Below, piece after piece: positions 1 to 64,000 of a stretch of DNA of 64,000 nucleotides. The notes below the pieces were generated by a model. It was not told where the DNA came from and ran no database searches. It saw only the letters and a program-made list of their open reading frames with translations. The DNA lies in contig LBSX01000005.1 in assembly GCA_000990355.1 (NCBI GenBank), positions 4,584 to 68,583 of the forward strand. The letters run 5' to 3'. This stretch comes from Candidatus Magasanikbacteria bacterium GW2011_GWC2_37_14. Its GTDB lineage: Bacteria; Patescibacteriota; Patescibacteriia; Magasanikbacterales; UBA922. The position numbers and the translations under genes are program-made. Position 1 is the stretch's first letter, and each line of letters begins with the position of its first letter.

Positions 1-147
1 CCCGAAGGACAAGCCAGAATTCGTGTGCAGATTTCCGCAGCGCATTCTTTAGAACAGATTAATAAGTGTGTGGAGGCATTTGTGAAAGTGGGGAGAGAAA
101 TGAAAGTTATTTAGAAATAAGTTGTAAGACTTGAGATATAAGAAAAT

Positions 148-1179
148 ATGAATAATAATAGAAAATTTTTATATGGACATGAGTTGGTAGTGCAAGCCTG
201 TTTAGATGCCGAGGCCGAAGTGATGTACGGTTATCCAATTACGCCAACTTGTGAAATTTTGTCGGGTTGGATTGCCACAGGCAAACCAAGTTTACAAACC
301 GAAGATGAAATCGCCGCTGGTTTTGCGGTATGTGGAGCAGTCTTGGCCGGACAAAAAGCGTTTACCGCTTCGGGTGGACCAGGTCATATTTTGCTACAAG
401 ATGGTATGAGTATGGCCGAAGGCATGCGACTTCCGTTTGTAATTATTGTTGGCCAACGTGGTGGTCCTTCTTCGGGCACAGTAATTTATTCGCAACAAGA
501 AGTAATGCTGGCTTGTTTTGGTGGTAATGGCGAAGGCCTGCGCTTGGTATATTCGCCAGCCACTAGTAGAGAATTATACGAATTAACGCGTCAGGCTTTT
601 AATGATGCTTGGCAATATCGTTTTCCAGCAATTGTATTAACTGATGGTTATTTATTAAAAATGCGTAGTGGAATAAATTTGGCAGAAATTAAAATTGAAA
701 ATGTCCCGGCACATCAATTAGTACCAGAAGATAAAATTGTGCATTGGCCAAATATTTACACCATGGAAGAAGAATTAAACGAACAAATTAATTTAGCACA
801 AAAAGATTGGGATGAAATTTCTCCACCAATTGCCAAAGCTGAAATATTAGAAACTGCTGATGCCGAAATATTATTGATTGCTCACGGGATTGTGGGTGCA
901 GCAGTAAAAGAAGCTGTAAAACAATTAAGAAAGAGTGGAATCAAAGCTGGTTATTTTCGGCCAATCACATTACGACCATTTCCCAAAAAAGATTTAGATA
1001 ATTTGTTTATGAAAGATAACCTCAAAAAGATTATTGTTATTGAATCTAGTTCTGGCCAATTAGCACGCATTGTTCGTGAACAATTGGCGCCAGAAATTGC
1101 CGTTGGTTTTGAGTATTTACAAAAACCAGGTTTGGGAATAGAGGTGGAAGAGATAATTGATTTTATTAAGAATAATTAA
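148..1179 (+). CDS. 2-oxoacid:ferredoxin oxidoreductase alpha subunit (PFOR/KOR family)
   Basis: 343-aa ORF; motifs GYPITP and GGPGHILLQDGMSMAEGMRLPFVIIVGQRGGPSSG typical of OFOR alpha subunits; followed by beta and gamma subunit genes. Confidence 0.85.
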   Translation: MNNNRKFLYGHELVVQACLDAEAEVMYGYPITPTCEILSGWIATGKPSLQTEDEIAAGFAVCGAVLAGQKAFTASGGPGHILLQDGMSMAEGMRLPFVIIVGQRGGPSSGTVIYSQQEVMLACFGGNGEGLRLVYSPATSRELYELTRQAFNDAWQYRFPAIVLTDGYLLKMRSGINLAEIKIENVPAHQLVPEDKIVHWPNIYTMEEELNEQINLAQKDWDEISPPIAKAEILETADAEILLIAHGIVGAAVKEAVKQLRKSGIKAGYFRPITLRPFPKKDLDNLFMKDNLKKIIVIESSSGQLARIVREQLAPEIAVGFEYLQKPGLGIEVEEIIDFIKNN

Positions 1180-1183
1180 AAAC

Positions 1184-1246
1184 GTCATCCTCGCGAAGGC
1201 GGGGATCTTACAACCAATTCAGGATTCCCGCTTTCGCGGGAATGAC
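1184..1246. repeat. inverted-repeat pair GTCATCCTCGCGAAGGCGGGGATC / GATTCCCGCTTTCGCGGGAATGAC in korA-korB spacer
   Basis: two near-reverse-complementary 24-mers separated by 15 bp; member of GTCAT-initiated hairpin repeats seen elsewhere in window. Confidence 0.6.
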
Positions 1247-1257
1247 GCAAAAATAAT

Positions 1258-1929
1258 ATGCCAGAGAATTTAGCAAAATTTTGTCCAGGCTGTGGGTACC
1301 CAATTACTTTACTCATGCTTAATAAAACTTTAGAAAAATTGGGAATACAAAAACAAGCCGTTTTGGGACTTGATATTGGTTGTGCCTTGCTTGCTTGGAA
1401 TTTTTTACCAATCAATACTTTTCAAACACATCATGGGCGTGTTGTGCCAACCATGATGGGTTTTAAACGCGCAAGAAAAAATTCTCTTTGCGTAGCTTTG
1501 GTGGGCGACGGTGGTGCTTATGCGATTGGTTTGCAGTCATTAATTCATGCTGCCAAACGTGATGAACCAATTATGGTAATTGTTACCAATAATACTGTAT
1601 ATGGTATGACTGGTGGGCAAACCGCACCAACTACTCTAAATATGCAAATTACCCCCACTAGTCCACAAGGTAATATTGAAGAACCATTTTTTGGTCCAGA
1701 ATTATTAAAAGGAATTGTTAAAGAAGGTGCTTTTTTGGCTCGCACAGCAGTAAATGAACCAAAACAATTAATGGAATATTTGGAAAAAGCTATTCAAACT
1801 CAGGAAGTGGGTCATTTTTCTTTGGTAGAAGTTTTAAGTTTCTGCCCAACGAATTGGAAAACCGTTGGTACACAAACTATTGATAAATTAAATGGTTTAA
1901 AGAATGTTTTTAAATTGGGTGAATTATGA
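1258..1929 (+). CDS. 2-oxoacid:ferredoxin oxidoreductase beta subunit (TPP-binding)
   Basis: N-terminal CPGCGYP and GDGG TPP-binding motif, 223 aa. Confidence 0.85.
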   Translation: MPENLAKFCPGCGYPITLLMLNKTLEKLGIQKQAVLGLDIGCALLAWNFLPINTFQTHHGRVVPTMMGFKRARKNSLCVALVGDGGAYAIGLQSLIHAAKRDEPIMVIVTNNTVYGMTGGQTAPTTLNMQITPTSPQGNIEEPFFGPELLKGIVKEGAFLARTAVNEPKQLMEYLEKAIQTQEVGHFSLVEVLSFCPTNWKTVGTQTIDKLNGLKNVFKLGEL

Positions 1930-2435
1930 TTTTAAAAATTTTATTGGCTGGTGATGGTGGTCAAGGCATACAATCAATTTCAGATTTATTGGCACAAGCT
2001 AGTTTTGCCAATGGTTTTTTCATTTCGCAAATTCCTAATTATGGTTTGGAACAACGTGGGGGAGTTTCCTTATCGTTTTTAATTATTAGTGATGAGGAAA
2101 TTGCTTACCCGCGCTTTAGTGAACCAAATGTTTTGTTAATCATGAGTGAACAGGCTGATGCCCGAACGAAGAAATTTAAAAATGCAGACCTACCTACCGG
2201 CAGGCAGGATTTAAAATTAGACATTAATGATTTTGTGGAAGTCTTTAAAGAAAATAATATTTTAAAACAAAGTTACAATATTTTCTTTTTAGGATTGATA
2301 ACAAAATTTTTAGCAGATAAAAATATTTTAAAAACTGAACAAATTTTTGAATTGCTAGAAAAAAAATTATCAAAAAAAACAAATTGGGAAGAAAATAAAA
2401 AAGCATTTGAATTATCATTAAAAATTAATAAATAA
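1926..2435 (+). CDS. 2-oxoacid:ferredoxin oxidoreductase gamma subunit
   Basis: ILLAGDGGQGIQS N-terminus typical of OFOR gamma; 4-nt overlap with beta subunit gene. Confidence 0.8.
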   Translation: MILKILLAGDGGQGIQSISDLLAQASFANGFFISQIPNYGLEQRGGVSLSFLIISDEEIAYPRFSEPNVLLIMSEQADARTKKFKNADLPTGRQDLKLDINDFVEVFKENNILKQSYNIFFLGLITKFLADKNILKTEQIFELLEKKLSKKTNWEENKKAFELSLKINK

Positions 2436-2439
2436 TTTT

Positions 2440-4263
2440 ATGTGTGGAATTGTTGGTTATCTTGGTAAAAAACCGGCCTTGCCAATTTTAATTCAAGGGC
2501 TTCGCCGTTTGGAATATCGTGGTTATGATAGTGCTGGAGTGGCCGTAATGAACGGAGAGATTGTGCGCATGCGGGCAGTAGGTAAGATTGATAGTTTGGC
2601 TGATAAACTTAAGGATACAAAAATTGAAGGCACAGTTGGTATTGCTCATACTCGCTGGGCTACGCATGGTGGGGTAACCGAAGAAAATGCCCATCCACAC
2701 TTTGCTTGTGATGGTAAATTAGTTATTGCCCATAATGGTATTATAGAAAATTATCGCGAACTTAAAGAAAAATTAACTTCACTTGGTCATACTTTTAAAT
2801 CGGAAACTGATACAGAGGTTTTGGCGCATTTAATTGAAGTTAATTATAAAGGAGATTTGCGTTTGGCAGTAGAAACTGCGTTGGCTCAAGTGCGTGGTAC
2901 TTATGGTTTGGTAGCAATGCATGCCAATGAGCCAAACAAAATTGTGGCAGCACGTTTGGGAAGTCCATTGGTAATTGGTATTGGCGAAGGTGAATATTTC
3001 ATCGCGTCTGACGCCACGCCAATGTTGGCTTATACCAAAAAAGTTACTTTCTTGGAAGATGGTGAAATTGCCGAAATTGGTTTAGAAGGTGTAAGAACTT
3101 TTAATTTGCGTGATGAACTAATTAGTAAAAAAGTAGAAGAAATTGAATGGAACGATGAACAAGCACAAAAACAAGGCTATGATCATTTTATGCTCAAAGA
3201 AATTCATGATCAGCCAACAGTTTTTGAAGATGCAATTCGAGGTCGAGTAGATTTGGAAGAAGGCACAGCACATTTGGGTGGTTTAAATATGACCGATGAT
3301 CAGATGCGTTCTATTGAACGAATTGTTTTGATTGCTTGTGGTACGGCTAGTTATGCGGCCATGGTTGGTAAATATGCTTTTGAAAGATTGGCTGGCATTC
3401 CTACCGAAGTAGATGTGGCAAGTGAATTTCGTTATCGTGACCCAATTATTACCGACAAAACTTTGGTGTTTGCTATTTCGCAATCGGGCGAAACTGCGGA
3501 TACATTGGCCGCCGTGCGCGAAGCCAAACGTAAAGGTGCTTATGTGCGTGGGATTGTAAATGTAGTTGGCTCAACTATTGCTCGCGAAACCGATGGTGGC
3601 ACTTATATTCATGCTGGGCCAGAACTAGCAGTAGCTTCTACCAAAGCTTTTACCAATATGGTGGCAATTATGATTCTCTACGCCATTCAATTTGGTCGTT
3701 TAAAACGAGTTACTTTGGCTACTGGTCAAAGATTAATTAAAGCCTTGCTAGAAATTCCCGAAAAAATGAATCAGGTATTAAAATTAAATGACCAAATAAA
3801 AGTCTTGGCAGAAAAATATTCTGGTTACAAAGATTTTCTATTTTTAGGTCGTGGTATAAATTTTCCAGTTGCCCTAGAAGGTTCACATAAATTAAAAGAA
3901 ATTTCTTATATTCATAGTGAAGCTTATCCAGCTGGTGAAATGAAACATGGGGTAAACGCTTTGCTTTCACCCGAATTTCCAATTTTTGCGATACTCGTTA
4001 AAGATCAATTATATGAAAAAATGCGCAGTAATATTGAAGAAGTAAAAGCGCGCAAGTCGCCAATTATTTTGTTGGCGACTATTGGTGACGAAGCTGTCAA
4101 AGAATTGGCCGAAGATGTTATTTATGTACCTGATACTATGGAATTGTTGGAGCCTTTGGTTAATACCTTGCTTTTGCAATTGTTTGCTTATCACATGGCT
4201 GTTATACTTGGTAAAGATGTAGATCGTCCACGCAATTTGGCTAAAAGTGTTACCGTAGAGTAG
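2440..4263 (+). CDS. glmS: glutamine--fructose-6-phosphate aminotransferase
   Basis: MCGIVGY N-terminal Ntn amidotransferase start, two SIS domains, 607 aa. Confidence 0.95.
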   Translation: MCGIVGYLGKKPALPILIQGLRRLEYRGYDSAGVAVMNGEIVRMRAVGKIDSLADKLKDTKIEGTVGIAHTRWATHGGVTEENAHPHFACDGKLVIAHNGIIENYRELKEKLTSLGHTFKSETDTEVLAHLIEVNYKGDLRLAVETALAQVRGTYGLVAMHANEPNKIVAARLGSPLVIGIGEGEYFIASDATPMLAYTKKVTFLEDGEIAEIGLEGVRTFNLRDELISKKVEEIEWNDEQAQKQGYDHFMLKEIHDQPTVFEDAIRGRVDLEEGTAHLGGLNMTDDQMRSIERIVLIACGTASYAAMVGKYAFERLAGIPTEVDVASEFRYRDPIITDKTLVFAISQSGETADTLAAVREAKRKGAYVRGIVNVVGSTIARETDGGTYIHAGPELAVASTKAFTNMVAIMILYAIQFGRLKRVTLATGQRLIKALLEIPEKMNQVLKLNDQIKVLAEKYSGYKDFLFLGRGINFPVALEGSHKLKEISYIHSEAYPAGEMKHGVNALLSPEFPIFAILVKDQLYEKMRSNIEEVKARKSPIILLATIGDEAVKELAEDVIYVPDTMELLEPLVNTLLLQLFAYHMAVILGKDVDRPRNLAKSVTVE

Positions 4264-4265
4264 GT

Positions 4266-4334
4266 TTGTCATGCTGAACTAGTTTCAGCATCTCTCCTAA
4301 ATTAAAAAGATCCTGAAATAAATTCAGGATGACA
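4266..4334. repeat. double-hairpin repeat GTCATGCTGAA..TTCAGCATCTC ... GATCCTGAAATAAATTCAGGATGAC (copy 1)
   Basis: near-identical copy at 9213-9268; both directly downstream of a stop codon. Confidence 0.65.
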
Positions 4335-4343
4335 GTAAAAATT

Positions 4344-4994
4344 ATGAAATACAAAGCAATAATTTTTGATACGGATGGAGTCTTGGTAGATAATTATCAA
4401 GCTTGGTTAGCTTTTGATCGTCAATTTTTAGCACAATACAATGTCGTACCCGATGATGCCTATATTGCATATTGTAACGGACGAAGTGAAGAAGAAGTAG
4501 TACGTTGGGTAAAAGAAAAATTTAAAATTAGTGATAGTATAGAAAAAATTACCGAGAGCCGTCAGGATTATATCAAAGATATTTATCAAAAATATTCTCA
4601 GCAACAAAAAAATGCTGAAGAATTATTAAAAAAAATTAAAGCCAGTGATTTTAAAATAGCCTTGGCTTCGGGAGCCAAGCTGTGGATGATTGAAACAATA
4701 TTAAAACGTTTTAATTGGGGGCAATATTTTGAACAAGTAGTTTCTAGTGATCATGTAAATTATTGTGGTAAACCTAACCCAGAAATTTATTTACATACTG
4801 CCAGACTACTGGGAGTTAAACCAGAAGAATGTATAGTTTTTGAAGACTCAGAAAATGGAGTAGTATCGGCCAAAAATGCGGGTATGACTTGTATTGGTTA
4901 CAAAAATATTTATATTAATGATAATTTAAGTAGAGCAGATTTTATTGTGGATGATTTAATGGATAAAAAAGTTTTAGAATTTTTAAATATATGA
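4344..4994 (+). CDS. HAD-superfamily hydrolase (beta-phosphoglucomutase-like)
   Basis: IIFDTDGVL motif I; track ORF starts at 4329 but that ATG lies inside the upstream repeat (GGATGAC), so start set at MKYK. Confidence 0.65.
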   Translation: MKYKAIIFDTDGVLVDNYQAWLAFDRQFLAQYNVVPDDAYIAYCNGRSEEEVVRWVKEKFKISDSIEKITESRQDYIKDIYQKYSQQQKNAEELLKKIKASDFKIALASGAKLWMIETILKRFNWGQYFEQVVSSDHVNYCGKPNPEIYLHTARLLGVKPEECIVFEDSENGVVSAKNAGMTCIGYKNIYINDNLSRADFIVDDLMDKKVLEFLNI

Positions 4995-5941
4995 AGAAAA
5001 AAGTCGTAGTAATTGGTGGAGGTAATGGGGGAGCAATTTCGGTAGTAGCTTTAAAACAAAATTTGGCTTTATTTGATATTTCGGCAGTAATTTCTATGGC
5101 CGATTCTACTGGTTCTTCCGGTAAATTGCGCCAAGAATACAACATGTTGCCACCAGGCGATGTAATGCGGGTAGCTTTGGCTATGAGTCGTCATGATTAT
5201 CCTTTTCTAAAAGAATTGTTTTATCGTCAGCGGTTTAAAGACTTGGGCGAATTATCTGGTCATAATCTGGGTAATTTATTTTTATTTGCTGCCTGGCAAA
5301 TGACTGGTGATTTTGTACAGGCTTTGCGAGCTTTTGAACAAGGAGTACAAGCTGTTGGTAAAGTTTATCCAAACATTTTAAAACCTACTCATATTTGTGC
5401 CGAATTAAGCAACGGCCAGATTATCAAAACTGAAGGAGAGATAGATGTACCAAAATATGATCGTAGTTTAAAAATAAAAAAAGTTTATTTAGAACCAGCA
5501 GTATCTGCTTACAAAGAGTCACTAAAAACAATTTCCGAAGCGGATTATCTTATCTTAGGTCCTGGTAGTTTACATACTAGTATCATCGCGGCCTTGCTTC
5601 CCAAAGGAATTAAGGAAGTAATTAAAAGAAATACCAAAGCCAAATTAATTTATGTGGTGGGTAATGCCCGCCATACCAATGGCGAAACTGGGCCAGAAGA
5701 TGTGGCTGGTATGGTACAAACTTTGGAAAAGTATTTGCCTCGTCCATTAGATTTGGTAATTTATAGTGGTAATAAATTAACGGCTAAACAAAAAAAGAAT
5801 TATAAAGTGAGGGGTTGGAGTTTATTGGAAGATAATGGCGATTTACTTGGTAAAAAATTGTTACGTGCACCATACGAAAGAGACAGCGGTGGTGTTTGCG
5901 CAGAAAAATTAGGAAAGATTTTAAAGAAGGTGTTAAAGTAA
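4991..5941 (+). CDS. YvcK/CofD-family (UPF0052, gluconeogenesis factor-like) protein
   Basis: VVVIGGGNGGA and ISMADSTGSSG motifs characteristic of YvcK/CofD fold. Confidence 0.7.
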   Translation: MKKKVVVIGGGNGGAISVVALKQNLALFDISAVISMADSTGSSGKLRQEYNMLPPGDVMRVALAMSRHDYPFLKELFYRQRFKDLGELSGHNLGNLFLFAAWQMTGDFVQALRAFEQGVQAVGKVYPNILKPTHICAELSNGQIIKTEGEIDVPKYDRSLKIKKVYLEPAVSAYKESLKTISEADYLILGPGSLHTSIIAALLPKGIKEVIKRNTKAKLIYVVGNARHTNGETGPEDVAGMVQTLEKYLPRPLDLVIYSGNKLTAKQKKNYKVRGWSLLEDNGDLLGKKLLRAPYERDSGGVCAEKLGKILKKVLK

Positions 5942-5955
5942 TTATTTTATTTAAT

Positions 5956-6315
5956 ATGGAAATTAAAAAAGAAATAAAAAATGACGCTTTTGCTGTTAAA
6001 ATAACTTTAGAAGAAGAAAACAAAGTTTTGGGTTGGACTTTTGTTTATATTATGTTTCAAGATCGCCATCCCGAACCTTATGCTTATTTAGAAAATGTTT
6101 ATATTGAGGAAGAATATCGCAGTCGTGGTTTGGGTACTCAGTTGTTAGAGTTAGCTATTGCCGAAGCCAAAGAACAGGGGTGTTATAAAATTATTGGCAC
6201 ATGTAAAATGAAAAAAGTTCTCGTACATGAATTTTATGAAAAACATGGTTTTAAAAAAATGGGTTTTGAGTTTAGAATGGATTTAAAAGAGACTGAAATT
6301 TTGACTAAAGATTAA
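5956..6315 (+). CDS. GNAT family N-acetyltransferase
   Basis: YIEEEYRSRGLGTQLLELAIAEAKEQG acetyl-CoA binding motif; start moved to MEIKK. Confidence 0.7.
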   Translation: MEIKKEIKNDAFAVKITLEEENKVLGWTFVYIMFQDRHPEPYAYLENVYIEEEYRSRGLGTQLLELAIAEAKEQGCYKIIGTCKMKKVLVHEFYEKHGFKKMGFEFRMDLKETEILTKD

Positions 6316-6316
6316 T

Positions 6317-6946
6317 ATGGGTGGAATAAAAGTTATTGCCGTTGATTTGGGAGGGGTGCTTTTTTCCGAAGGGAAAAAGGTAGCTTTTAGTAATTTGGCC
6401 AAAAAATATAATTATGATGAAAAAATAATCTTGCCATTAATTTCAGCTCGTTTATCCCAAATAGCCAATGATACTAGGAAAGGATTGGTTGATGAAGAAG
6501 TATTTTGGGAGTGGGTTCAAAACAATTTACCAGTTGGGTATGATGCCAAATTGATTAGGCAGGAATGGTGGGACGGCTATGTTTTGGACCCGGAGATTTT
6601 TTCCGTGTTTAAAAAGGTGAAGAGTTTAGGATCAGTAAAATTAATTATTTTTTCTGGCAATTTTTCCAGCCGAGTTGCTTATTTGGAGGAAAAGTATCAT
6701 TTCGAAAGTATTTTTGATGAAAAAATTTATTCTTTTAATGAACATCTAAATAAAACAGGTAATTGTAAGCAGTTTTTGGAGGTTTTAATTAAAAAATCTG
6801 GAGTGAAAGCGGGAGAAATATTATATTTAGATGACGGAGAGGATTTTATTGAAGAAGCTAACAAATTGGGTATGAGAGGTAAGGTCTGTAACGCTGGAGA
6901 GATGAAAAGATTAGCTAACTATTTGGAAGAATTTGGAATAAATTAA
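6317..6946 (+). CDS. HAD-like hydrolase
   Basis: VIAVDLGGVLF motif I, C-terminal YLDDGEDF motif IV. Confidence 0.55.
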   Translation: MGGIKVIAVDLGGVLFSEGKKVAFSNLAKKYNYDEKIILPLISARLSQIANDTRKGLVDEEVFWEWVQNNLPVGYDAKLIRQEWWDGYVLDPEIFSVFKKVKSLGSVKLIIFSGNFSSRVAYLEEKYHFESIFDEKIYSFNEHLNKTGNCKQFLEVLIKKSGVKAGEILYLDDGEDFIEEANKLGMRGKVCNAGEMKRLANYLEEFGIN

Positions 6947-7809
6947 GCAGTAATTTCTCCTACCAATTTGTTGGGAAAGTCCATGGGGCCGTCGCCAGTT
7001 ACTACGGCATCGAAAGATAGAGAGTATTTCTGACGGCTGTCTGGGTCGGTTTCATCATTTAAAAAACCAACACTTAACAAATTATCAAATTTGGAACCCT
7101 CAACCATATCCAAATCATCGATATTGTCACCCAGTACTAACACATTTGGTCTGTCGGCAACGTCTTGGTGACATTCATGGCCGGCCACTAAAATTTTAGC
7201 TTTGTTGGCCAGATTAATTATTGGTTCCTTAATCCGGAGCAGTTTACCTGTTTCATCAAATTCATATTCATTAGCAATAATATGTATGCCCGGTCGGTAA
7301 AGGCCGGCTTTTTTTAAATGCCCTTCAATTAAATATCGAGGACCACTCGACATTAAAACTAGGGGAATATTGCTATTTCCTAATTGTGCTAAAAATTTTT
7401 CTAATCCCTGTCTAAAACAAATCCCGGGGTTGTCGATAATCTGGTCTAGCATCTGTTTGGTAAGTCCTAATTTTATTAATAAATTATTGGTTTGTTCTTG
7501 CCATTCTTGCATTTTGGCAGCGCGTTCTTCCGGGTTCAGGTTATAATTTATTTCTATAGGGTAGTATTTTTTAAACAGTTCACTAGAGGTAGTTGCGTAT
7601 TCCGGTCCCAAAACACCGCTACTTCTAATTTCGCTGGTTACTGAAGGGACAGGTTTGGCAGTGGTTAAGGTGCGATCAAAATCAGCCAGGACGTACATTT
7701 TTTCTGGACCGTCCTTTTTAAAGTCTTGAATTGTCGCTTCTAATCTTTCTCGATCGTTGCAGATGACCTCATATGGTGAATGTGTAGGTATTTCAGGTCT
7801 AAAGTTCAT
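6943..7809 (-). CDS. HAD-family 5'-nucleotidase, pyrimidine 5'-nucleotidase (UMPH-1/NT5C3)-like
   Basis: LADFDRTLT motif I and overall architecture resembling the eukaryotic-type cytosolic 5'-nucleotidase III family. Confidence 0.45.
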   Translation of the reverse strand: MNFRPEIPTHSPYEVICNDRERLEATIQDFKKDGPEKMYVLADFDRTLTTAKPVPSVTSEIRSSGVLGPEYATTSSELFKKYYPIEINYNLNPEERAAKMQEWQEQTNNLLIKLGLTKQMLDQIIDNPGICFRQGLEKFLAQLGNSNIPLVLMSSGPRYLIEGHLKKAGLYRPGIHIIANEYEFDETGKLLRIKEPIINLANKAKILVAGHECHQDVADRPNVLVLGDNIDDLDMVEGSKFDNLLSVGFLNDETDPDSRQKYSLSFDAVVTGDGPMDFPNKLVGEITA

Positions 7810-7820
7810 AATTTTATGGG

Positions 7821-7848
7821 TTGATAAATATACATATTAGAGTATAAT
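7821..7848 (+). promoter_or_regulatory. sigma70-like promoter TTGATA-16-TATAAT
   Basis: consensus hexamers 27 bp upstream of ATG 7875. Confidence 0.4.
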
Positions 7849-7874
7849 TTACCTTGAGTTTATCACAATTGTCT

Positions 7875-9206
7875 ATGATCCAGCAAATTATTGATCTCCA
7901 TATCCACTCCAAATACTCCCGGGCGTGTAGTAAGAGTTTGGAATTGTCAGAAATTGCCAAGGCTTGTGCTATTCGTGGGGTAGATATTGTAGCAACAGGG
8001 GATTTTACCCATCCTAAGTGGTTTGAACATATAAAGACAAGTTTGGTGGAGGAAAATGAAGGGGTTTATAAATTGAAGGCTCCCACTCCCCCTACCCCCT
8101 CTCGGGCAGAGGGGGACAGTGAAACCCGTTTCATTATTGGTACAGAATTATCGTGCATTAAAAAACACAAAGACAAAACTCGAAGAATTCATGTGTGTGT
8201 TTTTGCTCCCAATATTGAAGTGGCAGAAAAATTTAATAACAAATTAGAAACAATGGGTTTTAATTTACGTTCTGATGGTCGGCCAATTTTAGGTTTAACA
8301 GTAAAACAGTTGTTAGAAATTATGTTAGAGACTGATGAACGAATGATTATGATTCCCGCCCATGCTTGGACGCCGTGGTTTGGTATTTTTGGTTCCAAAG
8401 GTGGCTATAATAGTTTAGAAGAAGCTTTTGAAGAATTAACGCCAAAGATTTTTGCAATTGAAACTGGTTTATCTAGTGACCCACCAATGAATTGGAGGCT
8501 TAGTAAATTGGATAAAATTGCACTAGTATCCAATTCTGATGCTCATAGTTTGGAAAAAATTGGGCGTGAAGCCAATGTTTTGGAATTTGTAGATGAAAAA
8601 GCCATTACTTATGAAAATATTTTTAACGTCATTAAGGAGAGTTGCCACGTAAAATCTGCTTCATCAGCAGATCACGTGGCTGGAAAGTTACTCTATACAA
8701 TAGAGTTCTTTCCAGAAGAAGGAAAGTATCATTATGATGGTCATGCGAATTGTAAATTTGTTTGTGCACCAGAAGAAAGTAGAAAATTGAAAAATATTTG
8801 TCCTAAGTGTAAAAAAGAATTAGTAATTGGAGTAATGAATCGCGTGACGGAGTTGGCTGACAGAACAGAAGAAGAAGCAAAAAAAATAAAACACGTTCCA
8901 TTTAAAAGTCTGGTACCCTTGCCAGAAATTATTGCTGATTGTTTTAATTGTGGAGTGAGTACCAAGAGAGTAAAAGAAGTATATAATAAGTTAATTAAAA
9001 AGTTAGGTAATGAATTTAATATTTTATTAAATATTGATACGCAAGAAATTGCGTTTACTTCAGAACCAATCATTGGTGAAGCAGTTGAGCGAGTAAGAAC
9101 TGGTAAAATTTATGTACGGCCTGGTTATGATGGCGAGTTTGGAGTAGTAAAAGTGTTTAGTGATGAGGAAAGAGTTGGCAAAAAACAAATAGGCCTTGAG
9201 TTATAA
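7875..9206 (+). CDS. PHP-domain metal-dependent phosphoesterase family protein with C-terminal Cys4 cluster
   Basis: DLHIHSKYS PHP motif, HAWTPW, CKFVC..CPKC; contains in-frame palindromic insertion at 8081-8118. Confidence 0.6.
   Translation: MIQQIIDLHIHSKYSRACSKSLELSEIAKACAIRGVDIVATGDFTHPKWFEHIKTSLVEENEGVYKLKAPTPPTPSRAEGDSETRFIIGTELSCIKKHKDKTRRIHVCVFAPNIEVAEKFNNKLETMGFNLRSDGRPILGLTVKQLLEIMLETDERMIMIPAHAWTPWFGIFGSKGGYNSLEEAFEELTPKIFAIETGLSSDPPMNWRLSKLDKIALVSNSDAHSLEKIGREANVLEFVDEKAITYENIFNVIKESCHVKSASSADHVAGKLLYTIEFFPEEGKYHYDGHANCKFVCAPEESRKLKNICPKCKKELVIGVMNRVTELADRTEEEAKKIKHVPFKSLVPLPEIIADCFNCGVSTKRVKEVYNKLIKKLGNEFNILLNIDTQEIAFTSEPIIGEAVERVRTGKIYVRPGYDGEFGVVKVFSDEERVGKKQIGLEL
8081..8118 (+). 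repeat. GC-rich palindromic mini-element (core CCCCTCTCGGGCAGAGGGG) inserted in frame in CDS
   Basis: encodes APTPPTPSRAEGD; near-identical elements in three other CDS. Confidence 0.7.
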
Positions 9207-9212
9207 CTGTCT

Positions 9213-9268
9213 GTCATGCTGAATTTATTTCAGCATCTCAGGGGATCCTGAAATAAATTCAGGATGAC
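9213..9268. repeat. double-hairpin repeat (copy 2 of 4266-4334 family)
   Basis: GTCATGCTGAATTTATTTCAGCATCTC ... GATCCTGAAATAAATTCAGGATGAC. Confidence 0.65.
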
Positions 9269-9277
9269 ACAAATAAC

Positions 9278-9310
9278 AAAACCCTGTACCAGAACGGTAC
9301 AGGGTTTTTT
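9278..9310. terminator. bidirectional rho-independent terminator
   Basis: AAACCCTGTACC-AGAA-CGGTACAGGGTTTTTT with A/T runs on both sides; sits between convergent genes. Confidence 0.6.
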
Positions 9311-9316
9311 AGAAAA

Positions 9317-9469
9317 TTATTTTCTCTTTTTTGCTTTTTTAGCAACTTTTCGTTTAGCTACTTTTTTAACAGCTTTCTTTTTTGCTTTCTTAACAGTCTT
9401 TCTTACCACCTTTTTAGCTTTTTTAACTTTTCTAACAACTTTCTTTTTTGCTTTTTTAACTTTTTTCAT
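9317..9469 (-). CDS. histone H1-like lysine/alanine-rich basic DNA-binding protein (50 aa)
   Basis: MKKVKKAKKKVVRKVKKAKK...; strong RBS AAAGGGGGTGG upstream of ATG at 9469; terminator downstream. Confidence 0.55.
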   Translation of the reverse strand: MKKVKKAKKKVVRKVKKAKKVVRKTVKKAKKKAVKKVAKRKVAKKAKKRK

Positions 9470-9736
9470 ATTGCCACCCCCTTTCAAAAGAAGGCACATA
9501 TTTTGTTGTGACCATGGTGCACACCAAAATTTTTTATTGTGCAAATTGTACAGGACAAGCATCGCTGTAAATTTTTTCTACTTATGTGTATAGTATAAAG
9601 AATTTTTTTGTTTTTGGAAATAGTTTTTGGTATTTTAACTGTGCATAACTATTTTAAAAATAATTTTTTATAAAATTAATATATTTTTTTATTTTTTATA
9701 AAATTTTTTTAAAAAATATTTTATAATAAAGGGGTC

Positions 9737-9765
9737 TTGATTTTTTTTGCAAAATCTGATATAGT
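9737..9765 (+). promoter_or_regulatory. sigma70-like promoter TTGATT-17-TATAGT upstream of tRNA pair
   Basis: in very AT-rich region 9600-9780. Confidence 0.45.
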
Positions 9766-9788
9766 CTCATTATCTAAAATTTTGCTAT

Positions 9789-9860
9789 GCGTCCATAGCT
9801 CAGCGGTAGAGCACCACCCTTATAAGGTGGCCGTCGATGGTTCAAATCCATCTGGACGCA
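9789..9860 (+). tRNA. tRNA with anticodon UAU (putative tRNA-Ile, AUA-decoding)
   Basis: 72-nt cloverleaf folded by hand: 7-bp acceptor GCGTCCA/TGGACGC, anticodon stem CCACC/GGTGG, loop CTTATAA, T-loop TTCAAAT; no encoded CCA. Confidence 0.75.
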
Positions 9861-9868
9861 CATCTTTC

Positions 9869-9940
9869 GCTCTCGTCGTTCAATGGATAGGACGCCAGCC
9901 TCCGAAGTTGGTGATGCGCGTTCGATTCGCGCCGAGAGCA
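9869..9940 (+). tRNA. tRNA-Arg (anticodon CCG)
   Basis: 72-nt cloverleaf: acceptor GCTCTCG/CGAGAGC, anticodon loop CTCCGAA, T-arm GCGCG-TTCGATT-CGCGC. Confidence 0.75.
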
Positions 9941-9999
9941 CAACTAAAGTTCTCCGCCTATGGCGGAAATTCCTGTCGGGGGTACTAATAGAAATTATT

Positions 10000-11025
10000 A
10001 TGATAAGTAAAAATAAAAAAATTATTATAAAAGATTTAGATAGCAAAATTCGTTTGGATGTTTTTTTGACTGAAAAACTAAAATTAACTCGTTCTAAAAT
10101 TCAAAAATTGATTGAGCAAAAATTAATTTTGTTAAACAAAGAATTACCTAAAAAAACTGGTACCATGATTTTGAATGGTGATGAGATTGAAATTATTAAA
10201 CCAGTAATTGTTAAAAAAATTATAACCAATAAAATAGAAAAAAATTTGAAAACAGAAATTGCTAATTTGCCAATTGAAATTGTCGCCGAAACTAGTGATT
10301 ATTTGGTGTTAAATAAACCAGCTGGTATATTGGTCCATCCAACCGAAGCCGGAGAAGAAAATACATTGGTAAATTGGTTGCTAACAAAGTATCCCAAAAT
10401 AAAAAAAGTTGGTGACTCCCACTCCCCCCACACCCCCTCTCGGGCAGAGGGGAAAAACATAAGACCTGGTATTGTTCATCGTTTGGATAAAGAAGCTTCG
10501 GGATTATTGGTAATTGCCAAAACTCAGGCTATGTTTGAACATTTAAAAAAACAATTTCAAAATAGAGAGATAAATAAGGAATATTTAGTTTTGGTACATG
10601 GTACAGTACAAAAAAATTATGATCAAATTGATTTTGAAATAGATCGTGGTCATGATGGTAAAATGGTGGCTCGGCCCAAAACTGATAAATTTAAAGTAAA
10701 GAATGTAGAAAAAATTCAAGAAGGCAAAGAGGCTTTGACCGAGTTTGTAATAGAAAAGAATTATGTTCGTTATACTTTGCTTCGTGTAAAAATTTTTACT
10801 GGTCGTACCAATCAAATTCGGGTACATATGATGGCTTACAGTCACCCAGTAGTTGGTGATAAATTATATTTTAATAAAAGATTAAATAGAAAACGAGATA
10901 CAGAATTAAACAGAGTATTTTTGCATGCTGTAAAGCTTGGTTTTACTGATTTAAATGGTTATGAGCAAACTTTTACAAGTAAATTGCCCAAAGAATTGGA
11001 AAGTTTTTTAAAAGACTTAAATTAA
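10000..11025 (+). CDS. RluA/RluD-family 23S rRNA pseudouridine synthase (S4 domain + PUS)
   Basis: LDVFLTEKL...SKIQKLI S4 motif, HRLDKEASGLLVIAKT catalytic motif; track ORF start 9883 lies inside tRNA, so start set at MISKNK; in-frame insertion at 10417-10452. Confidence 0.85.
   Translation: MISKNKKIIIKDLDSKIRLDVFLTEKLKLTRSKIQKLIEQKLILLNKELPKKTGTMILNGDEIEIIKPVIVKKIITNKIEKNLKTEIANLPIEIVAETSDYLVLNKPAGILVHPTEAGEENTLVNWLLTKYPKIKKVGDSHSPHTPSRAEGKNIRPGIVHRLDKEASGLLVIAKTQAMFEHLKKQFQNREINKEYLVLVHGTVQKNYDQIDFEIDRGHDGKMVARPKTDKFKVKNVEKIQEGKEALTEFVIEKNYVRYTLLRVKIFTGRTNQIRVHMMAYSHPVVGDKLYFNKRLNRKRDTELNRVFLHAVKLGFTDLNGYEQTFTSKLPKELESFLKDLN
10417..10452 (+). repeat. GC-rich palindromic mini-element inserted in frame (encodes DSHSPHTPSRAEGK)
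   Basis: TCCCACTCCCCCCACACCCCCTCTCGGGCAGAGGGG; same family as 8081. Confidence 0.7.
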
Positions 11026-11026
11026 T

Positions 11027-11620
11027 ATGTCTAAAAAAATTTTGGTAATTGCTGGCCCCACTGGTTCTGGAGAAAGTACAGTTACTAGAGAATTAATAAA
11101 AAGATATCCTATTTTTACGAGGTTGGTTACTGCTACCACTCGTGAACCACGTCTCAATGAAAAAGATGGACAAGATTATTATTTTTTTTCTGAAGAAGAA
11201 TTTAAAAAAGAAGTGACAATTGGCAATATTATTGAACATACTTTTGTAACTGGTCGGGCTGTATATTATGGCACTTATAAACCGGATTTAGAACAAAAAC
11301 TTAATGCTGGTTTTAATATTATTGTTAATCCAGATGTGGTTGGGGCCAGGTATTACAAAAAAAATTATGAGGCTACTACTATTTTTATTAAAACCGAATC
11401 AATTAGTGTTTTGGAAAAGCGTCTTAAGGGACGGGATCCCAACATTAGTGAAGTGGAGTTAAAAAGGCGTTTAGAGGCGGCTAAATATGAATTGGATAAT
11501 GAAGAGAGTTTTTATGATTATGTATTGGTAAATAAAGATAATAAATTAGAGGAAGTTTTGACTGAAATTGTAGAAATTTTGCAAAAAGAAGGTTATATTT
11601 TAGCCCTCCCCCCTAGGTAG
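11027..11620 (+). CDS. gmk: guanylate kinase
   Basis: GPTGSGEST P-loop, TTREPR motif. Confidence 0.9.
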   Translation: MSKKILVIAGPTGSGESTVTRELIKRYPIFTRLVTATTREPRLNEKDGQDYYFFSEEEFKKEVTIGNIIEHTFVTGRAVYYGTYKPDLEQKLNAGFNIIVNPDVVGARYYKKNYEATTIFIKTESISVLEKRLKGRDPNISEVELKRRLEAAKYELDNEESFYDYVLVNKDNKLEEVLTEIVEILQKEGYILALPPR

Positions 11621-11731
11621 ATAGGAAAAATTTAGGCTCTTGACTTTTTTTGGGTTTTATAGTAACATAACGTCACTTTATGTATAACTGACGTTGGCAT
11701 TCTAGACCAACCTCTCATTAACAATATTAAT

Positions 11732-12166
11732 ATGAATGAAGATAATAGAACAAATTTAGCTCCTGGCATGATTATTAAAGTCCACCAGAAGATTAAAGAA
11801 ACCAATACCAAAGGTGAAGAAAAAGAACGTATTCAGGTTTTTGAAGGTATGGTAATTGCGGTAAAACATGGTAAAGAACCAGGTGCTACTGTAACCGTAA
11901 GAAAGATCTCCAATAGTGTAGGTGTAGAGAAAATTTTCCCTATTCATTCGCCAGTGGTTGAAAAAATCGAAGTAGTGCGCCAAGTAAAGGTGCGCCAGGC
12001 TCGCCCTTACTATTTGCGTGACTATAAAAAGAAATTAAAAGAAATTAAAGGTAATAAAGTAGAAAAGGTAGACAACGAAATATTAAAGAACAAAAAAGAA
12101 ATTGAACCAGTAGACATTTTGCCAGAAGTAATAGAAGAAAAAGTAGTAGAAGAAACTAAAGAATAA
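11732..12166 (+). CDS. rplS: 50S ribosomal protein L19 with C-terminal K/E-rich extension
   Basis: [12 protein letters not shown]...[29 protein letters not shown] matches L19 core. Confidence 0.9.
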
Positions 12167-12170
12167 AATA

Positions 12171-12195
12171 AAAGCCGCGTTCATCGCGGCTTTTA
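12171..12195 (+). terminator. rho-independent terminator after rplS
   Basis: AAAGCCGCG-TTCAT-CGCGGCTTTT. Confidence 0.6.
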
Positions 12196-12214
12196 AAATC
12201 TCTGGATTTGTGAT

Positions 12215-12285
12215 AATCTGGGTGGGTAAGGAGGAGAGAGAGGTGGCTTCCGCCCAAGGCGGACCAGCCTCGGGCTGGGAGTGGT
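12215..12285. repeat. GC-rich mini-hairpin cluster (CCGCCCAAGGCGG, CCAGCCTCGGGCTGG)
   Basis: GC-rich island in AT-rich spacer, same style as hairpin arrays at 12641, 48336, 57627. Confidence 0.4.
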
Positions 12286-12302
12286 TATATTAATAATTTG
12301 GT

Positions 12303-12545
12303 ATGCATTACGTTTACATTTTGAAAAGTGTAAAAAGTGGAAAATTGTATAAGGGTTTTACTAATGATTTAAAAAGAAGAATAAAAGAACATAATTTAGG
12401 TAATAGCGAATTTACATCCAATAATGGTCCTTGGAAGTTGGTGTATTATGAGGCTTTTTTGTCAAAAAAGGACGCGCAACAAGAAGAAATTTTTCTAAAA
12501 ACAGGTAAGGGGAGAGAAAGAATAAAATATTTACTAACAATATAA
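12303..12545 (+). CDS. GIY-YIG nuclease family protein
   Basis: HYVYILKSVKSGKLYKGFTNDLKRRIKEHN GIY-YIG motif. Confidence 0.8.
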   Translation: MHYVYILKSVKSGKLYKGFTNDLKRRIKEHNLGNSEFTSNNGPWKLVYYEAFLSKKDAQQEEIFLKTGKGRERIKYLLTI

Positions 12546-12550
12546 ATAAT

Positions 12551-12637
12551 GGAGGCGTGGCTGAGTGGTCGAAAGCACCGCATTCGAAACGCGGCAGACC
12601 TTTACCGGTCTCAGGGGTTCAAATCCTCTCGCCTCCG
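12551..12637 (+). tRNA. tRNA-Ser (anticodon CGA), class II with long variable arm
   Basis: acceptor GGAGGCG/CGCCTCC, anticodon loop TTCGAAA, long variable arm CAGACCTTTACCGGTCTCAGG, T-loop TTCAAAT. Confidence 0.75.
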
Positions 12638-12640
12638 CAT

Positions 12641-12690
12641 GGGTTCCCCGAGATAAACTCGGGGTCCCGGGTTAATCCCGGGATAAATCC
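12641..12690. repeat. GC-rich hairpin modules CCCCGAGATAAACTCGGGG and CCCGGGTTAATCCCGGG
   Basis: first module nearly identical to CCCCGAGTATACGGGG in the 57627-57790 array. Confidence 0.5.
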
Positions 12691-12709
12691 CGCCCTTTCC
12701 TCATAATAT

Positions 12710-12980
12710 ATGTCCATAAAAATCACCTATTTTGTACATGGTACAACAACCGACAACGAAAAAGGCCTGGCGACTGGCTGGGAGCAGGGAGAGTTGTCGG
12801 CTTTGGGGATTGAACAATCCAAAAAATTATCAAAACAAACATATTGCCATTGTGGCTCATCAAGCTCCGCAACTAGCCTTAGATGTAATTTTGAGTGGTA
12901 AAACCTGGGAACAGGCAATTGACGAAGATTGGCGAAAGCAGAAAGCCTGGCAACCAGGGTGGGGTTATATTATTGAATAA
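12710..12980 (+). pseudogene. histidine phosphatase (phosphoglycerate mutase-like) family remnant, frameshifted and internally deleted
   Basis: N-terminal ITYFVHGTTTDNEKGLATGW...LGIEQ in one frame and HIAIVAHQAPQLALDVIL C-terminal motif in another frame; combined only about 90 aa versus about 200 for intact family. Confidence 0.45.
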
Positions 12981-13732
12981 TGCTAAATTTTATGAACATC
13001 ATAAAAACTAAAAGTTTTGAACTTGCTGTAAATATAAAAGGTGATCCAAGTTCCACAAAACTGGCAATTTTAATTCCGGGTAGATTGGATACCAAAGATT
13101 ATTGTAACTTTGTTAGTCATGCTAATTATTTAGTCAGTAAAAGTTTTTTTGTTGTGGCGTTTGATCCACCAGGTACATGGGATAGCCCAGGGGGAATTGA
13201 TATTTATTCCACGACAAATTATATTATAGCGGTTAATGAATTAATTGAATATTTTGGTAATAAATCAACATTATTATTGGGACACAGTCGGGGGGCAGCG
13301 ACCGCTATTCTTGCTGGTGCACCCAATCCAAATGTCATTGGTATAGTTTCTATAATAGCAAACTACGGCAAACCAACTCCTCTGGATCAAGAGTCTTTAC
13401 AAAAGGGTTTTAAGATTTCTTATCGAGATCTTCCCCCAGGAAATTCCCCAACGAAAAAACAAAAAGAATTTTTATTACCTATTAGTTATTGGGAGGATGG
13501 GAAAAATTACGATGCTGGTGATTCTTTAAAAAAATGTTCAAAACCAAAACTACTAGTTTATGGGTCGAAAGATGAGTTTACTACTGTTGAGGAGGTAGAA
13601 AAATTGTATACACTAATTCCTGAACCAAAAATGTTAAAATTAGTTGATTCCACACATGATTATCGTTATTTTCCAGAAGCCATTGAAGAAATTAATTTAG
13701 TGATTGGCAAATTTCTTGATTCAGCAATCTAA
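12980..13732 (+). CDS. alpha/beta hydrolase fold protein
   Basis: GHSRG nucleophile elbow, 250 aa. Confidence 0.65.
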   Translation: MLNFMNIIKTKSFELAVNIKGDPSSTKLAILIPGRLDTKDYCNFVSHANYLVSKSFFVVAFDPPGTWDSPGGIDIYSTTNYIIAVNELIEYFGNKSTLLLGHSRGAATAILAGAPNPNVIGIVSIIANYGKPTPLDQESLQKGFKISYRDLPPGNSPTKKQKEFLLPISYWEDGKNYDAGDSLKKCSKPKLLVYGSKDEFTTVEEVEKLYTLIPEPKMLKLVDSTHDYRYFPEAIEEINLVIGKFLDSAI

Positions 13733-13761
13733 ATATTTTTAAAACAGTTTAAAATAATTTT

Positions 13762-14364
13762 ATGCCAGAAGAAAAAAGCCCAGCCTCCGCTAAAGCTACG
13801 GCGGGTAAAGAAAATTTATATACAGCCAGTGAAATGAAGAAAGTTTTGCAAAATGCCGAAATGGCTTTGTGGTTAGATAGTTATAATAATATCTTTTCTG
13901 ATTTTGACCCCCGACCTTTTGCCGAACGAGCTTTGTCCGATGATTTTATATTGGAAATGAAAAAAGTCGCTCGCGATCGCGGTAAAGATAGTTATGAATT
14001 AAAATTTTTATTAGCCCCAGAAACAAGAAATCACCATCAGGAAGAAGTTATTAAAGAACGTTTACATCATTTTTTTATTGAACAACACCATCAATATATT
14101 AAGGAACGAAAAGGGATAATTGCTCGTGGTTTTTTGTTTGTTATTTTGGGTGTAGTTTTTATGTCAGTTGCTTCATTTTTGTTGACCTTTTTTGCTAATG
14201 AAAAATTTTTATTTAATTTTCTCGTTATACTTTTAGAGCCAGCTGGCTGGTTTTTGTTTTGGGAAGGTTTGTCACACGCTATGTATAAATCAGAGCAAGT
14301 AAATCCAGAAATAAAATTTTATCATAAAATGGCACATAGTAAGATTGAATTTATTTCGTATTAA
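13762..14364 (+). CDS. hypothetical membrane protein (two C-terminal TM helices)
   Basis: ORF with hydrophobic segments GFLFVILGVVFMSVASFLL and FLVILLEPAGWFLFW; no recognised family. Confidence 0.4.
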   Translation: MPEEKSPASAKATAGKENLYTASEMKKVLQNAEMALWLDSYNNIFSDFDPRPFAERALSDDFILEMKKVARDRGKDSYELKFLLAPETRNHHQEEVIKERLHHFFIEQHHQYIKERKGIIARGFLFVILGVVFMSVASFLLTFFANEKFLFNFLVILLEPAGWFLFWEGLSHAMYKSEQVNPEIKFYHKMAHSKIEFISY

Positions 14365-14368
14365 TTAT

Positions 14369-15118
14369 ATGAAAATTAGATTTTTAGGTACCAACGGTTG
14401 GTACGATGACAAAAGTCATAATACTATTAGCACTTTGATTGATGTTAAAGATTGCTATCTTATTTTAGATGCTGGCTATGGAATTACCAAATCAATTAAG
14501 TATCTTAAAAAAGATAAACCAATTTATTTATTTCTTAGTCATTTACATTTAGATCATATTGTAGGTCTGCATGCACTCCCTCTTTTTCATGATAAAAATG
14601 TTACAATTTATTTACCAGTGGGCATGAAAAGATATTATGATATTTTAGTTAGAGCTCCTTTTACTGGCTTAGGTGATAAGTTTAAGATAAAAGAATTGAA
14701 GCCAGGCGTATATAAATCACCGGTAAATTTTGAATGTTTATTTCTACAGCACACTGTTCCTACACTTGGTTTTAGATTTAATCTGGAAGGAAAAGTAATT
14801 ACTTATTGTTGTGACACGACGGTTTGCAAAAATGATCTATTGTTGGCAAAAAATGCAGATGTTTTAATTCATGAATGTTCAAACAAAGTTGGAACTTCTG
14901 GTGGTTGGGGGCATTCTAACCCGGTTGATGTAGGAAAATTAGCTGTGAGAGCCAAAGTAAAACGGCTATTTTTAACACATTTTGCTCCTAATGTGTACAA
15001 GAAATTTTCTGATAGAAAATGGGCGGAGAAACAAACAAAAAAATATTTTTTAAATACTAAAATTGCTTCTGAAAATGAAGTTATAAGTTTGCCATCAACC
15101 AAAAATAATTATTTATAA
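14369..15118 (+). CDS. MBL-fold metallo-hydrolase (RNase Z/beta-lactamase superfamily)
   Basis: LSHLHLDHIVGL HxHxDH motif; start set at MKIRFLGTNG. Confidence 0.75.
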   Translation: MKIRFLGTNGWYDDKSHNTISTLIDVKDCYLILDAGYGITKSIKYLKKDKPIYLFLSHLHLDHIVGLHALPLFHDKNVTIYLPVGMKRYYDILVRAPFTGLGDKFKIKELKPGVYKSPVNFECLFLQHTVPTLGFRFNLEGKVITYCCDTTVCKNDLLLAKNADVLIHECSNKVGTSGGWGHSNPVDVGKLAVRAKVKRLFLTHFAPNVYKKFSDRKWAEKQTKKYFLNTKIASENEVISLPSTKNNYL

Positions 15119-15360
15119 ACTATTTTTTGAATAAAAAGTGTTAGCCAAAGACTGGCAGTAAAAAAACCTAGTAAAGCGGAAAATTTTAAAGAAAGTGTTA
15201 AATAAACAATTGACATTACATACATGCCAATAGAATTTGGTAGTGAGGTAGAAATGACAATAGATCCTTTTTTATTTTTAAATCCGTAGTAAACTTGTGG
15301 TATCAAAGCAAAAACAAACATTATACTGATAATTGTGATAATTATATCTTGCCAAAGCAT
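15109..15360 (-). CDS. SemiSWEET-like PQ-loop sugar transporter (83 aa, 3 TM)
   Basis: ALIPQVYYGFKNKKGS PQ-loop in TM1 followed by basic patch, size and topology of bacterial SemiSWEETs. Confidence 0.45.
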   Translation of the reverse strand: MLWQDIIITIISIMFVFALIPQVYYGFKNKKGSIVISTSLPNSIGMYVMSIVYLTLSLKFSALLGFFTASLWLTLFIQKIVYK

Positions 15361-15392
15361 AAAAAATAGCTTAATAATATATTAATTATAGC

Positions 15393-16643
15393 ATGTTAAG
15401 AGTAAAAATAGAAAAGCTGGTATTTGGTGGGCAAGCTTTGGGTCGAGTAGATGACAAAGCTGTTTTTGTATGGAATGCTTTGCCTGGTGAAGAAGTAGAA
15501 GTGGAATTAAAAAAAAATAAACATAATTTTGCCGAAGGTGTAGTCAAAGAAATTATTACTCGCTCTCCCGACCGTTTGGAACCACGCGAAAATCATTTTT
15601 TGTCTTGTAGTCCTTGGCAAATAATGAGTTTTGCTACAGAAAATAAATGGAAAGTGGAGATGTCAATTGAGACATATCAAAAGTTTGCTGGTTTAACAGT
15701 TACTGATTTAGAAATTGTTAGTGATGGGGTAGAGTATGGATATAGAAATAAAATGGAGTATAGTTTTACAGAAGAAAATAGTGTAATTAGTCTGGCTTTT
15801 TTTGAACGTAATGGCAAAAAACATTTAGCCATTCCCAAATGTGAATTGGCCAGTGAAGCAATAAATAAAGTGGCTTTGGAACTTTTAGCTTGGGTAAATG
15901 AAAATAAAATTTCGCTTCGTAGTTTAAAAACAATGATTATCCGTTCGAATCAAAAAGGTGAAGTTTTGGCTGGGTTGTTTATAAAAGATCGTTTAGAATT
16001 TAATGATTATCCAAAGTTAACAAATAATTTAGTTGGCTTAACTATCTATTACTCTACTCATAAAAGTCCGGCTTCGGTGCCAACCGCGGTTTTATACAAA
16101 ATTGGTCAGGACTATTTAGAAGAAGATTTGTTTGGTGTAAAACTTCGTTATGGTTTGTTTAGTTTTTTTCAAATTAATGTGCCAATTTTTAAACAAGCTT
16201 TAGCCGAGATTAAAAATCACCTAAGCAACAATGATAAAGTAGTGGATTATTATTCTGGGGTAGGGGCAATTGGTTTGCCTGTTGGGGCAAAAGAGCTAGT
16301 AGAAAGCAATCCGGAAGCAGTGGAATTTGCCAAAATAAATATTGAGTTAAATAAAATCAAAGCCGAAGCAATTTGTGCTCCATCGGAAAAAATGGTGGAG
16401 TTAATTACTGCAGAAAAAACTATTATTTTTGATCCACCTAGGGCTGGGTTGGATAAAAGGGTAGTTGATCAAGTTTTAAATAAATTACCCAAGAAAATTA
16501 TTTATTTATCTTGTGACATTGCTACTCAAGCACGAGATTTAGGATTATTAAAAGAAGCTTACGAAATTAAATTTTTAAAATTATATAATTTCTTTCCACG
16601 CACAGCTCATATTGAAGGGCTTTGTGTTTTAGAAAAAAAATAA
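15393..16643 (+). CDS. RNA (uracil-C5)-methyltransferase, TrmA/RlmD family (TRAM + class I SAM MTase)
   Basis: N-terminal TRAM-like barrel (VEKLVFGGQALGR), C-terminal DPPRAGL motif IV. Confidence 0.7.
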   Translation: MLRVKIEKLVFGGQALGRVDDKAVFVWNALPGEEVEVELKKNKHNFAEGVVKEIITRSPDRLEPRENHFLSCSPWQIMSFATENKWKVEMSIETYQKFAGLTVTDLEIVSDGVEYGYRNKMEYSFTEENSVISLAFFERNGKKHLAIPKCELASEAINKVALELLAWVNENKISLRSLKTMIIRSNQKGEVLAGLFIKDRLEFNDYPKLTNNLVGLTIYYSTHKSPASVPTAVLYKIGQDYLEEDLFGVKLRYGLFSFFQINVPIFKQALAEIKNHLSNNDKVVDYYSGVGAIGLPVGAKELVESNPEAVEFAKINIELNKIKAEAICAPSEKMVELITAEKTIIFDPPRAGLDKRVVDQVLNKLPKKIIYLSCDIATQARDLGLLKEAYEIKFLKLYNFFPRTAHIEGLCVLEKK

Positions 16644-16644
16644 T

Positions 16645-17847
16645 ATGAATAAAACAGGCATTGTTTTAAAACCAGGTCGTGATAAAGCCATAAAAAATAA
16701 ACATCATTGGATTTTTTCCGGAGCAGTTTCATATATTTCCGAATTTAGTAATGGTGAAATTTTGCCAGTTTATAATTCTACTGGAGAATTACTAGGCCAT
16801 GCTTATTGCAACAAGAATACTTCTATTTTGGGAAGAATGATTAGTTTTGGCAATACTGATCCAGTCAAAGAATTAGAAAAAAATTTGGAAAGCGCGATTG
16901 CGATGCGTAAAAGTTTGTTTAATGAAAAAATAACTAATTGTTATCGTCTGGTTAATTCCGAGGGTGACAATATTCCGGGTTTAATTATAGATAAATATGC
17001 TGGTGTTTTGGTAATTCAAAGTGCGACAGCGGGTATTGATTTATTAAAACCACAAATTGTAGAATTTTTAGTAAAAAAATTAAAACCCGTGGCAATTTAT
17101 GAAAAATCCGATTTATCATCTCGCCGTGAAGAAGGTTTGACTATGAGCGAAGGTTTGGTATATGGTAAAGAAGTAAAGAATGTAGAAGTAATTGAAAATG
17201 GTTTAAAGTTTGTAGTGGATTTGGTGAATAGCCAAAAAACTGGTTTTTTTCTTGATCAGCGGGAAATGCGGGTTTGGGCAGGCGAATTAGCCAAAAACAA
17301 ATCTGTGCTTAATTGTTTTGCCTATACTGGAGGTTTTTCTTTGTATGCCGTTCAAGGCGGGGCTAAACAGGTAGACACAGTAGATATTTCTAGTGAAGCA
17401 ATACAGAGAGCCGAGGAAAATTTTAAATTAAATGGTTTTCTCCCGCCTCCCCCTACCCCCTCCTCGGGCATGAGGGGGCAATTTGGATTTATTACGGCTG
17501 ACATTTTTGAATTTTTACGAGCTGAAAAATTAAATTATGATTTAATTATTTTGGATCCGCCAGCTTTTGCTAAAAAGAAAACCGATGTTATCAAAGCTTG
17601 TCGAGGCTACAAAGATATTAATCGCTTGGCACTACAAAAAATGCCAGCTGGTAGTATTTTAATCACTTCTTCTTGTTCTTATCATGTAGACGAAAAACTC
17701 TTCCAAACTGTAGTTTTTCAAGCTGCGGTAGAAGCAAACAGAAAGGTCCGGATAATTGGTCGTCATCATTTAGCACCCGACCACCCAATAAATATCTTTC
17801 ATCCCGAGGGGGAATATTTAAAAAGTTTGGTTTTGTACATAGAGTAA
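16645..17847 (+). CDS. rlmI: 23S rRNA (cytosine-C5)-methyltransferase RlmI-like (PUA + SAM MTase)
   Basis: LNCFAYTGGFS motif I, ILDPPAFAKKK motif IV; in-frame insertion at 17441-17478. Confidence 0.8.
   Translation: MNKTGIVLKPGRDKAIKNKHHWIFSGAVSYISEFSNGEILPVYNSTGELLGHAYCNKNTSILGRMISFGNTDPVKELEKNLESAIAMRKSLFNEKITNCYRLVNSEGDNIPGLIIDKYAGVLVIQSATAGIDLLKPQIVEFLVKKLKPVAIYEKSDLSSRREEGLTMSEGLVYGKEVKNVEVIENGLKFVVDLVNSQKTGFFLDQREMRVWAGELAKNKSVLNCFAYTGGFSLYAVQGGAKQVDTVDISSEAIQRAEENFKLNGFLPPPPTPSSGMRGQFGFITADIFEFLRAEKLNYDLIILDPPAFAKKKTDVIKACRGYKDINRLALQKMPAGSILITSSCSYHVDEKLFQTVVFQAAVEANRKVRIIGRHHLAPDHPINIFHPEGEYLKSLVLYIE
17441..17478 (+). repeat. GC-rich palindromic mini-element inserted in frame (encodes LPPPPTPSSGMRGQ)
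   Basis: TCCCGCCTCCCCCTACCCCCTCCTCGGGCATGAGGGGG. Confidence 0.7.
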
Positions 17848-17880
17848 TTTTGTAAGAAAAAGGCTATAATATCGTCATAT

Positions 17881-18402
17881 ATGTTGAAAGTGCAAAACAG
17901 CTTTATGGAAAAGGAATTTTTGGCAGTTTATGATAAACACGCCGACGCGGTTTTTCGCTTTTGCTACCTGCGTTTGTTTGAGCGTGAATTGGCCAAGGAT
18001 TTTATGCAACAAGCGTTCCTTAAAACTTGGGAGTATCTTGGTAAAAATAGTAATAAAGAAATAGATAATTTAAAAGCTTTTGTTTTTAAAGTGGCTCGGA
18101 ATTTAATTATTGATTATAGCCGGGCAAAAAAAGAAAATCTTTCGGTAGAGACAATGCTTGAAAATGGTAATGATTTAATGGCCAAAGCTGAAGATTTAAA
18201 TTTAAAAATTGATTTACAAGAAGTTAAAAAAGTTTTAAATAATTTAGAAGAAATGTATAGTGAAGTTTTAAATTTGAGATATATAGAAGGATTTCGTCCA
18301 AAAGAAATAGCGTTAATTTTAAATGAATCAGAAGATGTGGTATCGGTAAGAATACATCGGGGATTAAAAAAGATGAAAGAAATAATTAAAGAAATTGATT
18401 AA
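17881..18402 (+). CDS. ECF (sigma-70 family group 4) RNA polymerase sigma factor
   Basis: region 2 (FKVARNLIIDYSR) and region 4 (LRYIEGFRPKEIALILNESEDVV). Confidence 0.85.
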   Translation: MLKVQNSFMEKEFLAVYDKHADAVFRFCYLRLFERELAKDFMQQAFLKTWEYLGKNSNKEIDNLKAFVFKVARNLIIDYSRAKKENLSVETMLENGNDLMAKAEDLNLKIDLQEVKKVLNNLEEMYSEVLNLRYIEGFRPKEIALILNESEDVVSVRIHRGLKKMKEIIKEID

Positions 18403-18477
18403 ATTAATTTTCTTGCTGCGGGTTCGCTCCGCTAGGTCCTCGCTACAAAAATAAATTTAATCAATTTCTGCAACAAT

Positions 18478-19776
18478 ATGAAATTTTTTAGAAAATTAAA
18501 ATCTATCAAATTATCTAAAAAAGAAAAACAAAATTTTCGGATAGTTTTGTCTAATTTAATTATGAATAGTGCCGGCTTGTCGGGCGTAGCGGAGCGAAGA
18601 CCGGTAAGAAATTACTATAATTTACGTCATAATAATCAGAAGGTTCCATTCCTTCATTTAATACTTAAACATAATTATATGATAGCAGGTTTGCTTATTG
18701 CCGCTATTTTGGCCATGGGTGGCGGTACTGCCGTGGCAGCCGAAAATTCAGTCCCAGGGGATCTTTTGTATAGAATAAAGACCCAAGTAAATGAAGAAGT
18801 ACGTTCGGCTTTGGCCATTAGTCCAGAAGCGCAAGCCGCTTGGGATGCTAAACGTGCCGAAAGACGTTTGGAAGAAACCGAAAAATTAGCTGGCGAAAAC
18901 AAATTAACTACCTCTACTTCGGAAATGTTGGCTAGCAAGTTTGCAGAATTTTCGCAAAAAGCGACTGATCGTTTACAAAAATTAGAAGACGCAGGAAAAC
19001 TTACTCCGGAACAGGTTCAAAATTTAAAAGCCAATTTTGAAGTGGCAGTAAAAGCTCATGATGAAATTTTATCTAGGATCGAAGAAAAAAAGCAGAATCG
19101 TGGGGAAATGAAAGCAGTAATGGATTCTTTACGTGGACAAGCTTCTACTACTATCAAAGACAGGCTTGAACATGATTTAAAGTTAATTGAAGAAGGAACT
19201 TCTAGTACTCTAAGTAAGGTATCTGAAAACAGAAAAAATGCAGCTCAAAATAAAATTAGCGAAGTGCAAAAATTTATTGATAATAATGATGATAAAGTAA
19301 GTAGTGAGAATAAAGCAGAAGCTGTTAAAAAATTAGCTGAAGCAACTACCTTAGTTACCGAAGGTGACAAATTAGTTATTGAACAAAAATTTGGTGAAGC
19401 AATTATGAAATATAGCGAAGCCCACCGTAAAGCCCAAGAAGCGCAAATGTATTTGACCACCAGATTCCGTTTGGAAAGAAGAATGGAAAGCACCTCTTCT
19501 ACTCCAGCAGTTTTTGCTAGTGGTACTTTGCAGTTTAATAATGAAAAAAGACAAGAAATTTGGGACACTCACGAAGGTTTTAAAAATATGGAAGAGAAGT
19601 TAAAAGAAGAGGTAAAGCAAGCCAGAGAAACCTTTAAAGAAGTTAAACAACAAGAAATGGAAAAAATTAAAGAAGCAATAAAAGCTAATCGTCCTCCAAA
19701 ACCAGAAGATAAGGTTGAAAATGAAGTAGAAAATGAAGATGATAACGGTTCAAGTACAACTTCTACAAATCAATAA
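18478..19776 (+). CDS. DUF5667-like membrane-anchored coiled-coil protein, putative anti-sigma partner of ECF sigma
   Basis: single TM (IAGLLIAAILAMGG), VPGDLLYRIK motif, long coiled coil; position directly downstream of ECF sigma gene. Confidence 0.45.
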   Translation: MKFFRKLKSIKLSKKEKQNFRIVLSNLIMNSAGLSGVAERRPVRNYYNLRHNNQKVPFLHLILKHNYMIAGLLIAAILAMGGGTAVAAENSVPGDLLYRIKTQVNEEVRSALAISPEAQAAWDAKRAERRLEETEKLAGENKLTTSTSEMLASKFAEFSQKATDRLQKLEDAGKLTPEQVQNLKANFEVAVKAHDEILSRIEEKKQNRGEMKAVMDSLRGQASTTIKDRLEHDLKLIEEGTSSTLSKVSENRKNAAQNKISEVQKFIDNNDDKVSSENKAEAVKKLAEATTLVTEGDKLVIEQKFGEAIMKYSEAHRKAQEAQMYLTTRFRLERRMESTSSTPAVFASGTLQFNNEKRQEIWDTHEGFKNMEEKLKEEVKQARETFKEVKQQEMEKIKEAIKANRPPKPEDKVENEVENEDDNGSSTTSTNQ

Positions 19777-19787
19777 AGACAGTAAAT

Positions 19788-19815
19788 AACCCCGGGATGA
19801 ACCCGGGGTTTCTTG
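19788..19815 (+). terminator. rho-independent terminator
   Basis: AACCCCGGG-ATGA-ACCCGGGGTTTCTT. Confidence 0.55.
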
Positions 19816-19865
19816 TCAAAAATAACAAAAACTGCTATATTATTCGGGTATTTAACTTTAATTTT

Positions 19866-20807
19866 ATGGCTATTTTAGTTTCGGGTTCTTTGGCTTATGA
19901 TTATATAATGGATTTTCCCGATAGTTTTAAAAATCATATTTTGCCAAATCAGTTGCATATTTTGAATGTTTGTTTTGTGGTAGATAATTTACAGCGTAAT
20001 TTTGGTGGTACCGCGGGTAATATTGCTTATACCATGAATTTACTTAGTGCTGAGCCTTTAATTTTTGCGCCACTTGGTGAAGATGGTAAAGATTATTTAA
20101 ATTATTTTAAAAAACTTAATTTAAAAACTGATTATATTTTTTTGAGTCAAGAAAAACTTACAGCTTCGGCACATATTACTACGGACAAAGATAATAACCA
20201 AATAACGGCTTTTTATAATGGGGCGTTGATTGAAGGAGAAAAAATAGCAGTGAAAGATTTAAAAGATGACGTGGCTTTTGCTTTAATTTCCCCTACACAA
20301 AAAGAAGTAATGATTAAACATGCCAAAGAATGTTATGAATTGCAAATACCATTTTGTTTTGATCCTGGTCAACAAGTAACTGCTTTTTCGGCTCAAGAAT
20401 TAATGATGGTTATTGGTCAAGCAAAGTTTTTGATTGGCAATGATTATGAATTAAAATTGATTGAAGAAAAAACTGGTTGGGGAGTGTTTGAACTTTTAAA
20501 ACATGTAGAAGTAGTAATTATTACTTTGGGTGAAAAAGGTTCTTTGATAGTTAACAAAGATGGGGCAATAGAAGTGGGTGTTTGTCCTGCAATTTCGGTA
20601 GATGACCCAACCGGAGCTGGGGATGCTTATCGGGCAGGGTTTTTTTCTGCTTTTGTTAAAGGAAAAGATTTAAAAACTTGTGGGCAAGTGGGCGCCGTGG
20701 CTGCAACTTATGCAGTAGAAAATTATGGTACACAAAATCATTGCTTTACTTTGGCAGAGTTTAAAAATCGCTATGAAAAAGCTTTTGTTGAAAATTTAAC
20801 TTGGTAA
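19866..20807 (+). CDS. PfkB-family carbohydrate/nucleoside kinase
   Basis: GGTAGNIAY and DPTGAGDAYRAGF ribokinase-family motifs; start set at MAILVSG. Confidence 0.7.
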   Translation: MAILVSGSLAYDYIMDFPDSFKNHILPNQLHILNVCFVVDNLQRNFGGTAGNIAYTMNLLSAEPLIFAPLGEDGKDYLNYFKKLNLKTDYIFLSQEKLTASAHITTDKDNNQITAFYNGALIEGEKIAVKDLKDDVAFALISPTQKEVMIKHAKECYELQIPFCFDPGQQVTAFSAQELMMVIGQAKFLIGNDYELKLIEEKTGWGVFELLKHVEVVIITLGEKGSLIVNKDGAIEVGVCPAISVDDPTGAGDAYRAGFFSAFVKGKDLKTCGQVGAVAATYAVENYGTQNHCFTLAEFKNRYEKAFVENLTW

Positions 20808-20852
20808 CTGTCATTGCGAGCCCCGTCCGAGCGGGGCGAAGCAATCCCAAGG
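20808..20852. repeat. hairpin repeat GTCATTGCGAG-[CCCCGTCCGAGCGGGG]-CGAAGCAATCCCAAGG
   Basis: second copy with different inner hairpin at 60834-60882; both abut a stop codon. Confidence 0.65.
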
Positions 20853-20903
20853 TATATGAGAGAATACTTTGTTTATATAATGACTAAAATAATTTAATGA
20901 CAT

Positions 20904-22310
20904 ATGATACAAGATTTTAAAGTAAGAGATATTTCGTTGGCAGAATGGGGAAGACGTGAAATACAAATTGCCGAAAAAGAAATGGTCGGTTTAATGGCAA
21001 TTCGTGAAAAGTATAGTAAAACAAAACCCCTGTCCGGAGTAAAGATTATGGGTTCACTCCACATGACTATTCAAACTGCGGTATTGATGGAAACATTAGT
21101 AGCACTTGGCGCCCAAGTTCGTTGGGTATCGTGTAATATTTTTTCTACTCAAGATCATGCTGCTGCCGCGATGGCAGAAGTGGATATTCCGGTTTTTGCT
21201 TGGAAGGGTGAAACATTGGAAGAGTATTGGTGGTGTACCGAAAAAGCCTTAGACTTCGGCAACGGGCAAGGACCAGATATGATTGTTGATGATGGTGGAG
21301 ATGCCACAATGATGATTCACAAAGGGGTAGAAATAGAAGCAGACCCAAGTTTATTGGATGTTGATTATTCTGCCAAAGAAGAAGATCTTAGAGAATTAAT
21401 GAAAAATTTAAAAATAGAATATAAAAAAAATCCAACTCGTTGGACAGAAGTGGCAAAAAAAGTAAAAGGTGTGTCCGAAGAAACTACCACGGGTGTGCAT
21501 CGTTTGTATCAAATGTTTGAAGCAGGAAAATTATTATTTCCCGCTATTAATGTGAATGATTCCGTAACCAAATCTAAGTTTGATAATATTTATGGTTGTC
21601 GCCATTCAGTGGTGGATGGTTTGAATCGAGCCATGGATGTAATGCTTGGTGGGAAAGTGGCCGTAATTTGTGGTTATGGTGATGTAGGTAAAGGTTGTGC
21701 TCAAGCGCTCAAGGGACAAGGTTGCCGGGTAATTGTTACGGAAATTGATCCAATTTGCGCTTTACAAGCAGCAATGGAAGGTTATCAGGTTAAAACAGTA
21801 GAAGATACTTTGGGTGAAGCTGATATCTATGTAACCACTACTGGTAATCGGGATATTATCCGGGTTGAACATATGGAAAAAATGAAAGATCAAGCAGTAG
21901 TGTGTAATATTGGTCATTTTGATAATGAAATTCAAGTAGAAAAATTAAATAAATTAGCTGGTGTGCAAAAAATAAATATCAAACCACAAGTTGATAAATA
22001 TTTATTTCCAAATGGCAATGCTATATATATGTTGGCCGAAGGACGCCTAATGAATTTGGGTTGTGCTACTGGCCATCCAAGCTTTGTAATGAGTAATAGT
22101 TTTGCCAATCAAGTTTTGGCCCAGATTGATTTGTGGGAAAAGAATTACGAAGTTGGTGTGTATCGTTTGGCAAAAGAATTGGATGAAGAAGTTGCGAGGT
22201 TACATCTTGCCAAAATAGGGGTTAAACTTACCAAACTTACAGCTGAGCAGGCTGAATATTTGGGGGTAAAGGTAAATGGGCCGTATAAGGCGGATCATTA
22301 TCGGTATTAA
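20904..22310 (+). CDS. ahcY: adenosylhomocysteinase
   Basis: 468 aa, NAD-binding GYGDVGKG, highly conserved SAHH sequence throughout. Confidence 0.95.
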
Positions 22311-22316
22311 AAAGAC

Positions 22317-23075
22317 ATGCCCATAATGCGCTTGCAAAAATTTATTGCGGACCAAGGAATTTGTTCTCGGCGAAAGGCCGAAGAACTTATTTTGGCTAAA
22401 AAAGTAAAAGTAAATGGAGTAGTAGCCGAAATTGGTTTAAAAATTGACAGTGAGAAAGATAAGGTGGAAGTGGTAAATTTCAATTCTCCCACCACCCCGG
22501 CTTTCAGCCACCCCTCCTCCGGCAGGAGGGGACACGTGTACATTGCCTTGAACAAACCAGTGGGTTTTATTTGTTCGGCAAGTAATGAACAGGGTAAAAC
22601 TGTTTTGGAACTTCTAACAAAAGAAAATTATTTTGGTAAAGAAAAATTAGAAATTAAAGATCGGGTTTATCCCGTTGGCAGGCTAGACAAAGATTCAGAA
22701 GGTTTAGTATTGCTTACGAATGATGGTGAACTTACCAATAAATTAATTCATCCACGTTATCAACATGAAAAAGAATACGAAGTAGGGTTAAACAAACCAT
22801 TGGGAAAACCTGAGGTAAAGATTTTAGAAAATAGTATGGAAATTGGCCCTGGAGAACGTGTTTGGGGAATAAAAATAAAAGATCTTGTTTGCAAAAATGA
22901 TCAAACTATAGCTACAGTGATTTTGCACGAGGGCAAGAATCGTCAAATTAGACGGATGTTTGGTAAATTGGGCTATAAAGTGATGTTTTTACGTCGGGTG
23001 CGTATTGGTAAATTAAAATTAGGCACTTTGCCTTTGGGTAAATGGAAAATGATTGGCAAAATTCAAATAATTTAA
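22317..23075 (+). CDS. RsuA/RluB-family rRNA pseudouridine synthase (S4 domain)
   Basis: RLQKFIADQGICSRRKAEELI S4 motif, GRLDKDSEGLVLLTNDG catalytic motif; in-frame insertion 22487-22531. Confidence 0.85.
   Translation: MPIMRLQKFIADQGICSRRKAEELILAKKVKVNGVVAEIGLKIDSEKDKVEVVNFNSPTTPAFSHPSSGRRGHVYIALNKPVGFICSASNEQGKTVLELLTKENYFGKEKLEIKDRVYPVGRLDKDSEGLVLLTNDGELTNKLIHPRYQHEKEYEVGLNKPLGKPEVKILENSMEIGPGERVWGIKIKDLVCKNDQTIATVILHEGKNRQIRRMFGKLGYKVMFLRRVRIGKLKLGTLPLGKWKMIGKIQII
22487..22531 (+). repeat. GC-rich palindromic mini-element inserted in frame (encodes SPTTPAFSHPSSGRRGH)
   Basis: CCCCTCCTCCGGCAGGAGGGG palindrome core. Confidence 0.7.
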
Positions 23076-23092
23076 CCATTGTTTTGGGGGTG

Positions 23093-23119
23093 TTGACTTT
23101 TGTTAAAATATGGTATACT
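23093..23119 (+). promoter_or_regulatory. promoter-like TTGACT-15-TATACT
   Basis: consensus hexamers with short 15-nt spacer, upstream of dsbA-like gene. Confidence 0.35.
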
Positions 23120-23144
23120 ATTGCTATTCAATAAATTCTTCAAT

Positions 23145-23903
23145 ATGTCTGCAGATTTTTCTTCCATTTCAACAAAACCTTGGTACAAAACTGGCAAAGG
23201 TATTGGTTTTTTATTTTTAGGTTTGATTGTGGTTGTGGTCTTATTAGTTTTTTTGGGCTTTTTTGCTTATTATGCGGTAACTATCAAATATGGTGATGCC
23301 ACAGGTTTAAGTGAACAGTTTTCCACACAAAAATTTAGTGTAAATAAAAATGCCGATGTTACAGCAGGTTTAGAAAAAATTGACGATATTAATAAATATA
23401 TTCATGATTTTAATCCAGTTTTGGGAAATATTAATTCGCCAGTTACGGTTGTGGCTTTTGTGGATTTTGAATGTCCTTATAGTCAAGAAGCTTTTTTGGG
23501 TTTTAATAATTTAATTAAAAAATACGAACCAGTAATTAAAGTTGTTTTTAAACATTTGCCACTTACTGATTTACACCCCAATGCTTTGAATGCCAGTTTG
23601 GCAGGCGCTTGTGCCAACACCCAAAATAAATTTTGGCCTTATTATAATAATTTATTTACAAACAAAGATTTAACTACAGAAGGGTTATTAAAACAAGCTG
23701 TGTCTTTGGGTTTAAATGATATAGACTTTACCAATTGTTTTAATAATAAAATAACACTAGATGACGTTAATATTGATTTAACAGATGCTGTAGCTCTTGG
23801 GGTGCGTGGTACTCCTACTTATTTTGTAAATGGGGTTAAATTGGAAGGGGTAATCGACGAAGCAACTTGGGATAAAATTATTTTACAAGTTTTAAATAAA
23901 TAA
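23145..23903 (+). CDS. DsbA-family thiol:disulfide oxidoreductase, membrane-anchored
   Basis: N-terminal TM, thioredoxin CPYS active site, FVNG cis-Pro region. Confidence 0.75.
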   Translation: MSADFSSISTKPWYKTGKGIGFLFLGLIVVVVLLVFLGFFAYYAVTIKYGDATGLSEQFSTQKFSVNKNADVTAGLEKIDDINKYIHDFNPVLGNINSPVTVVAFVDFECPYSQEAFLGFNNLIKKYEPVIKVVFKHLPLTDLHPNALNASLAGACANTQNKFWPYYNNLFTNKDLTTEGLLKQAVSLGLNDIDFTNCFNNKITLDDVNIDLTDAVALGVRGTPTYFVNGVKLEGVIDEATWDKIILQVLNK

Positions 23904-23904
23904 T

Positions 23905-25749
23905 ATGAAAAAATATTTTTTCTTTTTATTAATATTCTCAATTTTATTTTCTCAATTTTTTTCTTTTGCCAACGCTGAGGGTAGTTGTGTTAGTGATAGT
24001 GATTGTGACCTTAATGAAGAATGTGTAGGAGATATCTGCGCTGCTAAGTTTTGTACATCCGATGATGATTGTTTGGTAGGTGGGGCCAAATGTATTGGTG
24101 GTGTTTGCGACGTGGAAAGTGCCGTTGCTGCAGCCGAAGGAGGTGGATCAGCCACCGGGCCAAAAAGTGTGGCTAGTGGTGTGGCAGAAAGTGGTGGTTA
24201 TGCACCAACAGTCTCATTTAAAGGTTTGGATCAACGTTGTTGGGTAAAAGAAAAGTGCATAGAAGCAGAAGGAGCAGCTTATGGCGCAAATACGGAAACA
24301 ATTACTGCTTGTGGTGGAGAAAAAAATGCTGTTGGTGAAGAATTAGTTTTTTGTAAACCTCCTTATGTAGCCCAAACAGAAGTTACTTTTGGCAATACCA
24401 ATACTTTTGCCAATATGGGGGAATTTATTAAATATATGTTTCGTTATGCCATTATTGTGGCTGGTGTGGTAGCAGTAATCATGGTAATTTTTGCTGGCAT
24501 ACAATGGACCATCTCTGGTGGTAATGCCGAAAAAATTTCTAGTGCCAGGAAAAAAATTGGTGGAGCCATGATGGGTTTATTTCTAATAATCATGAGTTAT
24601 AGTATTTTAAGTTTTATAAATCCTTATTTGGTAAATTTGCGTTTACCCCAAGCTTGGATGATTAATACTCAAGGATTGGCGCCAGTGTATTGTGACTTTT
24701 TGTCTTCTTCGACTACTGTAGCTACTGCCTACCCTTATGGTACCAAAAAAACTATTTTAGAAAAACAGCAAATGTCTACTTCTGTTACTTATAATGTAAA
24801 TAGCCAAGTAGCCACTTGTGGCACAGAATATTTTGTAAAAGATACTGGTGGACAAACTTGTTCTGGGAATGCTTGCCCTAGTGGACAATTATGTTCAAAT
24901 TTTTCAAATGGTGAAGATCTAACACCGAAATGCGTTACCAGTAAATTGGCAGGTAGAATTACGGGAACCTTTAGTGTTTTTAGAGCCCCAGCCGTAGATA
25001 AAAGTGATAATGAAATTGAATTGTTGGCTTTATGTAAAGCTGATGCTAATAAAATTGTAAAAGTTGCCACTATTAAGTACGAAGGCTCCACCTCAGATGG
25101 TGACCCTTATTTTTTTGATTATCTTGATAAATTAGATAGTGCTTGTAGTGATTATGGCGGGCCAGTTGGCTTTTATTTGGGTGTGGAAGTTAATGACGAA
25201 ACTGAGTATAGTGGTAGTGGCTGGGTAGAAGGAGCTCCTTGGACTTATGGTACAGATGACTGGTTTGCTATTGGACAGTCTTCTCCTAATTCGCACAATT
25301 GTAGTGTAAATTTGGCAAAAGTTTTTCAGCAAATTTATGCCAAACAAATTTATTGTGGTCCTGGTAATTTAATGTGTACTTGCGCTTATTTATCACAAAA
25401 TAAAAATCCAGCTAGTGCGGCTCTTAGCCCAGATTTTATAAAACATCTAATTAGTTTGGAAGAATTAAAAAAAGGTTATGTTTGCCATATAGATATTAGC
25501 AGACGTAATTTCCCGTCAGCAGAAAATGGTATGCAATGGCCAACTTTAGGTAGTGTTGTTAATGGTACAATGGCAGGAGCTGCCACTGGTGCTGTTTTAG
25601 GTACTTTTTTTCCTGCTCCTGGTGTAGCCACACTAGCAGGAGGAGTAGCAGGTGGTGTTAAAGGGGCTGTTATTGTTCCTGCTGTACAGATTTTGAGTGG
25701 TTTATGGAATTATGTGGATGACCCCACAAGTTGCCAAGATAAAAATTAA
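23905..25749 (+). CDS. secreted Cys-rich protein with central two-TM hairpin (VirB2/TrbC-pilin-like topology) and large Cys-rich C-terminal domain
   Basis: signal peptide, CxxxC-rich N-region, TM-basic loop-TM (AIIVAGVVAVIMVIFAGIQW..ARKKIGGAMMGLFLIIMSYSIL); family assignment tentative. Confidence 0.4.
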   Translation: MKKYFFFLLIFSILFSQFFSFANAEGSCVSDSDCDLNEECVGDICAAKFCTSDDDCLVGGAKCIGGVCDVESAVAAAEGGGSATGPKSVASGVAESGGYAPTVSFKGLDQRCWVKEKCIEAEGAAYGANTETITACGGEKNAVGEELVFCKPPYVAQTEVTFGNTNTFANMGEFIKYMFRYAIIVAGVVAVIMVIFAGIQWTISGGNAEKISSARKKIGGAMMGLFLIIMSYSILSFINPYLVNLRLPQAWMINTQGLAPVYCDFLSSSTTVATAYPYGTKKTILEKQQMSTSVTYNVNSQVATCGTEYFVKDTGGQTCSGNACPSGQLCSNFSNGEDLTPKCVTSKLAGRITGTFSVFRAPAVDKSDNEIELLALCKADANKIVKVATIKYEGSTSDGDPYFFDYLDKLDSACSDYGGPVGFYLGVEVNDETEYSGSGWVEGAPWTYGTDDWFAIGQSSPNSHNCSVNLAKVFQQIYAKQIYCGPGNLMCTCAYLSQNKNPASAALSPDFIKHLISLEELKKGYVCHIDISRRNFPSAENGMQWPTLGSVVNGTMAGAATGAVLGTFFPAPGVATLAGGVAGGVKGAVIVPAVQILSGLWNYVDDPTSCQDKN

Positions 25750-25845
25750 TAAAATTTAAGTTATTAAAAGTGTGGACAAAATAAAAATTATAAATTCTCG
25801 CGTACACCCCAGCACCATAAAGGTGCGGGGCAAGCAATTTAAAAT

Positions 25846-28677
25846 ATGAATAAAGATGTAATAAGTATTAAGAACGCCAAAGTACACAACTTGAAAGGCG
25901 TTTCGCTAGAAATTCCCAAAAATAAATTAACTGTAATTACAGGACTTTCCGGATCCGGAAAGTCCTCTTTGGCTTTTGATACAATTTATGCCGAGGGCCA
26001 ACGAAGGTATGCCGAAAGTTTGTCGTCTTATGCTCGGCAATTTATGGAAGTGCAAGACAAGCCAGATGTAGACGAAATTCAGGGTTTGTCGCCTACCATT
26101 GCCATTGATCAAAAAACTACGGCACAAAATCCTCGTTCTACTGTGGGTACAGTAACCGAAGTTTATGATTATTTGCGTTTGCTTTTTTCTCGGGTGGGTA
26201 CACAATATTGTCCGGATTGTAAATTAGCCGTAAGAGCTTATAGTGAAGGAGAAATTATTGAAGAAGTAAGAAAAATTGTTCGTCAGGGAACAGGACTGTC
26301 TATATTTGCCCCCACGATTATTGAACAAACAGTTAAACCAAAAGAATTACTAAATCATTTGGAACAAACTGGTTATGAGTTGCTCCGTTTGAATGGGGTG
26401 TTAATGAAGTTAGCCGAAGTTGGTAAGTATAAATTTTTGCCAGATAAAAAATATACTATTGAAATTTTGATTGGTAAAATTGAAGATATTAAAAAACATG
26501 ATCCAGCAAATTTAGTAATTAAAACGCTTGATTTAAGTAATGGTTATTTATTGGCAGTTACCGAAGCTGGTGAAGAATATAATTATTCTTTGGTAGCCAA
26601 GTGTGCTCGTTGTGGACGGAAATTTGAAAAAATAGAACCACGGACTTTTAGTTTTAATAGTCCCTATGGTGCTTGTGCTCGTTGTACGGGTTTGGGTCGG
26701 ACTTTGGAAGTAGACACCGAGTTGGTAATACCCAATTCACGGCTTACTTTGGCCGAAGGGGCAATCCAGCCTTGGACCAGAATTGTGGGTAATCAAAATT
26801 ATTATCAAAAATTATTGGCGGCCGTGGCCAAAACTCATAATTTTTCTGTGGATACTCCGGTAAAAGATTTATCCAAAAAAGTAATGGATTTGCTTTTTTA
26901 TGGCACCGATGGTGAGTTGTATGAAGTGGAAGGCAAAAAAGTAAATTTTGAGGGCATTGTGAGTAATTTAGCTAGTCGTCATGCCGAAACTGATTCTGAT
27001 TATATACGCAAAGAAATAGAAAATTACATGCGAGAAAAGGTTTGTTCTGTTTGCAATGGTCGACGTTTAAAGGCAGAATCTTTGTTTGTTAAGTTTTTGG
27101 ATTTAAGCATTGCTGAAGTAGTAGAAATGAGTGTGTCCGAAGGCAGAGAGTTTTTTGCGGGTATTGTTAGTGGTAAAAATAAAAATAATTTAACTTTGAA
27201 CAAACAACAGTTGGCGGTAACCATGGCAATTTTAAAAGAAATTGATAAACGTTTGAGTAATTTATTAGAAGTTGGTTTGCATTATTTAACTTTGGATCGT
27301 TCGGTAAACACTTTGGCTGGTGGTGAAGCGCAACGGGTGCGGTTGTCCACTCAATTATCTACAGGTTTAACCGGAGTAATTTATATTTTGGATGAACCAT
27401 CAATCGGACTTCATTCTCGAGATAATGATAAATTAATTTCTACTTTAAAAAACTTACGTGATTTGGGTAATACGGTAATTGTAGTAGAACACGATGGAGC
27501 CATGATAAAAGCTGCAGATTATATTGTGGATGTTGGCCCGGGAGCAGGTGAGTATGGTGGGCATATTGTGGCCGAAGGTAATTTGCAACAAATTAAAAAG
27601 AATAAAAATTCTTTAACCGGAGCTTTTTTAACTGGGCGTGAAGAAATTGAGCTACCTAAAAAATTACACAAAGGCAATAATAAATTTTTAAGTATTATTG
27701 GCGCCAAAGCCTTTAACCTTAAAAATATTGATGTAGATATTCCTTTGGGGAAATTAGTTTGTTTAACTGGTGTTTCGGGGTCTGGTAAATCTACTTTAAT
27801 TTCGGAAATTTTAGGCAAAGCTCTTAGCCAATATTTTTATCGCGCCAAAGCCGAACCTGCCGAACATAAAGCTTTAAAAGGTTTAAGCAATATTGATAAA
27901 GTAATTGAAATTGATCAAGCGCCCATTGGCCGTACTCCTCGTTCCAATCCGGCCACTTATACGGGAATATTTAGTTATATTCGTGATTTGTTTACGGCTG
28001 TGCCCGAAGCCAGAATGCGCGGTTATGATGCTGGTAAATTTAGTTTTAATGTAAAAGGTGGTGGGCGTTGCGAAGCTTGCGCGGGCGAGGGCTATGTGCG
28101 AATTCCTATGCAATTTTTGTCGGATGTATTTGTAGAATGTCCGGAATGTAGCGGTAAAAGATATAATAAAGAAGCCTTGGAAATTCATTATCATGGAAAA
28201 GATATTGCCGATGTTTTGAATTTAACAGTGGAAGAAGCTTATAAATTTTTTCACGATGTGCCACCAATTGCCGACAAAATGCAGATTTTACGTGATGTGG
28301 GTTTAAGTTACATTCATTTGGGGCAATCGGCCACTACCTTGTCTGGTGGTGAAGCTCAACGGGTAAAATTGGCTACCGAATTATCGCGTCGTGCTACTGG
28401 CAAGACTTTGTATATTTTGGATGAACCAACTACTGGTTTACATTTTGCCGATATTAAACGTTTGTTACAAGTGTTAAATCAACTAGTAGACAAAGGTAAC
28501 ACGGTTTTGATTATTGAACACAATCTAGATGTAATTAAATGTGCGGATTGGATTATTGATTTGGGGCCCGAAGGTGGTAAAGGTGGTGGAGAAATTGTTG
28601 CTCAAGGCACACCCAAAGATGTAGCAAAAGTTAAAAAGAGTTACACGGGGCAGTATTTGAAAGAGATGTTGAAGTAA
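25846..28677 (+). CDS. uvrA: excinuclease ABC subunit A
   Basis: two ABC ATPase modules (GLSGSGKSS, GVSGSGKST), zinc fingers, 943 aa. Confidence 0.97.
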   Translation: MNKDVISIKNAKVHNLKGVSLEIPKNKLTVITGLSGSGKSSLAFDTIYAEGQRRYAESLSSYARQFMEVQDKPDVDEIQGLSPTIAIDQKTTAQNPRSTVGTVTEVYDYLRLLFSRVGTQYCPDCKLAVRAYSEGEIIEEVRKIVRQGTGLSIFAPTIIEQTVKPKELLNHLEQTGYELLRLNGVLMKLAEVGKYKFLPDKKYTIEILIGKIEDIKKHDPANLVIKTLDLSNGYLLAVTEAGEEYNYSLVAKCARCGRKFEKIEPRTFSFNSPYGACARCTGLGRTLEVDTELVIPNSRLTLAEGAIQPWTRIVGNQNYYQKLLAAVAKTHNFSVDTPVKDLSKKVMDLLFYGTDGELYEVEGKKVNFEGIVSNLASRHAETDSDYIRKEIENYMREKVCSVCNGRRLKAESLFVKFLDLSIAEVVEMSVSEGREFFAGIVSGKNKNNLTLNKQQLAVTMAILKEIDKRLSNLLEVGLHYLTLDRSVNTLAGGEAQRVRLSTQLSTGLTGVIYILDEPSIGLHSRDNDKLISTLKNLRDLGNTVIVVEHDGAMIKAADYIVDVGPGAGEYGGHIVAEGNLQQIKKNKNSLTGAFLTGREEIELPKKLHKGNNKFLSIIGAKAFNLKNIDVDIPLGKLVCLTGVSGSGKSTLISEILGKALSQYFYRAKAEPAEHKALKGLSNIDKVIEIDQAPIGRTPRSNPATYTGIFSYIRDLFTAVPEARMRGYDAGKFSFNVKGGGRCEACAGEGYVRIPMQFLSDVFVECPECSGKRYNKEALEIHYHGKDIADVLNLTVEEAYKFFHDVPPIADKMQILRDVGLSYIHLGQSATTLSGGEAQRVKLATELSRRATGKTLYILDEPTTGLHFADIKRLLQVLNQLVDKGNTVLIIEHNLDVIKCADWIIDLGPEGGKGGGEIVAQGTPKDVAKVKKSYTGQYLKEMLK

Positions 28678-28697
28678 AAATAAATTAAAAAGAATTG

Positions 28698-28736
28698 AGG
28701 CGTCCCGAATGTGTTCGGGACGCCTTTGATTTTTAA
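28698..28736. terminator. bidirectional rho-independent terminator after uvrA
   Basis: AGGCGTCCCGAA-TGTG-TTCGGGACGCCTTTGATTTTT. Confidence 0.65.
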
Positions 28737-28763
28737 AGAACAAGTTTAGTGATGCTCTGTAAT

Positions 28764-28985
28764 TTACAGAGTCACCGTGCCTGTACCTCTACAGGTGTGG
28801 CAAGAGTAGATTGGTATATCCCGTTGTCTACCTGTACCACTGCAATCCGAACAAGTGACAAAAGAAATTTCCAAGACTTGATAACCCAGGCTATTGCATC
28901 TTGGACAGTCGTATATCCTTCCGAGATAGTATAAATGACCACTACCATGGCAGGCAGTACACCGTTCTTTCACTCTTTGCAACAT
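28764..28985 (-). CDS. DnaJ-type (CxxCxGxG x4) zinc-finger miniprotein, 73 aa
   Basis: CTACHGSG, CPRCNSLG, CSDCSGTG, CHTCRGTG; AGGAGG RBS 6 nt upstream of ATG, overlapping stop of upstream gene (translational coupling). Confidence 0.55.
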   Translation of the reverse strand: MLQRVKERCTACHGSGHLYYLGRIYDCPRCNSLGYQVLEISFVTCSDCSGTGRQRDIPIYSCHTCRGTGTVTL

Positions 28986-28996
28986 GTTTTCCTCCT

Positions 28997-30110
28997 TTAG
29001 TCGCATTCACCAAATGGGAATGCATTAAGAAATCCCCCTTCATTAAGTTGAGGCACCTCAACTTTTGGGTAGATTTCGTTCACACGACGCAACACTTTGA
29101 TAGTTTTTTCCAAGGTGGTTCCACTCAAACCAAATGGATTGATAATTTCTCGTAACCAAGATTCCAGCATTGGTTGCCGATTAAATTTCTCACTGACCAT
29201 CAATGATGAATCAGTAAAAGAAATTCTATCAGCAATTGAAACCACTTTTTCTACCTGGCGATCGTAACAGACAAAAGCAAATTGGCTCCCTCTTTTTTTC
29301 ATAACCTGACGAATAAGATCATCGAAATTGCTTTCAGTAGTTGGTCCGATTTTTATATTAACACCGAAGACATCATAGAGATAAATTACTTCGGCTAATA
29401 CTAGAATTGAGTACCAGCGTTGGTATTCGGTGTCGTAACGATTATAGTTGGCATAATTTTTGATAGAGATTATTTCCCCATCATTTGCTTCGCTACAGTA
29501 TTGAATAGCTTCTTGCAAAGAGAGTTGATATCTTTCACTAAGCCACAAATCATTAGCATCGATGACAATTGGTTTATTCTTTTGTGGAAAAAGTGACAAA
29601 CTTATGGCTTCCAGATATCGTCCTCTAGTTTTTGAACAAGCCAAGACGGTGTCACTCGTTTGGAACCAGCTAGTCAATCGTAGACAAACTTCCTTTGCTG
29701 TTTGTTTGGTAAATTTAGTGGCAGGAACTTCACGATTTTGATTAACTACCGCATAGGGTGAGGCATTCAAGACAAGACCGCGCCAGCCAGTCCTTTTTAT
29801 GTAGCCAAAGAAGTCCAAGAGAGCAAGGTTTTCCCCTAACTGAGCCACATAAGGGTTGTAACTAACGCCTTTGTAGGGTAATAGTTGAACCTTACTGTCC
29901 AGTAGGTCAAGAAAATCACTCACATAGGGAATCACAATTTGTTGGATTTCCAAATCTCTTTGCAAAACTAAACCTAAAAGTTCAAGTGCATTATCTATTT
30001 TGCGACAGGTTTGTTGCCAACGTCCAAATGAGATTTTTCCTTGAATAGCATTAGCCACTCTGAGTCCTGGTCGGAGAATCACCGACATTTTTTGGTAGGT
30101 TGTGTCCATG
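28997..30110 (-). CDS. hypothetical protein, 371 aa, no recognised family; elevated GC
   Basis: long ORF with RBS AGGAGA 7 nt upstream of ATG; GC about 45-50% versus about 35% backbone. Confidence 0.5.
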
Positions 30111-30147
30111 TGTTTGTCTCCTCTTAAGTTGTAAAAGAACATCGCAA

Positions 30148-30178
30148 ACAAAAAATCACCGACTTGGTGATTTTTTGT
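30148..30178 (-). promoter_or_regulatory. terminator-like hairpin in 5' leader (possible attenuator) of the 371-aa gene
   Basis: AAAAAATCACC-GACTT-GGTGATTTTTT flanked by A/T runs, 38 nt upstream of start codon; candidate promoter TTGACA-17-TAATGT about 200 nt upstream. Confidence 0.35.
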
Positions 30179-30349
30179 CCAAAATAGCAAAACAACAAAG
30201 TTAGTTGGCTACTTTGGACATATTTTGTGGTGGTTTAATTTTTGAGTGGTTTTTTGTTTCATATTCTTGTATCACTGTATTACTACATTAACACAAGAAA
30301 AAATTGTTGTCAAATAGGGGTGTGGATAAAAAGGTTGTTTTTTCACGTG

Positions 30350-30377
30350 GTAGAGACGCAAAATTTTGCGTCTCTAC
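30350..30377. repeat. REP: 28-bp perfect palindrome GTAGAGACGCAAAATTTTGCGTCTCTAC (copy 1, just downstream of RAYT stop)
   Basis: perfect palindrome with 5' GTAG; 3 copies in window. Confidence 0.8.
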
Positions 30378-30389
30378 AGTGAAACGTTA

Positions 30390-30956
30390 TTATACCAACA
30401 ATCCCTCAGGATTATTTCTATCACGGTCCCACATTGAGGGATTATTGAAAATATATTGTTGAATATTGTGTAGCGAAATTTCGTCACGAATGATGTGGTC
30501 GTAAAATCGTGCTTGCCAGATGAATGAGACGTTGTTTGTTGTAGCCCATTTTGATACACCAATTTTAAATCCGCGAATAATTGATGATAAATTTTTGGAT
30601 TGTGGGCCAAATTTATTGTGGTAAAGTTTGTCGTTGTCGTGTAGAGACGCAAAATTTTGCGTCTCTACAATTGGCGGATTGTTGTTAATTATAATAATTC
30701 CATGTACATGATTTGGCATTATCACAAATTCGTCTAATGTTACAAACGGAAAATGTTTTGGTATTTCCAACCAATATTTTGTGGCCATTTTTCCAATATC
30801 ATTCAAAACAATTTCATCACCAACTATTTCACCAAAATAACAGAATTTATTTTTGGTGCAAATAGTTATAAAATAATAACCCGTTTGGCTATAGTCATAT
30901 CCAGCCAAACGGGTTGAAGGTATTAAAAATTTATTTCTAAATAAATTGTCGGTCAT
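30390..30956 (-). CDS. REP-associated tyrosine transposase (RAYT; IS200/IS605 Y1 HuH family)
   Basis: RLAGYDYSQTGYYFITICTK N-motif, HVHGII HuH motif, WQARFYDHIIRDE...YIFNNP C-terminal Tyr motif; contains REP copy in frame. Confidence 0.8.
   Translation of the reverse strand: MTDNLFRNKFLIPSTRLAGYDYSQTGYYFITICTKNKFCYFGEIVGDEIVLNDIGKMATKYWLEIPKHFPFVTLDEFVIMPNHVHGIIIINNNPPIVETQNFASLHDNDKLYHNKFGPQSKNLSSIIRGFKIGVSKWATTNNVSFIWQARFYDHIIRDEISLHNIQQYIFNNPSMWDRDRNNPEGLLV
30641..30668. repeat. REP copy 2, in frame inside RAYT CDS (encodes VETQNFASL)
   Basis: identical 28-bp palindrome. Confidence 0.8.
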
Positions 30957-31234
30957 TTTCTCAAATTTTCCAAAGCTTTTTTGTAGCCATCTTCGCCATG
31001 TTCTAGCCAGTGAGCGATGCGGGTAATGGTTGTGGTAGAGAGTTTAGTAATCTTGGCAACTTCGCGATAAGTCTTGCCTTGGTTTAAAAGTAATACGGCT
31101 TGCCAACGATTAGACATTTCTTCCAATTCATCCAAGGTACAAAGATCGCGCAAAAAATTGGCAATGTCGTGTGGCGTTTTTAACACCGAAAAAGCTTTGG
31201 CTAGGTTTTTAAGTTTTTCATTTTTCCAATTCAT
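30953..31234 (-). CDS. TrpR-like (YerC/YecD family) HTH protein
   Basis: FLRDLCTLDELEEMSNRWQAVLLLNQGKTYREVAKITKLSTTTITR matches Trp-repressor-like fold; 4-nt overlap with RAYT gene. Confidence 0.7.
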   Translation of the reverse strand: MNWKNEKLKNLAKAFSVLKTPHDIANFLRDLCTLDELEEMSNRWQAVLLLNQGKTYREVAKITKLSTTTITRIAHWLEHGEDGYKKALENLRK

Positions 31235-32522
31235 AATTTTTGGTAATTAAAAGTAAAGCTGGTAAAAGCCAAAAAAGTATTGCCAGGTCGTTTTTGATAT
31301 ATGGAGAGTCGACCAAGCCCATCACGAGAATAATTATCATTGAAGAGATAAGGTAAATTGTTACATTGTTACATTGTTGCACTGTTTCACTGTTATCTGT
31401 TATCTGATATTTGATATTTGACATTACTGTTTTGAAAAACCAAAATATAATTAAAAGAAAACTTACTAATCCCAATAATCCCAAATTTACATACATTGTG
31501 AGGAATATATTATGTGGATGATGAAAAATTTCAATATTTTCACCATTTACTTGGCTGTGGTAAGGAACAATTTTTTGTGAATAACTAGTCAAGCCTGCAC
31601 CAGCCAAAGGATGATCTTTTAAAAAGTTTAGGGTGTCTTGCCACATTACTAAGCGGATTTGTCCGGAGCGATCGCCAAAAAATATTTCTTGTTTAATCTT
31701 TGAGAGGCTTGCAAGGCTGACAAGGCTTACGATGCCAACAATGCCAATGATAATAATTGGCCAACGAGTTTTTTTGTAGACTAGTAATAAAAAACCACTT
31801 CCAGCTAGAACCCCAAGCAAGGGGCCAGTGCCTTTGGAAAAAATTATTGCCGACAGATAGCAGATAGCAGATAACAGATAGCTAGTGATTAGTAACCAAT
31901 TTTTTTGTTTTAATTTTTGCCATTCTTGAATAATAAAATATATAATAAAAGGAACAATCGGCGCCAAAAATAGCCCTACTCCATTGGGAAAGCCATACCA
32001 AGCTGTAACACGAAAAGTATTGTGGTTTTGCCAAAAAGCATAGGGCACTTGCCAACCAGTAAAGTGTTGGTAAATAGAGAGAAGGGCTGTAACTAATCCA
32101 GAAACAATTAAGGCGTAAATTATTTTGTGGGGAATTTTTTTAAAAGTAGTAATTAAAATAATAAAAATTAAAATTGGCTCGACATAAAATGCTTTCCATT
32201 CTCCCAAGGCAGCTCGAAGATTGCTAGAAGTAAAAATTGAAATTGTGGCAGAAATTAGAAATAAAGTAATTCCTGCAAATAAAATCTTATTTTGGTTTAT
32301 GTTATCTGCTATTTGATATTTGCTTTTTGATTTAATTAACCAAACTATAAGAATAATCCAAAACATTATTTCTAATAATGTGGTTGGTAATGATCCTAAA
32401 TTTAAGCGAATTAAGTAAGTAGGTAATAATAAAAAAAATAAAAATAAGCCATTGGTAAAATTTTTCCAAGTAAGGAAAGTAAATAATATTGAATAAACAA
32501 TTAATACTGAGTAAAATAACAT
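31218..32522 (-). CDS. O-antigen ligase/polymerase-like (Wzy_C) polytopic membrane protein
   Basis: 10+ TM helices, periplasmic loop pattern; adjacent to Wzx-like flippase. Confidence 0.6.
   Translation of the reverse strand: MLFYSVLIVYSILFTFLTWKNFTNGLFLFFLLLPTYLIRLNLGSLPTTLLEIMFWIILIVWLIKSKSKYQIADNINQNKILFAGITLFLISATISIFTSSNLRAALGEWKAFYVEPILIFIILITTFKKIPHKIIYALIVSGLVTALLSIYQHFTGWQVPYAFWQNHNTFRVTAWYGFPNGVGLFLAPIVPFIIYFIIQEWQKLKQKNWLLITSYLLSAICYLSAIIFSKGTGPLLGVLAGSGFLLLVYKKTRWPIIIIGIVGIVSLVSLASLSKIKQEIFFGDRSGQIRLVMWQDTLNFLKDHPLAGAGLTSYSQKIVPYHSQVNGENIEIFHHPHNIFLTMYVNLGLLGLVSFLLIIFWFFKTVMSNIKYQITDNSETVQQCNNVTIYLISSMIIILVMGLVDSPYIKNDLAILFWLLPALLLITKNYELEK
31358..31421. repeat. cascade of tandem 8-mer/7-mer repeats (TTACATTG x2, TTGCACTG, TTTCACTG, TTATCTG x2, ATATTTG x2) inside CDS
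   Basis: counted directly; 60 bp total so in frame. Confidence 0.75.
31854..31882. repeat. heptanucleotide tandem repeat CAGATAG x4 (one imperfect) inside CDS
   Basis: CAGATAGCAGATAGCAGATAACAGATAG; reverse complement is the CTATCTG/TTATCTG unit of the other two repeat sites. Confidence 0.75.
32299..32327. repeat. heptamer series GTTATCTG-CTATTTG-ATATTTG-CTTTTTG inside CDS
   Basis: same xTATxTG heptamer family as 31358-31421. Confidence 0.65.
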
Positions 32523-32524
32523 AA

Positions 32525-33976
32525 TTATTTTTGTTTGATTGCAAGAATTTCCTTTAGTGTTTCTTGAGAAATTGCTTTGGTGACTAGTAATACTAGGCCG
32601 TAAACCAAAACACCAATTATAACCAACAAAATTACATTAAGTTTTATTAAATAATTTAAAGCAAAACCCATTAACACTCCAGCTAATAAAATTTTTCCAA
32701 AAGTTAAAGTTTGAATTTTTTCTTTGGTGTAATGTTTTATAACTATTAACAATAATATTCCAGCATAAAATTCGGAAAAAACGGTCATCCAAGCGGCACC
32801 GTACATGCCAAATTTGGGAATAAAATACAAATATCCTGCCAAAGTAAGCACCGCATCGCTAACATAAATCCAGATAGTTTGTTTTTGTTTGTTAATAGCT
32901 ACAGCAGTATGCCCAAAGATGGATCCTAAAAATACCCCAAATACCGCTAGAGCTAGTATTTTTAAAGGAGCACCGGCATTGTATTCTGGTGCTACCAGAT
33001 TCATTATTTTGTCTGCCAAAATTATTGTGCCAATAGTTAAGGGCACAGCAAAAAGCATCATGCCATCAAAGGCTTGCTGATAAAATTTGCGGAATTCTGT
33101 TTTTAAACTTCTTGACCAGTAATAAGATAAAAGTGGTAACATTACTCCCATAAGCATCATGGCCGTTTGTGCCAAAATATCAATTACGCGGTAAGCTGCC
33201 CCGTAAATACCCACCTCTTGTTGGCTTTTAAATAAGGAAAGTAACACTGTGTCTCCACGTAAATAGACAACATTAAAGATAATGGAAATAGCCACTGGCC
33301 ACATTTTTTTGATGATTGATTTCCAAATGTTCCAATCAAAAGCCGGGCTAATAGCCGTAAATTTTCTAGCCGAAAACCACATGCAAATGGTGTAGATTAA
33401 ACTATTTAAAACTACCACCCACATTACAGTTAAAAAGCTGGCTTGATTTTTAATACAAAGCCACAGGCCAATAGTAAAAATAATTCGGCCAATATTTTCA
33501 CCAATCGCTGATAAATGCATTTGTAATTTATTTTGGTAAAGGCCAATAAATACTTGGTTCATGGCCACACTTAAAAAAGTGAGTGTGGAGATGACAATAG
33601 CAATTTTTACTTGTGGTGGGTAAGGAAAAAACAAAGCTAAAAGTGGTGCTAATCCTAAAAAAATAATCGCACTAGTTAATCTAAAACCAATTAGATTTCT
33701 AAATAATTTGTTTTTATCATGTTCGGGCTCGCTAAGCATTTGAGCAGTAACGGGAATTAAACCAAAATCTATTAAAATTCCTATAAATTGCAAAAAAGAC
33801 ATGGTGGTAATGTACCAGCCAAATTTTTCTGGGCCTAAATAGCGTGTCATTAATCCTAGACCCAAAAGACCCAAGGCAGTGGAAGTTATTTTGCCAATGA
33901 TTTGTACAGAAGTATTTTTTACAATTGCACGAGTAGTAGACATATTATATTGTTGATTATGTGGATATCTTATCAT
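32525..33976 (-). CDS. polysaccharide flippase (Wzx/MOP superfamily)
   Basis: 483 aa, 12-14 TM, typical Wzx-like N-terminus. Confidence 0.75.
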   Translation of the reverse strand: MIRYPHNQQYNMSTTRAIVKNTSVQIIGKITSTALGLLGLGLMTRYLGPEKFGWYITTMSFLQFIGILIDFGLIPVTAQMLSEPEHDKNKLFRNLIGFRLTSAIIFLGLAPLLALFFPYPPQVKIAIVISTLTFLSVAMNQVFIGLYQNKLQMHLSAIGENIGRIIFTIGLWLCIKNQASFLTVMWVVVLNSLIYTICMWFSARKFTAISPAFDWNIWKSIIKKMWPVAISIIFNVVYLRGDTVLLSLFKSQQEVGIYGAAYRVIDILAQTAMMLMGVMLPLLSYYWSRSLKTEFRKFYQQAFDGMMLFAVPLTIGTIILADKIMNLVAPEYNAGAPLKILALAVFGVFLGSIFGHTAVAINKQKQTIWIYVSDAVLTLAGYLYFIPKFGMYGAAWMTVFSEFYAGILLLIVIKHYTKEKIQTLTFGKILLAGVLMGFALNYLIKLNVILLVIIGVLVYGLVLLVTKAISQETLKEILAIKQK

Positions 33977-34039
33977 TTTTTGGCTTAGGTATCAACTATT
34001 TTTTGGATAGTATTTTTTGTGCTATAATACTCTATACCT

Positions 34040-35854
34040 ATGAAAAAAATATTCTTTTTAAGCTTAATTTTATCTTTATTTACAATTGGCTCAGTTTTGG
34101 CAGCCGAGCCCACAGTAAAAGTCAAGGATAACGCTTATAGCGCTAAATTTGTTTCACAAAACGAGGCTGACCCGATTGTTATTGAAGCTGGGGCAACTAA
34201 GAATATTGTAATTAAATTTAAAAATGTTGGTTCAATAAATTGGGATGGTTCTAAAAGTCATTTTATCTCGGCTTATACAATGGAACCACGAGAAAGAAAA
34301 TCAGTATTTTTTACTTCGAATTGGCTAAGTAGTAATCAAACTGGGAAAATTGGTGGAGTGGTTAAGCCCGGGCAGACCGGTGAATTAAGTATTAATTTAA
34401 AAGCTCCAGAGAAAATTGGTGAATATATAGAAAAATTTTATTTGGCGGCCGAGAATTATTCTTGGGTACAGAATGGTTATTTTTTTCTAAAAATTAAAGT
34501 TGTGCCAGCTAAAATTTTGGTTAAAAAGGATTCCGAAGCAGTTGTAACAACCACTCCTAGTAATTCGGCTACTGGTTATGCAATTAATAAACAAATTTGG
34601 ACTAAAAAAACTGCTAGTGGAGTAGGTGGGGAGGTAATAAAAGTGGTAATGGCTTGGCAAAATAAAGGTAAAAATACTTGGGCAAAATATCAGCTTACTG
34701 GTTCGTCAAATATTTATGATAGTTCGTGGGCAAATAAAGATACAATATTAAGTGAGAATCAAGAAGTGCTTGCAGAAAATTTTTTGAGAAAAGAATTTTA
34801 TTTTAAATTACCTAACAAACAAGGTGAGTACGTGGCAGAGTTTGTTTTAAATATTGATGAAGGAAAAATTAAAGAAACAATGTTGGTGCCACTTACTGTT
34901 ACTGCTGATGGGACAGAAGTACAGACTGGTGAAATAGAAAATTCGGTAATTAATAATTCAGGAAATCAAGTAATAAATAGTTTGCGTTTGGGGGAAGAAC
35001 CTAGAATGAGAGTTGGTTTGGTTGCTCCTGAAAGTAATTTTATTCAATTTCGTTCTTATGAAGATGATTACAAAGTTTTGAGTGGGGGAGAAGAAAAGGG
35101 AATTTTGCCAACAAGAAAATTTGCGGTGATTAAATATGAGGATGGTAAATATAATTTTAAAGGTGGCGATTTGGAATTTATTTCTACCAATTATATTCGT
35201 TTGGAACCGGTGAATAACCCTAGAGCAGTTTTTTCGGTGCCAAATTTAATAAGAACGGCAAAATGGGTCGGTCCAGGGGTTGATTTTGACACTTATCGTG
35301 GGGCAATGGAGTATCGCCGAGGTGAAGTTGATAAAAAATTATATGTGGTAAATGATTTGCTCTTGGAAGATTATGTACGAGGTATGGCCGAAAACAGTCT
35401 GTCGGCTTCACAAGAATTTTTGAAGGCTAATTTAATTGCTGCCCGCACGTATGCTTATGTTAGCCGTGGTAAGTATCCTTTTTTTGATGTAGTAGGCAAT
35501 ACTTATGATCAGTTATATCTAGGTGTTAATGCCGAAAAGATTTTAACCAATGTGCAAGAGGCAACCACAGCCAGCCAAGGAATGATGGTAACTTATGATG
35601 GCGAAGTAGTAGTAACACCGTATTTTGGCAATAGTAGTGGTACAACCAAGAGTTGGAAAAGTGCTTGGGGCGGGAGTAATAAACCTTGGCTAGTGCCAGT
35701 AATCTGCGAATATGACAAGGGTAAACGAATGAATGGTCATGGTGTGGGTATGAGTCAACTAGATGCTTATAATCGTGCTAAAACCGAAGGTATAAATTTT
35801 GTGGAATTATTAAAACATTATTATACTGGTGTAGAAATAGAAAAACTTTATTAA
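34040..35854 (+). CDS. secreted protein with C-terminal SpoIID/LytB domain
   Basis: signal peptide; C-terminal ANLIAARTYA...YDQLY...VTPYFGNSSGTTKSW...WLVPVICEYD matches SpoIID/LytB amidase-enhancer domain. Confidence 0.7.
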   Translation: MKKIFFLSLILSLFTIGSVLAAEPTVKVKDNAYSAKFVSQNEADPIVIEAGATKNIVIKFKNVGSINWDGSKSHFISAYTMEPRERKSVFFTSNWLSSNQTGKIGGVVKPGQTGELSINLKAPEKIGEYIEKFYLAAENYSWVQNGYFFLKIKVVPAKILVKKDSEAVVTTTPSNSATGYAINKQIWTKKTASGVGGEVIKVVMAWQNKGKNTWAKYQLTGSSNIYDSSWANKDTILSENQEVLAENFLRKEFYFKLPNKQGEYVAEFVLNIDEGKIKETMLVPLTVTADGTEVQTGEIENSVINNSGNQVINSLRLGEEPRMRVGLVAPESNFIQFRSYEDDYKVLSGGEEKGILPTRKFAVIKYEDGKYNFKGGDLEFISTNYIRLEPVNNPRAVFSVPNLIRTAKWVGPGVDFDTYRGAMEYRRGEVDKKLYVVNDLLLEDYVRGMAENSLSASQEFLKANLIAARTYAYVSRGKYPFFDVVGNTYDQLYLGVNAEKILTNVQEATTASQGMMVTYDGEVVVTPYFGNSSGTTKSWKSAWGGSNKPWLVPVICEYDKGKRMNGHGVGMSQLDAYNRAKTEGINFVELLKHYYTGVEIEKLY

Positions 35855-35856
35855 AT

Positions 35857-35887
35857 AAAAAATCCTGATTAAAATCAGGATTTTTTA
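35857..35887. terminator. bidirectional terminator between convergent genes
   Basis: AAAAATCCTGATT-AAA-ATCAGGATTTTTT. Confidence 0.6.
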
Positions 35888-37101
35888 AATCTATAAATTT
35901 CTCGACCCAGATGTTGATTTGGTCGATGGTAGAGTAGAGACGCAAAATTTTGCGTCTCTACTCTAAATGGCATAATTTCAAAACCAATTTTTTTCAAATC
36001 TTTTTCCCAATTTATCGCTAACCAATCATTACCAATTTTAAATTTAGGGATAGCAATTACTATTACACCTTGTGGTTCCAGAATTTTGTAAAATTCTTGG
36101 CAAGCTTTTAAATAAAGACTTTTTAATTCAGTTAATTGTTTTTCTAATTGGTTTTTGTTTTCACGACCAGTTAAGGGTTTGCCCAGATAAGTCTCAGTAA
36201 CAATTAAAGTAACAGAATTGTTTTTTATTTTTTTAGTTAATTGAGTGGCGTCACTAATAATAAATTGGCAACCAATATTTTTAAGATTATATTTTTCTTT
36301 TAACCAAAGGAAATTTTTTTCACTGTCAACAACGGCTTTTTCCGAAATGTCAGCAGCAATTAAATTATTAAAATTCATGAGAGTGGCTTCATTTAATATT
36401 GTACCCGAGCCACAAAATGGGTCCAAGAGAATTTTGTTTTTAATCACCCCGGCGCCCTCGGCAACTCCCCCCGCCTGCCTTGACGGCATGTCGGGCAGGC
36501 CTGCCCCCTCTTGGTAAAAGGGGGATAAAGCGAGATTAATCATTATCTTGGCAAGCTTGGGCGGTAGCATGCCAGACAAGTCATCACTGTCTGGTCTTTG
36601 GTAGTCACGTTCAGCCATTTCTTCAAATGGCTGTAGAGCGGTCGTAACAAAAATTTGCTTATTGATTACTGTTAAATCCGATTTTTTCTCTACTAATTTG
36701 TTGTAAAGAATAGTAGCGGTATTTTTTGGCTCAATGTAGCGTACAGAATAACCGTTGGTTTTTAAAGCTTTTTTAAGTTCCAAAGCTAGTCTTTGATCAT
36801 TTAAAGAATATTCAATTTTACCAGTAGGGCAATTAGTTATTAAGTATTCTTGTAGGTGAGTTAACAACCCCCCTTCGCCCCCCTTTATTAAGGGGGGAAT
36901 TTCGGTAGCAATTTTTATAGTGCCACCCAGCTGTTTGATTAATTTTGCTGAATCTAGTTTTTTGTTGGTTTCAATTAATAAATATTGGTTGGAATTTTGT
37001 TTTAGGGTTTTAATATTTTTAAGTTTTAATGACGAAAAAACCGCCTGGATTTCGGCGGTGGAAATAAGAGGTTGGTGCCCTAATTGAAAAAGGAAATTCA
37101 T
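35875..37101 (-). CDS. UPF0020/THUMP-type RNA (guanine-N2) methyltransferase-like protein
   Basis: LDPFCGSGTILNEA SAM motif I; carries three in-frame repeat insertions (36447-36527, 36868-36897, REP at 35934-35961). Confidence 0.6.
   Translation of the reverse strand: MNFLFQLGHQPLISTAEIQAVFSSLKLKNIKTLKQNSNQYLLIETNKKLDSAKLIKQLGGTIKIATEIPPLIKGGEGGLLTHLQEYLITNCPTGKIEYSLNDQRLALELKKALKTNGYSVRYIEPKNTATILYNKLVEKKSDLTVINKQIFVTTALQPFEEMAERDYQRPDSDDLSGMLPPKLAKIMINLALSPFYQEGAGLPDMPSRQAGGVAEGAGVIKNKILLDPFCGSGTILNEATLMNFNNLIAADISEKAVVDSEKNFLWLKEKYNLKNIGCQFIISDATQLTKKIKNNSVTLIVTETYLGKPLTGRENKNQLEKQLTELKSLYLKACQEFYKILEPQGVIVIAIPKFKIGNDWLAINWEKDLKKIGFEIMPFRVETQNFASLLYHRPNQHLGREIYRFKKS
35934..35961. repeat. 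REP copy 3, forms in-frame 3' end of methyltransferase CDS (VETQNFASL...)
   Basis: identical 28-bp palindrome, extended palindrome TAGAGTAGAGACGC..GCGTCTCTACTCTA. Confidence 0.8.
36447..36527. repeat. GC-rich composite hairpin element, in frame in CDS (encodes ...QEGAGLPDMPSRQAGGVAEGAG...)
   Basis: about 47 bp (GGCCTGCCCGACATGCCGTCAAGGCAGGCGGGGGGAGTTGCCGAGG) shared in reverse orientation with 48451-48500. Confidence 0.7.
36868..36897. repeat. GC-rich hairpin CCCCCCTTTATTAAGGGGGG in frame in CDS (encodes IKGGEGGLL)
   Basis: perfect stem of 6-7 G:C pairs inside AT-rich coding sequence. Confidence 0.55.
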
Positions 37102-37463
37102 AATGATTTTTCGGTAGAGGAGGAAATATTATTGAAAGGATCATTAAAATTAGTTGAGGTTGTTGTTTGAATTTTTTCTTGCCAAATTTTTTCTACCTTT
37201 TCAAATTTTGTAAAATCAATTACTTCTAATGAAGAGAGCCCGCTTTTGGCAATAATTATTTCTTCGGCTTGGCCAATAGTAAGAAAAATATTTTGATAAA
37301 TAAATAAACACCCTAAAATTGTGGCTAAGCCCAAAAGAGTGAAAACCGAAATATTTATTAAGCGTAATTTTAAAAATTGTTGGTATTCTGGTGAATGATA
37401 AGTTTTTTCTTGTTGGTGTTTGGATTGTAATTTATTTAGTAGCCACATAAATAATAGCATCAA
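37098..37463 (-). CDS. small membrane protein of pilus operon (hypothetical)
   Basis: single TM, overlaps pilO end. Confidence 0.3.
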   Translation of the reverse strand: MMLLFMWLLNKLQSKHQQEKTYHSPEYQQFLKLRLINISVFTLLGLATILGCLFIYQNIFLTIGQAEEIIIAKSGLSSLEVIDFTKFEKVEKIWQEKIQTTTSTNFNDPFNNISSSTEKSL

Positions 37464-38013
37464 AACGCAAATTAATTGGATTTACTTCGTTTTCTATTTG
37501 GTTTTTCCTTTTTTCAAAATTTATATTTTCAATAATTACATAATAAGGAAGTTCTTCTAAATCTTTTAAATAAGCCAAATGATCTAAAAATGTTCCTTCG
37601 TTTAAAAATGAAAGACGGTAATAAACAGGGAAGATGCGGGCATCTTTGTTTTTGCTTTCTGTATTTATTTTGGTTTCATCCACCAAGTTTAAGTTCATTG
37701 TTTGATTAATATTGTGAGAATTGGCAATTTTTTCTAAAGTGGTAATTAAATCGATTTCTTCTCCTGGTTTAACAAAAACTTGTTCCATTTGGGTGGTAAC
37801 TTGTTTAATTTGGTTTAGTTCTTTTAAAGATTTTTTAAGTTTTTGGGTTTTTTGATAACGTTCTTCAAGTTGTCCCTGAATGGTATTAATTTCATTTTTT
37901 AATTTTAAAATATCTTTAATGCTAGGGTAAACAATGAAAATAATAATAACAATCAAAACTAAACCAATTGAGGCATTGGCAATTAAGATTTTTTGTTTGA
38001 GGTTTAAGGTCAT
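37432..38013 (-). CDS. pilO: type IV pilus assembly protein PilO-like
   Basis: N-terminal TM + coiled coil, position after pilN. Confidence 0.5.
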   Translation of the reverse strand: MTLNLKQKILIANASIGLVLIVIIIFIVYPSIKDILKLKNEINTIQGQLEERYQKTQKLKKSLKELNQIKQVTTQMEQVFVKPGEEIDLITTLEKIANSHNINQTMNLNLVDETKINTESKNKDARIFPVYYRLSFLNEGTFLDHLAYLKDLEELPYYVIIENINFEKRKNQIENEVNPINLRFDAIIYVATK

Positions 38014-38016
38014 AGC

Positions 38017-38547
38017 TTATTTTAGGAGGACAACCAAAGAAAACAATAAATTAGTTTTTTCGGTTAATTGACTGGGGGGGATATCGGCTGTTTGTAAAAA
38101 GGGAATAGTAATTAATTGATTTTTAAGATTTATTAGGTCTTCTCTGGTAAGAGCTGTGCCTTGTAAAGTAAGTTTTTTATTTTTTTGGTCCAAACTTAAA
38201 TTTTGTAAGGTAATATTTTGAGGAATTTTTTCACTAATAATAACTATTTTGTTACTCCAGGAATAATATTCATTTTGGATTTTTTCTACTTTGTTTATTG
38301 TTTGGTTTATTTTTTTAATGTCTAGATTAGTTTCGGAATAGTGACTGCTAATAGAAATAATTTGTTCAGCAATTTTGTTGAAATAATCTTCTAAAATCCA
38401 TTGTCCACCTAAGAGAGTAATTCCACAGAGACTGATAATAATTAAAATTATTTCTAATAAATTTTTTATAAATTGAAAATTAACCATTCTTTTTAAATGT
38501 TGAGCTTTTTCTGGTGAAAGTAAATTTAAGCGGTGGGGGAACATCAT
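38017..38547 (-). CDS. pilN: type IV pilus assembly protein PilN-like
   Basis: RLNLLSPE N-terminus, single TM, follows pilM. Confidence 0.55.
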   Translation of the reverse strand: MMFPHRLNLLSPEKAQHLKRMVNFQFIKNLLEIILIIISLCGITLLGGQWILEDYFNKIAEQIISISSHYSETNLDIKKINQTINKVEKIQNEYYSWSNKIVIISEKIPQNITLQNLSLDQKNKKLTLQGTALTREDLINLKNQLITIPFLQTADIPPSQLTEKTNLLFSLVVLLK

Positions 38548-38553
38548 ATTCTA

Positions 38554-39660
38554 TTATAAAACATCTTTGGTATAAAAAGGATTGTCGGCAGCGCGTAGTG
38601 CCAAACCAATGGCTGTGGCGCAACCCAAAGATTCCTGATAATTTATTTTTGGTTCTTTTTTTGAAAAAAGATTTTTCCAAGGATGTCCAGGGCTGGCAAT
38701 AACTTTAAGGCGTTTGGAAATGGTTTTATCAAGCATGGCCATATTGGAACCACCACCACACATGGTAATGCGGGTGATTTTGTTGGCTTCGGGAAAGTGA
38801 GAATAATAAAATTGGAAAGAATCTTCTAAATAATCTATTAATTTGTCTGTCATTTCGAGCATTATATTCCAAGCTTTACCAGTGTGATTTTGAAAACTTA
38901 AGCCTTTTTCAATTTTTATTTTTTCGGCTTCTTCTTGAGTAATGTGTAGTTGTTGGGCAATGGCTGTAGTAATTATTTCTCCGGAAAATGGTAAAGAAGT
39001 AGAAAATTGAATAATGTCGTGGTCATAAACAATAAAACTTGAGCGGGTAGCACCTAAATCTAATAGGCCCCGGGCCTCTTGCTCGTATTCTTTGTTGGCA
39101 GTGATCATGGAGCGGGCTATTGATAAAGCTTCAACTTCTAAGGCCACCACGCCTAAGCCTAAACTTTCTAATAAATAAGTGTAATTATCGGCAATTCTTT
39201 TAGGCACAGCACCAATTAAAATTCTAGTTTTTTCTTCGGAATTTTCTTGGTCGGGCATTATTTGCCATTGGATATAATAACTACCATCGTCGTCATAAGG
39301 AATATGTTTTTTGGCTAAATTTTTGATATCATCTTCAAATAATTCTTTGGCAGGAGTGTTGGTTTTTATTAATTTTATAAAGCTCTGTGTTTCGGGCAAA
39401 GCAACTACTACCCAAGGACTGGTGATGGGTTTTTCATCGCCCCGGCCTTTTAAAAGACGCATGATTCGTCGGCGTACTTCTTCTGGTTTTTCTAATTCAC
39501 CATTTACAATTAGTCCCGGTGGTAGTTCAATACTACGGTAGTTTTTTAAATTATAAGTAGGCTTGCTGTTGAAGAAAGATTGGTTTTCTATTTGGATGAG
39601 TTTTATACTTAAATCACCAATATCTAGTCCAAAGGCGCCAGGAAAAGGATTGTTGAACAT
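38554..39660 (-). CDS. pilM: type IV pilus assembly ATPase-fold protein PilM
   Basis: GLDIGDLSIKLIQ actin-like fold N-terminus, 368 aa. Confidence 0.8.
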   Translation of the reverse strand: MFNNPFPGAFGLDIGDLSIKLIQIENQSFFNSKPTYNLKNYRSIELPPGLIVNGELEKPEEVRRRIMRLLKGRGDEKPITSPWVVVALPETQSFIKLIKTNTPAKELFEDDIKNLAKKHIPYDDDGSYYIQWQIMPDQENSEEKTRILIGAVPKRIADNYTYLLESLGLGVVALEVEALSIARSMITANKEYEQEARGLLDLGATRSSFIVYDHDIIQFSTSLPFSGEIITTAIAQQLHITQEEAEKIKIEKGLSFQNHTGKAWNIMLEMTDKLIDYLEDSFQFYYSHFPEANKITRITMCGGGSNMAMLDKTISKRLKVIASPGHPWKNLFSKKEPKINYQESLGCATAIGLALRAADNPFYTKDVL

Positions 39661-39717
39661 AAAAGAAGCTTAACTAAAGCTTCTTTATTATAGCAGAAAA
39701 ATAATGTTTTGGCGACA

Positions 39718-40839
39718 CTAAAAACTTTGTACCAAAGTATACATGGGCATAATTACTGCTACTGCCATGCCAGCCACAGCTACACCTAAAACCAAAATAA
39801 TTACTGGTTCAATTATTTGGGTAAAGTTTTTCATGGTTTTGTCTACCTCTTTACTATAAAAGTTTGCTAGTTCGTTTAATAATTGGTCAATTTCTCCAGT
39901 ACGTTCACCAACCATAATCATCTCAGTGACCATTGGTGGAAAAAGATTGCTGTGGGTGCCAAGAATTTCGGAAAGTGGGGTGCCAGTTTTTATTTTTTCA
40001 GCGGCTTCGTGTAAAGCTTTTTTGTATAAAACATTACCACAAGTTTCGGCAGTAATGTCGGTGGCGTCAACAATTGGAATAGTACTTTTTAAAAGAGAGG
40101 AAAGAGTAAGTGAAAATCTAGCTAAATTTATTTTTTTGATTATTGTTCCAGCGATTGGTAATTTTAAACTTATTTTGTGAACCATTTCTTTGAATTGTGG
40201 AGATTTTTTTAAACCGGTGGCAAAACTAAAAATAAATAAAAATATAAACAAGATTAAACCTATTAAATTTTTTGGCTGACTCATAAAATCAGTAATGGCC
40301 ATTAAAATTTTGGTAGCAGTGGGTAATTCTGCATCAAATTCTTTAAACATCTCAAGCATTTTTGGTAAGACTACTGTTACCATCATTACCCCAATACCAC
40401 TCATAGCAAACAAAATAACTGCTGGATAAATCATCGCTCCGCGAATGCTGGACATTAATTCTTGAGTTTTTTGCATCTGAATAACTATTTGGTTTAGAGA
40501 TTCTTCCAATTTACCAGAAATTTCTCCCGAGGCAATCATTTTTACATAAATTGGTGGAAAGACTTTGGGATATTCGGCTAGTACTTCACTAAATTGGCGT
40601 CCTTCTTCTACCCCAGCTTTTATTTGGCCAATAACTTTTTTTAGTTTTTTATTTTCTAGTTCTTTGTTTAGTACTTCCAAAGATTCGGTTAAAGACAAAC
40701 CGGCATGAATCATGGTACGGATATGATCAATAAAAAATATTTTTTGGACAAAAGGAACACTTGTTAGGTGATCGGTAACCCAAGCGTTAATTTTTATTTC
40801 TAGGGGTGAGAGTTTTCTTTTTTCACTCATATTATTCAC
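39718..40839 (-). CDS. pilC: type IV pilus platform protein PilC (GspF family)
   Basis: two GspF repeats, 373 aa. Confidence 0.85.
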   Translation of the reverse strand: MNNMSEKRKLSPLEIKINAWVTDHLTSVPFVQKIFFIDHIRTMIHAGLSLTESLEVLNKELENKKLKKVIGQIKAGVEEGRQFSEVLAEYPKVFPPIYVKMIASGEISGKLEESLNQIVIQMQKTQELMSSIRGAMIYPAVILFAMSGIGVMMVTVVLPKMLEMFKEFDAELPTATKILMAITDFMSQPKNLIGLILFIFLFIFSFATGLKKSPQFKEMVHKISLKLPIAGTIIKKINLARFSLTLSSLLKSTIPIVDATDITAETCGNVLYKKALHEAAEKIKTGTPLSEILGTHSNLFPPMVTEMIMVGERTGEIDQLLNELANFYSKEVDKTMKNFTQIIEPVIILVLGVAVAGMAVAVIMPMYTLVQSF

Positions 40840-42559
40840 GAGTAACTCTTAAGACTTCTTCGATTGTCGTTATTCCTTGTTTGGCTTTTACCAAACCATC
40901 TTCGAGCATGGTAATCATACCTTGTTCACGGGCGTATTTTTTTATTACATCAGCATTGGCACGTTCGTTGATTTTTTGAGCAATGTCTTTGTTTATTTCC
41001 AAAATTTCATAAATACCAATTCGGCCTTTGTGTCCGCTATTGCCACAGCGACGGCAGCCTTCGCCATGATAAAAAGTAATGCTTTCCAATTTGTCTTCTT
41101 TGCTATTTAATTTTATATTTTGTCCTTCGAACAAAGTTTTTATTTGTTTAATATCAAAAAGTTTTTCTAATTCGGCAATAGCATTTTTTTGTAATTGGTA
41201 TTCTTTTTTACAATTTTCGCAAATTTTACGTACCAATCTTTGAGCCACAATAATATTAGCGGTAAAAGCTAATAAAAATGGTGCAATTCCCATGTCTAGT
41301 AAACGTGGCAAAGTGGTTGGCGCATCATTGGTATGTAAAGTAGAGAGTACCAAGTGACCAGTCATGGCCGCATGAATAGCAATTTCGGCGGTTTCCTGAT
41401 CGCGAATTTCTCCTACCATAATAATATCTGGATCTTGGCGAAGAAATGCTCGAAGTCCAACAGCAAAAGTAAAACCAACTTGGGTATTTATCTGGCTTTG
41501 GTTAATTCCTTTTACATGGTATTCAATTGGGTCTTCAATAGTGGAAATATTTACATCGGGTTGATTTAAGATTCCGAGTAATGAATAAAGAGTAGTAGTT
41601 TTACCACTACCAGTAGGCCCAGTTACCAAAATCATACCATGTGGTTTTTCAATAGCTTGTTCTACCAATTTTCGTGGTCCTGGCAAAAATCCTAACTGGT
41701 CTAGACTTAATGGTTTTTGGCCTTCGTGGAGCAAACGCATAACAACCTTTTCACCGTCATACACTGGAATAATAGAAACACGAAAAGATAATTTTTCTTC
41801 TTGAATTTGAATTTTAAAACGGCCATCTTGGGGTTTCATGTGTTCGTCCAATTTTAAATTGGACAAAACTTTGATACGAGCAACAATTCCCCCGGCCACT
41901 GTTTTGGGCAAAGTCATGACATTTTTTAAAATACCATCCACGCGATAGCGCACAGTAACTTCTTTTTCTGTGGGTTCAATATGAATATCAGAGGCGCCTT
42001 CGTACACGGCATGCTCCAAAGTGCTGTTTACAATATTTATAATTGGCATTTCTTCGGCTGCTTTTTTTAAGTCGTTTTCGCCAATTTCTTCACTGTCTTT
42101 GAGTTGGGTAATAGAAACATCACTTTCTAAATCTGCATGATAGCGATGCAGAGCTTCTTTAATATCTGAGGGCGTGGTTAAAAAAATTTTTGGAGTAAGC
42201 GCGGTTTTACGATGTAAAAATTCAATAGTTTGGATATCTTGGGGATCGAGCATGGCCAAGTGTATTTCGGTATTGGTTTTATTAAAAGCTACCACTTGGT
42301 GAGTTTGAGCCAATGGGGCTGGTACCAAATTAAGGACTTCTTTTTTGATTTCTACCCCTTTTAAAGCAACAATTGGTACTTCAAAGATTTCTGCCGCTGC
42401 CGTATATAGTTCCATTTCGTCGACTGTACCATCGTCAAGCAAAAGTTGTTCAATATCTTTGTTTAGTTTTTTGGCTTTTTCCGCGTTAGCTTTAAAATCA
42501 GTTTCAGAAATTTTGAATTTTTTGGTTAATAATTGTTTAAGAATTTTCTCAGGTAACAT
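40832..42559 (-). CDS. pilB: type IV pilus assembly ATPase PilB (GspE family)
   Basis: VTGPTGSGKTTTLYS Walker A, Asp/His boxes, C-terminal CxxC tetracysteine. Confidence 0.9.
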   Translation of the reverse strand: MLPEKILKQLLTKKFKISETDFKANAEKAKKLNKDIEQLLLDDGTVDEMELYTAAAEIFEVPIVALKGVEIKKEVLNLVPAPLAQTHQVVAFNKTNTEIHLAMLDPQDIQTIEFLHRKTALTPKIFLTTPSDIKEALHRYHADLESDVSITQLKDSEEIGENDLKKAAEEMPIINIVNSTLEHAVYEGASDIHIEPTEKEVTVRYRVDGILKNVMTLPKTVAGGIVARIKVLSNLKLDEHMKPQDGRFKIQIQEEKLSFRVSIIPVYDGEKVVMRLLHEGQKPLSLDQLGFLPGPRKLVEQAIEKPHGMILVTGPTGSGKTTTLYSLLGILNQPDVNISTIEDPIEYHVKGINQSQINTQVGFTFAVGLRAFLRQDPDIIMVGEIRDQETAEIAIHAAMTGHLVLSTLHTNDAPTTLPRLLDMGIAPFLLAFTANIIVAQRLVRKICENCKKEYQLQKNAIAELEKLFDIKQIKTLFEGQNIKLNSKEDKLESITFYHGEGCRRCGNSGHKGRIGIYEILEINKDIAQKINERANADVIKKYAREQGMITMLEDGLVKAKQGITTIEEVLRVTRE

Positions 42560-42689
42560 AAAAAGAAAGACTAGAGATTATTTATATAAATATTATAACA
42601 TATTTATAACAAAAAGGTTAGGAAGCAAGGTTGACAAAAAAGAATTTTTGGAGTAAAAATAACTTGAACCATCACCAAGTTAGGCAATC

Positions 42690-43013
42690 ATGGACGATCT
42701 CAAGAAATTCACCCTGGATGCTTCCACGTCGGAAGCGCTCGCGCAGTCGCTCGAGGCTCTCAACAATTTCTTGCTCGGACAGAGAGTCACCCGGCGACAC
42801 TCGGTCGCCCAGGCAGGCTGGCTCTTCAAGATCCTCTTGGAGTACAGGGACAGCCCCAGCGCCAACGGGCACCCCCAACTGGCTATTGCCCGGACACTGG
42901 AAGAAGCCCAGAAACACCGGGGGCTGGGGAAGTCGGTGGATCTCTATCTCCACCAGGCCACCCCCGCCAGCGAGGTCATGGAGTTCTACTTCGTCTGGCA
43001 CATCGTCCGCTAG
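42690..43013 (+). CDS. hypothetical 107-aa protein on a high-GC (about 60%) islet
   Basis: GC3-rich codon usage consistent with real coding in a high-GC donor; candidate TTGACA-17-TAAAAA promoter in adjacent AT-rich DNA. Confidence 0.4.
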   Translation: MDDLKKFTLDASTSEALAQSLEALNNFLLGQRVTRRHSVAQAGWLFKILLEYRDSPSANGHPQLAIARTLEEAQKHRGLGKSVDLYLHQATPASEVMEFYFVWHIVR

Positions 43014-43201
43014 GAGGACCACCATGGTTGCTCGTTCGCCGCCGTTCTTTCACCAAGGGGGAAGCCCCCGACTGCACGATACCGGAGGAACAGTCGGGAA
43101 CAGTCGAAAGATCATCTAGAAATAGGTGGTTTTTTGTTTTTATCTTACATTGACAATTAGGTAAAATTGTGATAAAATAATATTTCAGTTATTTATAAAA
43201 T

Positions 43202-44653
43202 ATGGCCGAAGAAGTAATTTTAAGATTTGATAATTTAACTTTTGGTTATGCCGAAAAAAAGCCAATCTTGGATGAGGTAGGTTTTGGTATACACAAAAAT
43301 GCTAAAATTACTTTAATGGGCCAAAATGGTGCGGGAAAAAGTACAATTTTTAAATTAATTAAAGGTGAATTAAAACCAACAAAAGGCAATGTTTTTATTA
43401 CCAATAATGCCACCATTGCCACTGCTTCTCAGGTAATTGGTCGTGAAGATCTTAATTTAACTTTGGCACAATATTTTTCCAAAGCTTTCACACCAGTGCC
43501 AGGAAATATTAAAAGCCAAATAAACAAAGTAATGATTGCGGTAAATTTGACTGTGCCCTTGGACAGAAAAGTAGGGGAATTATCGGGTGGGCAACAAGCA
43601 CGAATTTTATTAGCTTTTGCTTTAATCCAAAATCCCGATATTTTGTTATTGGATGAACCAACAAATAATTTGGATAAAGATGGCATTGATCATTTAATAC
43701 AATTTTTGGTAATGTACGAAAAAACCGTGTTGGTAATTTCTCATGATGCTGATTTTTTGAATTGTTTTACCGAAGGAGTAATTTATTTGGATGTTTTTAC
43801 CAAAAAAGTGGAAACTTATGTTGGTGATTATTATTCGGTAGTAGAAGAAATACAAAATCGTATTGAACGCGAAATAAAAAAGAATGCGCAATTGGAAAAA
43901 GAAATTTTGGACAACAAAGAAAAGGTAAACTTTTTTGCTCACAAAGGTGGCAAGATGCGCAAACTAGCTAGTAAATTAAAGGAAGAAGTACAAGAAATGG
44001 AAGAAAATAAAGTAGAAGTACGGCGTGAAGACAAAACTATTCGGGAATTTAGTATTCCAGCGCAGGGAATTGTGGGGGATATTGTAACTATCAAATCGGT
44101 AAAAATAATTAAAAATCATGAACCAGTGGTAAAAGAAGTAGAGATTGTTTTACGACAAAAAGACAGGCTTTTGATTTCTGGACCAAACGGCATTGGCAAG
44201 AGTACACTACTCCGAAATTTGGTAAATAAAGAAAGTGAGGGCGCAACTATTTTGGAAAATACGCGCGTGGGTTATTATAGTCAAGATTTTGCTACCTTGG
44301 ATTATGAGCAAACTGTATTTGATTCTTTGCAAAGTGTTTTGGCCGATGGACTAGACATCCAGCAAATGCGCGCAATTGCTGCGGGTTTTTTGATTACCGG
44401 TGAACTAATGGGTTTAAAAATTTCGCATTTATCCGAAGGACAAAAAGGTTTGTTGTCTTTTGCTCGTTTGGTATCCATGAAACCTGGCCTTTTGATTTTG
44501 GATGAGCCAACTAACCATATTAATTTTCGTCATATACAAATAATTGCCCAGGCGATAAATAATTTTGAGGGAGCAATTATTTTGATTAGTCATATGCCAG
44601 ATTTTGTAAAAGAGATTAAATTTAACCAAGAATTGGATTTGGGCAGGTTTTAA
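43202..44653 (+). CDS. ABC-F family ATPase (tandem ABC domains)
   Basis: two Walker A (GQNGAGKST, GPNGIGKST) and two LSGGQ signatures, no TM domain. Confidence 0.85.
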   Translation: MAEEVILRFDNLTFGYAEKKPILDEVGFGIHKNAKITLMGQNGAGKSTIFKLIKGELKPTKGNVFITNNATIATASQVIGREDLNLTLAQYFSKAFTPVPGNIKSQINKVMIAVNLTVPLDRKVGELSGGQQARILLAFALIQNPDILLLDEPTNNLDKDGIDHLIQFLVMYEKTVLVISHDADFLNCFTEGVIYLDVFTKKVETYVGDYYSVVEEIQNRIEREIKKNAQLEKEILDNKEKVNFFAHKGGKMRKLASKLKEEVQEMEENKVEVRREDKTIREFSIPAQGIVGDIVTIKSVKIIKNHEPVVKEVEIVLRQKDRLLISGPNGIGKSTLLRNLVNKESEGATILENTRVGYYSQDFATLDYEQTVFDSLQSVLADGLDIQQMRAIAAGFLITGELMGLKISHLSEGQKGLLSFARLVSMKPGLLILDEPTNHINFRHIQIIAQAINNFEGAIILISHMPDFVKEIKFNQELDLGRF

Positions 44654-44683
44654 TTGTTTTGTAAAAATTAGTTATAAGTTATT

Positions 44684-45097
44684 ATGTCTCTAGTTTTTAA
44701 AAAACAAATTCCCGAATCAGAAATTAAATTTACTTTTGCCCGGTCATCTGGCGCGGGTGGGCAAAATGTAAATAAAACTTCTACCAAAGTTGTTTTGCGT
44801 TGGCAAGTGGGCAACTCAGCAGTTTTTAATTATGCCGAAAAAAATAGAATCAGAAACAAATTAGTTGGCCGATTAAATAGTCTTGATGAAATAGTTATCA
44901 CAGCAGAAGAAGAAAGATCACAAATTCAAAATCGTCTTCAAGCTATTGCTCGTTTGCAAACATTGGTAAATATTGCCTTACTCGTACCCAAAAAACGTCG
45001 GCCAACCAAACCAACTTATTCTTCCAAACTCAAAAGATTGGCAGGCAAAAAACAACATTCCAAACTTAAAGAAGGAAGACGGGTGGTGGGGGAATAG
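44684..45097 (+). CDS. arfB: peptidyl-tRNA hydrolase ArfB (GGQ-domain ribosome rescue factor)
   Basis: SSGAGGQNVNK GGQ motif, basic C-terminal tail. Confidence 0.8.
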   Translation: MSLVFKKQIPESEIKFTFARSSGAGGQNVNKTSTKVVLRWQVGNSAVFNYAEKNRIRNKLVGRLNSLDEIVITAEEERSQIQNRLQAIARLQTLVNIALLVPKKRRPTKPTYSSKLKRLAGKKQHSKLKEGRRVVGE

Positions 45098-45142
45098 CAG
45101 AGTGGAGCGGAATGTGATAGAATGTAAGAAAAAGAATGTTTT

Positions 45143-46852
45143 ATGCTTCAAGAAACAGCATTAGAAATTTTAAAAACCGGTGCCAATGTTTTTTTAACGG
45201 GTGAGCCAGGCTCGGGCAAAACACATACCATTAATCGGTATGTTTCTTATTTGCGTGCACGAGGAATTGAGCCAGCCGTTACCGCTTCTACGGGCATTGC
45301 GGCCACGCATTTGGGTGGCATGACCATTCATTCTTGGAGCGGGCTGGGAATTAAAACCAGATTAAGCAAATACGAATTAGACAAGTTGGCTTTTACTGAA
45401 TATTTAAATAAACGCATTAGCCGAGCTAAAGTTTTGATTATTGACGAAATTTCTATGCTTGGGCCAGAAATGGTGGCTACAGTAGAGGCAGTTTGCCGAG
45501 AAATAAAAGATAACACCTTGCCTTTTGGGGGACTGCAAGTTATTTTTGTGGGTGATTTTTTTCAATTGCCACCAGTGGTGAGAAATAAAGAAAATAATGA
45601 CGAACAAGAAAAATTGTTTAATGAACCAAAGTCACGTTTTGCTTTTCATTCTTCGGTTTGGAACCAAGCTAATTTATTTATTTGTTATTTAACCGAACAA
45701 TTTCGTCAAGATGATGATAAATTTTTGGAAGTTTTGTCGGCTATTCGGCATAATGTTTTTAATGATCAACATTTACAGCATTTAATTAAACGTCAGACCG
45801 AAGCACACCTGGCGCCAAAAGGCGTACCGAAATTATTTTCACACAATGTGAATGTAGATAAAGTAAATGAAGAAGAATTGGCAAAAATTTCTGGAGAAGA
45901 AAAAGAATTTATTGCTCATTCATATGGAGCTAGGCCCTTGGTAGAAACTTTGCAAAAAGGTTGTTTGTCGCCCGAACGACTTTGTTTAAAAATTGGGGCA
46001 GTAGTAATGTTTACCAAAAATAATTTGCGTGAAGGTTTTGTAAATGGTACTTTGGGTCGTGTGGAAAGTTTTGGTAAGGGCAGTAACCAGCCAATTGTGC
46101 GCACTAAAGATGGCAAAAGAATTGAAGTAACACCAATGGATTGGACGATTGAAGAAAATGGACGTCTTAAAGCGTCAATTACTCAATTTCCTTTACGTTT
46201 GGCTTGGGCCATTACTGTACACAAAAGCCAAGGCATGAGTTTGGATGAAGCAGTAATGGATTTGAGTGCTGTTTTTGAATATGGCCAGGGTTATGTGGCC
46301 TTGTCGCGTGTGCGTCGTTTAACAGGTCTACATCTTTTGGGTTGGAATGAGCAAACTTTTCAAGTGCACCCCGAAGTTTTACTTAAAGATAAGGCAATGC
46401 GTTTGGATTCCGAGGTAATAGAAAATGCTTTTATTAGTATGTTACCCGAAGAATTAAAAACTATGCAAAGAAATTTTATTTTGGCTTCGGGAGGCAGAGA
46501 AAATGCAGAAGAGATAACAGAAAAAGTTAAAAAAAATAATAAAAAAGGAGAGACGCACAATGAAACATTAAAATTATGGCAGAGTGGCAAAAAAATTGCC
46601 GAAATTGCCAAAGAACGTGGGCTTACGGAACAAACAATTTTAAGTCACATTGAAAAATTAGTTACAAAAGGAAAGATTAATCGAGCAGATTTAAAATCAT
46701 TAATTTCCGCACCATTATTGCACGCTTTGCCACGTATTCAAGAAGTTTTTGCGAAATTGGGTACAGAAAAATTAGCCCCAGTTTTTGCCAGGTTTGGTGG
46801 AGAGTATTCTTACAATGATTTGCGTTTGGCTAGGATGATGTCTGAAAGGTAG
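45143..46852 (+). CDS. PIF1/RecD-like SF1B DNA helicase with C-terminal HTH
   Basis: GEPGSGKTH Walker A, VLIIDEISM Walker B, VHKSQGMS motif. Confidence 0.75.
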   Translation: MLQETALEILKTGANVFLTGEPGSGKTHTINRYVSYLRARGIEPAVTASTGIAATHLGGMTIHSWSGLGIKTRLSKYELDKLAFTEYLNKRISRAKVLIIDEISMLGPEMVATVEAVCREIKDNTLPFGGLQVIFVGDFFQLPPVVRNKENNDEQEKLFNEPKSRFAFHSSVWNQANLFICYLTEQFRQDDDKFLEVLSAIRHNVFNDQHLQHLIKRQTEAHLAPKGVPKLFSHNVNVDKVNEEELAKISGEEKEFIAHSYGARPLVETLQKGCLSPERLCLKIGAVVMFTKNNLREGFVNGTLGRVESFGKGSNQPIVRTKDGKRIEVTPMDWTIEENGRLKASITQFPLRLAWAITVHKSQGMSLDEAVMDLSAVFEYGQGYVALSRVRRLTGLHLLGWNEQTFQVHPEVLLKDKAMRLDSEVIENAFISMLPEELKTMQRNFILASGGRENAEEITEKVKKNNKKGETHNETLKLWQSGKKIAEIAKERGLTEQTILSHIEKLVTKGKINRADLKSLISAPLLHALPRIQEVFAKLGTEKLAPVFARFGGEYSYNDLRLARMMSER

Positions 46853-46873
46853 ACAAAAGCGATGTTTAGGGGG

Positions 46874-46904
46874 TTGACAGATTCATTTTATTTTGTTATT
46901 ATAA
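46874..46904 (+). promoter_or_regulatory. sigma70-like promoter TTGACA-17-TATTAT(AAT) upstream of rpsF
   Basis: consensus -35 and -10. Confidence 0.5.
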
Positions 46905-46970
46905 TGAAGCTCCAGAAGCAAATTTTATAAGTCCTGGTCGATCGGGACAAAGAAATTTTTTAAGTAAATT

Positions 46971-47552
46971 ATGAAAAAATACGAATTATTAGTTGTTTTT
47001 CCAGGTACTTTGGCAGAAAATGAAGTAAATGCCGAGGCGGAAAAAGTAAAAGCTGTGGTAACCGAAAATGGCGGTGTTGAATTTGAGATGGGCGAAATAG
47101 AAAAAAGACGTTTAGCTTATCCTATTAAACACATTCGTTATGGTTATTTTCAATTAGCCTTTTTTTCGGCTGATACTGTACAAGTAAAAATCATTGAAAA
47201 TAAATTTCGTTTGATGTCCGAATTATTACGAGCAGTAATAAGACAGCAAAATGTTAAAGCAAACAAAAAAATTAATTTTGGTGCTTTGATAATTGGCGAA
47301 GACAACAAGCGATCAGAAACTGAAAATGAACCAATACATTACAATCAGCCAGTTGCTTCTGTAGTAACAGAAGAAAAGGTGGTGCAAGAAGAAAAGAAAG
47401 TAGAAGTAATTGTTTCCGAAGAACAACAAAAATTAGCAGCAGCTCCAGTAAAAAAAGCTAGTGCCAAAAAAGAAGAAAAGAAAAAAATTAATTTGGATGA
47501 TATTGATAAAAAATTGGATGAGATTTTGGACATTGGTTTGGATAATGTATAA
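46971..47552 (+). CDS. rpsF: 30S ribosomal protein S6 with long acidic/basic C-terminal extension
   Basis: MKKYELLVVFPG S6 N-terminus; rpsF-ssb-rpsR order. Confidence 0.85.
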   Translation: MKKYELLVVFPGTLAENEVNAEAEKVKAVVTENGGVEFEMGEIEKRRLAYPIKHIRYGYFQLAFFSADTVQVKIIENKFRLMSELLRAVIRQQNVKANKKINFGALIIGEDNKRSETENEPIHYNQPVASVVTEEKVVQEEKKVEVIVSEEQQKLAAAPVKKASAKKEEKKKINLDDIDKKLDEILDIGLDNV

Positions 47553-47581
47553 TAATTACCGTAATTATTAATTTAAAATAT

Positions 47582-48034
47582 ATGGATTTGAATAGAGCAA
47601 CTATTCTCGGGCGTTTGACCCGCGATCCAGAATTAAAAACTACTCCCAACGGAAAGAGTGTGGCCACTATTGGCCTAGCTACCAATAGAGTTTGGACAAA
47701 TGCTGGCACTGGCGCCAAAGAAGAAAAAACTGAATTCCATAATTGTGTGCTTTGGGGTAAATTAGCCGAGATTGCTGGTCAATATTTAAGCAAAGGACGT
47801 CGTTTGTATGTGGAAGGAAGATTGGAAACCAGAGATTGGACAGGTCAGGACGGTGTAAAACGTTATCGTACCGAAATTGTGGTAGATAATATGATTATGC
47901 TTGACGGTCCACGCGGGACCGAAACCGGTAATCGCCCAGTTGCCAAAGTAGATTATTCAGAACCAGCTTTGCCAACTATTTCTGCCGATGAAGTAGTAGA
48001 AGAAGAAATTAAAGTTGAAGATATTCCATTTTAA
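47582..48034 (+). CDS. ssb: single-stranded DNA-binding protein
   Basis: OB fold motifs, acidic C-terminal DIPF tail. Confidence 0.9.
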   Translation: MDLNRATILGRLTRDPELKTTPNGKSVATIGLATNRVWTNAGTGAKEEKTEFHNCVLWGKLAEIAGQYLSKGRRLYVEGRLETRDWTGQDGVKRYRTEIVVDNMIMLDGPRGTETGNRPVAKVDYSEPALPTISADEVVEEEIKVEDIPF

Positions 48035-48039
48035 AAATT

Positions 48040-48279
48040 ATGATGTACAACAATAACAAAGAAAATGCAAAACCCATAGTAAGATATTGTCATTATTGTG
48101 TAAATAAACAAACAGCAGTAGATTACAAAGATGTACAATTATTACGTCGTTTTGTTTCCTCTTATTTAAAGATTGCTCCTCAACGTCGCAGTGGTTTGTG
48201 TGCACTCCACCAACGTAAAGTTGCTAATGCTATTAAACAAGCTAGAGTTGCTGGTTTAATGGGATTTGTGTCGAAGTAA
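48040..48279 (+). CDS. rpsR: 30S ribosomal protein S18
   Basis: CHYCVNK...DYKDVQLLRRFVS S18 signature. Confidence 0.9.
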   Translation: MMYNNNKENAKPIVRYCHYCVNKQTAVDYKDVQLLRRFVSSYLKIAPQRRSGLCALHQRKVANAIKQARVAGLMGFVSK

Positions 48280-48300
48280 AGTTTATAAAGTCTATAAAGT

Positions 48301-48336
48301 AAAACCGTCCCGCAACCTGCGGGACGGTTTTTTTCT
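48301..48336 (+). terminator. rho-independent terminator after rpsR
   Basis: AAAACCGTCCCGC-AACC-TGCGGGACGGTTTTTTT. Confidence 0.7.
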
Positions 48337-48565
48337 CCCCCTACAAGGGGAGGATTACGAAATGTGTTTGTGTGCGCGTGAACGAGTGATTGAACGTCGT
48401 CGCTGTCCCCCTCTTTCCCAACCTGCCTGCCGGTAGGCAGGGAGGGGGTAGGCCTGCCCGACATGCCGTCAAGGCAGGCGGGGGGAGTTTGCCGAGGCTT
48501 GCACAAACTCCGGCAACTCCACCGTCCGCCCTGGGCGGGCACCTCCTCTTGGTAAGAGGAGGATT
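48336..48565. repeat. array of GC-rich hairpin modules (includes CTCCCCCTACAAGGGGAGGATTACGAA and the GGCCTGCCCGACATGCCGTCAAGGCAGGCGGGG module)
   Basis: modules shared with 36447-36527 (reverse orientation) and 57763-57790. Confidence 0.7.
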
Positions 48566-48600
48566 AAAAAACACTCCGCTAATTAGCAGAGTGTTTTATA
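48566..48600 (-). terminator. hairpin plus T-run, candidate terminator for minus-strand lipoprotein gene
   Basis: AAAACACTCCGC-TAATTA-GCAGAGTGTTTTAT. Confidence 0.35.
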
Positions 48601-48720
48601 TTAACCCTCGGTTCTCCACAACACACTTATCTAAATATAAATGTATTCTGGAGATCGGAACCGAGGGTTCAGTGCCGATCATCCTTGGGGGGTGGTCGGC
48701 CGGGAGTGGCCTGGTGGGGT

Positions 48721-49101
48721 TCAACGCCCGCAGTTGAAGAGCTTGTGACTGCAGTTGGGGGTGGGGTCGCAGACATCACCACTACCGTCCTTGTCGACGT
48801 CGGTCTGGTCCGAGTTTGGTTTCTCGGGGCAGTTGTCGCAGACGTCGCCCACACCGTCCTTGTCGAAGTCGCGTTGGTCGTGGTTGAAGGTCCGCACCAA
48901 TGGGCAGTTGTCGATGCGGTCGGGGATGTTGTCCCCATCCACGTCGGAGTTGCGTTCGGCTTCGGCGGCCGACTGCTTCTGTCCGGCCTGGTAGTCTTCC
49001 CAGGCCTTCTCTCTGTCGGACGCTGGCCCACGCATCATGAGGACACAGCCTGAGAGATTTAGCACCATCGCCCACAGGGCGATAAGGATCATGCGGTTCA
49101 T
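48721..49101 (-). CDS. lipoprotein with thrombospondin type-3 (calcium-binding) repeats, on high-GC islet
   Basis: lipobox LNLSGC, three DxDxDGxxDxxDNC TSP3 repeats; GC about 60%, GC3-rich codons. Confidence 0.6.
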
Positions 49102-49263
49102 GATTGCCTTTCAGCCCCAATGGGGCAGTGGTTAACCGCTTATTTTAGCAAAAAATTTGGCTAAATTAAGCGATTTACAACTATAAAAATATTTTATATA
49201 CTAACGGCGTATTATAGCACAAATTTGCCTTTTTGTCAAGAAGGTGTTATCCACTCCTTTAAT

Positions 49264-49292
49264 TTGACAGTTCTTTTTTTATGAGGTATACT
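49264..49292 (+). promoter_or_regulatory. sigma70 consensus promoter TTGACA-17-TATACT with about 220-nt leader before rpoB
   Basis: perfect -35, near-perfect -10. Confidence 0.6.
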
Positions 49293-49512
49293 GTTGTCAC
49301 TTTTCTCTCAGGGACACATTTGATTAGCAATTTGTCTGAACTTGAAAACCTGGGGTGTCGTACTCAAAAATACCTAATTTAAAGGGTTTTCGGGTAAGTA
49401 CCTACAGCATGTTGGAAAAAATACTTCGACAATAAATAATATTTTTGAGCTTCCTTAATAAAGGAAATTTTTTGTTATCTAAAAAATAATTTTTTAAAAT
49501 AATTTTATTTAT

Positions 49513-52500
49513 ATGCCAATTTTCAAACGTCAGCCTTTAAAAATAAAAGAACGTCAGTTCTTTACCGATAAACGCGAAGCCATACCTTTGCCAGATTTAA
49601 TTCAAATCCAAAAGGATTCTTATAACTGGTTTGTAAAAAATGGCGTGCGAGAATTGTTTGAAGAAATTTCTCCAATTACTGATTTTACTGGCCGTGATTT
49701 GGAATTGTATTTTGAAGATTATTATATTGATGAACCAAAATTTGATGAAGTAACTTGTCGTGAAAAAAATATTACCTATGAAGCGCCACTCCGGGTAAAT
49801 GCCAAATTAATTAATAAGCGCACTAGTAAGAGTGACACCCAAGAAATTTATTTGGGTGATATTCCAGTAATGACTCCTCGCGGAACTTTTGTGGTAAACG
49901 GTATTGAACGTTGTGTGGTGGCCCAGCTTATTCGTAGTGCCGGCGCTTTCTTTACTGCCGAGAATGTACGTGGTCGCCGTTATTATGGAGCAAAAATTAT
50001 TCCTAATCGTGGAGCCTGGATTGAAATTGAAACTGATTTAAATAATGTCGTTTGGATTAAAGTAGACCGCAAAAGAAAAGTAGCAGCCACATCTTTGCTT
50101 CGCGCTTTTGGTATGGGTAATGACGAAGATATTATTAAAGCTTTTAAAGATGTAAATAGTCATCCCAATGTTGATTATGTAGAAGCGACTCTAAAAAAAG
50201 ATGCCGCTAGAAATGAAGATGATGGTTTGATTGAAGTTTATCGTCGTATTCGCCCAGGTGATTTGGCTACTTCCGACAATGCCAAGAGTTTAATTCATGC
50301 CATGTTTTTTAATTTTGACCGTTATGATTTGGGACGTGTAGGTGTTTACAAATTTAATACTAAATTTGAATTGAATTTAAAAGAAGATGATTATGAAAAG
50401 AAAGAAGAAAGAGTGTTATCTTTAGAAAAAATATTATTAGTTTTAAAAGAAGTAGTGCGTTTGAATGTTACTCAAGAAGAACCAGATGATATTGATCATT
50501 TGGGAAATCGACGTTTGCGCGCGGTTGGTGAATTGGTACAAAATCGTTTTCGCGTGGGTATGGCCAGAATGGAACGTATTGTAAAAGACAGAATGAGTAC
50601 TTATGAATTGGAAAGTTTAAGTCCAAATCGTCTTATCAATGCTCGTCCGGTAATTGGTGCTGTTCATGAATTTTTTATGAGTTCCCAATTATCCCAGTTT
50701 ATGGATCAAATAAATCCTTTGTCTGAATTGGAACATAAACGTCGTGTTTCGGCCTTGGGACCCGGAGGTTTGTCCCGTGATCGTGCTGGCTTTGAAGTTC
50801 GGGACGTTCACACCACTCACTATGGTAGAATTTGCCCAATTGCTACCCCCGAAGGTCCAAATATTGGCTTGGTTGGTCATTTGGCTAGTTTTGCCAAAGT
50901 AAATAGTTTTGGCTTTTTGGAAACACCTTACCGAAAAGTGGCTCAAGAAAAAGGTAAAAAACCAAAAGTTACCAATGAAGTTGTTTATTTAAATTCTTTT
51001 CAAGAAGAAAGAATAATTACTGTAAGTGCTAATACTGTTGTTGACAAAGATGGTTATATTTTGGGCGTAAGAGTTCCAGCTCGTATTAAAGGTGAGCCAG
51101 GAGTAACTGAAGTAGAAAATATTGATTACATGGATGTGGCTTCCAATCAAATTTTAAGTATTGCTACTTCTTGTATTCCATTTTTGGAACACGATGATGC
51201 TACTCGCGCTTTGATGGGTTCAAACATGCAACGCCAAGCAGTGCCTTGTATTTGTCCCGAAGCTCCTTTGGTTGGTACTGGCATCGAAGGCAAAGCCGCC
51301 GAAAATAGTGGTCATGTGTTGCTTAGTGATTGTGATGGCGAAGCAACTTATGTAGATGGCATGCGAATAGAAATTACCAATAAAAAAGGTGAAATTAAAA
51401 AATATCGTTTAAACAAATTTGTTCGTTCCAACGCTTCTAGTTGTATAGACCAACGTCCATTGGTAAATTTGGGTGATAAAGTTAAAAAAGGTCAACCAAT
51501 TTGTGATGGCCCATCTACAGATCAAGGTGAATTGGCCTTGGGGCAGAATGTTTTGGTTGCTTATATGGTGTGGGATGGTTTTAACTACGAAGATGCGGTA
51601 ATTGTTTCCGAACGTTTGGTACAAAAAGACAAATATACTTCGGTTCATATCGAAGATTATAAAATTGATGTACGTGAAACAAAATTAGGACCAGAAGTAG
51701 TAACTGCCGACATTCCAAATGTTTCTGAAGAAAAATTAAAAAATTTGGATGCCGAAGGAATTGTGCGTATTGGTGCCGAAGTTCAATCTGGAGATATTTT
51801 GGTAGGTAAAATTACGCCAAAGGGTGAAACTGAATTATCTCCTGAAGAACGATTACTTCGCGCCATCTTTGGAGAAAAAGCCCGAGATGTACGTGATTCC
51901 TCACTTTATTTGGAACATGGTGAACATGGTAAAGTAATTGATATTAAAATTTTCTCGGCCGAAAATGGTGACAAATTACAGCCAGGCGTAATTAAACAAG
52001 TACAAATTACCGTGGCTGATTTGCGCAAAATTCAAGTGGGTGACAAAATGGCTGGCCGTCATGGAAACAAAGGTGTTATTTCCAAAGTAGTGCCAGTAGC
52101 CGATATGCCATTTTTGGAAGATGGTACCCCAGTAGATATTATTTTATCTCCTTTGGGTGTTATTTCTCGTATGAATTTGGGGCAATTGCTAGAAACCCAT
52201 TTGGGTTTGGCAGCCAATGCTTTGGGATACAAAGCCGCTACCCCTACTTTAAATGGAGTTACCGAAGAACAAATTAAAGCCGAATTAGTTAAAGCTGGTT
52301 TTCCAGCTAGTGGTCAATTACAACTTTGTGACGGCCGTACTGGTGAACCATTTGATCACAAAACTACTGTGGGTTATCCTTACATGCTCAAATTAAACCA
52401 CATGGTAGAAGACAAAATTCACCAACGTTCAATTGGTCCATACAGTTTAATTACTCAACAACCTTTGGGTGGCAAAGCCCAATTTGGTGGACAGCGTTTT

Positions 52501-52818
52501 GGAGAAATGGAAGTGTGGGCCTTAGAAGCATATGGCGCCGCCCATACTTTACAAGAAATTTTAACTATCAAATCCGATGATGTACCCGGACGTTCCAAAG
52601 CTTATGAAGCGATTATTAAGGGTGAAAAAATTACCCGGGTTAATTTACCAGAATCATTCAATGTGTTGGTTAGAGAATTGAAAGGTTTGGCACTGGATGT
52701 AGAACTTTTGTCTAGAAATCAAGATGGCACTTTTCGGGCAGTAAGCGAAGAAGAATCAATCAAGAAGCCCGAAGAAGAGAATCGTGAAAGAGTAAAGACA
52801 GAAACAGTTGAAGAATAA
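49513..52818 (+). CDS. rpoB: DNA-directed RNA polymerase subunit beta
   Basis: 1101 aa, conserved throughout. Confidence 0.98.
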   Translation: MPIFKRQPLKIKERQFFTDKREAIPLPDLIQIQKDSYNWFVKNGVRELFEEISPITDFTGRDLELYFEDYYIDEPKFDEVTCREKNITYEAPLRVNAKLINKRTSKSDTQEIYLGDIPVMTPRGTFVVNGIERCVVAQLIRSAGAFFTAENVRGRRYYGAKIIPNRGAWIEIETDLNNVVWIKVDRKRKVAATSLLRAFGMGNDEDIIKAFKDVNSHPNVDYVEATLKKDAARNEDDGLIEVYRRIRPGDLATSDNAKSLIHAMFFNFDRYDLGRVGVYKFNTKFELNLKEDDYEKKEERVLSLEKILLVLKEVVRLNVTQEEPDDIDHLGNRRLRAVGELVQNRFRVGMARMERIVKDRMSTYELESLSPNRLINARPVIGAVHEFFMSSQLSQFMDQINPLSELEHKRRVSALGPGGLSRDRAGFEVRDVHTTHYGRICPIATPEGPNIGLVGHLASFAKVNSFGFLETPYRKVAQEKGKKPKVTNEVVYLNSFQEERIITVSANTVVDKDGYILGVRVPARIKGEPGVTEVENIDYMDVASNQILSIATSCIPFLEHDDATRALMGSNMQRQAVPCICPEAPLVGTGIEGKAAENSGHVLLSDCDGEATYVDGMRIEITNKKGEIKKYRLNKFVRSNASSCIDQRPLVNLGDKVKKGQPICDGPSTDQGELALGQNVLVAYMVWDGFNYEDAVIVSERLVQKDKYTSVHIEDYKIDVRETKLGPEVVTADIPNVSEEKLKNLDAEGIVRIGAEVQSGDILVGKITPKGETELSPEERLLRAIFGEKARDVRDSSLYLEHGEHGKVIDIKIFSAENGDKLQPGVIKQVQITVADLRKIQVGDKMAGRHGNKGVISKVVPVADMPFLEDGTPVDIILSPLGVISRMNLGQLLETHLGLAANALGYKAATPTLNGVTEEQIKAELVKAGFPASGQLQLCDGRTGEPFDHKTTVGYPYMLKLNHMVEDKIHQRSIGPYSLITQQPLGGKAQFGGQRFGEMEVWALEAYGAAHTLQEILTIKSDDVPGRSKAYEAIIKGEKITRVNLPESFNVLVRELKGLALDVELLSRNQDGTFRAVSEEESIKKPEEENRERVKTETVEE

Positions 52819-52856
52819 TTTAATACTTTAATTATCAATTATTATTCTATAAATTT

Positions 52857-55800
52857 ATGACACGTGATTCTCTACATTCAATGGAATTTGATGCCTTGCG
52901 TTTAAGAGTAGCTTCTCCCGAAGTTATTCGCGCTTGGTCTTATGGCGAAGTAAATAAGCCGGAAACTATTAACTATCGTACGCAAAAACCAGAAAAAGGT
53001 GGTTTGTTTGCCGAAGAAATTTTTGGACCGACCAAAGATTGGGAATGTTACTGTGGAAAGTACAAAAAAATTCGTTATAAAGGAATTATCTGCGATAAGT
53101 GTGGAGTAGAAGTTACTCATTCGTTGGTTCGTCGTCAAAGAATGGGACACATTGAACTTTGCACTGCTGTTTCGCATATTTGGTTTTTACGTTCCATTCC
53201 TTCTAAAGTCGGTTTAATTTTAGATCTATCTATTCAGTCTTTGGAAAAAGTAATTTATTTTGCTTCTTTTATTATCACCAAAGTACACGAAGATGCCAAA
53301 AAAGAAACACACGAATTATTAAAGCAAGAATATAAGTCCAAGAAAAAACAAATTTTAAAAGAAACAGAAACAGAAATTGCCCAAGCCAATGAACAGAAAA
53401 AAGGCCATGCTGTTTTGGAAGAAATTGCCAAAGAACGAGATCGTAAATTACAATCTTTGGAAGATGATTTTTCTCAAGCAGAAACTGATTTACATGATTT
53501 GCAAATTTTAAAAATTATTTCGGAAAATCGTTATCAAGAATTAGCTTTACGTTTTGGTCATTTGTTTGATGCGGAAATTGGGGCCGAGGCTGTACGTCGT
53601 TTACTCGAAAGATTAAATTTGGCTGAAACAATCAAAAATTTAGAAGCAGAAACTTTAAAAACCAAAGGAGCCAAACGTGACCGCTTGGTGCGTCGGGTAA
53701 AACTTTTAAAGAGTTTGCATAAAAATGATATTCGTCCTGAATGGATGATCCTGACTACTATTCCAGTGGTGCCGCCAGATTTGCGTCCAATGGTAGCATT
53801 AGATGGTGGACGTTTTGCGACTTCTGATTTAAATGATTTGTATCGTCGGGTAATCAACCGTAATAATCGTTTACGTCGTTTGTTAGAACTTAATGCTCCA
53901 GAAGTAATTTGTCGTAATGAAAAAAGAATGTTGCAAGAAGCAGTTGACGCCCTAATCGACAACAATGCTCGGGCTAGTAAAACTGTAACTGCTTCTACCG
54001 GGCAAAAAAGACAATTACGTTCTTTGGCCGACATCTTAAAAGGTAAACAAGGTCGTTTCCGTCAAAACTTGCTTGGTAAACGCGTGGACTATTCTGGTCG
54101 TTCGGTAATTGTGGTTGGACCAAAATTACATATTGATCAATGTGGTATTCCTAAGCGTATGGCTTTGGAATTATTCAAACCATTTGTGATGGCCGAAATT
54201 ATTAAACGTGAATTAGCCCACAACGTGCGCAGTGCTAGTCGTTTTATCGAAACCAATGCTCCAGAAGTTTGGGATATTTTGGAAGAATTAATTGGCAAAA
54301 CTAGAGTACTGTTAAATCGTGCTCCAACTTTGCATCGTTTGGGTATTCAAGCATTCCGTCCTCATTTGGTAGAAGGAAAAGCAATTAATTTGCATCCGCT
54401 TGTTTGTCCAGCTTTTAATGCTGACTTCGACGGCGATCAAATGGCCGTACATTTGCCATTAACCGAAGAAGCCAAATGGGAAGCAGAACATTTAATGGCT
54501 GCAGAAAAAAATCTTTTAAAACCAGCTACGGGCGCTCCAGTAATTACTCCACAACAAGATATTGCTTTGGGTTGTTATTATTTAACCAAATATCGTGAAG
54601 ATGACAAAGGTGAAGTGAAAAAATATTTCTCTGGATTAAAAGAAGCTCGTTATGCTTACCAAACACGTAAAATTTCTTTGAAAGACAGAATCAAAGTTCG
54701 TTTTGATGATTTAAGTAAATTTCCCGAAGGTCAAGAATCAATTATTGAAACTTCTTTGGGTAGAATTTTCTTCAACGAAATTTTGCCAGAGCGTTTACCA
54801 TTTTATAATGAAGCGATTACCAAAAAACATTTGGCCAATATCATTCAATTATTGTTGGAATTTTATGGCCAACAAGAAACCGCCTTTGTCTTGGACAAGA
54901 TGAAAGATTTAGGTTTTAAATATGTAACCAAATCTGGTTATTCATTGGGCATGGACGATTTTGGTAGAATCCCCGAAAAAGCCGCAATTTTAGTAGAAGG
55001 TGACGCCTTGGTATTGCAAGTGCAAGATCAATACAAAGACGGTTTGCTTACAGACAGTGAACGTCATTCCAAAGTTTTGGAAATTTGGACTACGGTAAAA
55101 GATCGAGTAGTTGGACACAACAAAGAAGCTTTGGATAAAGACGGCCCAGCTTTTGCCATGATTGATTCTGGGGCTCGTGGTTCTTGGGGTCAGCTTGGCC
55201 AAACCATTGGTATGAAAGGCTTGGTAGCTTCTCCTTCTGGAGAAATTATTGAATTGCCAGTAAAAGGCAACTTTAAAGAAGGTTTTGATGTACTTGAATT
55301 CTTTATTTCTTCTCATGGTACTAGAAAAGGTTTGTCCGATACTGCTCTTCGTACTGCCAACGCTGGTTACTTAACCCGCCGTTTGGTAGATGTAGCCCAA
55401 GATGTAGTAGTTTTGGCCGAAGATTGTGGCGAAGATGAAGGTCAAATATTTACCAAAAAACAATCAGAAGAAATGGGAGAAAAATTATCCGAAAGAGTAC
55501 AAGGTAGATTTGTGTTGGCCGATGTAAAAGTTGGTAACAAAATAATTATTAAAAAAGATGAAATTGTTACCGAAGAAATTGCCAGAAAAATTAATGAAAA
55601 TAATATTGAGGAAGTGCATGTTCGCTCAGTTTCCAAATGCCGATTGCCAAAAGGTGTTTGCCAAAAATGTTATGGCTTTGACTTAGGTTATAATCGTTTG
55701 GTAGAAAAAGGTATTGCCGTAGGTACAATCGCTGCCCAATCCATTGGTGAACCGGGCACTCAGCTTACCATGCGTACCTTCCATTTGGGTGGTGTAGCCG

Positions 55801-56732
55801 GTGGTGGTGATATTACCCAAGGTTTGCCTCGTGTAGAAGAACTTTTTGAAGCTCGTCCCCCAAAACGTCAATCTGTTTTAACTGAAGTTTCGGGCACAGT
55901 AGAAATTGAAGATGCTGATGGTAAAGTAATTACCGGTCCAACTGGACGTAAAATTTTTGAAGGTCGTCGTGGACAAAAAATTATTAAAGTTCATTTTGAA
56001 GGAACCGAAGAAGCCAAATTTAAAGTTAATGCTCAAGATGATTTGCAAGTAAAAGATGGTGATAAAGTAAAAAAAGACGATGTGCTCTTGGTGCGAGGTT
56101 CTTCTGGAGAAGAAATAAAAGCTAGTTATCCTGGGACAGTAGCAATAAATGGTAAAGAATTATTACTTACTTTTGAAGGTAAACAAACCAAAGAATATAT
56201 TGTTCCATTGGGATATAAGATTTGGGTGAAAAATGGCGATCAAATTCAAAAAGGCGATCAAATTACCGAAGGCGCGGTGAATTTGCAAGAATTATATGAA
56301 TTAAGAGGTAAACCAGCGGTAGAAAGATATGTGCTTAGTGAAATCAAAGCAATTTATGCTTCGCAAGGTCAGCGTTTAAATGATAAACACGTAGAAATTA
56401 TTATTAAACAAATGTTTTCTCGTGTGTATGTAGAAGATCCAGGCGATACCGAATTATTGCCAGGAGAAACTGTAGAAAAAGCTCAAGTAATGGTGGCCAA
56501 CGAACAAATGCGCAAAGAAGGTAAAAAAGAAGCCAGTGGTCGTGAATTATTCTTGGGTGTTTCCAAAGTTTCACTTTCTACCCAAAGCTTTTTATCTTCG
56601 GCTTCGTTCCAAGAAACTGCTCGCGTACTTATTAATGCCGCAATTACTGGTAAAGTAGATTATTTAAATGGTCTAAAAGAAAATGTAATTATCGGCCGAC
56701 TTATTCCTGCTGGTACTGGGTATAAGGAGTAA
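52857..56732 (+). CDS. rpoC: DNA-directed RNA polymerase subunit beta'
   Basis: 1291 aa, NADFDGD active site, zinc-binding CxxC. Confidence 0.98.
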   Translation: MTRDSLHSMEFDALRLRVASPEVIRAWSYGEVNKPETINYRTQKPEKGGLFAEEIFGPTKDWECYCGKYKKIRYKGIICDKCGVEVTHSLVRRQRMGHIELCTAVSHIWFLRSIPSKVGLILDLSIQSLEKVIYFASFIITKVHEDAKKETHELLKQEYKSKKKQILKETETEIAQANEQKKGHAVLEEIAKERDRKLQSLEDDFSQAETDLHDLQILKIISENRYQELALRFGHLFDAEIGAEAVRRLLERLNLAETIKNLEAETLKTKGAKRDRLVRRVKLLKSLHKNDIRPEWMILTTIPVVPPDLRPMVALDGGRFATSDLNDLYRRVINRNNRLRRLLELNAPEVICRNEKRMLQEAVDALIDNNARASKTVTASTGQKRQLRSLADILKGKQGRFRQNLLGKRVDYSGRSVIVVGPKLHIDQCGIPKRMALELFKPFVMAEIIKRELAHNVRSASRFIETNAPEVWDILEELIGKTRVLLNRAPTLHRLGIQAFRPHLVEGKAINLHPLVCPAFNADFDGDQMAVHLPLTEEAKWEAEHLMAAEKNLLKPATGAPVITPQQDIALGCYYLTKYREDDKGEVKKYFSGLKEARYAYQTRKISLKDRIKVRFDDLSKFPEGQESIIETSLGRIFFNEILPERLPFYNEAITKKHLANIIQLLLEFYGQQETAFVLDKMKDLGFKYVTKSGYSLGMDDFGRIPEKAAILVEGDALVLQVQDQYKDGLLTDSERHSKVLEIWTTVKDRVVGHNKEALDKDGPAFAMIDSGARGSWGQLGQTIGMKGLVASPSGEIIELPVKGNFKEGFDVLEFFISSHGTRKGLSDTALRTANAGYLTRRLVDVAQDVVVLAEDCGEDEGQIFTKKQSEEMGEKLSERVQGRFVLADVKVGNKIIIKKDEIVTEEIARKINENNIEEVHVRSVSKCRLPKGVCQKCYGFDLGYNRLVEKGIAVGTIAAQSIGEPGTQLTMRTFHLGGVAGGGDITQGLPRVEELFEARPPKRQSVLTEVSGTVEIEDADGKVITGPTGRKIFEGRRGQKIIKVHFEGTEEAKFKVNAQDDLQVKDGDKVKKDDVLLVRGSSGEEIKASYPGTVAINGKELLLTFEGKQTKEYIVPLGYKIWVKNGDQIQKGDQITEGAVNLQELYELRGKPAVERYVLSEIKAIYASQGQRLNDKHVEIIIKQMFSRVYVEDPGDTELLPGETVEKAQVMVANEQMRKEGKKEASGRELFLGVSKVSLSTQSFLSSASFQETARVLINAAITGKVDYLNGLKENVIIGRLIPAGTGYKE

Positions 56733-56744
56733 AACTGTTAAAAT

Positions 56745-56781
56745 AAAATCGTCCCAAATTAGTTGGGACGATTTTTTTATT
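56745..56781 (+). terminator. rho-independent terminator after rpoC
   Basis: AAAATCGTCCCAA-ATTA-GTTGGGACGATTTTTTTATT. Confidence 0.7.
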
Positions 56782-56883
56782 ATACTCACGTACTAGCGTA
56801 CTAGTACAGTAGTGCGTTTGTTAAGACAAAATACTTTTGGGAAGGGGGGACACAGAACTGCGTCCCCAGAGGAGGGAAGTGAA

Positions 56884-57525
56884 CTACCGGAAGAGTACGC
56901 ACCGCGGGGGCACGATCAGGCTGGCGGGGTTGACACCGTCCCAGCTGATCAGTCCCTGGAGCACCATGTTTGTCATGTGCGACTGCCACGCCCGTTCGAC
57001 TTCGTTGACGCGCTTGGCCAAGGAGTCGGGGGTGTCGTCATCGCGGATCAAGACCGGGTAGTGGAAGAAGACCGGTCCTCGGTCGAATTCTTCGGTGACG
57101 AAGTGCATGCAGACCGCGCTGGCGGTCAGCTCGCCTTGGTGGAAGGTGGCCATCACGGCTTCGTGCACGTGGTGGCCGTACATGCCCGGACCGCCGTACT
57201 TGTACAACGGACCGGGGTGGATGTTGATGGTCTTCTTGGGGTCGAGACCCCTGACCAACTTCAGCCAGCCGGACAGCGCGACGAGGTCGGGCTGGAAGGC
57301 GTCGACGAGAAGCTGATATTGGTCTACCGACCAGGGTGCGGGCATGTGAACGAATTTGACGCCCAATTTTTCGGCGCGTCGTTCTACACCACCACCTCGC
57401 ACGTTGGAAACTACGGCCACGATGTCCGCCTGGAGAACTCCGGTGCGGGAATTCTCCACGAGTTCTTGGAAGCCAGAGCCTCCACCCTCCCTGGAACCCG
57501 AAGCGAATACGAGAATCCTTTTCAT
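56884..57525 (-). CDS. PurN-like formyltransferase (stand-alone formyl_trans_N domain, 213 aa) on high-GC islet
   Basis: MKRILVFASGS N-terminus, NIHPGPLYKYGG and HFVTEEFDRGPV motifs of GAR formyltransferase family; GC about 60%; start set at MKRIL (track ORF starts upstream). Confidence 0.7.
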   Translation of the reverse strand: MKRILVFASGSREGGGSGFQELVENSRTGVLQADIVAVVSNVRGGGVERRAEKLGVKFVHMPAPWSVDQYQLLVDAFQPDLVALSGWLKLVRGLDPKKTINIHPGPLYKYGGPGMYGHHVHEAVMATFHQGELTASAVCMHFVTEEFDRGPVFFHYPVLIRDDDTPDSLAKRVNEVERAWQSHMTNMVLQGLISWDGVNPASLIVPPRCVLFR

Positions 57526-57626
57526 GTCTGAGCCTTTCTGGTTGTTGTTCACCACTCCCAAAAATATTTTGTAAATAACTAAACTATTGGTTAGCTTAGC
57601 GCTAAATATGGGAATTGTCAATGGTA

Positions 57627-57790
57627 TTCCCCCTTAGAAAAGGGGGAATAAGGGGGTTGTTGGTAAACCCTCCCCTTGTAGGGGAGGTACCCCGAGTATA
57701 CGGGGTGGTGGGGTTCGTAGTTCTAACATGAACCCCCACCCTCCGACTGCGACGTCGGAGGACTCCCCCTACGAGGGGGAGGATTACGAA
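57627..57790. repeat. array of six consecutive GC-rich hairpins (TTCCCCCTTAGAAAAGGGGGAA, CCCTCCCCTTGTAGGGGAGG, CCCCGAGTATACGGGG, GGTGGGGGTTCG..GAACCCCCACC, CTCCGACTGCGACGTCGGAG, CTCCCCCTACGAGGGGGAGGATTACGAA)
   Basis: last module nearly identical to 48336-48362; CCCCGAG..CGGGG module matches 12646-12664. Confidence 0.7.
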
Positions 57791-57796
57791 CTTTTT

Positions 57797-58255
57797 TTAA
57801 ATAATAAACCTATATCGACATTTTTTTCTGTCGCCATTTAAGTACTGGTCATTGTGTTTTGGTAGATCAACAATTTCTATTAGTTTACCACCGGCCAATT
57901 CGCAAGTTTTTCTGGAAGCAAGATTGTTTGTATCGCAGGTTATATAAATTTCGTTTAAATTGTGTTTTTTGGCAAAAGGTAATAATAATTTAATACTTCT
58001 GGCTGCATAATGATGACCTCTAAATTTTTCTTTTACCCCATAACCAATATGTCCACCATAAAAAATATTTTCATTATTGCCAATTCTTAAGTGTATAAGA
58101 CCCATGCATTCACTGGTACTGGAGTTTTTCATTTCAAAATTATAGGCTGGAACATATTTTTTTTCTTCGTTTGCAGGAATTTTTTTTACCAATATTAACT
58201 CCAACTCATTATCAATTAGTTTACCAGGACTTAGGAATTTAAAAATATTTTTCAT
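57797..58255 (-). CDS. GNAT family N-acetyltransferase
   Basis: HIGYGVKEKFRGHHYAARSIKLLLPFA acetyltransferase core. Confidence 0.55.
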   Translation of the reverse strand: MKNIFKFLSPGKLIDNELELILVKKIPANEEKKYVPAYNFEMKNSSTSECMGLIHLRIGNNENIFYGGHIGYGVKEKFRGHHYAARSIKLLLPFAKKHNLNEIYITCDTNNLASRKTCELAGGKLIEIVDLPKHNDQYLNGDRKKCRYRFII

Positions 58256-58357
58256 ATTTTTACTTTATCATTTTTAGTTTTTCCTGGCAAGCCATAAGCC
58301 TTGATTTATATCTTTAAATAGCCTAAAATACTCATATAATTACTAAGTACAATTTTT

Positions 58358-59089
58358 ATGTCCGGACATTCCAAATGGCACAATATTCAAGGTAAAAAGG
58401 GTAAAGCCGACAAGGCTCGAAGCAATGTTTTTACCAAATTAGCCCGTATGATCACGATTACTGCCCGTGAAGGCGGTGGCGACCCAGTAATGAATTTTTC
58501 ATTGCGTTTATCAATCGACAAAGCCAAGGCCGCCAACATGCCCAAAGAAAATATTGAACGCGCCATCAAAAAAGGCATTGGTGAAGATGACGGAGCCAAA
58601 CTTGAAGAAGTAATGTACGAAGGTTATGGACCAAGCGGGGTGGCTTTTCTCGTAGAAACTTTAACCGATAATATTAATCGCACAGTTTCGGAAGTAAAAA
58701 ATGTTATTTCCAAAAGAGGCGGATCACTCGGAGCAGCTGGTAGTGTAAAATGGATGTTTAATCGTCTCGGCGTGGTGCGCCTCGACGAAAGTCAAAAGTC
58801 AAAAGTCCAAAGTCAAAAGTCCGAATTTGAACTTGAATTAATGGACGCGGGAATTAATGAAATGAATGATTCTGAATTTGGTTTGGAAATCACTTGCCCA
58901 GTTGAAAGTTTTCAAAAGGTTTTGGAAGTGGTAAAAAAATATGAGTTAGAACCAGAAAGTTCGGGGTTGGAATGGGTGGCCAAAGAATTAGTTACTCTAG
59001 ACGAAGAAACTTCTAACAAAGTAAGCGAACTTTATGATGAACTTGATGATTTGGATGATGTGCGTGAAGTGTATACGAATGAAGCATAG
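58358..59089 (+). CDS. yebC: YebC/PmpR family transcriptional regulator
   Basis: MSGHSKWHNIQ N-terminus diagnostic; contains in-frame AAGTCAA tandem repeat. Confidence 0.9.
   Translation: MSGHSKWHNIQGKKGKADKARSNVFTKLARMITITAREGGGDPVMNFSLRLSIDKAKAANMPKENIERAIKKGIGEDDGAKLEEVMYEGYGPSGVAFLVETLTDNINRTVSEVKNVISKRGGSLGAAGSVKWMFNRLGVVRLDESQKSKVQSQKSEFELELMDAGINEMNDSEFGLEITCPVESFQKVLEVVKKYELEPESSGLEWVAKELVTLDEETSNKVSELYDELDDLDDVREVYTNEA
58789..58824. repeat. tandem heptamer AAGTCAA (about 5 units, degenerate) inside yebC, in frame (encodes QKSKVQSQKSE)
   Basis: AAGTCAAAAGTCAAAAGTCCAAAGTCAAAAGTCCGAA. Confidence 0.7.
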
Positions 59090-59094
59090 CTTAT

Positions 59095-59205
59095 TTGTAA
59101 TTTTCAATTTACAATAATCAATTTACAATAAATTTTCAATGAGATAATTTTCATTGATAATTTGTAAATTGAAAATTTGTTGAAAATTGTAAATTGATAA
59201 TTGAT
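59095..59205. repeat. about 110-bp imperfect palindrome built from CAATTTACAAT units in yebC-ruvC spacer
   Basis: left arm TTTCAATTTACAATAATCAATTTACAATAAATTTTCAATGA mirrors right arm TCATTGATAATTTGTAAATTGAAAATTTGTTGAAAATTGTAAATTG. Confidence 0.6.
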
Positions 59206-59707
59206 TATTATGTCAAACAACAAAGGTAAAGAGCGTGTTTTAGGAATTGATCCAGGGTTCGGTAGAACTGGTTTTGGGGTAATTGAAAAAATAAATGGCG
59301 TTTGGAAAGTTTTGGGTTATGGTTGTATCGAAACTCCCAAGACTGATGATTATTCTTTAAGATTATTAGAACTTAGTAAATGTTTAAAACAAATTATAAA
59401 AAAGTATCAGCCGGCAAAAGCGGGGGTAGAGGATTTGTTTTTTTATAACAATGCCAAAACCGCAATAAAAGTCGGTCAGGCTAGGGGTGTAGTCCTCTTA
59501 ACTTTGGCCGAAGCAAATATTCCGGTTTGGGAATTTACCCCGCTACAAGTAAAACAAACTATTACGGGTTATGGTAAAGCCGAAAAATCAGCCATGCAAA
59601 AAATGGTGCAAAAATTGTTTGGTTTAACCAAGAAAATTACCCCCGATGATGCGGCCGATGCCTTGGCAGTTGCCCTAACAACTGCAGGGTGCTTAAAACT
59701 TAAATAA
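59201..59707 (+). CDS. ruvC: crossover junction endodeoxyribonuclease RuvC
   Basis: VLGIDPGFGRTGFGVIE N-terminus, conserved acidic residues. Confidence 0.9.
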   Translation: MIIMSNNKGKERVLGIDPGFGRTGFGVIEKINGVWKVLGYGCIETPKTDDYSLRLLELSKCLKQIIKKYQPAKAGVEDLFFYNNAKTAIKVGQARGVVLLTLAEANIPVWEFTPLQVKQTITGYGKAEKSAMQKMVQKLFGLTKKITPDDAADALAVALTTAGCLKLK

Positions 59708-59734
59708 CTGGATTGCTAAAATCCAGTTTTTTTT
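59708..59734 (+). terminator. rho-independent terminator after ruvC
   Basis: CTGGATT-GCTAAA-ATCCAG-TTTTTTTT. Confidence 0.6.
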
Positions 59735-59744
59735 GTATAATAAC

Positions 59745-59825
59745 CAAAGTTCATAAAGTCAGAAAGTTCGTAAAGTTCATCAAGAATTGGACTTTATAAA
59801 CTTTATAACTTTATAAACTTTTAAA
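59745..59825. repeat. imperfect palindrome: AAGTTCATAAAG/GTTCGTAAAGTTCAT versus tandem CTTTATAAA x3 upstream of gap
   Basis: GACTTTATAAACTTTATAACTTTATAAAC is near reverse complement of the left units. Confidence 0.5.
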
Positions 59826-59834
59826 ACTAACAAT

Positions 59835-60833
59835 ATGATTAACATCGCAATCAACGGGTTTGGCAGAATTGGCCGTCAGGCTTTTAAAGCTGCTTTTAAA
59901 AATAAGAATATCAAAATTGTTGCCATCAATGATTTAACCGACACCAAAACTTTGGCTCATCTTTTGCAATACGACACTGCCTATGGCAAATATGAATTGG
60001 CTGTTTCACATGATGAAAAAAATATCATTGTTAAGGGCAAGAAAACTCCGGTCTTTGCCGAAAAAGATCCTTCGCTTTTGCCTTGGAAAAAATTAAAAGT
60101 GGATGTGGTATTAGAGTGTACTGGTCGTTTTACCGACAAAGCTGGTGCTGAATTGCATGTTAAAGCTGGTGCCAAAAAAGTTATTATCTCTGCCCCGGCC
60201 AAGGGTGGTGATGTACCCACTTATGTGCGGGCAGTTAATTGTGGCAAAGTAGGTAAAGAAAAATCAAAAGTAATAAACAATGCTTCTTGTACCACCAATT
60301 GTATTGCTCCAGTAATGGCAATTTTGGATGAAAAATTTGGTATAGAAAAAGCTATGATGAGTACAGTGCATGGTTATACAGCTGATCAAAATTTACAAGA
60401 TAGTCCACACAAAGATTTGCGTCGCGCTCGGGCAGCTGCCGAAAATATTGTGCCAACTACTACTGGCGCGGCCAAAGCAGTTGGTGAAGTAAAAACTAAT
60501 TTACAAGGAATTTTTGATGGTGTGGCTTTTCGGGTGCCAGTGCCAACTTGTTCGCTATCCGACATTACTGCAGTCTTAAAAAAGAATGTTACCAAAGAAG
60601 AAATTAATAAAGTCTTGATTGAAGCTTCCAAAACTGCTCGTTTTGCTGGAGTTTTGGCAGTAACAACTGAACCTTTGGTTTCTTCCGACTATGTTGGCAA
60701 TGCTTATTCTTCCATAGTAGATTTACCTTTAACCAATGTGGTGGGTGGGAATTTAGTAAAAGTAGTAGCTTGGTATGATAATGAATATGGCTATGCTCAT
60801 CGTTTAATAGAAATGGCATTGTTGTTTGCCTAG
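59835..60833 (+). CDS. gap: glyceraldehyde-3-phosphate dehydrogenase
   Basis: INGFGRIGR Rossmann start, SCTTNC catalytic Cys. Confidence 0.95.
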   Translation: MINIAINGFGRIGRQAFKAAFKNKNIKIVAINDLTDTKTLAHLLQYDTAYGKYELAVSHDEKNIIVKGKKTPVFAEKDPSLLPWKKLKVDVVLECTGRFTDKAGAELHVKAGAKKVIISAPAKGGDVPTYVRAVNCGKVGKEKSKVINNASCTTNCIAPVMAILDEKFGIEKAMMSTVHGYTADQNLQDSPHKDLRRARAAAENIVPTTTGAAKAVGEVKTNLQGIFDGVAFRVPVPTCSLSDITAVLKKNVTKEEINKVLIEASKTARFAGVLAVTTEPLVSSDYVGNAYSSIVDLPLTNVVGGNLVKVVAWYDNEYGYAHRLIEMALLFA

Positions 60834-60882
60834 TGTCATTGCGAGGAAGTGCCGATGAGGCACTGACGAAGCAATCCCAAGG
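60834..60882. repeat. hairpin repeat GTCATTGCGAG-[GAAGTGCCGATGAGGCACTGAC]-GAAGCAATCCCAAGG (copy 2)
   Basis: shares both flanks with 20808-20852; starts 1 nt after gap stop codon. Confidence 0.65.
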
Positions 60883-60897
60883 CTTTAGAAATAAATT

Positions 60898-62130
60898 ATG
60901 AAATTGAGAACGCTTAAACAAATCAAGAACTTAAAAAACAAGCGCGTGTTGGTACGAGTGGATTTTAATGTGCCGGTAAATAATGGAAAAATTCTTGATG
61001 ATGAACGGATTAAACTTTCTGTTCCGACAATTGAATATTTATTAAAGAAAAAAGCCAAAGTAATTTTATTGACTCATTTAGGTCGTCCGGCTGGTTACAA
61101 TGGTAAAGGCAAAAGTGGTTATGACAAGAAGTTTGCTTTAACCTCAGTTGTAAAAAAGGCTAGTGAATTATTAAATAAAGAAATAAAATTTGTTGAGGAT
61201 ATTAAAATTGGGCGAGCAAAAGATCAAGAACTATATTTTGCTAATGCGGAAAAAGAAATAGCCAAAATGAAAGATGGAGAAATTGTAATGTTGGAAAATA
61301 TGCGATTTTTCCCTGAAGAAGCTAAAGAAATAACAAAACTAAGCAAAAAAATTGCTAAGTTAGGTGATATTTTTGTTTTAGATGGATTTGCGGTTGCTCA
61401 TCGTGAGGCCGCTTCGGTTTCGGGAGTGGCAAAATATTTACCTTCTTTTGCAGGGTTCTTGTTAGAAAAAGAAATTATTAATTTAAATAAAGTTACGGAA
61501 AAACCAAAAAGTCCTTTTGTAGTGGTGTTGGGTGGTGCCAAAGTAGAAACCAAAGCACCGGTTTTAAAAAATTTATTACCCAAAGCTGATTATGTTTTAA
61601 TTGGTGGGGGAGTATTTAATACTTATTTAAAAGCTGTAGGGTATAAACTCGGTGGATCTTTGGTAGATAATGATTATTTAAAAGATTCATTAAAATATTG
61701 CAAGACAATGAAAGTAATTAAACCAATTGATGTAGTAGTGGGAACTGAGGACGGTAAACATTATGAGGTATTAAAAGTTAATTCAAAATTAGAAATTAAA
61801 AATTCAAAATTAGCCATTCTGGATATTGGGCCAGCTACAATTCGCCTTTATGCCGAGTATATCAAGAAGGCTAAAACCTTGGTGTGGAATGGAGCTATGG
61901 GGTATTTTGAAAAAAGGGTGTACAGCACTGGAACATTGTCTGTCGCGCGTTTAGTGGCTTCTAGAGCGCGTGGACGTGCGTTTGGGGTAATTGGTGGGGG
62001 TGAGACATTAGAAGCTATGGAGAGGGTAAAAATGACCGAATTTGTGGATTTAGTTTCTACTGGTGGAGGAGCAATGTTGGAATATTTAGCAGGCAAGAAA
62101 TTGCCAGGAATTAGAGCGTTGATTTCATGA
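60898..62130 (+). CDS. pgk: phosphoglycerate kinase
   Basis: RVDFNVP N-terminus, conserved PGK domains, 410 aa. Confidence 0.95.
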   Translation: MKLRTLKQIKNLKNKRVLVRVDFNVPVNNGKILDDERIKLSVPTIEYLLKKKAKVILLTHLGRPAGYNGKGKSGYDKKFALTSVVKKASELLNKEIKFVEDIKIGRAKDQELYFANAEKEIAKMKDGEIVMLENMRFFPEEAKEITKLSKKIAKLGDIFVLDGFAVAHREAASVSGVAKYLPSFAGFLLEKEIINLNKVTEKPKSPFVVVLGGAKVETKAPVLKNLLPKADYVLIGGGVFNTYLKAVGYKLGGSLVDNDYLKDSLKYCKTMKVIKPIDVVVGTEDGKHYEVLKVNSKLEIKNSKLAILDIGPATIRLYAEYIKKAKTLVWNGAMGYFEKRVYSTGTLSVARLVASRARGRAFGVIGGGETLEAMERVKMTEFVDLVSTGGGAMLEYLAGKKLPGIRALIS

Positions 62131-62274
62131 ACACATGGACTCAAATAGCATGAACTCACTAATTGTTGAGTAAATGTTATTTGTGTCCATGAGTTAATGT
62201 TTTGTTGTTGGTTGAATTTTGTGATATAATATAAATATCAAATTATAAATTTTATTAATAATTAATACAATTGT

Positions 62275-63126
62275 ATGCCTGTCAAAAAAATCGACGAGAC
62301 TCTCGTCAAAGGCTCCTGTTGTGGAGAAGGTAAGAGCTGTTGCTCATTACCAATGGGTAAATGTTGCCGTGGCAATTTTGCTCATAAAATTATGCTTACC
62401 CTCGCGGGTATTTTGTTGGTTTACGGAATTGTCTTGGTTGGCACCATGATCCGCAACAACATGCAACAATATTATTTTATTGGCAAAGCGCCAAAATCAG
62501 AAAGATTAATTACTGTAGAAGCTAGTGGTAAAGTTACAGTAAAACCAGATCTAGCAGTTACTACCATGGGTATGATGGCCGAAGCCAAAACTGTGGCCGA
62601 AGCCCAAAAGAAAAATACCGAAGTGATGAATAATTTATTGGCCAAATTAAAAGCTGTGGGCGTGGATGAAAAAGATATTCAAACTGCTAATTACAATGTA
62701 TATCCACAATACGATTATACAGATGGTACTAGTGTGCTAAAAGGCTATCAAGTAAGCCAAAACTTAACAGTTAAAATTCGTGACTTAAATAAAGCTGATC
62801 AAATTTTGGGCTTGGCCGGAGAAGTTGGCGCCAATAGTGTAAGTGGCATTGAATTTACATTCGATGATACTGATGTTTATGTAGCAGAAGCTAGAGACTT
62901 GGCAATGAAAAAAATAGAAGATAAAGTAAAAATGTTGTCGCAACAGTTGGGTGTGCGTTTTATGAATGTCACTTCTTATTATGAATATAATGATCAAGGT
63001 ACAGCCTATCCAAAGATGTATGCCGAATCGGCTATGGGTATGGGTAATGCAGTTTCTGTACCAGATATTCAGCCAGGTACCAATGATATTTCTTTGAAAG
63101 TTAATGTGACGTTTGAAATAAGATAA
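62275..63126 (+). CDS. SIMPL-domain (DUF541) protein with Cys-rich N-terminus and TM anchor
   Basis: SIMPL-type repeats across C-terminal 220 aa; N-terminal CCGEGKSCC..CC. Confidence 0.7.
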   Translation: MPVKKIDETLVKGSCCGEGKSCCSLPMGKCCRGNFAHKIMLTLAGILLVYGIVLVGTMIRNNMQQYYFIGKAPKSERLITVEASGKVTVKPDLAVTTMGMMAEAKTVAEAQKKNTEVMNNLLAKLKAVGVDEKDIQTANYNVYPQYDYTDGTSVLKGYQVSQNLTVKIRDLNKADQILGLAGEVGANSVSGIEFTFDDTDVYVAEARDLAMKKIEDKVKMLSQQLGVRFMNVTSYYEYNDQGTAYPKMYAESAMGMGNAVSVPDIQPGTNDISLKVNVTFEIR

Positions 63127-63142
63127 ATTGAATAATAAAAAT

Positions 63143-63170
63143 TCCTCGACTAAATGTCGGGGTTTTTTAT
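63143..63170 (+). terminator. rho-independent terminator
   Basis: CCTCGAC-TAAAT-GTCGGGGTTTTTTA. Confidence 0.55.
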
Positions 63171-63471
63171 TTTAGGTTTATTGATTTAATCCAATGAGGA
63201 AATATGGAATTGGGGCTGGAAGCGGGAAAATATTTTCCCGCATCTTAACCTAATTCCTTATTCCTTTTCTTTTTAAAATATATAATAACATCTCCCGACG
63301 TTAAGTCATGGGATGTTTTAGTTTATCCCTACTCCCCCCGTATAGTTTTTTAAAAAGCAGATTTTATGATATAATAGTTTTGTTAAAATTTAATCAAACA
63401 AATTTATATCCTTCACTATCAAAGGCAAAATTTATAGTATTGTCAAAGAATATTTATTCATTAGTATTATT

Positions 63472-64000
63472 GTGTTGTTTTTGGGTGTGGCAGGGGTGCT
63501 TTTGCCATATTTGTATGGAGGTATTGATAATGTCAAGGCTGTTAGTTTTAGTAGTGTAGCAACGATAGCAGAGAATACTTATGGTTATGAAAATACATTA
63601 AAGTTACAAAAAATTAATGGAATATACTATTCATCACATTTGGCCAACGACGGTGATGGGGATGGTGCTCTTACAATAGCGACATCTTCAGATGGGTCTA
63701 CTTGGGGTTCGCCATACACAGCTATGACGGATATTTCTCCAAAAGATTGTGAATTTGGCTATTATGAAAACGGGGGCTACTTCTATGCTATTTTTTCAAA
63801 TTATAATAATAATGATCACACACCAACAGAAATAGTTATTACCACTTCTTCAGATACTATTACTTGGTCAGCGACGTCAACAGTAGTAAATAATATTGAT
63901 CCAGTAGTTGATAATGATATAAAAGTTTTTTCTTCAGTCGTGTCTTCCAGTAATTATTTGTCTTTTGCATATTTTAATGTAGATTCTGGGGTTGTAATAT
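63472..64000 (+). CDS. partial (5' part only) secreted protein with BNR/Asp-box motif, runs off window end
   Basis: open frame with no stop from 63394 to window end, N-terminal hydrophobic segment, SSDGSTWGS Asp-box; no in-frame ATG, candidate GTG start at 63472. Confidence 0.35.
   Translation, partial: MLFLGVAGVLLPYLYGGIDNVKAVSFSSVATIAENTYGYENTLKLQKINGIYYSSHLANDGDGDGALTIATSSDGSTWGSPYTAMTDISPKDCEFGYYENGGYFYAIFSNYNNNDHTPTEIVITTSSDTITWSATSTVVNNIDPVVDNDIKVFSSVVSSSNYLSFAYFNVDSGVVI

Follow-up and report, generated by a model that had tools for sequence, protein, structure and literature searches.

The window, i.e., the whole 64 kb stretch of DNA that was analysed, carries on its reverse strand a gene for a methyltransferase (MTase) of the UPF0020 type, the coding sequence of which contains three repeat-like segments (inserts 1 to 3, listed below in the direction of transcription).

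35875..37101, reverse strand: MTase ORF, 408 aa, intact; Trm11/Trm14-like (UPF0020) class I SAM methyltransferase (predicted)
36868..36897, reverse strand: insert 2, 30 nt hairpin element, CCCCCCTTAATAAAGGGGGGCGAAGGGGGG on the coding strand
36447..36527, reverse strand: insert 1, GC-rich modular hairpin element of 78-81 nt, net gain about 78 nt (26 codons)
36400..36423, reverse strand: motif I (predicted SAM binding), D227-PFCGSG-T234, intact, 8 residues downstream of insert 1
36181..36198, reverse strand: motif IV region, T302-E-T-Y-L-G307, residue 304 being Thr
35934..35961, no strand assigned: insert 3, perfect 28 nt REP-type palindrome GTAGAGACGCAAAATTTTGCGTCTCTAC

The methyltransferase gene and its product

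The host of the MTase gene is a tiny groundwater bacterium of the Magasanikbacteria, within the candidate phyla radiation (CPR). The gene is the last in a type IV pilus-like operon with the order T2SSE-T2SSF-PilM-PilN-x-x-MTase and is convergent with a SpoIID gene; its ATG start and the stop codon of the preceding gene overlap by 4 nt (ATGA). The operon synteny is kept in orthologs, and the MTase is a syntenic ortholog across Magasanikbacteria, usually with a length of approximately 375 aa vs 408 aa here. The original prediction held that the reading frame is intact over 408 aa, and this was borne out: all 408 codons are open in the ORF listing and the identical protein is encoded on 9 contigs of independent assemblies. 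The gene is identical in these assemblies; over 3227 nt, an ENA assembly and the window differ at 1 position, outside the MTase gene.

Trm11 and Trm14 are THUMP-containing m2G tRNA methyltransferases. Pfam searches with the MTase protein returned UPF0020 (E 2.8e-9, 37.4 bits, cut-off 22.3) and Methyltransf_31, with no match to the Pfam THUMP family. The AlphaFold model (mean pLDDT 86.7, pTM 0.88) has archaeal Trm11 (aTrm11; 6zxw, 5e71) as its best Foldseek match over the full length (E 1.5e-21, TM 0.71 normalised to the target), and a PDB sequence search also gave matches to Trm14 and Trm11. The likeness to the archaeal/eukaryotic Trm11/Trm14 enzymes (PDB 6zxw, 5e71, 3tm5) comprises structural matches spanning both domains, the class I SAM fold, motif I DPFCGSGT and Pfam UPF0020. 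By contrast, the sequence identity is only 17-20%, the NCBIfam scores are far under the curated equivalog cut-offs (61.2 vs 316.55 bits for TIGR01177 and 31.4 vs 280 for Trm14_Arch), and catalytic motif IV does not read (D/N)PPY, its counterpart being EPY in the Magasanikbacteria clade and ETY in the window. Residue 304 is Pro in 119 of the 119 other orthologs (TEPYLG) and Thr only in the MTase copy (TETYLG). Among the 120 sequences, D227, C230, G231, S232 and G233 of motif I are invariant, and every invariant residue is retained in the MTase copy. On sequence and model, the protein is a predicted Trm11/Trm14-like RNA methyltransferase, and the enzyme probably remains functional.

Three hairpin inserts and their copies

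The 3 repeat sequences that the original prediction had located in the gene are present at those places, and each is beyond chance, as judged from copy numbers and Markov simulations. All 3 are multi-copy, comprise whole codons and are free of stops. Their copies elsewhere in the window, together with members of a further, fourth family of repeats (CTCCCACTCCCCC..ACCCCCTCTCGGGCAGAGGGGG), are as follows.

8075..8121, forward strand: fourth family, in frame inside ORF 7854..9206
10411..10454, forward strand: fourth family, in frame in an RluD-like pseudouridine synthase, 9883..11025
17437..17481, forward strand: fourth family, in frame in an RlmI-like PUA+SAM methyltransferase, 16645..17847
22486..22539, forward strand: fourth family, in frame within a pseudouridine synthase, 22317..23075, in the linker from the S4 to the catalytic domain
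30350..30377, no strand assigned: copy of the insert-3 palindrome, intergenic, 12 nt past the stop codon of ORF 30390..30956 (reverse strand)
30641..30668, no strand assigned: copy of the insert-3 palindrome, inside ORF 30390..30956 (reverse strand), read again as VETQNFASL
48436..48495, forward strand: copy of the insert-1 core, intergenic, in the orientation opposite to the MTase copy
57629..57656, forward strand: member of the insert-2 family, intergenic, CCCCCTTAGAAAAGGGGGAATAAGGGGG

Thus, at least 5 other genes of the window contain in-frame repeats, 4 of them with the fourth family and ORF 30390..30956 with the palindrome, and in-frame repeat colonisation is not special to the MTase gene. 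An Rfam search of the window identified 3 tRNAs only, with no RNA family over any of the elements.

Insert 1, which reads CCCCCTTTTACCAAGAGGGGG-CAGGCCTGCCCGACATGCCGTCAAGGCAGGC-GGGGGGAGTTGCCGAGGGCGCCGGGG on the coding strand, encodes S193-G218 (SPFYQEGAGLPDMPSRQAGGVAEGAG) between the helix PKLAKIMINLA and strand beta1/motif I, and the local GC content of the block is 0.63-0.70 vs 0.36 for the window. Its 48 nt core has a 98% identical reverse-complement copy at 48442-48489, within a cluster of GC-rich hairpin modules (48.3-48.6 kb) that lies between an SSB gene and a convergent TSP3-repeat gene; other metagenome contigs contain 5 more copies. The block had been described as composite; a composite of separate insertions could be ruled out, since the same hairpin-plus-core order is common to 6 of the 7 copies, and the block is therefore a copy of just one modular element. 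In the seventh copy, at 48.4 kb, an extra hairpin is nested in the first hairpin module. The core has the form GTAG-GCCTGCC..GGCAGGC in 6 of the 7 copies, with GCAG in the MTase copy. In related contigs, a GT2 gene and a Dus gene contain the element in frame and in the opposite orientation, and both hold further repeat-derived inserts. A 131-aa chimera of 5 open insert-1 frames had no match in protein databases at E <= 1.

Insert 2 has the architecture C6-loop-G6-N4-G6, which occurred in none of 200 Markov simulations, and its hairpin, CCCCCCTTTATTAAGGGGGG, occupies positions 36878-36897 of the 30 nt element. The encoded segment, P69-G78 (PPLIKGGEGG), belongs to a loop of the N-terminal domain between strand 61-67 and helix 79-90. 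Apart from the window, the family is represented in 3 other CPR loci (L001, positions 5117-5145; L123; L126).

Insert 3 is a short palindrome with a 5' GTAG head, GTAG-AGACGCAAAA/TTTTGCGTCT-CTAC, which the local flanks extend to 36 nt (35930-35965). The 28 nt unit is present in 3 exact copies in the window, with 0 expected. The original prediction assigned this REP to the 3' end of the gene, but its position is internal, encoding V381-L389 (VETQNFASL) 19 codons ahead of the stop and being followed by the conserved C-terminal motif LLYHRPNQHLGREIYRFKKS. The predicted RNA hairpin is stable (-26.5 kcal/mol, z = -9). A role as an intrinsic terminator was ruled out: the palindrome lies inside the ORF and no U-run follows it on either strand.

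Whether the inserts fall into loop regions and leave the SAM-binding motif contiguous had been raised as a question, and structural modelling predicts that they do: insert 1 lies in a disordered loop (pLDDT <50 at residues 197-217, flanks >90), insert 2 in a loop (pLDDT 67 for the block of residues 71-80) and insert 3 forms a surface beta-hairpin (pLDDT approximately 86-88), with motif I uninterrupted and the core untouched in the AlphaFold model.

Empty and occupied sites, and relatives of the elements

Alignment of the MTase copy with 119 other orthologs (120 sequences) revealed that all 3 segments are true insertions relative to the orthologs, a point that had awaited this comparison. The core segments are constant in length across the alignment, and the MTase copy exceeds the median at site 1 (35 vs 9 aa), site 2 (22 vs 17 aa) and site 3 (14 vs 11 aa), where insert-free orthologs read PF-EEDDH-LLYHR. 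Each of the 3 inserts is missing from the majority of the 119 orthologs, and approximately 90% of orthologs have no insert at all. The remainder include 10 orthologs with inserts of at least 5 aa at site 1, most of which are palindrome peptides of the form VETxxxxSL (2 of them reading VETQNFASL, as in the MTase copy), 6 with inserts at site 3, and 2 with repeat-like inserts at site 2 (P0034 and P0061). The neighbour-joining tree indicates approximately 6 independent insertion events at site 1. In the L001 ortholog, all 3 sites are filled, site 1 by a palindrome belonging to the insert-3 family and site 3 by a C6/G6 hairpin. P0034, with inserts at all 3 sites, displays ordinary conservation (3/118 deviations). 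The same 3 loops have thus received independent inserts in related species.

In one clade (P0045, P0054, P0058 and P0070), the site-1 insert was inherited and kept, and the palindrome is decaying there, P0054 reading AETQNSTSP. Comparison of an empty with a filled site (P0098, NLGIAG|YDD, vs P0070, NLGLAG[IVETQNFASLR]D) gave a net gain of 30 nt. Net gains in such comparisons were 30 nt and 33 nt. With regard to the hallmarks of a MITE, terminal inverted repeats plus a target-site duplication, the elements are hairpins or palindromes; at approximately 80% protein identity, the pairs are too divergent to define a consistent target-site duplication or exact boundary.

The insert-3 REP type belongs to a family, GTAGAGACG..CGTCTCTAC, found in many phyla and abundant in Nostocales loci, in which the inner stem varies yet stays palindromic. 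Copies in L001, L127 and L130 are intragenic, as are 2 of the 3 copies in the window, and the palindrome is also present within a 943-aa ORF in related contigs. Every intragenic CPR case seen (at least 9 apparently independent events) has the frame VET..SL, as do 10 of the 12 palindrome candidates from other phyla, although the RDA..VST frame is open too. The small dispersed repeats of Nostocales and the GC clusters or double-hairpin elements of fungal mitochondria are mobile hairpins shorter than 100 nt whose ends are conserved and whose palindromic interiors vary; in AT-rich genomes, they are sometimes intragenic. The former were reportedly described by Elhai et al. in 2008. The elements described here resemble both in being short hairpins with conserved ends and a variable interior.

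All-against-all comparison combined with a search for the HUH motif revealed that, in 3 Bacteroidales loci (L024, L056 and L107), palindromes flank ORFs with the motif MPNHxHxII. These ORFs match the NCBIfam family NF047646, 'REP-associated tyrosine transposase' (RAYT), with E values of 1e-18 to 3e-9, under the 80-bit curated cut-off, and weakly match Pfam Y1_Tnp. RAYT candidates adjoining clustered palindromes in 3 further loci (L005, L053 and L078) proved to be ordinary genes, and an approximate IS608 TnpA query had no match. The 64 kb window has no gene for a RAYT, an IS200-like protein or any other transposase, so that mobilisation of the repeats in the host genome is something we infer.

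The similarity to REP/RAYT systems and REPINs (PMC3116915) lies in the GTAG start, dispersal and multiple copies of insert 3, in the variation of its inner stem between genomes by compensatory changes, in the copies flanking a RAYT-like gene in the 3 Bacteroidales loci, and in the succession of GTAG and palindrome in 6 of the 7 insert-1 cores. Unlike REPs, which are extragenic by definition, 2 of the 3 copies in the window are inside ORFs and, on the predicted reading, would be translated; the window has no RAYT gene, and the RAYT-like matches elsewhere stay below the NCBIfam threshold; and no REPIN-like doublets were seen, GTAG and CTAC here being part of a fully symmetric palindrome. The MRSC-65-2 motif (PMC11109978), with its UYCCGG repeats, is a different element. 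Literature searches by raw element sequence yielded primers and unrelated matches only, and in the searchable literature, the coverage of which is incomplete, no description of in-frame repeat colonisation was found for Patescibacteria.

To our knowledge, the textbook case of in-frame gene colonisation by palindromic repeats is essentially that of Rickettsia alone. Rickettsia palindromic elements (RPEs; reported by Ogata et al. 2000 and summarised in PMC10969869) are multi-copy elements of approximately 100-150 nt that occupy in-frame positions in numerous unrelated housekeeping genes. On that description, the 2 systems share palindromic repeats present in multiple copies in a small genome rich in AT, in-frame positions in unrelated housekeeping genes, translation as fold-compatible extra peptide segments, and additional intergenic copies. 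The elements described here, by contrast, measure 28, 30 and approximately 78 nt, outside the RPE range of approximately 100-150 bp, and represent other sequence families in another phylum (Patescibacteria). They also differ from RPEs in that up to 3 families share one gene, the same loops are struck independently in orthologs of many species, and one family is a REP-type palindrome common to many phyla. By analogy, the colonisation of the MTase gene may be regarded as the Patescibacteria counterpart of the RPEs.

Tolerance, decay or function

We consider it reasonably probable that the locus reflects a tolerated, selection-filtered colonisation of a still-intact MTase gene by 3 hairpin repeat families. 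Short mobile hairpin repeats would litter the AT-rich genome, inserting more or less indiscriminately, and the MTase gene would have been colonised 3 separate times. The REP type would probably be mobilised in trans, now or formerly, by a RAYT-like Y1 transposase. Purifying selection would then purge those insertions that break the frame, add a stop or strike the structural core, leaving a few permissive loops with translated extensions that are for the most part disordered or folded as beta-hairpins. Such a filter would account for the independent occupation of the same 3 loops in other species and for the reading of the palindrome in the VET...SL frame. Recurrent loop use could also stem from target preference, beyond selection alone. 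A stronger version, namely that the elements are steered toward a small set of defined loops in RNA-modification and other housekeeping enzymes, or become fixed there by preference, always in a single preferred frame and as a general, recurrent source of new protein segments, seems to us quite unlikely; if true, 'extragenic' REPs would be routine agents of intragenic protein remodelling in tiny genomes, possibly through a site-specific insertion mechanism. Translational bypassing or removal of the inserts at the RNA level is unlikely as well, because untranslated inserts would have no need for the preserved frame and stop-free state found in every intragenic copy.

The choice offered by the original prediction, remarkable tolerance of repeat colonisation or early decay, tilts toward tolerance on the loop positions, the frame, the recurrent sites and P0034; early decay is a rather unlikely alternative that nonetheless has specific observations on its side. 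If the MTase had become dispensable in this lineage, inserts and damaging substitutions would accrue before the frame is broken, and the gene does combine 3 inserts with the unique P304T in motif IV, F334C (Phe in 117/119 others) and deviations at 8 of 99 near-invariant columns vs a median of 2, a count that only 5 of the 119 others reach and none exceeds. Because of these substitutions and deviations, purifying selection may already be relaxed. However, other isolated lineages show similar counts of deviations. Furthermore, 408 codons are open at 36% GC, at which base composition approximately 7% of random codons would be stops; the 3 inserts keep whole codons without stops; motif I and all residues invariant in the 120 sequences are kept; the AlphaFold model is confident; and operon position and translational coupling are conserved. 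The ordinary conservation of P0034 despite its 3 inserts also speaks against decay, and the inserts themselves are no evidence of it. A further possibility, that the inserts were exapted as new RNA- or protein-binding loops adjoining the SAM pocket and within the THUMP-like domain, or as mRNA or DNA hairpins tuning translation speed, mRNA stability or transcription of the pilus operon, would fit the repeated filling of the same loops across species, the VET..SL bias (all of the at least 9 CPR cases and 10/12 in other phyla, with RDA..VST open), the retention of the site-1 insert in the clade of P0045, P0054, P0058 and P0070, and the very stable hairpin. We nevertheless regard exaptation as distinctly improbable: unrelated elements fill the same site in different species, some 90% of orthologs are insert-free, insert 1 is predicted to be disordered, the inherited palindrome decays (AETQNSTSP in P0054), and the same elements are found in unrelated genes and intergenic DNA.

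An AT-rich contig interrupted by GC-rich blocks classically points to a chimera, and such blocks are present here in a metagenome-assembled genome (MAG), which would be in keeping with chimeric assembly or binning errors; plain lineage-specific loop expansions could likewise resemble repeats. Either kind of artefact can be practically dismissed, given that the gene is identical in independent ENA, JGI and NCBI assemblies, the inserts leave the reading frame exactly as it was, other parts of the window and other contigs contain exact or 98% identical copies, and orthologs from unrelated assemblies have inserts of the same kind.

Under tolerated, selection-filtered colonisation, the process would be the same as in Rickettsia, now in a CPR bacterium and with much shorter elements of up to 3 families per gene, and the orthologs would serve as natural replicates, giving a direct map of insertion-tolerant places in a Trm11-like fold. 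The 28 nt palindrome, present in many phyla and linked to RAYT-like transposases, is found within genes, where its predicted reading as translated sequence runs against the 'extragenic' definition of REPs. Inserts of this type would inflate and distort protein families built from CPR metagenomes and may be mistaken for lineage-specific domains or pseudogenes.

Loop inserts of the Trm11/Trm14-like methyltransferase gene

The methyltransferase (MTase) gene and its three inserts occupy the following positions:

35875..37101 (-), MTase ORF, 408 codons open
36447..36527 (-), insert 1, GC-rich element
36868..36897 (-), insert 2, 30 nt hairpin
35934..35961, insert 3, palindrome

The gene is the last of the cluster T2SSE-T2SSF-PilM-PilN-x-x, its ATG overlapping the stop codon of the upstream gene (ATGA), and is convergent with a SpoIID gene. 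As predicted originally, the reading frame is intact over 408 aa. The GC content, 36% in the window overall, is 0.63–0.70 at 36440-36529 and 0.40–0.45 at 36830-36919 and 35900-35959. The identical protein has been deposited as US42_C0005G0042 of a Candidatus Magasanikbacteria MAG and is encoded on 9 contigs from independent assemblies, and 1 ENA assembly differs from the window at 1 base of 3227, outside the MTase gene. Thus, an assembly artefact is a negligible explanation for the inserts.

Pfam searches identified UPF0020 and generic SAM-methyltransferase domains; NCBIfam matches (TIGR01177, Trm14, RlmL-type) were weak, far under the cut-offs, and a PDB sequence search retrieved Trm14 and Trm11. 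AlphaFold, run with 33 orthologs, gave a confident model (pLDDT 86.7, pTM 0.88), with archaeal Trm11 covering both domains as the top structural matches (E 1.5e-21, target-normalised TM 0.71). Given the domain, PDB-sequence and structural matches, the label "UPF0020/THUMP-like MTase" is reasonable at the level of the fold. The clade is nevertheless far from characterised enzymes, with EPY as motif IV instead of (D/N)PPY. The nearest of more than 3000 homologs are Magasanikbacteria proteins of approximately 50% identity, mostly 365–380 aa long and sharing the operon context.

In alignments of 33 and 120 sequences, the query is longer than its orthologs at exactly 3 places, whereas the core segments have the same length in all 120 sequences.

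Table. Lengths of the three loops in the query MTase and its orthologs
Site 1: between helix PKLAKIMINLA and LLDPFCGSGT; query 35 aa; ortholog median 9 aa
Site 2: after GGTIKI; query 22 aa; ortholog median 17 aa
Site 3: between GFEIxPF and LLYHR; query 14 aa; ortholog median 11 aa

Insert 1 (S193-G218, +26 codons) stands out as the model's one long segment of low confidence (pLDDT <50 at 197-217, flanks >90). Insert 2 encodes PPLIKGGEGG and maps to the loop joining strand 61-67 to helix 79-90, and insert 3 encodes VETQNFASL, modelled as a beta-hairpin (pLDDT approximately 86–88). Because the conserved C-terminus follows VETQNFASL, the latter repeat is internal and does not lie at the 3' end of the gene, where it had been placed. 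All three inserts thus occupy loop or hairpin positions of the predicted structure, motif I (D227-T234) is intact, and all residues invariant across the 120 sequences are retained.

Repeat families of the inserts

Insert 1 and an intergenic copy at 48436-48495 have a 57 nt core in common, and a contig scan revealed 5 more copies in metagenome contigs, in which the full element consists of the hairpin CCCCCTCTTwCCAAGAGGGGG followed by (G)TAG-GCCTGCC-loop-GGCAGGC-GGGGGGAGTTGCCG. Since these copies contain the full hairpin and core, the MTase element, originally considered composite, is a single copy of one modular element; an origin from separate insertions was rejected based on the module order shared by 6 of the 7 copies. 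The architecture of insert 2 (C5-6/loop/G5-6/N4-5/G5-6) recurs at 57629-57656 and in 3 other CPR loci but was not found in 200 Markov simulations. Intergenic clusters of insert-type modules are located at 48.3–48.6 kb and 57.6–57.8 kb. The palindrome of insert 3, GTAGAGACGCAAAATTTTGCGTCTCTAC, has 3 exact copies in the window versus 0 expected:

copy 1, inside the MTase gene
copy 2, inside ORF 30390..30956, read as VETQNFASL, as in the MTase
copy 3, 12 nt beyond the stop codon of ORF 30390..30956

The 28 nt palindrome is also found within a 943-aa ORF. Each insert is hence a dispersed repeat, in agreement with the predicted 3 different in-frame insertions in a single gene.

When one genome per species was scanned for GTAGAGACG-N6-14-CGTCTCTAC, at least 120 stretches matched; the matches listed include Bacteroidota, Cyanobacteria, Chloroflexota, Desulfuromonadota, Omnitrophota and Acidobacteriota, with the loci listed (L003-L122) ranging from 31% to 74% GC. 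In this 28–29 nt family, the arms are fixed and the inner 10–11 nt are variable yet almost always self-complementary, an argument for the importance of the hairpin. The accessible literature yielded no name for the family, which may be equivalent to the "small dispersed repeats" of cyanobacteria.

Among the matches listed, 2 of the 137 ORFs flanking palindromes matched Pfam Y1_Tnp at E <1e-4. Three interrelated ORFs from Bacteroidales loci carry the HUH motif MPNHxHxII, match NCBIfam NF047646 "REP-associated tyrosine transposase" (RAYT; E 1e-18 to 3e-9, under the curated cut-off) and are flanked by palindromes of the family:

L107, 5214-5584 and 6424-6451, RAYT-like gene and palindromes, with a seven-copy tandem palindrome array (57 nt period) on one side of the gene
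L024, 1184-1913, RAYT-like gene and palindromes
L056, 2254-3030, RAYT-like gene and palindromes

This association makes the label "REP" apt for insert 3. The 64 kb window itself lacks transposase genes of any kind.

Recurrent occupation of the loops and the state of the gene

Among the 120 aligned sequences, 10 other orthologs contain inserts of at least 5 aa at site 1, mostly peptides of the same palindrome family (VETHLGAS, VETLHTTSL, VETRHCLVST, VETHCNASL, VQTSHGAPL), and 2 of these 10 have VETQNFASL itself. Site 3 has such inserts in 6 other orthologs, 4 of them clearly repeat-derived (VETRLISSL, VQTHLGASL..., PPCQGGIKGG, SPAKGELEGV), and site 2 is filled in the orthologs P0034 and P0061. 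In a distance tree, insert-bearing orthologs fall into separate lineages with insert-free relatives in between, which implies approximately 6 independent insertion events at site 1 alone; a four-member clade inherited a single event. The DNA encoding P0034 (locus L001) has a 29 nt palindrome of the family at site 1, a 70 nt GC-rich block at site 2 and a C6/G6 hairpin at site 3. Thus, a second species has all three sites filled, with different elements, and P0034 shows normal conservation (3/118 deviations). Filled sites exceed empty ones by a net 30 and 33 nt for palindromes of 28 and 29 nt, respectively, divergence between the compared sequences being too great for a target duplication to be defined.

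The elements are multi-copy, missing from orthologs, whole-codon, stop-free, loop-placed and independently recurrent at shared sites. Insertion would be broad, with the REP type probably mobilised in trans by a RAYT-like enzyme, and the only insertions to survive selection would be those in frame and in permissive loops. Most frames of the elements are open on account of their high GC content (4/6 for both insert 1 and the palindrome). All intragenic CPR palindromes, and 10 of 12 candidates from other phyla, are read as VET..SL although the RDA..VST frame is open too, suggesting selection on the encoded peptide. Removal of the inserts at the RNA level or ribosomal bypass is unlikely, since preservation of the frame would then be needless.

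The original prediction left the choice between tolerance of repeat colonisation and early decay. The recurrently used sites and P0034, conserved normally with all three loops filled, favour tolerance and deprive the inserts of any value as a sign of decay. The query does, however, deviate at 8 of 99 near-invariant columns (median 2), a number that is the maximum among the 119 other sequences and is reached by only 5 of them, and it uniquely carries Thr in place of the otherwise invariant motif IV Pro; it also has F334C. On balance, we favour tolerated colonisation of a functional gene with some confidence, regard relaxed selection on the gene as rather improbable and consider exaptation of the inserts less probable still. 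Among known phenomena, the nearest is that of Rickettsia palindromic elements, which insert in frame (PMC10969869); the present case differs in the phylum, the 28–80 nt, REP-like type of elements, the several inserts per gene and the demonstrable repeated occupation of identical loops across species. We found no reports of in-frame repeat colonisation for Patescibacteria in the accessible literature.

In-frame repeats in other genes and further features of the window

In-frame repeat insertion is a genome-wide habit. A fourth family (CTCCCACTCCCCC..ACCCCCTCTCGGGCAGAGGGGG) is found in frame within 4 further genes of the window (an unknown ORF, 2 pseudouridine synthases and an RlmI-like methyltransferase), all copies sharing orientation and reading frame (..TPSRAEG.. 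/ ..PSSGxRG..):

8075-8121, fourth-family copy
10411-10454, fourth-family copy
17437-17481, fourth-family copy
22486-22539, fourth-family copy

RNA-modification enzymes account for 3 of these 4 hosts. In related metagenome contigs, the insert-1 element lies in frame, in the opposite orientation, in 2 genes, each with several in-frame repeat-derived segments, including the "VIARSDSDEAI / GIATPHSSGARND" type:

L126, 1341-2459 (-), tRNA-dihydrouridine synthase
L125, 1377-2591 (-), GT2 glycosyltransferase

The intergenic hairpin GTCATTGCGAGCCCCGTCCGAGCGGGGCGAAGCAATCCC (20810-20848), with PfkB on one side and AdoHcyase on the other, seems to belong to the repeat type from which the "CHCEEADKKADEAI"-like peptides of the L125 gene are translated. 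Of 91 palindromes in non-CPR genomes of at most 50% GC, 12 are located well within frames that run for at least 200 codons without a stop (candidates defined by frames only; for example, in L013, L028, L042, L086, L094, L117 and L121), and VET..SL is the frame of 10 of these 12; translation of intragenic REPs may thus extend beyond Patescibacteria.

Three islands of 50–60% GC (genome, 36%) look like foreign, horizontally acquired DNA:

56884-57621 (-), formyl-transferase gene
48721-49101 (-), thrombospondin-type-3 repeat protein gene
42620-43120, overlapping ORFs on both strands (0.5 kb; no Pfam match)

GC-rich hairpin repeat clusters adjoin 2 of the 3 islands. The region 12170-12980 is devoid of ORFs and contains GC-rich structured blocks at 12238-12285 and 12625-12683; the only Rfam match in the region is an 87 nt tRNA (12551-12637), with none for block 12238-12285. 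Another tRNA (9869-9940) covers the start assigned mechanically to the RluD-like ORF 9883..11025, so the true start codon lies further downstream. Finally, an AT-rich imperfect inverted repeat (59098-59210; 56 nt arms, 73% complementary, 1 nt spacing) is located between the YebC-like and RuvC genes.

Follow-up and report, generated by a model that had tools for sequence, protein, structure and literature searches.

Several kinds of small palindromic repeat provide a background for the elements considered here. The GC clusters of yeast mitochondria are GC-rich palindromic mini-elements in a very AT-rich genome, and we know of no triplex-type third domain in them. The Rickettsia palindromic elements (RPE) were reportedly described by Ogata et al. 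in 2000. For the structural class, for its inverted pairs and for triplex formation in vitro, the precedent is the BoxC/PIT/TM_ECO family of E. coli, described as an intrastrand triplex in 2015 (PMC4666352) and earlier by Hoyne and Maher (2000, cited there). TM_ECO forms the triplex in vitro, whereas in-vivo DMS footprinting did not reveal it, and TM_ECO/BoxC reportedly mark unusually variable loci (PMC4666352).

Here we describe a window of 64,000 nucleotides (contig LBSX01000005.1, positions 4,584 to 68,583) from Candidatus Magasanikbacteria bacterium GW2011_GWC2_37_14, a tiny CPR/Patescibacteria genome of 36% GC, to which it matches at 100%. Its GC-rich hairpin arrays are real, and consist of copies of short repeat elements that form a dispersed family. 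An initial annotation had seen modular arrays shared between distant loci, which is right, the sharing being more extensive than it had recognised: the module families are found piled up between genes and also in frame within housekeeping genes. The two arrays, A and B, are probably clusters of a dispersed, non-coding repeat family that acts at the level of DNA and is native to the lineage. Three of the six ends of the same organism's short-read contigs lie within repeats.

Architecture of the repeat units

The hairpin structures of the window are non-random. Strongly folding windows of 40 nt (MFE <= -18 kcal/mol) number 66, compared with 5-7 in local shuffles; array A folds with a z-score of -6.4 and array B with one of -7.3. 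The arrays had been described as concatenations of perfect hairpins with above 70% GC, a figure that holds for the stems but not for the whole arrays (58-68% GC); the hairpins are indeed stable, but the modules are not plain hairpins, having an extra mirror run.

The basic unit, 30-35 nt long, comprises in order a C-rich arm, a loop, a purine arm, a linker of 2-6 nt that may hold a small extra hairpin, and a final run of G/T (or G/A) mirroring the purine arm, matching each G with G and each A with T or A. As read from the sequence, this plan is that of the class II purine-motif "intrastrand triplex" found in E. coli BoxC/PIT/TM_ECO. Against this, the linkers or loops of five of the ten window units measure 12-31 nt and exceed the loop sizes defining the motif, although these longer stretches are themselves hairpins. 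To judge by symmetry alone, the units may form triplexes.

There are 10 perfect class II units in the window, compared with 0 in 60 composition-preserving local shuffles. When the window is taken together with the CPR loci (199,592 bp), a perfect mirror run is found within 30 nt 3' of the arm for 43 of 47 hairpins with all-purine arms. Perfect-match strand-sites are distributed as mirror-downstream 44, direct-downstream 6, mirror-upstream 2 and direct-upstream 1. The mirror run changes along with the arm across 19 distinct purine arms, as in the pairs AGAGGGGG and GGGGGAGT, AGGAGGGG and GGGGTGGT, AAGAGGGAG and GAGGGAGTT, AAGAGGAGG and GGTGGAGTT, and AGGGGGAG and GTGGGGGT; letter permutations of an arm match in only 2/126 to 6/21 cases.

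The composite element is built of two inverted units around a central hairpin. Each arm of this hairpin doubles as a mirror run: one for the left unit, on the top strand, and the other for the right unit, on the bottom strand. Inverted pairs of this kind occur in both window arrays and at loci L014, L024, L044, L066, L037 and L047.

Table 1. Repeat units, palindromes and associated genes in the window (Y, pyrimidine; ".", no strand assigned)
Feature	Position	Strand	Sequence or remark
F1 unit, PHP-like CDS	8077..8117	G-rich strand -	CCCCCTCT-gcccg-AGAGGGGG-ta-GGGGGAGT; 58 bits; translated on + strand as PTPPTPSRAEGD
F1 unit, RluD-like CDS	10413..10455	-	translated SHSPHTPSRAEGK
Two adjacent hairpins, after tRNA-Ser	12646..12683	+	CCCCGAG..CTCGGGG and TCCCGGG..CCCGGGA
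F1 variant, RlmI-like CDS	17437..17479	-	translated PPPPTPSSGMRGQ
F1 variant, RsuA/RluB-like CDS	22485..22541	-	arm AGGAGGGG, mirror GGGGTGGT; extra GGCT..AGCC linker hairpin
GTAG-tagged perfect palindrome	30350..30377	.	GTAGAGACGCAAAATTTTGCGTCTCTAC; 13 nt after RAYT stop
Divergent REP-associated tyrosine transposase (RAYT-like)	30390..30956	-	
GTAG palindrome copy, within RAYT CDS	30641-30668		translated VETQNFASL
GTAG palindrome copy, within methyltransferase CDS	35934-35961		translated VETQNFASL
Composite element, Trm11-like methyltransferase CDS 35875-37101 (-)	36445..36527	-	in frame as SPFYQEGAGLPDMPSRQAGGVAEGAGVIK; - strand order: hairpin CCCCCTTTTACCAAGAGGGGG, linker hairpin X, GGGGGAGTT, central-hairpin remnant
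Triplex-type unit, Trm11-like CDS	36866..36897	-	CCCCCCTT-aata-AAGGGGGG-cgaa-GGGGGGTT; translated PPLIKGGEGG
M1 copy a	48335..48389	+	hairpin CTCCCCCT-aca-AGGGGAG, GATTACGAA, 28-nt extension
Unit A1, triplex-type	48407..48487	+	Y arm CCCCCTC (48407-13), purine arm GAGGGGG (48442-48)
Unit A1 loop	48422-41	+	nested hairpin CCTGCC..GGCAGG
Unit A1 linker hairpin X	48450-79	+	AGGCCTGCC..GGCAGGC
Unit A1 mirror run	48481-87	+	GGGGGAG
Array A central hairpin	48481..48523	.	GGGGGAGTT...AACTCCACC
Unit A2, triplex-type	48516..48562	-	CCTCCTCT-tacca-AGAGGAGG, linker hairpin (48524-41), GGTGGAGT
Thrombospondin-type-3-repeat lipoprotein gene	48721..49101	-	GC3 0.80; beside array A
PurN-like formyltransferase gene	56884..57525	-	GC3 0.78; beside array B
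Unit B1, triplex-type	57627..57658	+	TTCCCCCTT-agaa-AAGGGGGAA-t-AAGGGGGTT; equivalent reading: arm AAGGGGG, linker AATAA, mirror GGGGGTT
Unit B2, triplex-type	57669..57714	+	CCTCCCCT-tgt-AGGGGAGG, linker hairpin ACCCCGAGTATACGGGGT, GGTGGGGT
Array B central hairpin	57707..57740	.	GGTGGGGTTC...GAACCCCCACC
Unit B4 (M1 copy b), triplex-type	57732..57790	-	CTCCCCCT-cgt-AGGGGGAG, linker hairpin CCTCCGAC..GTCGGAGG, GTGGGGGT; on + strand, GATTACGAA tail next (57782-90)

The two arrays and their high-GC neighbours

Arrays A and B each follow this plan, an inverted pair of units with a central hairpin between them, and also contain nested insertions (Table 1). In array A, unit A1 has its mirror partner in the 5' arm of the central hairpin and A2 in the complement of the 3' arm; M1 copy a is an orphan end that has no mirror partner on its side. 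Unit A2 includes the CCTCTTGGTAAGAGG module of the initial annotation.

Four modules had been proposed as shared between loci, and three of these are real repeats. Module 1, CTCCCCCTAC(A/G)AGGGG(G)AGGATTACGAA, is found at 48335-48361 (one base from the position first given) and 57763-57790, the two matching at 26/28 positions with one indel. This match within the window is weak by itself (E 0.03), and it is the metagenome contig L067, which has 56 nt in common with M1 copy a at 48335-48389 (93%, E 3e-14), that makes the module solid. Module 2 links 48442-48489 with the reverse complement of 36463-36510 (47/48, E 5e-19); the match continues to GCCGAGG with one indel, and the second copy lies within the Trm11-like methyltransferase CDS. 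The two copies of module 4, CCCCCTCTTGGTAAAAGGGGG (36504-36524) and CCTCCTCTTGGTAAGAGGAGG (48542-48562), have CTCTTGGTAA and their architecture in common, and relatives of the module are present in other CPR genomes. Module 3 fell away: CCCCGAGATAAACTCGGGG (12646-12664) and ACCCCGAGTATACGGGGT (57689-57706) have different stems and share only the heptamer CCCCGAG, of which about 1.4 occurrences are expected by chance in the window on a base-composition estimate. The paired hairpins that follow tRNA-Ser do not have the triplex-type design, and their link to array B does not exceed chance.

Array B as a whole recurs in L067, with 91% identity over 165 nt, between flanks that are unrelated to the window. 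In the L067 version of B2, GTCCCGATTCGCATCGGGAC takes the place of the linker hairpin and the three domains are kept. The B1 copy within this array (about 4500-4528) is degenerate in its purine arm, and the unit scan finds the B1 module elsewhere in L067 as two perfect units, at 9008-9037 and 4711-4738.

Could the arrays function as RNA, as terminators, 3'-end stabilisers or structured non-coding RNA? Array A occupies the space between convergent genes, array B is downstream of an acetyltransferase gene, both fold as strings of stable hairpins, and the L067 array is preceded by a promoter-like TATTATAGCAC box. We consider such a role very unlikely, however. An Rfam search gave no match, the hairpins lack T-tails, and the same modules occur in coding regions in both orientations. 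The conserved mirror G/T run has no role in RNA hairpins, purine-motif triplexes reportedly do not form in RNA, and PIT elements in E. coli showed neither terminator nor promoter activity (PMC4666352).

The arrays do lie beside high-GC genes, as first noted. Array A stops 159 nt short of the lipoprotein gene's 3' end, and array B begins roughly 100 nt upstream of the PurN-like gene; the GC3 of these genes is 0.78-0.80, compared with 0.23-0.31 in native genes. This adjacency, with the raised GC of the arrays, had suggested that arrays and genes arrived together from a high-GC donor, an explanation that is now close to refuted. Co-import is not supported because the modules are present in native low-GC housekeeping genes and in AT-rich contexts in other CPR genomes, because array B is found between unrelated flanks in L067, in the absence of the PurN-like gene, and because the unit scan finds no triplex-type units within the high-GC genes themselves. 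The 91% identity of array B in an unrelated context implies that the modules were not imported with the neighbouring genes. Furthermore, the nearest PurN-like homologues have no adjacent arrays, the unit scan giving zero units in L072 or L074, and the only F1 20-mer matches in high-GC genomes (L004, L042 and L053) lack the leader or the mirror run.

A role for the arrays as hotspots of instability or recombination is possible, and is compatible with a native dispersed family. That such instability caused the capture of the adjoining foreign genes we regard as rather unlikely. Arrays adjoin two of the window's three high-GC islets, the high-GC islet of L067 is also preceded by a hairpin-repeat array, and TM_ECO loci in E. 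coli are reportedly more rearranged than control spacers (PMC4666352). Against this, the islets total no more than four, no triplex-type unit adjoins the third islet of the window (42690-43013), and the islets are flanked by arrays on one side only. Most units, moreover, have no islet nearby, as for the copies in coding sequences and L067 at 4365-4528. Where a genome is so compact, the few permissive spacers may simply be where both foreign genes and repeats come to lie.

Copies within genes and the spread of the family

In-frame copies are found at six sites in five genes of the window and are absent from the homologues. The composite insert of the Trm11-like methyltransferase is seen in none of 25 homologues, and in the AlphaFold model of this protein pLDDT falls below 50 only at residues 196-218, which are the insert. 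At the exact position of the RluD-like insert, E. coli RluD shows a gap, and E. coli RlmI (YccW) shows one at the RlmI-like insert. The frame bias of the copies counts in favour of the dispersed-element explanation.

The module families extend to rumen Prevotella. The F1 hairpin was found at 64 genome loci, all of which were retrieved by one exact 20-mer, making them uninformative on variation in this hairpin; the loci returned by the scan of GTDB representatives did not include the source genome. In other CPR genomes, orthologous sites are both filled and empty: among MnmA orthologues, one site holds a copy in L032 and L039 and is empty in L059, which is filled at another. Peptide searches with the insert sequences gave few further proteins.

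The window encodes a RAYT-like protein, in this genome a candidate enzyme for hairpin DNA, whose gene is flanked and interrupted by a GTAG-tagged palindrome. The short-read contig L071 ends at 30377, at this palindrome. The modules might be REP/BIME-type elements that this protein mobilises: their mosaic clustering is BIME-like, and a homologous RAYT (E 1e-35) lies between GTAGAGACG REP arrays in an F1-rich Prevotellaceae MAG. We think this improbable. The GTAGAGACG palindrome is evidently the cognate repeat of the RAYT. The triplex modules carry no constant GTAG or CGTC tag, are fused to REPs in no locus and, unlike REPs, lie within genes. The protein scores 54.8 bits, below the NCBIfam cut-off of 80 bits.

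For the native dispersed family, we propose that copies may arise by a trans-acting or replication-linked process acting on folded single-stranded DNA, and would survive only where they are harmless, in the few intergenic spacers and in protein surface loops. In spacers, copies could accumulate and nest in each other's loops, giving arrays A and B; in surface loops, stop-free frames that lack Leu and Cys (..PSRAEG.. or SPSAREG..) would be tolerated. The modules may also destabilise the spacers that hold them. No target-site duplication is seen at the copies, and a mobilising enzyme for them was likewise not found.

Comparison with known systems

The yeast mitochondrial GC clusters likewise gather in spacers, nest there, and occasionally lie in frame within a gene; they belong to a eukaryotic organelle, and the likeness is an analogy only. 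RPE are also alike, on a comparison of descriptions rather than of sequences: they too are short palindromic repeats in frame in unrelated housekeeping genes, with peptides tolerated in surface regions and with orthologous sites both filled and empty. They are reportedly about 100-150 bp long, are not GC-rich triplex-type elements, and come from a different phylum. REP/BIME elements with RAYT are likewise small palindromes in mosaic intergenic clusters, and the window itself holds a RAYT-like gene and a GTAG palindrome, but the triplex modules differ in having no GTAG/CGTC tag, in their presence within genes, and in their third (mirror) domain, which is absent from REPs.

The likeness to TM_ECO extends to the order of parts (pyrimidine arm, loop, purine arm, short loop and reverse-Hoogsteen G-rich arm), the triad code (C-G-G, T-A-T/T-A-A), stems of 7-10 nt and frequent inverted pairing. 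Both also show high sequence conservation across distant genomes, have no associated transposon and are linked to variable loci. The sequence families are different, the TM_ECO consensus having 0 matches here, and in this AT-rich CPR host several covarying families coexist, with linkers that often contain an extra hairpin. Whereas TM_ECO is reportedly always intergenic, five of the ten perfect units in the window are in frame within genes. The density of units here is about 150 per Mb; for TM_ECO in E. coli K-12 it is about 5 per Mb.

Architecture of the GC-rich modules

The separate GC-rich modules listed in the initial annotation are best read as pieces of one architecture. On the G-rich strand every module comprises a C-rich arm, a loop, a purine arm, a short linker and a G-rich run, in that order. 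This run mirrors the purine arm: each G faces a G, and each A faces a T or an A. Among all perfect hairpins with a stem of at least 7 and an all-purine arm, in the window and 21 loci of CPR bacteria (Patescibacteria), 199,592 bp in all, a perfect mirror run lies within 30 nt 3′ of the purine arm in 43 of 47. Perfect strand-sites number 44 for mirror runs downstream, against 6 for direct repeats downstream, 2 for mirror runs upstream and 1 for direct repeats upstream. Nineteen distinct arms covary with their runs; examples, given as arm then run, are AGAGGGGG with GGGGGAGT or GGGGGAGA, AGGAGGGG with GGGGTGGT, AAGAGGGAG with GAGGGAGTT, AAGAGGGGG with GGGGGAGTT, AAGAGGAGG with GGTGGAGTT and AGGGGGAG with GTGGGGGT. 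Letter permutations of an arm, by comparison, give a perfect match in only 2 of 126 to 6 of 21. Perfect units number 10 in the window, where 60 shuffles that preserved composition in blocks of 20, 40 or 100 nt gave none, and 37 in CPR loci totalling 113 kb.

In sequence, the modules follow the plan of a class II purine-motif intrastrand triplex. Pyrimidine arm, purine arm and reverse-Hoogsteen arm follow one another on one strand, as in the class II domain order of the ITxF definition, and the triads conform to its code of C-G-G with T-A-T or T-A-A (PMC4666352). Stems are 7-10 nt long (ITxF range 6-15 nt); loops and linkers, for which that range is 1-6 nt, are short in five of the ten window units, while the other five each have a loop or linker of 12-31 nt that itself forms a hairpin. 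Linkers are otherwise 1-6 nt, and the longer ones (12-31 nt) are themselves compact hairpins. T, not A, predominates opposite the A:T pairs on the G-rich strand, which fits the purine motif and not the pyrimidine motif; readings of the leader as a G-quadruplex or as a pyrimidine-motif structure of the C-strand were dropped. Purine-motif triplexes do not form in RNA (PMC4666352).

The G-rich, triplex-capable strand is the - strand in 7 of the 10 window units, and GC skew is positive across the whole window; all four copies of the F1 module sit in + strand genes, where the C-rich strand is the coding strand. This strand preference may reflect selection on orientation; both orientations occur in other loci. 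The motif GATTACG is found repeatedly 3′ of the terminal G-run (GGGGGAGGATTACGAA, GGGGGATTACGTTG, GGGGATTACGCGG), in the window and in the loci L067, L066 (after F1) and L039 from other genomes, and may be an end or junction signal.

Most of the pairings proposed initially are borne out by alignment. The two M1 segments, one in each array, are identical at 26 of 28 positions with one indel, and the long module reported in reverse complement is complementary at 47 of 48 positions (48442-48489 and 36463-36510; E 5e-19), its second copy lying within a CDS; the CTCTTGGTAA hairpins form one family, with members in other genomes too. The CCCCGAG pair (12646 and 57689), on the other hand, has no support as a repeat: the heptamer alone is common to both, about one such coincidence is expected by chance, and the stems are different. 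A GC content above 70% holds for the stems but not for the whole arrays, which have 58-68% GC in a window of 36% GC. Windows with strong local structure (<= -18 kcal/mol) number 66, about tenfold the 5-7 in local-composition shuffles, and the arrays, folded with Watson-Crick pairs alone, give z = -6.4 (array A) and -7.3 (array B). The Trm11-like methyltransferase matches a protein of Candidatus Magasanikbacteria bacterium GW2011_GWC2 at 100% identity, which places the window in a CPR genome. Independent assemblies carry the window sequence at 99.98-100% identity, so the arrays and high-GC genes are not assembly artefacts; three of six short-read contig ends from the same organism (12277, 30377 and 48471) fall inside repeats, as expected for multi-copy sequence.

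Positions in the window of repeats, associated genes and neighbouring features
Feature	Position	Context
F1 unit	8077-8117	in PHP-like gene
F1 unit	10413-10455	in RluD-like gene
F1 unit	17437-17479	in RlmI-like gene
F1 unit	22485-22541	in RsuA/RluB-like gene
Methyltransferase gene, Trm11-like	35875-37101 (-)	
Composite	36445-36527	in methyltransferase gene
Unit	36866-36897	in methyltransferase gene
GTAG palindrome	35934-35961	in methyltransferase CDS; different from the triplex modules
GTAG palindrome	30641-30668	in RAYT CDS
GTAG palindrome	30350-30377	13 nt after RAYT stop
RAYT-like ORF	30390-30956 (-)	
Array A	48335-48562	
M1	48335-48389	array A
Composite plan	48407-48562	array A
Array B	57627-57790	
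Single unit	57627-57658	array B
Core	57669-57781	array B
M1 segments compared	48335-48361; 57763-57790	arrays A and B
CTCTTGGTAA hairpins	36504-36524; 48542-48562	
GATTACG sites	48353-48361; 57782-57790	
High-GC gene	42690-43013	product unassigned
High-GC gene	48721-49101	TSP3-repeat lipoprotein
High-GC gene	56884-57525	PurN-like
Inverted repeat, 13 bp	48603-48669	between array A and 3′ end of TSP3 gene
Predicted promoter	49211-49239 (-)	upstream of TSP3-repeat lipoprotein gene
tRNA-Ile (anticodon TAT)	9789-9861	tRNA-Arg(CCG) directly after
Double hairpin	12233-12287	contig end at 12277
GIY-YIG gene	12303-12545	
tRNA-Ser(CGA)	12551-12638	
Two hairpins	12646-12683	after tRNA-Ser(CGA)
AGATCCTGAAATAAATTCAGGATGACAG-type palindromes	4308-4335; 9211-9238; about 9240-9270	after genes
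GTCATTGCGAGC..hairpin..GAAGCAATCCCAAGG	20807-20852	
CGAAGCAATCCCAAGG, second occurrence	60867-60882	
GC-rich AACCCCGGG-atgaa-CCCGGGGTT hairpin	19788-19810	across start codon (19797) of PfkB-family gene

Several CPR loci contain a three-hairpin composite made up of Ha (CTCCCTCTT-acc-AAGAGGGAG), then Hb (GAGGGAGTT-GCCGA-GGTG-TCGGC-TCCCACTCCCCC), then Hc (the F1 hairpin), with outer arms that give it the ends ATCTCCCTCT and AGAGGGGGAT. Hb supplies the mirror runs of both its neighbours: its 5′ arm serves Ha on the top strand, and the complement of its 3′ arm serves Hc on the bottom strand. The composite amounts to an inverted pair of units with a common central hairpin. Array A has the same plan of left unit, central hairpin, linker hairpin and right unit, with a second hairpin nested in the loop of the left unit and hairpin X as its linker, and the core of array B, which a single unit precedes, has this plan with different sequences. 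The copy in the methyltransferase gene comprises the left unit, X and the start of the central hairpin, which explains its 48-nt identity with array A, and M1 is an orphan right end. L067, the one metagenome contig found with the M1 pattern, contains a complete array B (165 nt at 91% identity to 57629-57790, with one internal hairpin swapped for a different one in the same place); M1 comes next, and after it the 28-nt stretch found behind M1 in array A. The rest of this 12.5-kb contig has no other match to the window. The arrays apparently move as units.

Copies within genes and in other genomes

All four F1 units of the window are translated in frame, as ..P-T-P-S-R/S-A/G-E/R-G.., and a covariance model confirms all four. 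With the further in-gene elements found by GC and hairpin scans, five perfect units and one composite element are in frame within CDSs. In E. coli RluD and RlmI, alignment gaps coincide precisely with the F1 peptides. The mechanical ORF of the RluD-like gene begins within a tRNA, which makes the Met at 9997 the probable start. In the methyltransferase, the 27-residue insert encoded by the composite is absent from all 25 homologues aligned (~50% identity), and in an AlphaFold model (pLDDT 86.8, pTM 0.88) the sole segment with pLDDT <50, residues 196-218, is this insert. The same loops carry other hairpin-derived inserts in several Magasanikbacteria (VETQNFASL, NVETHLGASQ, NVETRHCLVS, SPLEGGKGGV and MDSPPCQGGIKGG, for example), and seem to be either recurrent targets or recurrently permissive. 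Peptide searches were of little use for breadth: translations of the elements gave three matches in a word-indexed database (LepA, a DUS-like protein and one other), each with the composite, and the window's 31-aa insert gave three weak matches among 1.84 billion representatives.

The 20-nt F1 hairpin occurs at 64 loci in the species-representative genome set. Its copies have a conserved leader, CTCCC(A/T)CTCCCCC, except for three in high-GC genomes, which are without the flanking parts; in many copies a further GGCC..GGCC hairpin separates the leader from the F1 hairpin. One group of hosts consists of Magasanikiibacteriota and other Patescibacteria, among which we counted records titled 'uncultured Gammaproteobacteria' (flanks 65-80% DNA-identical to Patescibacteria loci). 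In CPR loci the unit is mostly inside long ORFs, in either orientation and always in one frame per orientation, giving ..PSRAEG.. or SPSAREG..; since these are the only frames without Leu or Cys, the bias may perhaps reflect selection. The second group consists of rumen Prevotella/Bacteroidales MAGs, where the unit is intergenic and multi-copy, lies within GGAGTTAAAGG tandem units, and has ordinary Bacteroidota metabolism genes as neighbours on contigs of up to 295 kb. The Prevotella unit is nearly identical to the CPR unit over about 55 nt. In L018, L055 and other Prevotella loci, F1 is set in tandem 11-nt GGAGTTAAAGG(G/A) repeats with a recurring GGGACATATGTTCACTTTT end; these arrays are species-specific, with at least 14-17 copies per MAG. 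Scans of viral contigs found neither the F1 nor the X hairpin.

Orthologous genes provide both filled and empty sites. Two MnmA orthologues (L032 and L039) have a unit after GKI(I/L)LS, where a third (L059) is empty; L059 has a unit at another position, where L039 is empty. No target-site duplication is visible at these MnmA sites. The TrmD orthologues L041 and L047 (80% DNA identity) have one insertion common to both. Sequence comparison establishes that the elements are multi-copy and under structural constraint at the DNA level, that orthologous sites may have or lack them, and that they can nest and are tolerated in frame. They would spread through a process acting on folded single-stranded DNA, their copies presumably persisting where harmless.

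High-GC genes and candidate mobilising enzymes

Why do arrays lie beside high-GC genes? The three high-GC genes of the window are short and have GC3 values of 0.78-0.82, against 0.23-0.31 for native genes and about 0.25 for the genome. The best homologues of the PurN-like gene (<= 69% identity) are from Patescibacteria and DPANN contigs, and arrays are lacking from the two nearest homologue contigs examined, whose GC content is about 40%. The idea that arrays and genes were imported together is rejected, because native genes and other genomes contain modules as well, and array B is found where the PurN-like gene is not. Two of the three window islets adjoin repeat arrays, as does one islet in L067. 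Together with the published instability of loci marked by the E. coli triplex-type repeat TM_ECO (PMC4666352), this adjacency keeps alive the reading that arrays are hotspots for foreign-gene uptake, although the islet sample is too small to decide, and it is an equally good explanation that islets and arrays simply share permissive spacers. An integron-cassette (attC) reading of the islets was dropped, there being one GTTAGGC near 42675, no paired core site and no integrase.

The public annotation has, in place of the PurN-like gene, a 239-aa ORF on the wrong strand with no Pfam match. The inverted repeat next to array A (AACCCTCGGTTC(C)...GGAACCGAGGGTT) is perfect and surrounds ~40 nt of AT-rich sequence, and the promoter predicted for the TSP3-repeat gene is a perfect sigma-70 consensus (TTGACA, 17 nt, TG-extended TATAAT).

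The window also encodes a divergent Y1 transposase resembling a REP-associated tyrosine transposase (RAYT), with HUH motif 'HVH' and 'WQARFYDHIIRD'. It matches NCBIfam NF047646 at E 9e-15, below the curated cut-off, and Pfam Y1_Tnp at E 0.0025, the gene having no Pfam match on record. It is flanked not by triplex modules but by a GTAG-tagged perfect palindrome, GTAGAGACGCAAAATTTTGCGTCTCTAC, whose two in-CDS copies are both translated as VETQNFASL. A homologous RAYT (phmmer E 1e-35) in the Prevotellaceae MAG RUG13201 (L016, 2790-4150) has GTAGAGACG-type / GTAGAGACGGCGATTCTTCCCGTCTC REP arrays on both sides, and this MAG also has many F1 units. These arrays and the window share a stem, so that the same REP stem, like F1, is present in two phyla. 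This REP/RAYT system and the triplex modules are separate, and no transposase linked to the modules was found. The hairpin-flanked, stand-alone GIY-YIG gene (80 aa), considered as a mobilising nuclease, has no association with them and one further homologue in ~70 loci.

Other palindromes in the window include the AGATCCTGAAATAAATTCAGGATGACAG type, found also in L067 (about 11010-11070), and a hairpin element whose 16-mer CGAAGCAATCCCAAGG recurs about 40 kb away.

The modules could, on the boldest reading, be active structure-specific mobile DNA that crosses between CPR bacteria and rumen Prevotella; we consider this rather unlikely. If it were true, surface loops of housekeeping enzymes would be rewritten by in-frame insertion, the spacers in which elements land would become hotspots of foreign-gene uptake by ultra-small CPR genomes, and the candidate mover would be a hairpin-DNA enzyme, perhaps a RAYT-like protein common to both lineages.

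Relation to known repeat classes

Intrastrand-triplex repeats of the BoxC/PIT/TM type have been known for decades. The E. coli BoxC repeat, later named PIT element and then TM_ECO, has the consensus CCCTCNCCC-N3-6-GGGNGAGGG-N3-GGGNGAGGG and folds in vitro into a stable triplex; proteobacteria carry thousands of copies, often paired in inverted configuration, and similar G/C-rich motifs are abundant in cyanobacteria (PMC4666352). It is 'always intergenic' in E. coli K-12, is without promoter or terminator activity, and marks loci that are more variable among strains than control spacers (PMC4666352). The consensus has no match in the window or in 74 loci from other genomes, and the window modules are thus other sequence families of the same structural class. 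Their density is roughly 30 times that of TM_ECO in E. coli, and, whereas TM_ECO is strictly intergenic as described, they also occur in frame within genes.

REP/BIME sequences are extragenic and have GTAG or CGTC at the 5′ foot of the palindrome, whereas the triplex modules also lie within CDSs and have no constant tag, GTAG being found in the window only on the separate palindrome GTAGAGACGC..GCGTCTCTAC. MITEs combine terminal inverted repeats with a target-site duplication; the composite has its ATCTCCCTCT / AGAGGGGGAT ends but, at the MnmA sites, no visible duplication. Rickettsia palindromic elements are similar in their in-frame insertion in unrelated protein genes and their absence from orthologues but, compared by description, are longer (about 100-150 bp, against 31-90 nt for window units). 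Intrinsic terminators were rejected, as no T-tails follow the hairpins. Rfam 15 at gathering score returned only tRNAs from the window, and tRNAs and one cut-off SSU rRNA end from 15 further loci; we found no paper on triplex-type repeats of this kind in CPR bacteria.

The CPR families offer a natural covariation test for the third-strand domain, and their filled and empty orthologous sites are dated insertion events through which the movement of such elements can be studied. They also lie in frame within essential genes, account concretely for variation in protein length and for breaks in assemblies of CPR genomes, and offer a testable link between repeats and foreign-gene acquisition in minimal genomes. 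We conclude that they are a CPR version of the intrastrand-triplex (BoxC-type) repeat class, one that comprises several covarying families, hairpin-bearing linkers, inverted-pair composites, in-frame insertions in housekeeping genes and a near-identical unit in Prevotella.

Follow-up and report, generated by a model that had tools for sequence, protein, structure and literature searches.

A thrombospondin type-3 repeat prolipoprotein gene in a variable slot between rpsR and rpoB of a Magasanikbacteria genome

Type-3 repeats (PF02412), as found in COMP and TSP-2, are characterized by DxDxDGxxDxxD loops and a CDNCP pattern. Both features are shared by a 126-aa protein of Candidatus Magasanikbacteria GW2011_GWC2_37_14, an uncultured CPR bacterium from Rifle aquifer groundwater, in which a 60-residue unit is about 55-60% identical to these repeats. 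This protein, referred to below as the TSP3 protein, differs from COMP and TSP-2 in having three repeats only, in lacking the EGF, lectin-like C-terminal and coiled-coil domains, and in carrying a bacterial lipoprotein signal in place of the eukaryotic secretion context. The same repeat is also present in extracytoplasmic bacterial surface proteins, including Myxococcus MtsC, MtsD and TraB, the OmpA-family protein 5WTL, and large T9SS-sorted proteins. Compared with these, the TSP3 protein is much smaller and has no OmpA, MYXO-CTERM, T9SS or other partner domain. Its host is a CPR bacterium, expected to lack an outer membrane.

Two described types of gene unit are also relevant. Phage morons and single-gene islets consist of one gene that has a promoter and a terminator of its own, are atypical in composition, and are inserted between genes that are adjacent in relatives. 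The TSP3 unit resembles them in all these respects, its promoter and terminator being predicted, but it is chromosomal, with a ribosomal-protein gene on one side and an RNA-polymerase gene on the other, not part of a prophage, and no viral relatives were found in the viral contigs scanned. Integron cassettes, including those of chromosomal superintegrons, consist of an ORF and an attC site. The TSP3 unit likewise has a promoter-proximal ORF followed by an attC-sized imperfect palindrome, and in a sister species the same palindrome stands behind an unrelated ORF. In contrast to integrons, the locus has one copy of the hairpin, no attI, cassette array or attC core motifs, and no integrase within about 45 kb.

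The gene and its protein

The analysis covered a stretch of 64,000 nt (64 kb), hereafter the window. The features of the gene are as follows.

48721..49101, minus strand: coding sequence of the TSP3 prolipoprotein, 126 aa (Pfam TSP_3, COMP 3fby, codon-position GC)
49045..49101, minus strand: signal peptide and lipobox (MNR, hydrophobic stretch, L-S-G-C19; read from the translation)
48763..48948, minus strand: TSP3 repeat region, aa 52-113, with six cysteines (aligned to the COMP and TSP-2 type-3 repeats)

The reading frame at 48721..49101 is a real gene and encodes a small prolipoprotein. A minus-strand ORF of about 60% GC had been reported here in an earlier note, and it is present as described. 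The match to Pfam TSP_3 covers three stretches and reaches 47.5 bits (E=1.4e-12), exceeding the gathering threshold of 25 bits. The PDB matches are human COMP (3FBY, E=2.8e-38) and TSP-2 (1YO8, E=3.4e-32); residues 52-113 align to COMP 165-224 and TSP-2 252-310, and the alignment preserves the D and C positions. The mature part, of about 108 aa, comprises a short helical linker and three type-3 repeats with six cysteines. The lipobox and the three repeats of the earlier note are confirmed, although the third repeat does not have the literal DNC of the DxDxDGxxDxxDNC pattern given there. A 69-nt direct repeat (family D12; 48757-48810 and 48826-48879, 76% identical) lies in the repeat region.

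The N-terminus, with its positive charge, hydrophobic stretch and L-S-G-C19, fits the lipobox pattern [LVI][ASTVI][GAS]C, a call made with a regular expression and a hydrophobicity screen rather than a dedicated signal-peptide predictor. Across the 64 kb, the TSP3 ORF is the sole ORF that passes this crude screen. Neither Lgt nor signal peptidase II is in the Pfam lists for 19.5-64 kb of the window, which itself covers 64 kb of the genome. The window also contains a gene for a DsbA-like protein and pilus genes of the competence type. An AlphaFold2 model built from a four-sequence alignment had a pLDDT of 42.7, being disordered over the repeats and below 50 for residues 58-126. At this pLDDT its use as the basis for a fold search was dropped, and the model would speak neither for nor against calcium binding.

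The earlier note had regarded the repeats as a typical OmpA-associated module of high-GC Proteobacteria and Actinobacteria, and the searches do not bear this assignment out. Pfam gives TSP_3 alone, with no OmpA domain found in the protein, and the OmpA-family chain 5wtl matches weakly (E=1e-4), via the repeats only. The best matches are instead metazoan COMP and TSP-2, large bacterial surface proteins bearing a T9SS tail, SBBP or SdrD_B domains, and Myxococcus MtsC, the last being the best partial NCBIfam match (E=8e-16) and far under that family's cutoff.

Searches for homologues returned two very different sets. Among 5.8 billion proteins, only two near-identical relatives were found (P0001 and P0002), both from the same locus, and a word-indexed search yielded only variants of the locus itself and two eukaryote-like thrombospondin fragments. 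An exhaustive HMMER search gave 34,779 cluster representatives with identity up to 63%, giant repeat proteins being at the top; since such proteins dominate the list, it is uninformative on orthologs or the donor. No relatives of the N-terminal 50 aa were found. A eukaryotic thrombospondin/COMP origin of the gene is very improbable. The identity to human COMP repeats and the fact that the sole word-sharing matches from elsewhere are eukaryote-like (P0003 lies beside TSP_1 and TSP_C exons) would suit such an origin, but it has to be set against the large number of HMMER representatives at up to 63% identity, the bacterial domains of the sampled matches (T9SS tail, FlgD_ig, SBBP, SdrD_B, dockerin), and the bacterial lipobox, Shine-Dalgarno site and absence of introns in the TSP3 gene.

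Base composition and companion islets

In 200-nt windows, the GC content of the islet is 0.60-0.62, compared with about 0.36 for the whole window. By codon position, the TSP3 gene has GC1 0.60, GC2 0.41 and GC3 0.80, the last against 0.21-0.29 in native genes, and its codon usage is extremely unlike that of the host. Two further GC-rich islets of nearly equal GC3 (0.78-0.81 for all three) occur in the window.

42690..43013, plus strand: islet 1, a 107-aa gene (GC3 0.81; no Pfam or NCBIfam match)
56884..57525, minus strand: islet 3, a formyltransferase gene with an adjoining hairpin array at 57620-57790 (PF00551, E=1.8e-16; GC3 0.78)

Shine-Dalgarno motifs (AAGG/AGG) precede all three islet genes and none of 43 native genes. 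Foreign composition and lineage restriction indicate that the TSP3 gene was horizontally acquired, as the earlier note had suggested for a surface-protein gene; the islet is a real yet fairly ordinary gene import. No close homolog pointing to a donor lineage was found among the 5.8 billion proteins or in viral contigs, and scans of the latter with the TSP3 sequence, islet 1 and a 28-nt hairpin element gave no match.

For groundwater CPR bacteria, a survey of aquifer genomes described islands as well as singly transferred genes, exchanged mostly within Patescibacteria, and reported that ancient transfers lose their compositional signal (PMC12455944). Exchange among Patescibacteria fits the formyltransferase of islet 3, whereas the TSP3 cargo keeps an extreme GC3 contrast (0.8 vs 0.25) and sits in a recurrent slot by rpoB. 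The homologs of this formyltransferase are CPR/DPANN proteins with 60-69% identity; judged by these sequences, the gene is of CPR/DPANN type rather than an import from a remote phylum. At the corresponding site, the sister species carries a copy with 63% aa identity and a GC3 of 0.54. A xenologous replacement at this site (slot B) was considered and rejected, as a neighbour-joining tree pairs the copies of both species and reciprocal best matching agrees. The contigs of two formyltransferase homologs (L087, L089) have no genes in common with the loci compared.

High GC may not be a sign of recent arrival, because the ortholog of islet 1 in a related species (L091) occupies the same position, and the gene kept a GC3 of 0.76-0.81 across the species split (dS 0.69, dN/dS 0.19), with flanks at 0.27-0.33. 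By a two-state decay estimate based on native third positions, GC3 should be at most 0.65 after this divergence. Together with the nearly equal GC3 of the three islets, these values favor the view that the TSP3 gene is long-resident and belongs to a GC-rich class whose composition is maintained by selection or biased recombination. This view is nevertheless quite unlikely. The TSP3 gene is absent from the sister species and all other relatives, and the lower GC3 of the sister formyltransferase, with 72 strong-to-weak against 20 weak-to-strong third-position differences, is what amelioration predicts. The dS of islet 1 is lower than that of its flanks, which also fits later transfer between lineages, and the sample is small (107 codons).

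The composition of these genes also affects their annotation. In GenBank (KKQ27831.1) and in the 100%-identical contigs, the gene call is in the wrong frame, 48782..49120 on the minus strand (112 aa), while other assemblies call the TSP3 frame (P0001, P0002). An exact look-up of the 126-aa protein gave no record because the gene callers chose another frame. Public gene sets mis-call all three GC-rich genes of the window, in frame or in strand. Evidently the gene finder had been set up for AT-rich DNA; consequently, imported genes of this kind would be systematically hidden from protein-based CPR surveys.

The gap between rpsR and rpoB

The TSP3 gene lies between rpsR and rpoB, as the earlier note had stated, in the following arrangement.

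48040..48279: rpsR (PF01084)
48301..48331, plus strand: intrinsic terminator hairpin of rpsR followed by a T-run, the left edge of native DNA (self-complementary 31-mer, folding)
48335..48565, no strand assigned: GC-rich hairpin array of modular short palindromes, a dispersed family (GC about 0.60-0.66)
48562..48597, minus strand: predicted intrinsic terminator for the TSP3 gene, with U6 after a stem of 13 bp (-17.5 kcal/mol, z=-7.5)
48593..48712, minus strand: conserved 3' block with a long hairpin (48603-48669) and a GC-rich tail, common to the sister species
49102..49139, minus strand: GC-rich 5' untranslated segment with a Shine-Dalgarno-like GAAAGG 7-12 nt before the ATG (sequence reading)
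49211..49239, minus strand: consensus sigma-70 promoter facing the TSP3 gene (TTGACA, 17 nt, TG-n-TATAAT; consensus match)
49261..49512, plus strand: native promoter of rpoB (49264-49292) with the conserved leader of that gene, bounding the variable segment on the right
49513..52818: rpoB

In 11 relatives, rpsR is the immediate upstream neighbour of rpoB, and the 318-942 nt between them hold no credible gene. No TSP3 homolog, at native GC or otherwise, was found at 80 related Magasanikbacteria rpoB loci. In the sister species (L092, rpoB dS 0.63), the same gap is occupied by an unrelated GC-rich gene, orf152, with a GC3 of 0.69. Identity between the conserved 3' block and L092 9677-9795 is 88.5%, homology resumes 0-9 nt after the stop codon of either cargo gene, and it is unbroken from 49261 onward, through the rpoB promoter and leader. 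Since the sister species has an unrelated GC-rich ORF upstream of the same 3' hairpin block, with homology reaching to about 10 nt past the stops, the rpsR-rpoB gap is a variable cargo slot, mostly empty in relatives. It is this comparison with the sister species that is new here. Among the GC-rich segments of Magasanikbacteria relatives, which are not tRNA or rRNA, 10 of 25 fall within 2 kb upstream of rpoB, a region making up 11.4% of the sequence (P=2.5e-4).

The junctions of the islet are real and not an assembly artefact. Two independent contigs (ENA, 44.8 kb; JGI, 60.6 kb) are 100% identical over 20,240 nt and span both junctions; unsupported junctions, which the earlier note had named as a refuting outcome, did not turn up. 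A search with the rpsR protein found ten carrying contigs, of which three were read; two of these extend to the islet and span both junctions. The rpoB-side junction is also spanned by L001 and L002. An assembly chimera or contaminant, or a chance open frame in GC-rich repeat DNA, might be suspected because GC-rich DNA is poor in stop codons, with six overlapping ORFs of more than 100 aa here, and because the short assemblies L001, L002 and L006 end inside the hairpin repeat at about 48462-48471. The chimera is ruled out by the multi-assembly identity. The sister species has the 3' block in the same place, and the highly significant domain match at the islet falls in a single frame, that of 48721..49101(-), so that this explanation is effectively refuted.

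The TSP3 promoter, suggested to be native in the earlier note, matches the consensus at 12 of 12 positions and has the extended -10 TG (consensus match only). It sits in a segment without conservation in the sister species and may therefore be native or imported. The rpoB promoter matches at 11 of 12 positions, and the rpoB leader is kept in six Magasanikbacteria. The TSP3 terminator, a self-complementary 30-mer, has the AAAA-stem-TTTT form of the native terminators of the genome. The ATG-proximal region, described as AT-rich in the earlier note, turned out to be otherwise: the 38 nt at 49102-49139 are GC-rich and contain the ribosome-binding site, and AT-rich DNA begins only at 49140. The same note had placed the hairpin array and the long hairpin before the gene; both exist, but in the orientation of the gene they lie downstream (3'). 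The arms of the long hairpin (48603-48614 and 48658-48669) fold at -38.7 kcal/mol (z=-9.1 vs shuffles), the segment 48280-48720 as a whole at -207.8 kcal/mol (z=-10.2), and the array part 48420-48565 with z=-4.7. At gathering and permissive thresholds, Rfam contained no RNA family for the hairpins or untranslated regions.

The hairpin arrays are independent dispersed repeats and not part of the TSP3 gene unit. The piece 48442-48489 recurs inverted, with 98% identity, inside a methyltransferase gene at 36463-36510, the piece 48335-48361 recurs at 57763-57790, and the piece 48335-48393 recurs in a further locus (L090) with no GC-rich gene adjoining. A metagenome scan with the array-end motif found this one locus only. 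Hairpin arrays thus occur without cargo genes.

The GC-rich hairpins and the cargo could together constitute one cassette-exchange system, either integron-like or of the IS200/IS605-PATE type, in which the 3' hairpin is the recombination site and the enzyme is encoded elsewhere in the genome. Such a system would account for the unrelated cargo before the same 3' block in the sister species, with its breakpoint about 10 nt from both stops, for the imperfect palindrome of about 68 nt immediately 3' of the ORF, placed like an attC site, for the hairpin arrays flanking both slots in both species, and for the recurrence of GC-rich single-gene islets upstream of rpoB in other Magasanikbacteria. It is unlikely, however, given the evidence against it. 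No integrase, transposase or recombinase is annotated in 19.5-64 kb of the window or in the 8 kb beyond, so that none is known within about 45 kb, and no second copy of the long hairpin was found among the loci compared, making it unique to the rpsR-rpoB locus. Islets 1 and 3 have different 3' ends, the L090 array has no cargo gene, and the formyltransferase of slot B was vertically inherited, not swapped. The hairpin ends, ACTGAAC... and ...GGGTTAAT, fit neither of the attC boxes RYYYAAC and GTTRRRY (the R'/R'' core motifs); by motifs, copy number and the absence of an integrase over the annotated stretch, the attC and integron reading was rejected. An IS200/IS605-type element would have subterminal hairpins at both ends and a TnpA (Y1 HUH) transposase in cis or in trans; at this locus only the 3' hairpin is conserved, and no transposase was found in the window.

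Proposed origin and function

The TSP3 gene is probably cargo imported from a GC-rich donor that uses Shine-Dalgarno sites into the variable rpsR-rpoB slot, and it probably encodes a Ca2+-binding lipoprotein of the cell surface. The unit would be moron-like, a single gene equipped with a sigma-70 promoter, its own Shine-Dalgarno site, a long 3' hairpin and an intrinsic terminator. The most likely route would be DNA uptake followed by recombination, for which the highly conserved flanking genes and/or the common hairpin block may have served as the anchor. Self-encoded mobility is unlikely because there is no integrase or transposase nearby. The product would be exported by Sec and anchored by lipid at Cys19, its disulfides may be formed with the help of the window-encoded DsbA-like protein, and the repeats would bind Ca2+ on the cell surface. 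It could be an envelope or adhesion module of an episymbiotic cell, although the adhesion role named in the earlier note is conjectural.

In the TSP3 protein, a CPR bacterium has a minimal, predicted lipid-anchored form of the calcium-binding repeat known from thrombospondins. Because a life attached to other cells is assumed for CPR organisms, newly acquired surface proteins are candidates for host interaction. The rpsR-rpoB slot in turn offers a concrete locus for following gene flow into streamlined genomes. A broader and rather doubtful generalization is that low-GC Magasanikbacteria keep fixed cargo slots by their most conserved genes (rpsR/rpoB, rpoC), in which GC-rich single genes with Shine-Dalgarno sites would be swapped before conserved hairpin blocks, the dispersed arrays, found also in frame in housekeeping genes, acting as recombination substrates. 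If true, this would be an integrase-less cassette exchange, as yet undescribed for CPR bacteria.

Two assemblies from the same population carry altered alleles of the TSP3 gene. In L001, a gapped scaffold, a deletion of 25 nt shifts the frame, and in L002 exactly one unit of 69 nt is missing with the frame kept. Selection on the function may be uneven, or these assemblies may be imperfect. Both deletions, together with the codon usage of the gene and its being the window's only lipoprotein candidate, would be expected of decaying or non-functional cargo that is tolerated yet unused. That the gene is such cargo is nonetheless hardly probable. Long contigs from several samples all have the same uninterrupted ORF, a terminator and a Shine-Dalgarno site are predicted along with a promoter of perfect consensus, and the scaffold L001 is possibly misassembled. 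The 69-nt loss in L002 is typical of the repeat-number variation of surface proteins.

The TSP3 gene and its predicted product

The TSP3 gene encodes a predicted small lipoprotein with thrombospondin type-3 (TSP3) repeats on a moron-like imported unit; both kinds are known. Its earlier description as a lipobox gene at 48721..49101(-) is borne out by the reading frame (126 aa), Pfam, structure alignments and the lipobox itself. TSP_3 is the sole Pfam match (47.5 bits against a cutoff of 25, E=1.4e-12, three stretches). A 60-residue unit (residues 52-113) aligns to solved structures with Asp and Cys positions kept, namely human COMP (3fby, E=2.8e-38) and thrombospondin-2 (1yo8, E=3.4e-32), where it matches the type-3 repeats at about 55-60% identity. 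By homology with these two proteins, the repeats are predicted to bind Ca2+. The GC content by codon position (0.60/0.41/0.80) has the pattern of a genuine GC-rich gene, in a window of about 36% GC that rises to 0.60-0.62 over 48300-49100 (200-nt windows).

The N-terminus is positively charged and also has 12 hydrophobic residues in a row and a canonical lipobox, L-S-G-C19, and the reading frame is the only one in 64 kb to pass a crude lipobox screen. With this signal peptide and lipobox, the protein is predicted to be exported by Sec and lipid-anchored. Its six cysteines and a DsbA-like gene in the window (~23145-23903) would be consistent with an oxidised protein outside the cytoplasm. Bacterial surface proteins commonly contain TSP3 repeats. 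In a CPR bacterium the putative surface protein might plausibly serve adhesion to a host cell. One assembly carries a 69-nt in-frame deletion that removes exactly one repeat; such variation in repeat number would fit a surface protein. A 25-nt frameshift in another, gapped scaffold could reflect either misassembly or a null allele. The AlphaFold model (pLDDT 42.7) is uninformative, with only a signal helix and a linker helix (27-50) formed and the repeats disordered.

The public annotation is wrong for all three GC-rich genes of the window. GenBank and the identical contigs call a 112-aa ORF in another frame at the TSP3 locus (48782..49120(-), KKQ27831.1), and for this reason the exact 126-aa protein is not on record. 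Islet 1, at 42690..43013(+), is called as a 151-aa product in the wrong frame, and the formyltransferase at 56884-57525(-) as a 239-aa product on the wrong strand. Consequently, these genes would be missed by protein-based surveys.

Foreign origin and the variable slot

The window's rpsR product, KKQ27830.1, belongs to Candidatus Magasanikbacteria bacterium GW2011_GWC2_37_14, found in groundwater of the Rifle aquifer, and a genome scan with rpoB gave Magasanikbacteria throughout. Aquifer genomes already document horizontal transfer into Patescibacteria, with other Patescibacteria as the main source (PMC12455944).

Horizontal acquisition, proposed in the earlier note, is upheld by composition, start context and synteny. 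GC3 is 0.80 in the TSP3 gene versus 0.21-0.29 in rpsR, ssb, rpoB, rpoC, pif1 and the GNAT gene. A Shine-Dalgarno-like motif precedes 3/3 GC-rich genes and 0/43 native genes (Fisher's exact test ~7e-5, own arithmetic); A(A)AGGC sits 7-12 nt 5' of the ATG in all three, and native start contexts are AT-rich, e.g. AATAAT-ATG. The ATG-proximal region of the TSP3 gene had also been described as AT-rich, but the 38 nt adjoining the ATG are GC-rich. No TSP3 relative is encoded in any of 80 related rpoB loci (~1.3 Mb). The proposed synteny comparison finds rpsR directly before rpoB in 11 relatives, separated by 318-942 nt that hold no credible gene; in the window the two lie 1233 nt apart.

A search of 5.8 billion clustered proteins yields just two close relatives, both of them variants from the same locus. 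An exhaustive search returned 34,779 TSP3 proteins, with giant repeat proteins on top; sampled matches bear bacterial surface-protein domains (T9SS tail, SBBP, SdrD_B, FlgD_ig, dockerin). The best partial NCBIfam match is Myxococcus MtsC, far under the cutoff. The attribution to OmpA-associated modules of Proteobacteria and Actinobacteria is not supported, as the protein lacks an OmpA domain and its OmpA-family match is weak. The likeness to COMP can be explained without a eukaryotic origin.

Assembly chimerism at the islet is effectively excluded by a 44.8-kb ENA contig and a 60.6-kb JGI contig that are 100% identical to window 38040-58279, so the junctions are supported in multiple assemblies. 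The TSP3 gene and its rpoB side are also covered by two short contigs from further assemblies. The ends of some contigs at ~48462-48471 are explained by the repeated hairpin element, within which short assemblies break off.

Beyond the earlier note, a variable slot upstream of rpoB is shared with the sister species, GC-rich islets recur upstream of rpoB, and mis-annotation is systematic. The sister species is represented by L092 and L093, from other samples (rpoB/rpoC 88% nucleotide identity, dS 0.58-0.63). Both species share the order rpsF-ssb-rpsR-[gap]-rpoB-rpoC-[formyltransferase]-GNAT. In the sister, the gap holds a 152-aa ORF (GC3 0.69, no family) unrelated to the TSP3 protein, and neither genome retains remnants of the other's cargo gene. 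The 120 nt 3' of the cargo (window 48593-48712, long hairpin and GC-rich tail) are 88.5% identical, with homology starting 0-9 nt past each cargo stop codon. On the rpoB side homology returns at 49261, just before the rpoB promoter. The variable segment is therefore ~48713-49260, which holds promoter, 5' untranslated region and coding sequence.

Across 80 relatives, 25 segments count as GC-rich (300-nt windows that exceed the locus median by 0.18 or more), and 10 of them fall in the 2 kb upstream of rpoB, a region that makes up 11.4% of the sequence (binomial P=2.5e-4, an expectation that ignores long essential genes closed to insertions, so that part of the enrichment may be a permissive intergenic region). 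The segments are neither tRNA nor rRNA genes; their ORFs are mostly divergent from rpoB and lack a Pfam family. One GC-rich ORFan family (57% amino acid identity) is found in two Magasanikbacteria species, placed differently relative to rpoBC in each (L009 6740-7204, L062 19157-19678; GC3 0.74 and 0.82), which suggests that Magasanikbacteria share mobile cargo genes. The related low-GC contig L090 has another islet (11200-12462, GC 0.63-0.71), which encodes on its minus strand a cysteine-rich protein of secreted type (>323 aa) and runs off the locus end.

Predicted transcription unit, proposed insertion route and hairpin arrays

The TSP3 locus has the architecture of a moron-like single-gene unit, as read from the following elements:

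49239-49211, minus strand: perfect sigma-70 consensus promoter TTGACA-17-TATAAT with extended -10 TG (sequence match)
7-12 nt 5' of the ATG, minus strand: Shine-Dalgarno-like GAAAGG of the TSP3 gene (sequence)
48597-48562, minus strand: predicted terminator, 13-bp stem then U6 (fold)

Past the stop codon come a conserved tail and the long hairpin, then the 13-bp stem with U6. The long hairpin reported at ~48604-48671 is confirmed by its arms (48603-48614 and 48658-48669) and fold (-38.7 kcal/mol, z=-9.1), and the GC-rich array reported at ~48336-48565 by the strongly structured fold of 48335-48565. The hairpins are thus real, but they had been said to precede the gene, and in gene orientation they lie downstream. 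The array is beyond the terminator and probably outside the TSP3 mRNA.

No integrase or transposase is annotated from 19.5 to 64 kb of the window or in the next 8 kb, which suggests that the unit was probably inserted by DNA uptake and recombination. Homology for recombination could come from the extremely conserved flanking genes or the common hairpin block. Competence-type pilus genes are present in the window.

The hairpin arrays are independent repeats and not part of the cargo gene unit. A 48-nt core (48442-48489) has a second, inverted copy at 36463-36510 (98% identity), in frame in a methyltransferase gene, and the array end 48335-48361 recurs at 57763-57790. L090 carries a 165-nt array, 91% identical to 57629-57790, without an adjoining GC-rich gene. 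Four or more further native genes contain related mini-hairpins that keep the reading frame. Short GC-rich hairpin elements occur in native AT-rich housekeeping genes at 8072-8130, 10405-10459, 17430-17488, 22481-22550 and 36435-36525; the in-frame elements have a core like CCCCCTCTCGGGCAGAGGGG and add ~15-30 residues, e.g. GDSHSPHTPSRAEGK, and one accounts for 16 aa that E. coli RluD lacks. They resemble Rickettsia palindromic elements. Since arrays flank both slots (upstream of rpoB and at the formyltransferase) in both species, a mechanistic link between array and cargo is possible, though not required. A hairpin-guided cassette-exchange system swapping cargo genes in the slots is possible but currently disfavoured: it fails integron tests, and no recombinase is found in positions 19.5-64 kb or 8 kb beyond.

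Several other motifs were observed. A conserved rpoB 5' leader (window 49300-49475; also L007, L008, L010, L020, L044, L092), …TGTC…GTGCGTGTACTC…ACC…CATG…, ends in a terminator-like hairpin and T-run, has no Rfam match and may be an attenuator or regulatory RNA. The DnaA-box-like motif TTATCCAC lies at 49247-49254, and TTATCCAC / TGTGGATAA recur upstream of rpoB in the Magasanikbacteria loci L007, L008, L032 and L085; GC skew places no replication origin near the window's rpoB upstream region. At 49140-49173 there is a palindrome, GCTTAATTTAGC…GCTAAAATAAGC, that has relatives in other species. The window holds three copies of a perfect 28-nt palindrome, GTAGAGACGCAAAATTTTGCGTCTCTAC (30350-30377, 30641-30668, 35934-35961), which probably represent a repeated terminator or a REP-like element.

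Companion islets and amelioration

Islet 1 is a GC-rich ORFan whose ortholog in a related species occupies the corresponding site (L091, 1632-1955; GC3 0.76 vs 0.81 in the window), with dS 0.69 and dN/dS 0.19; the flanks have dS 0.93-1.11 and GC3 0.27-0.33. A simple two-state decay estimate from native third positions gives an expected GC3 of <=0.65 after this divergence. Either amelioration is slow, or the islet moved later between lineages.

The formyltransferase is of CPR/DPANN type, with homologs 60-69% identical at native low GC elsewhere. The sister gene at the same site (with its flanks, L093 1990-2900) shares 63% amino acid and, over the coding sequence, 66% nucleotide identity (GC3 0.54 vs 0.78), with dS 1.67 and dN 0.30, compared with 0.58 and 0.04 for rpoC. 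A neighbour-joining tree pairs the two, which fits vertical descent with rapid coding change. Third-position differences are 72 strong-to-weak versus 20 weak-to-strong, as predicted for amelioration in the sister lineage. Given the islet 1 estimate and this pattern, high GC in the islets is not a simple clock. The promoter/5'UTR and 3'UTR (flanks 56780-56883 and 57526-57640) are ~93% identical to the sister in an alignment read by eye; they match no Rfam family and may be regulatory.

The window also carries a tRNA-Ile with anticodon TAT (9789-9861), an anticodon uncommon in bacteria.
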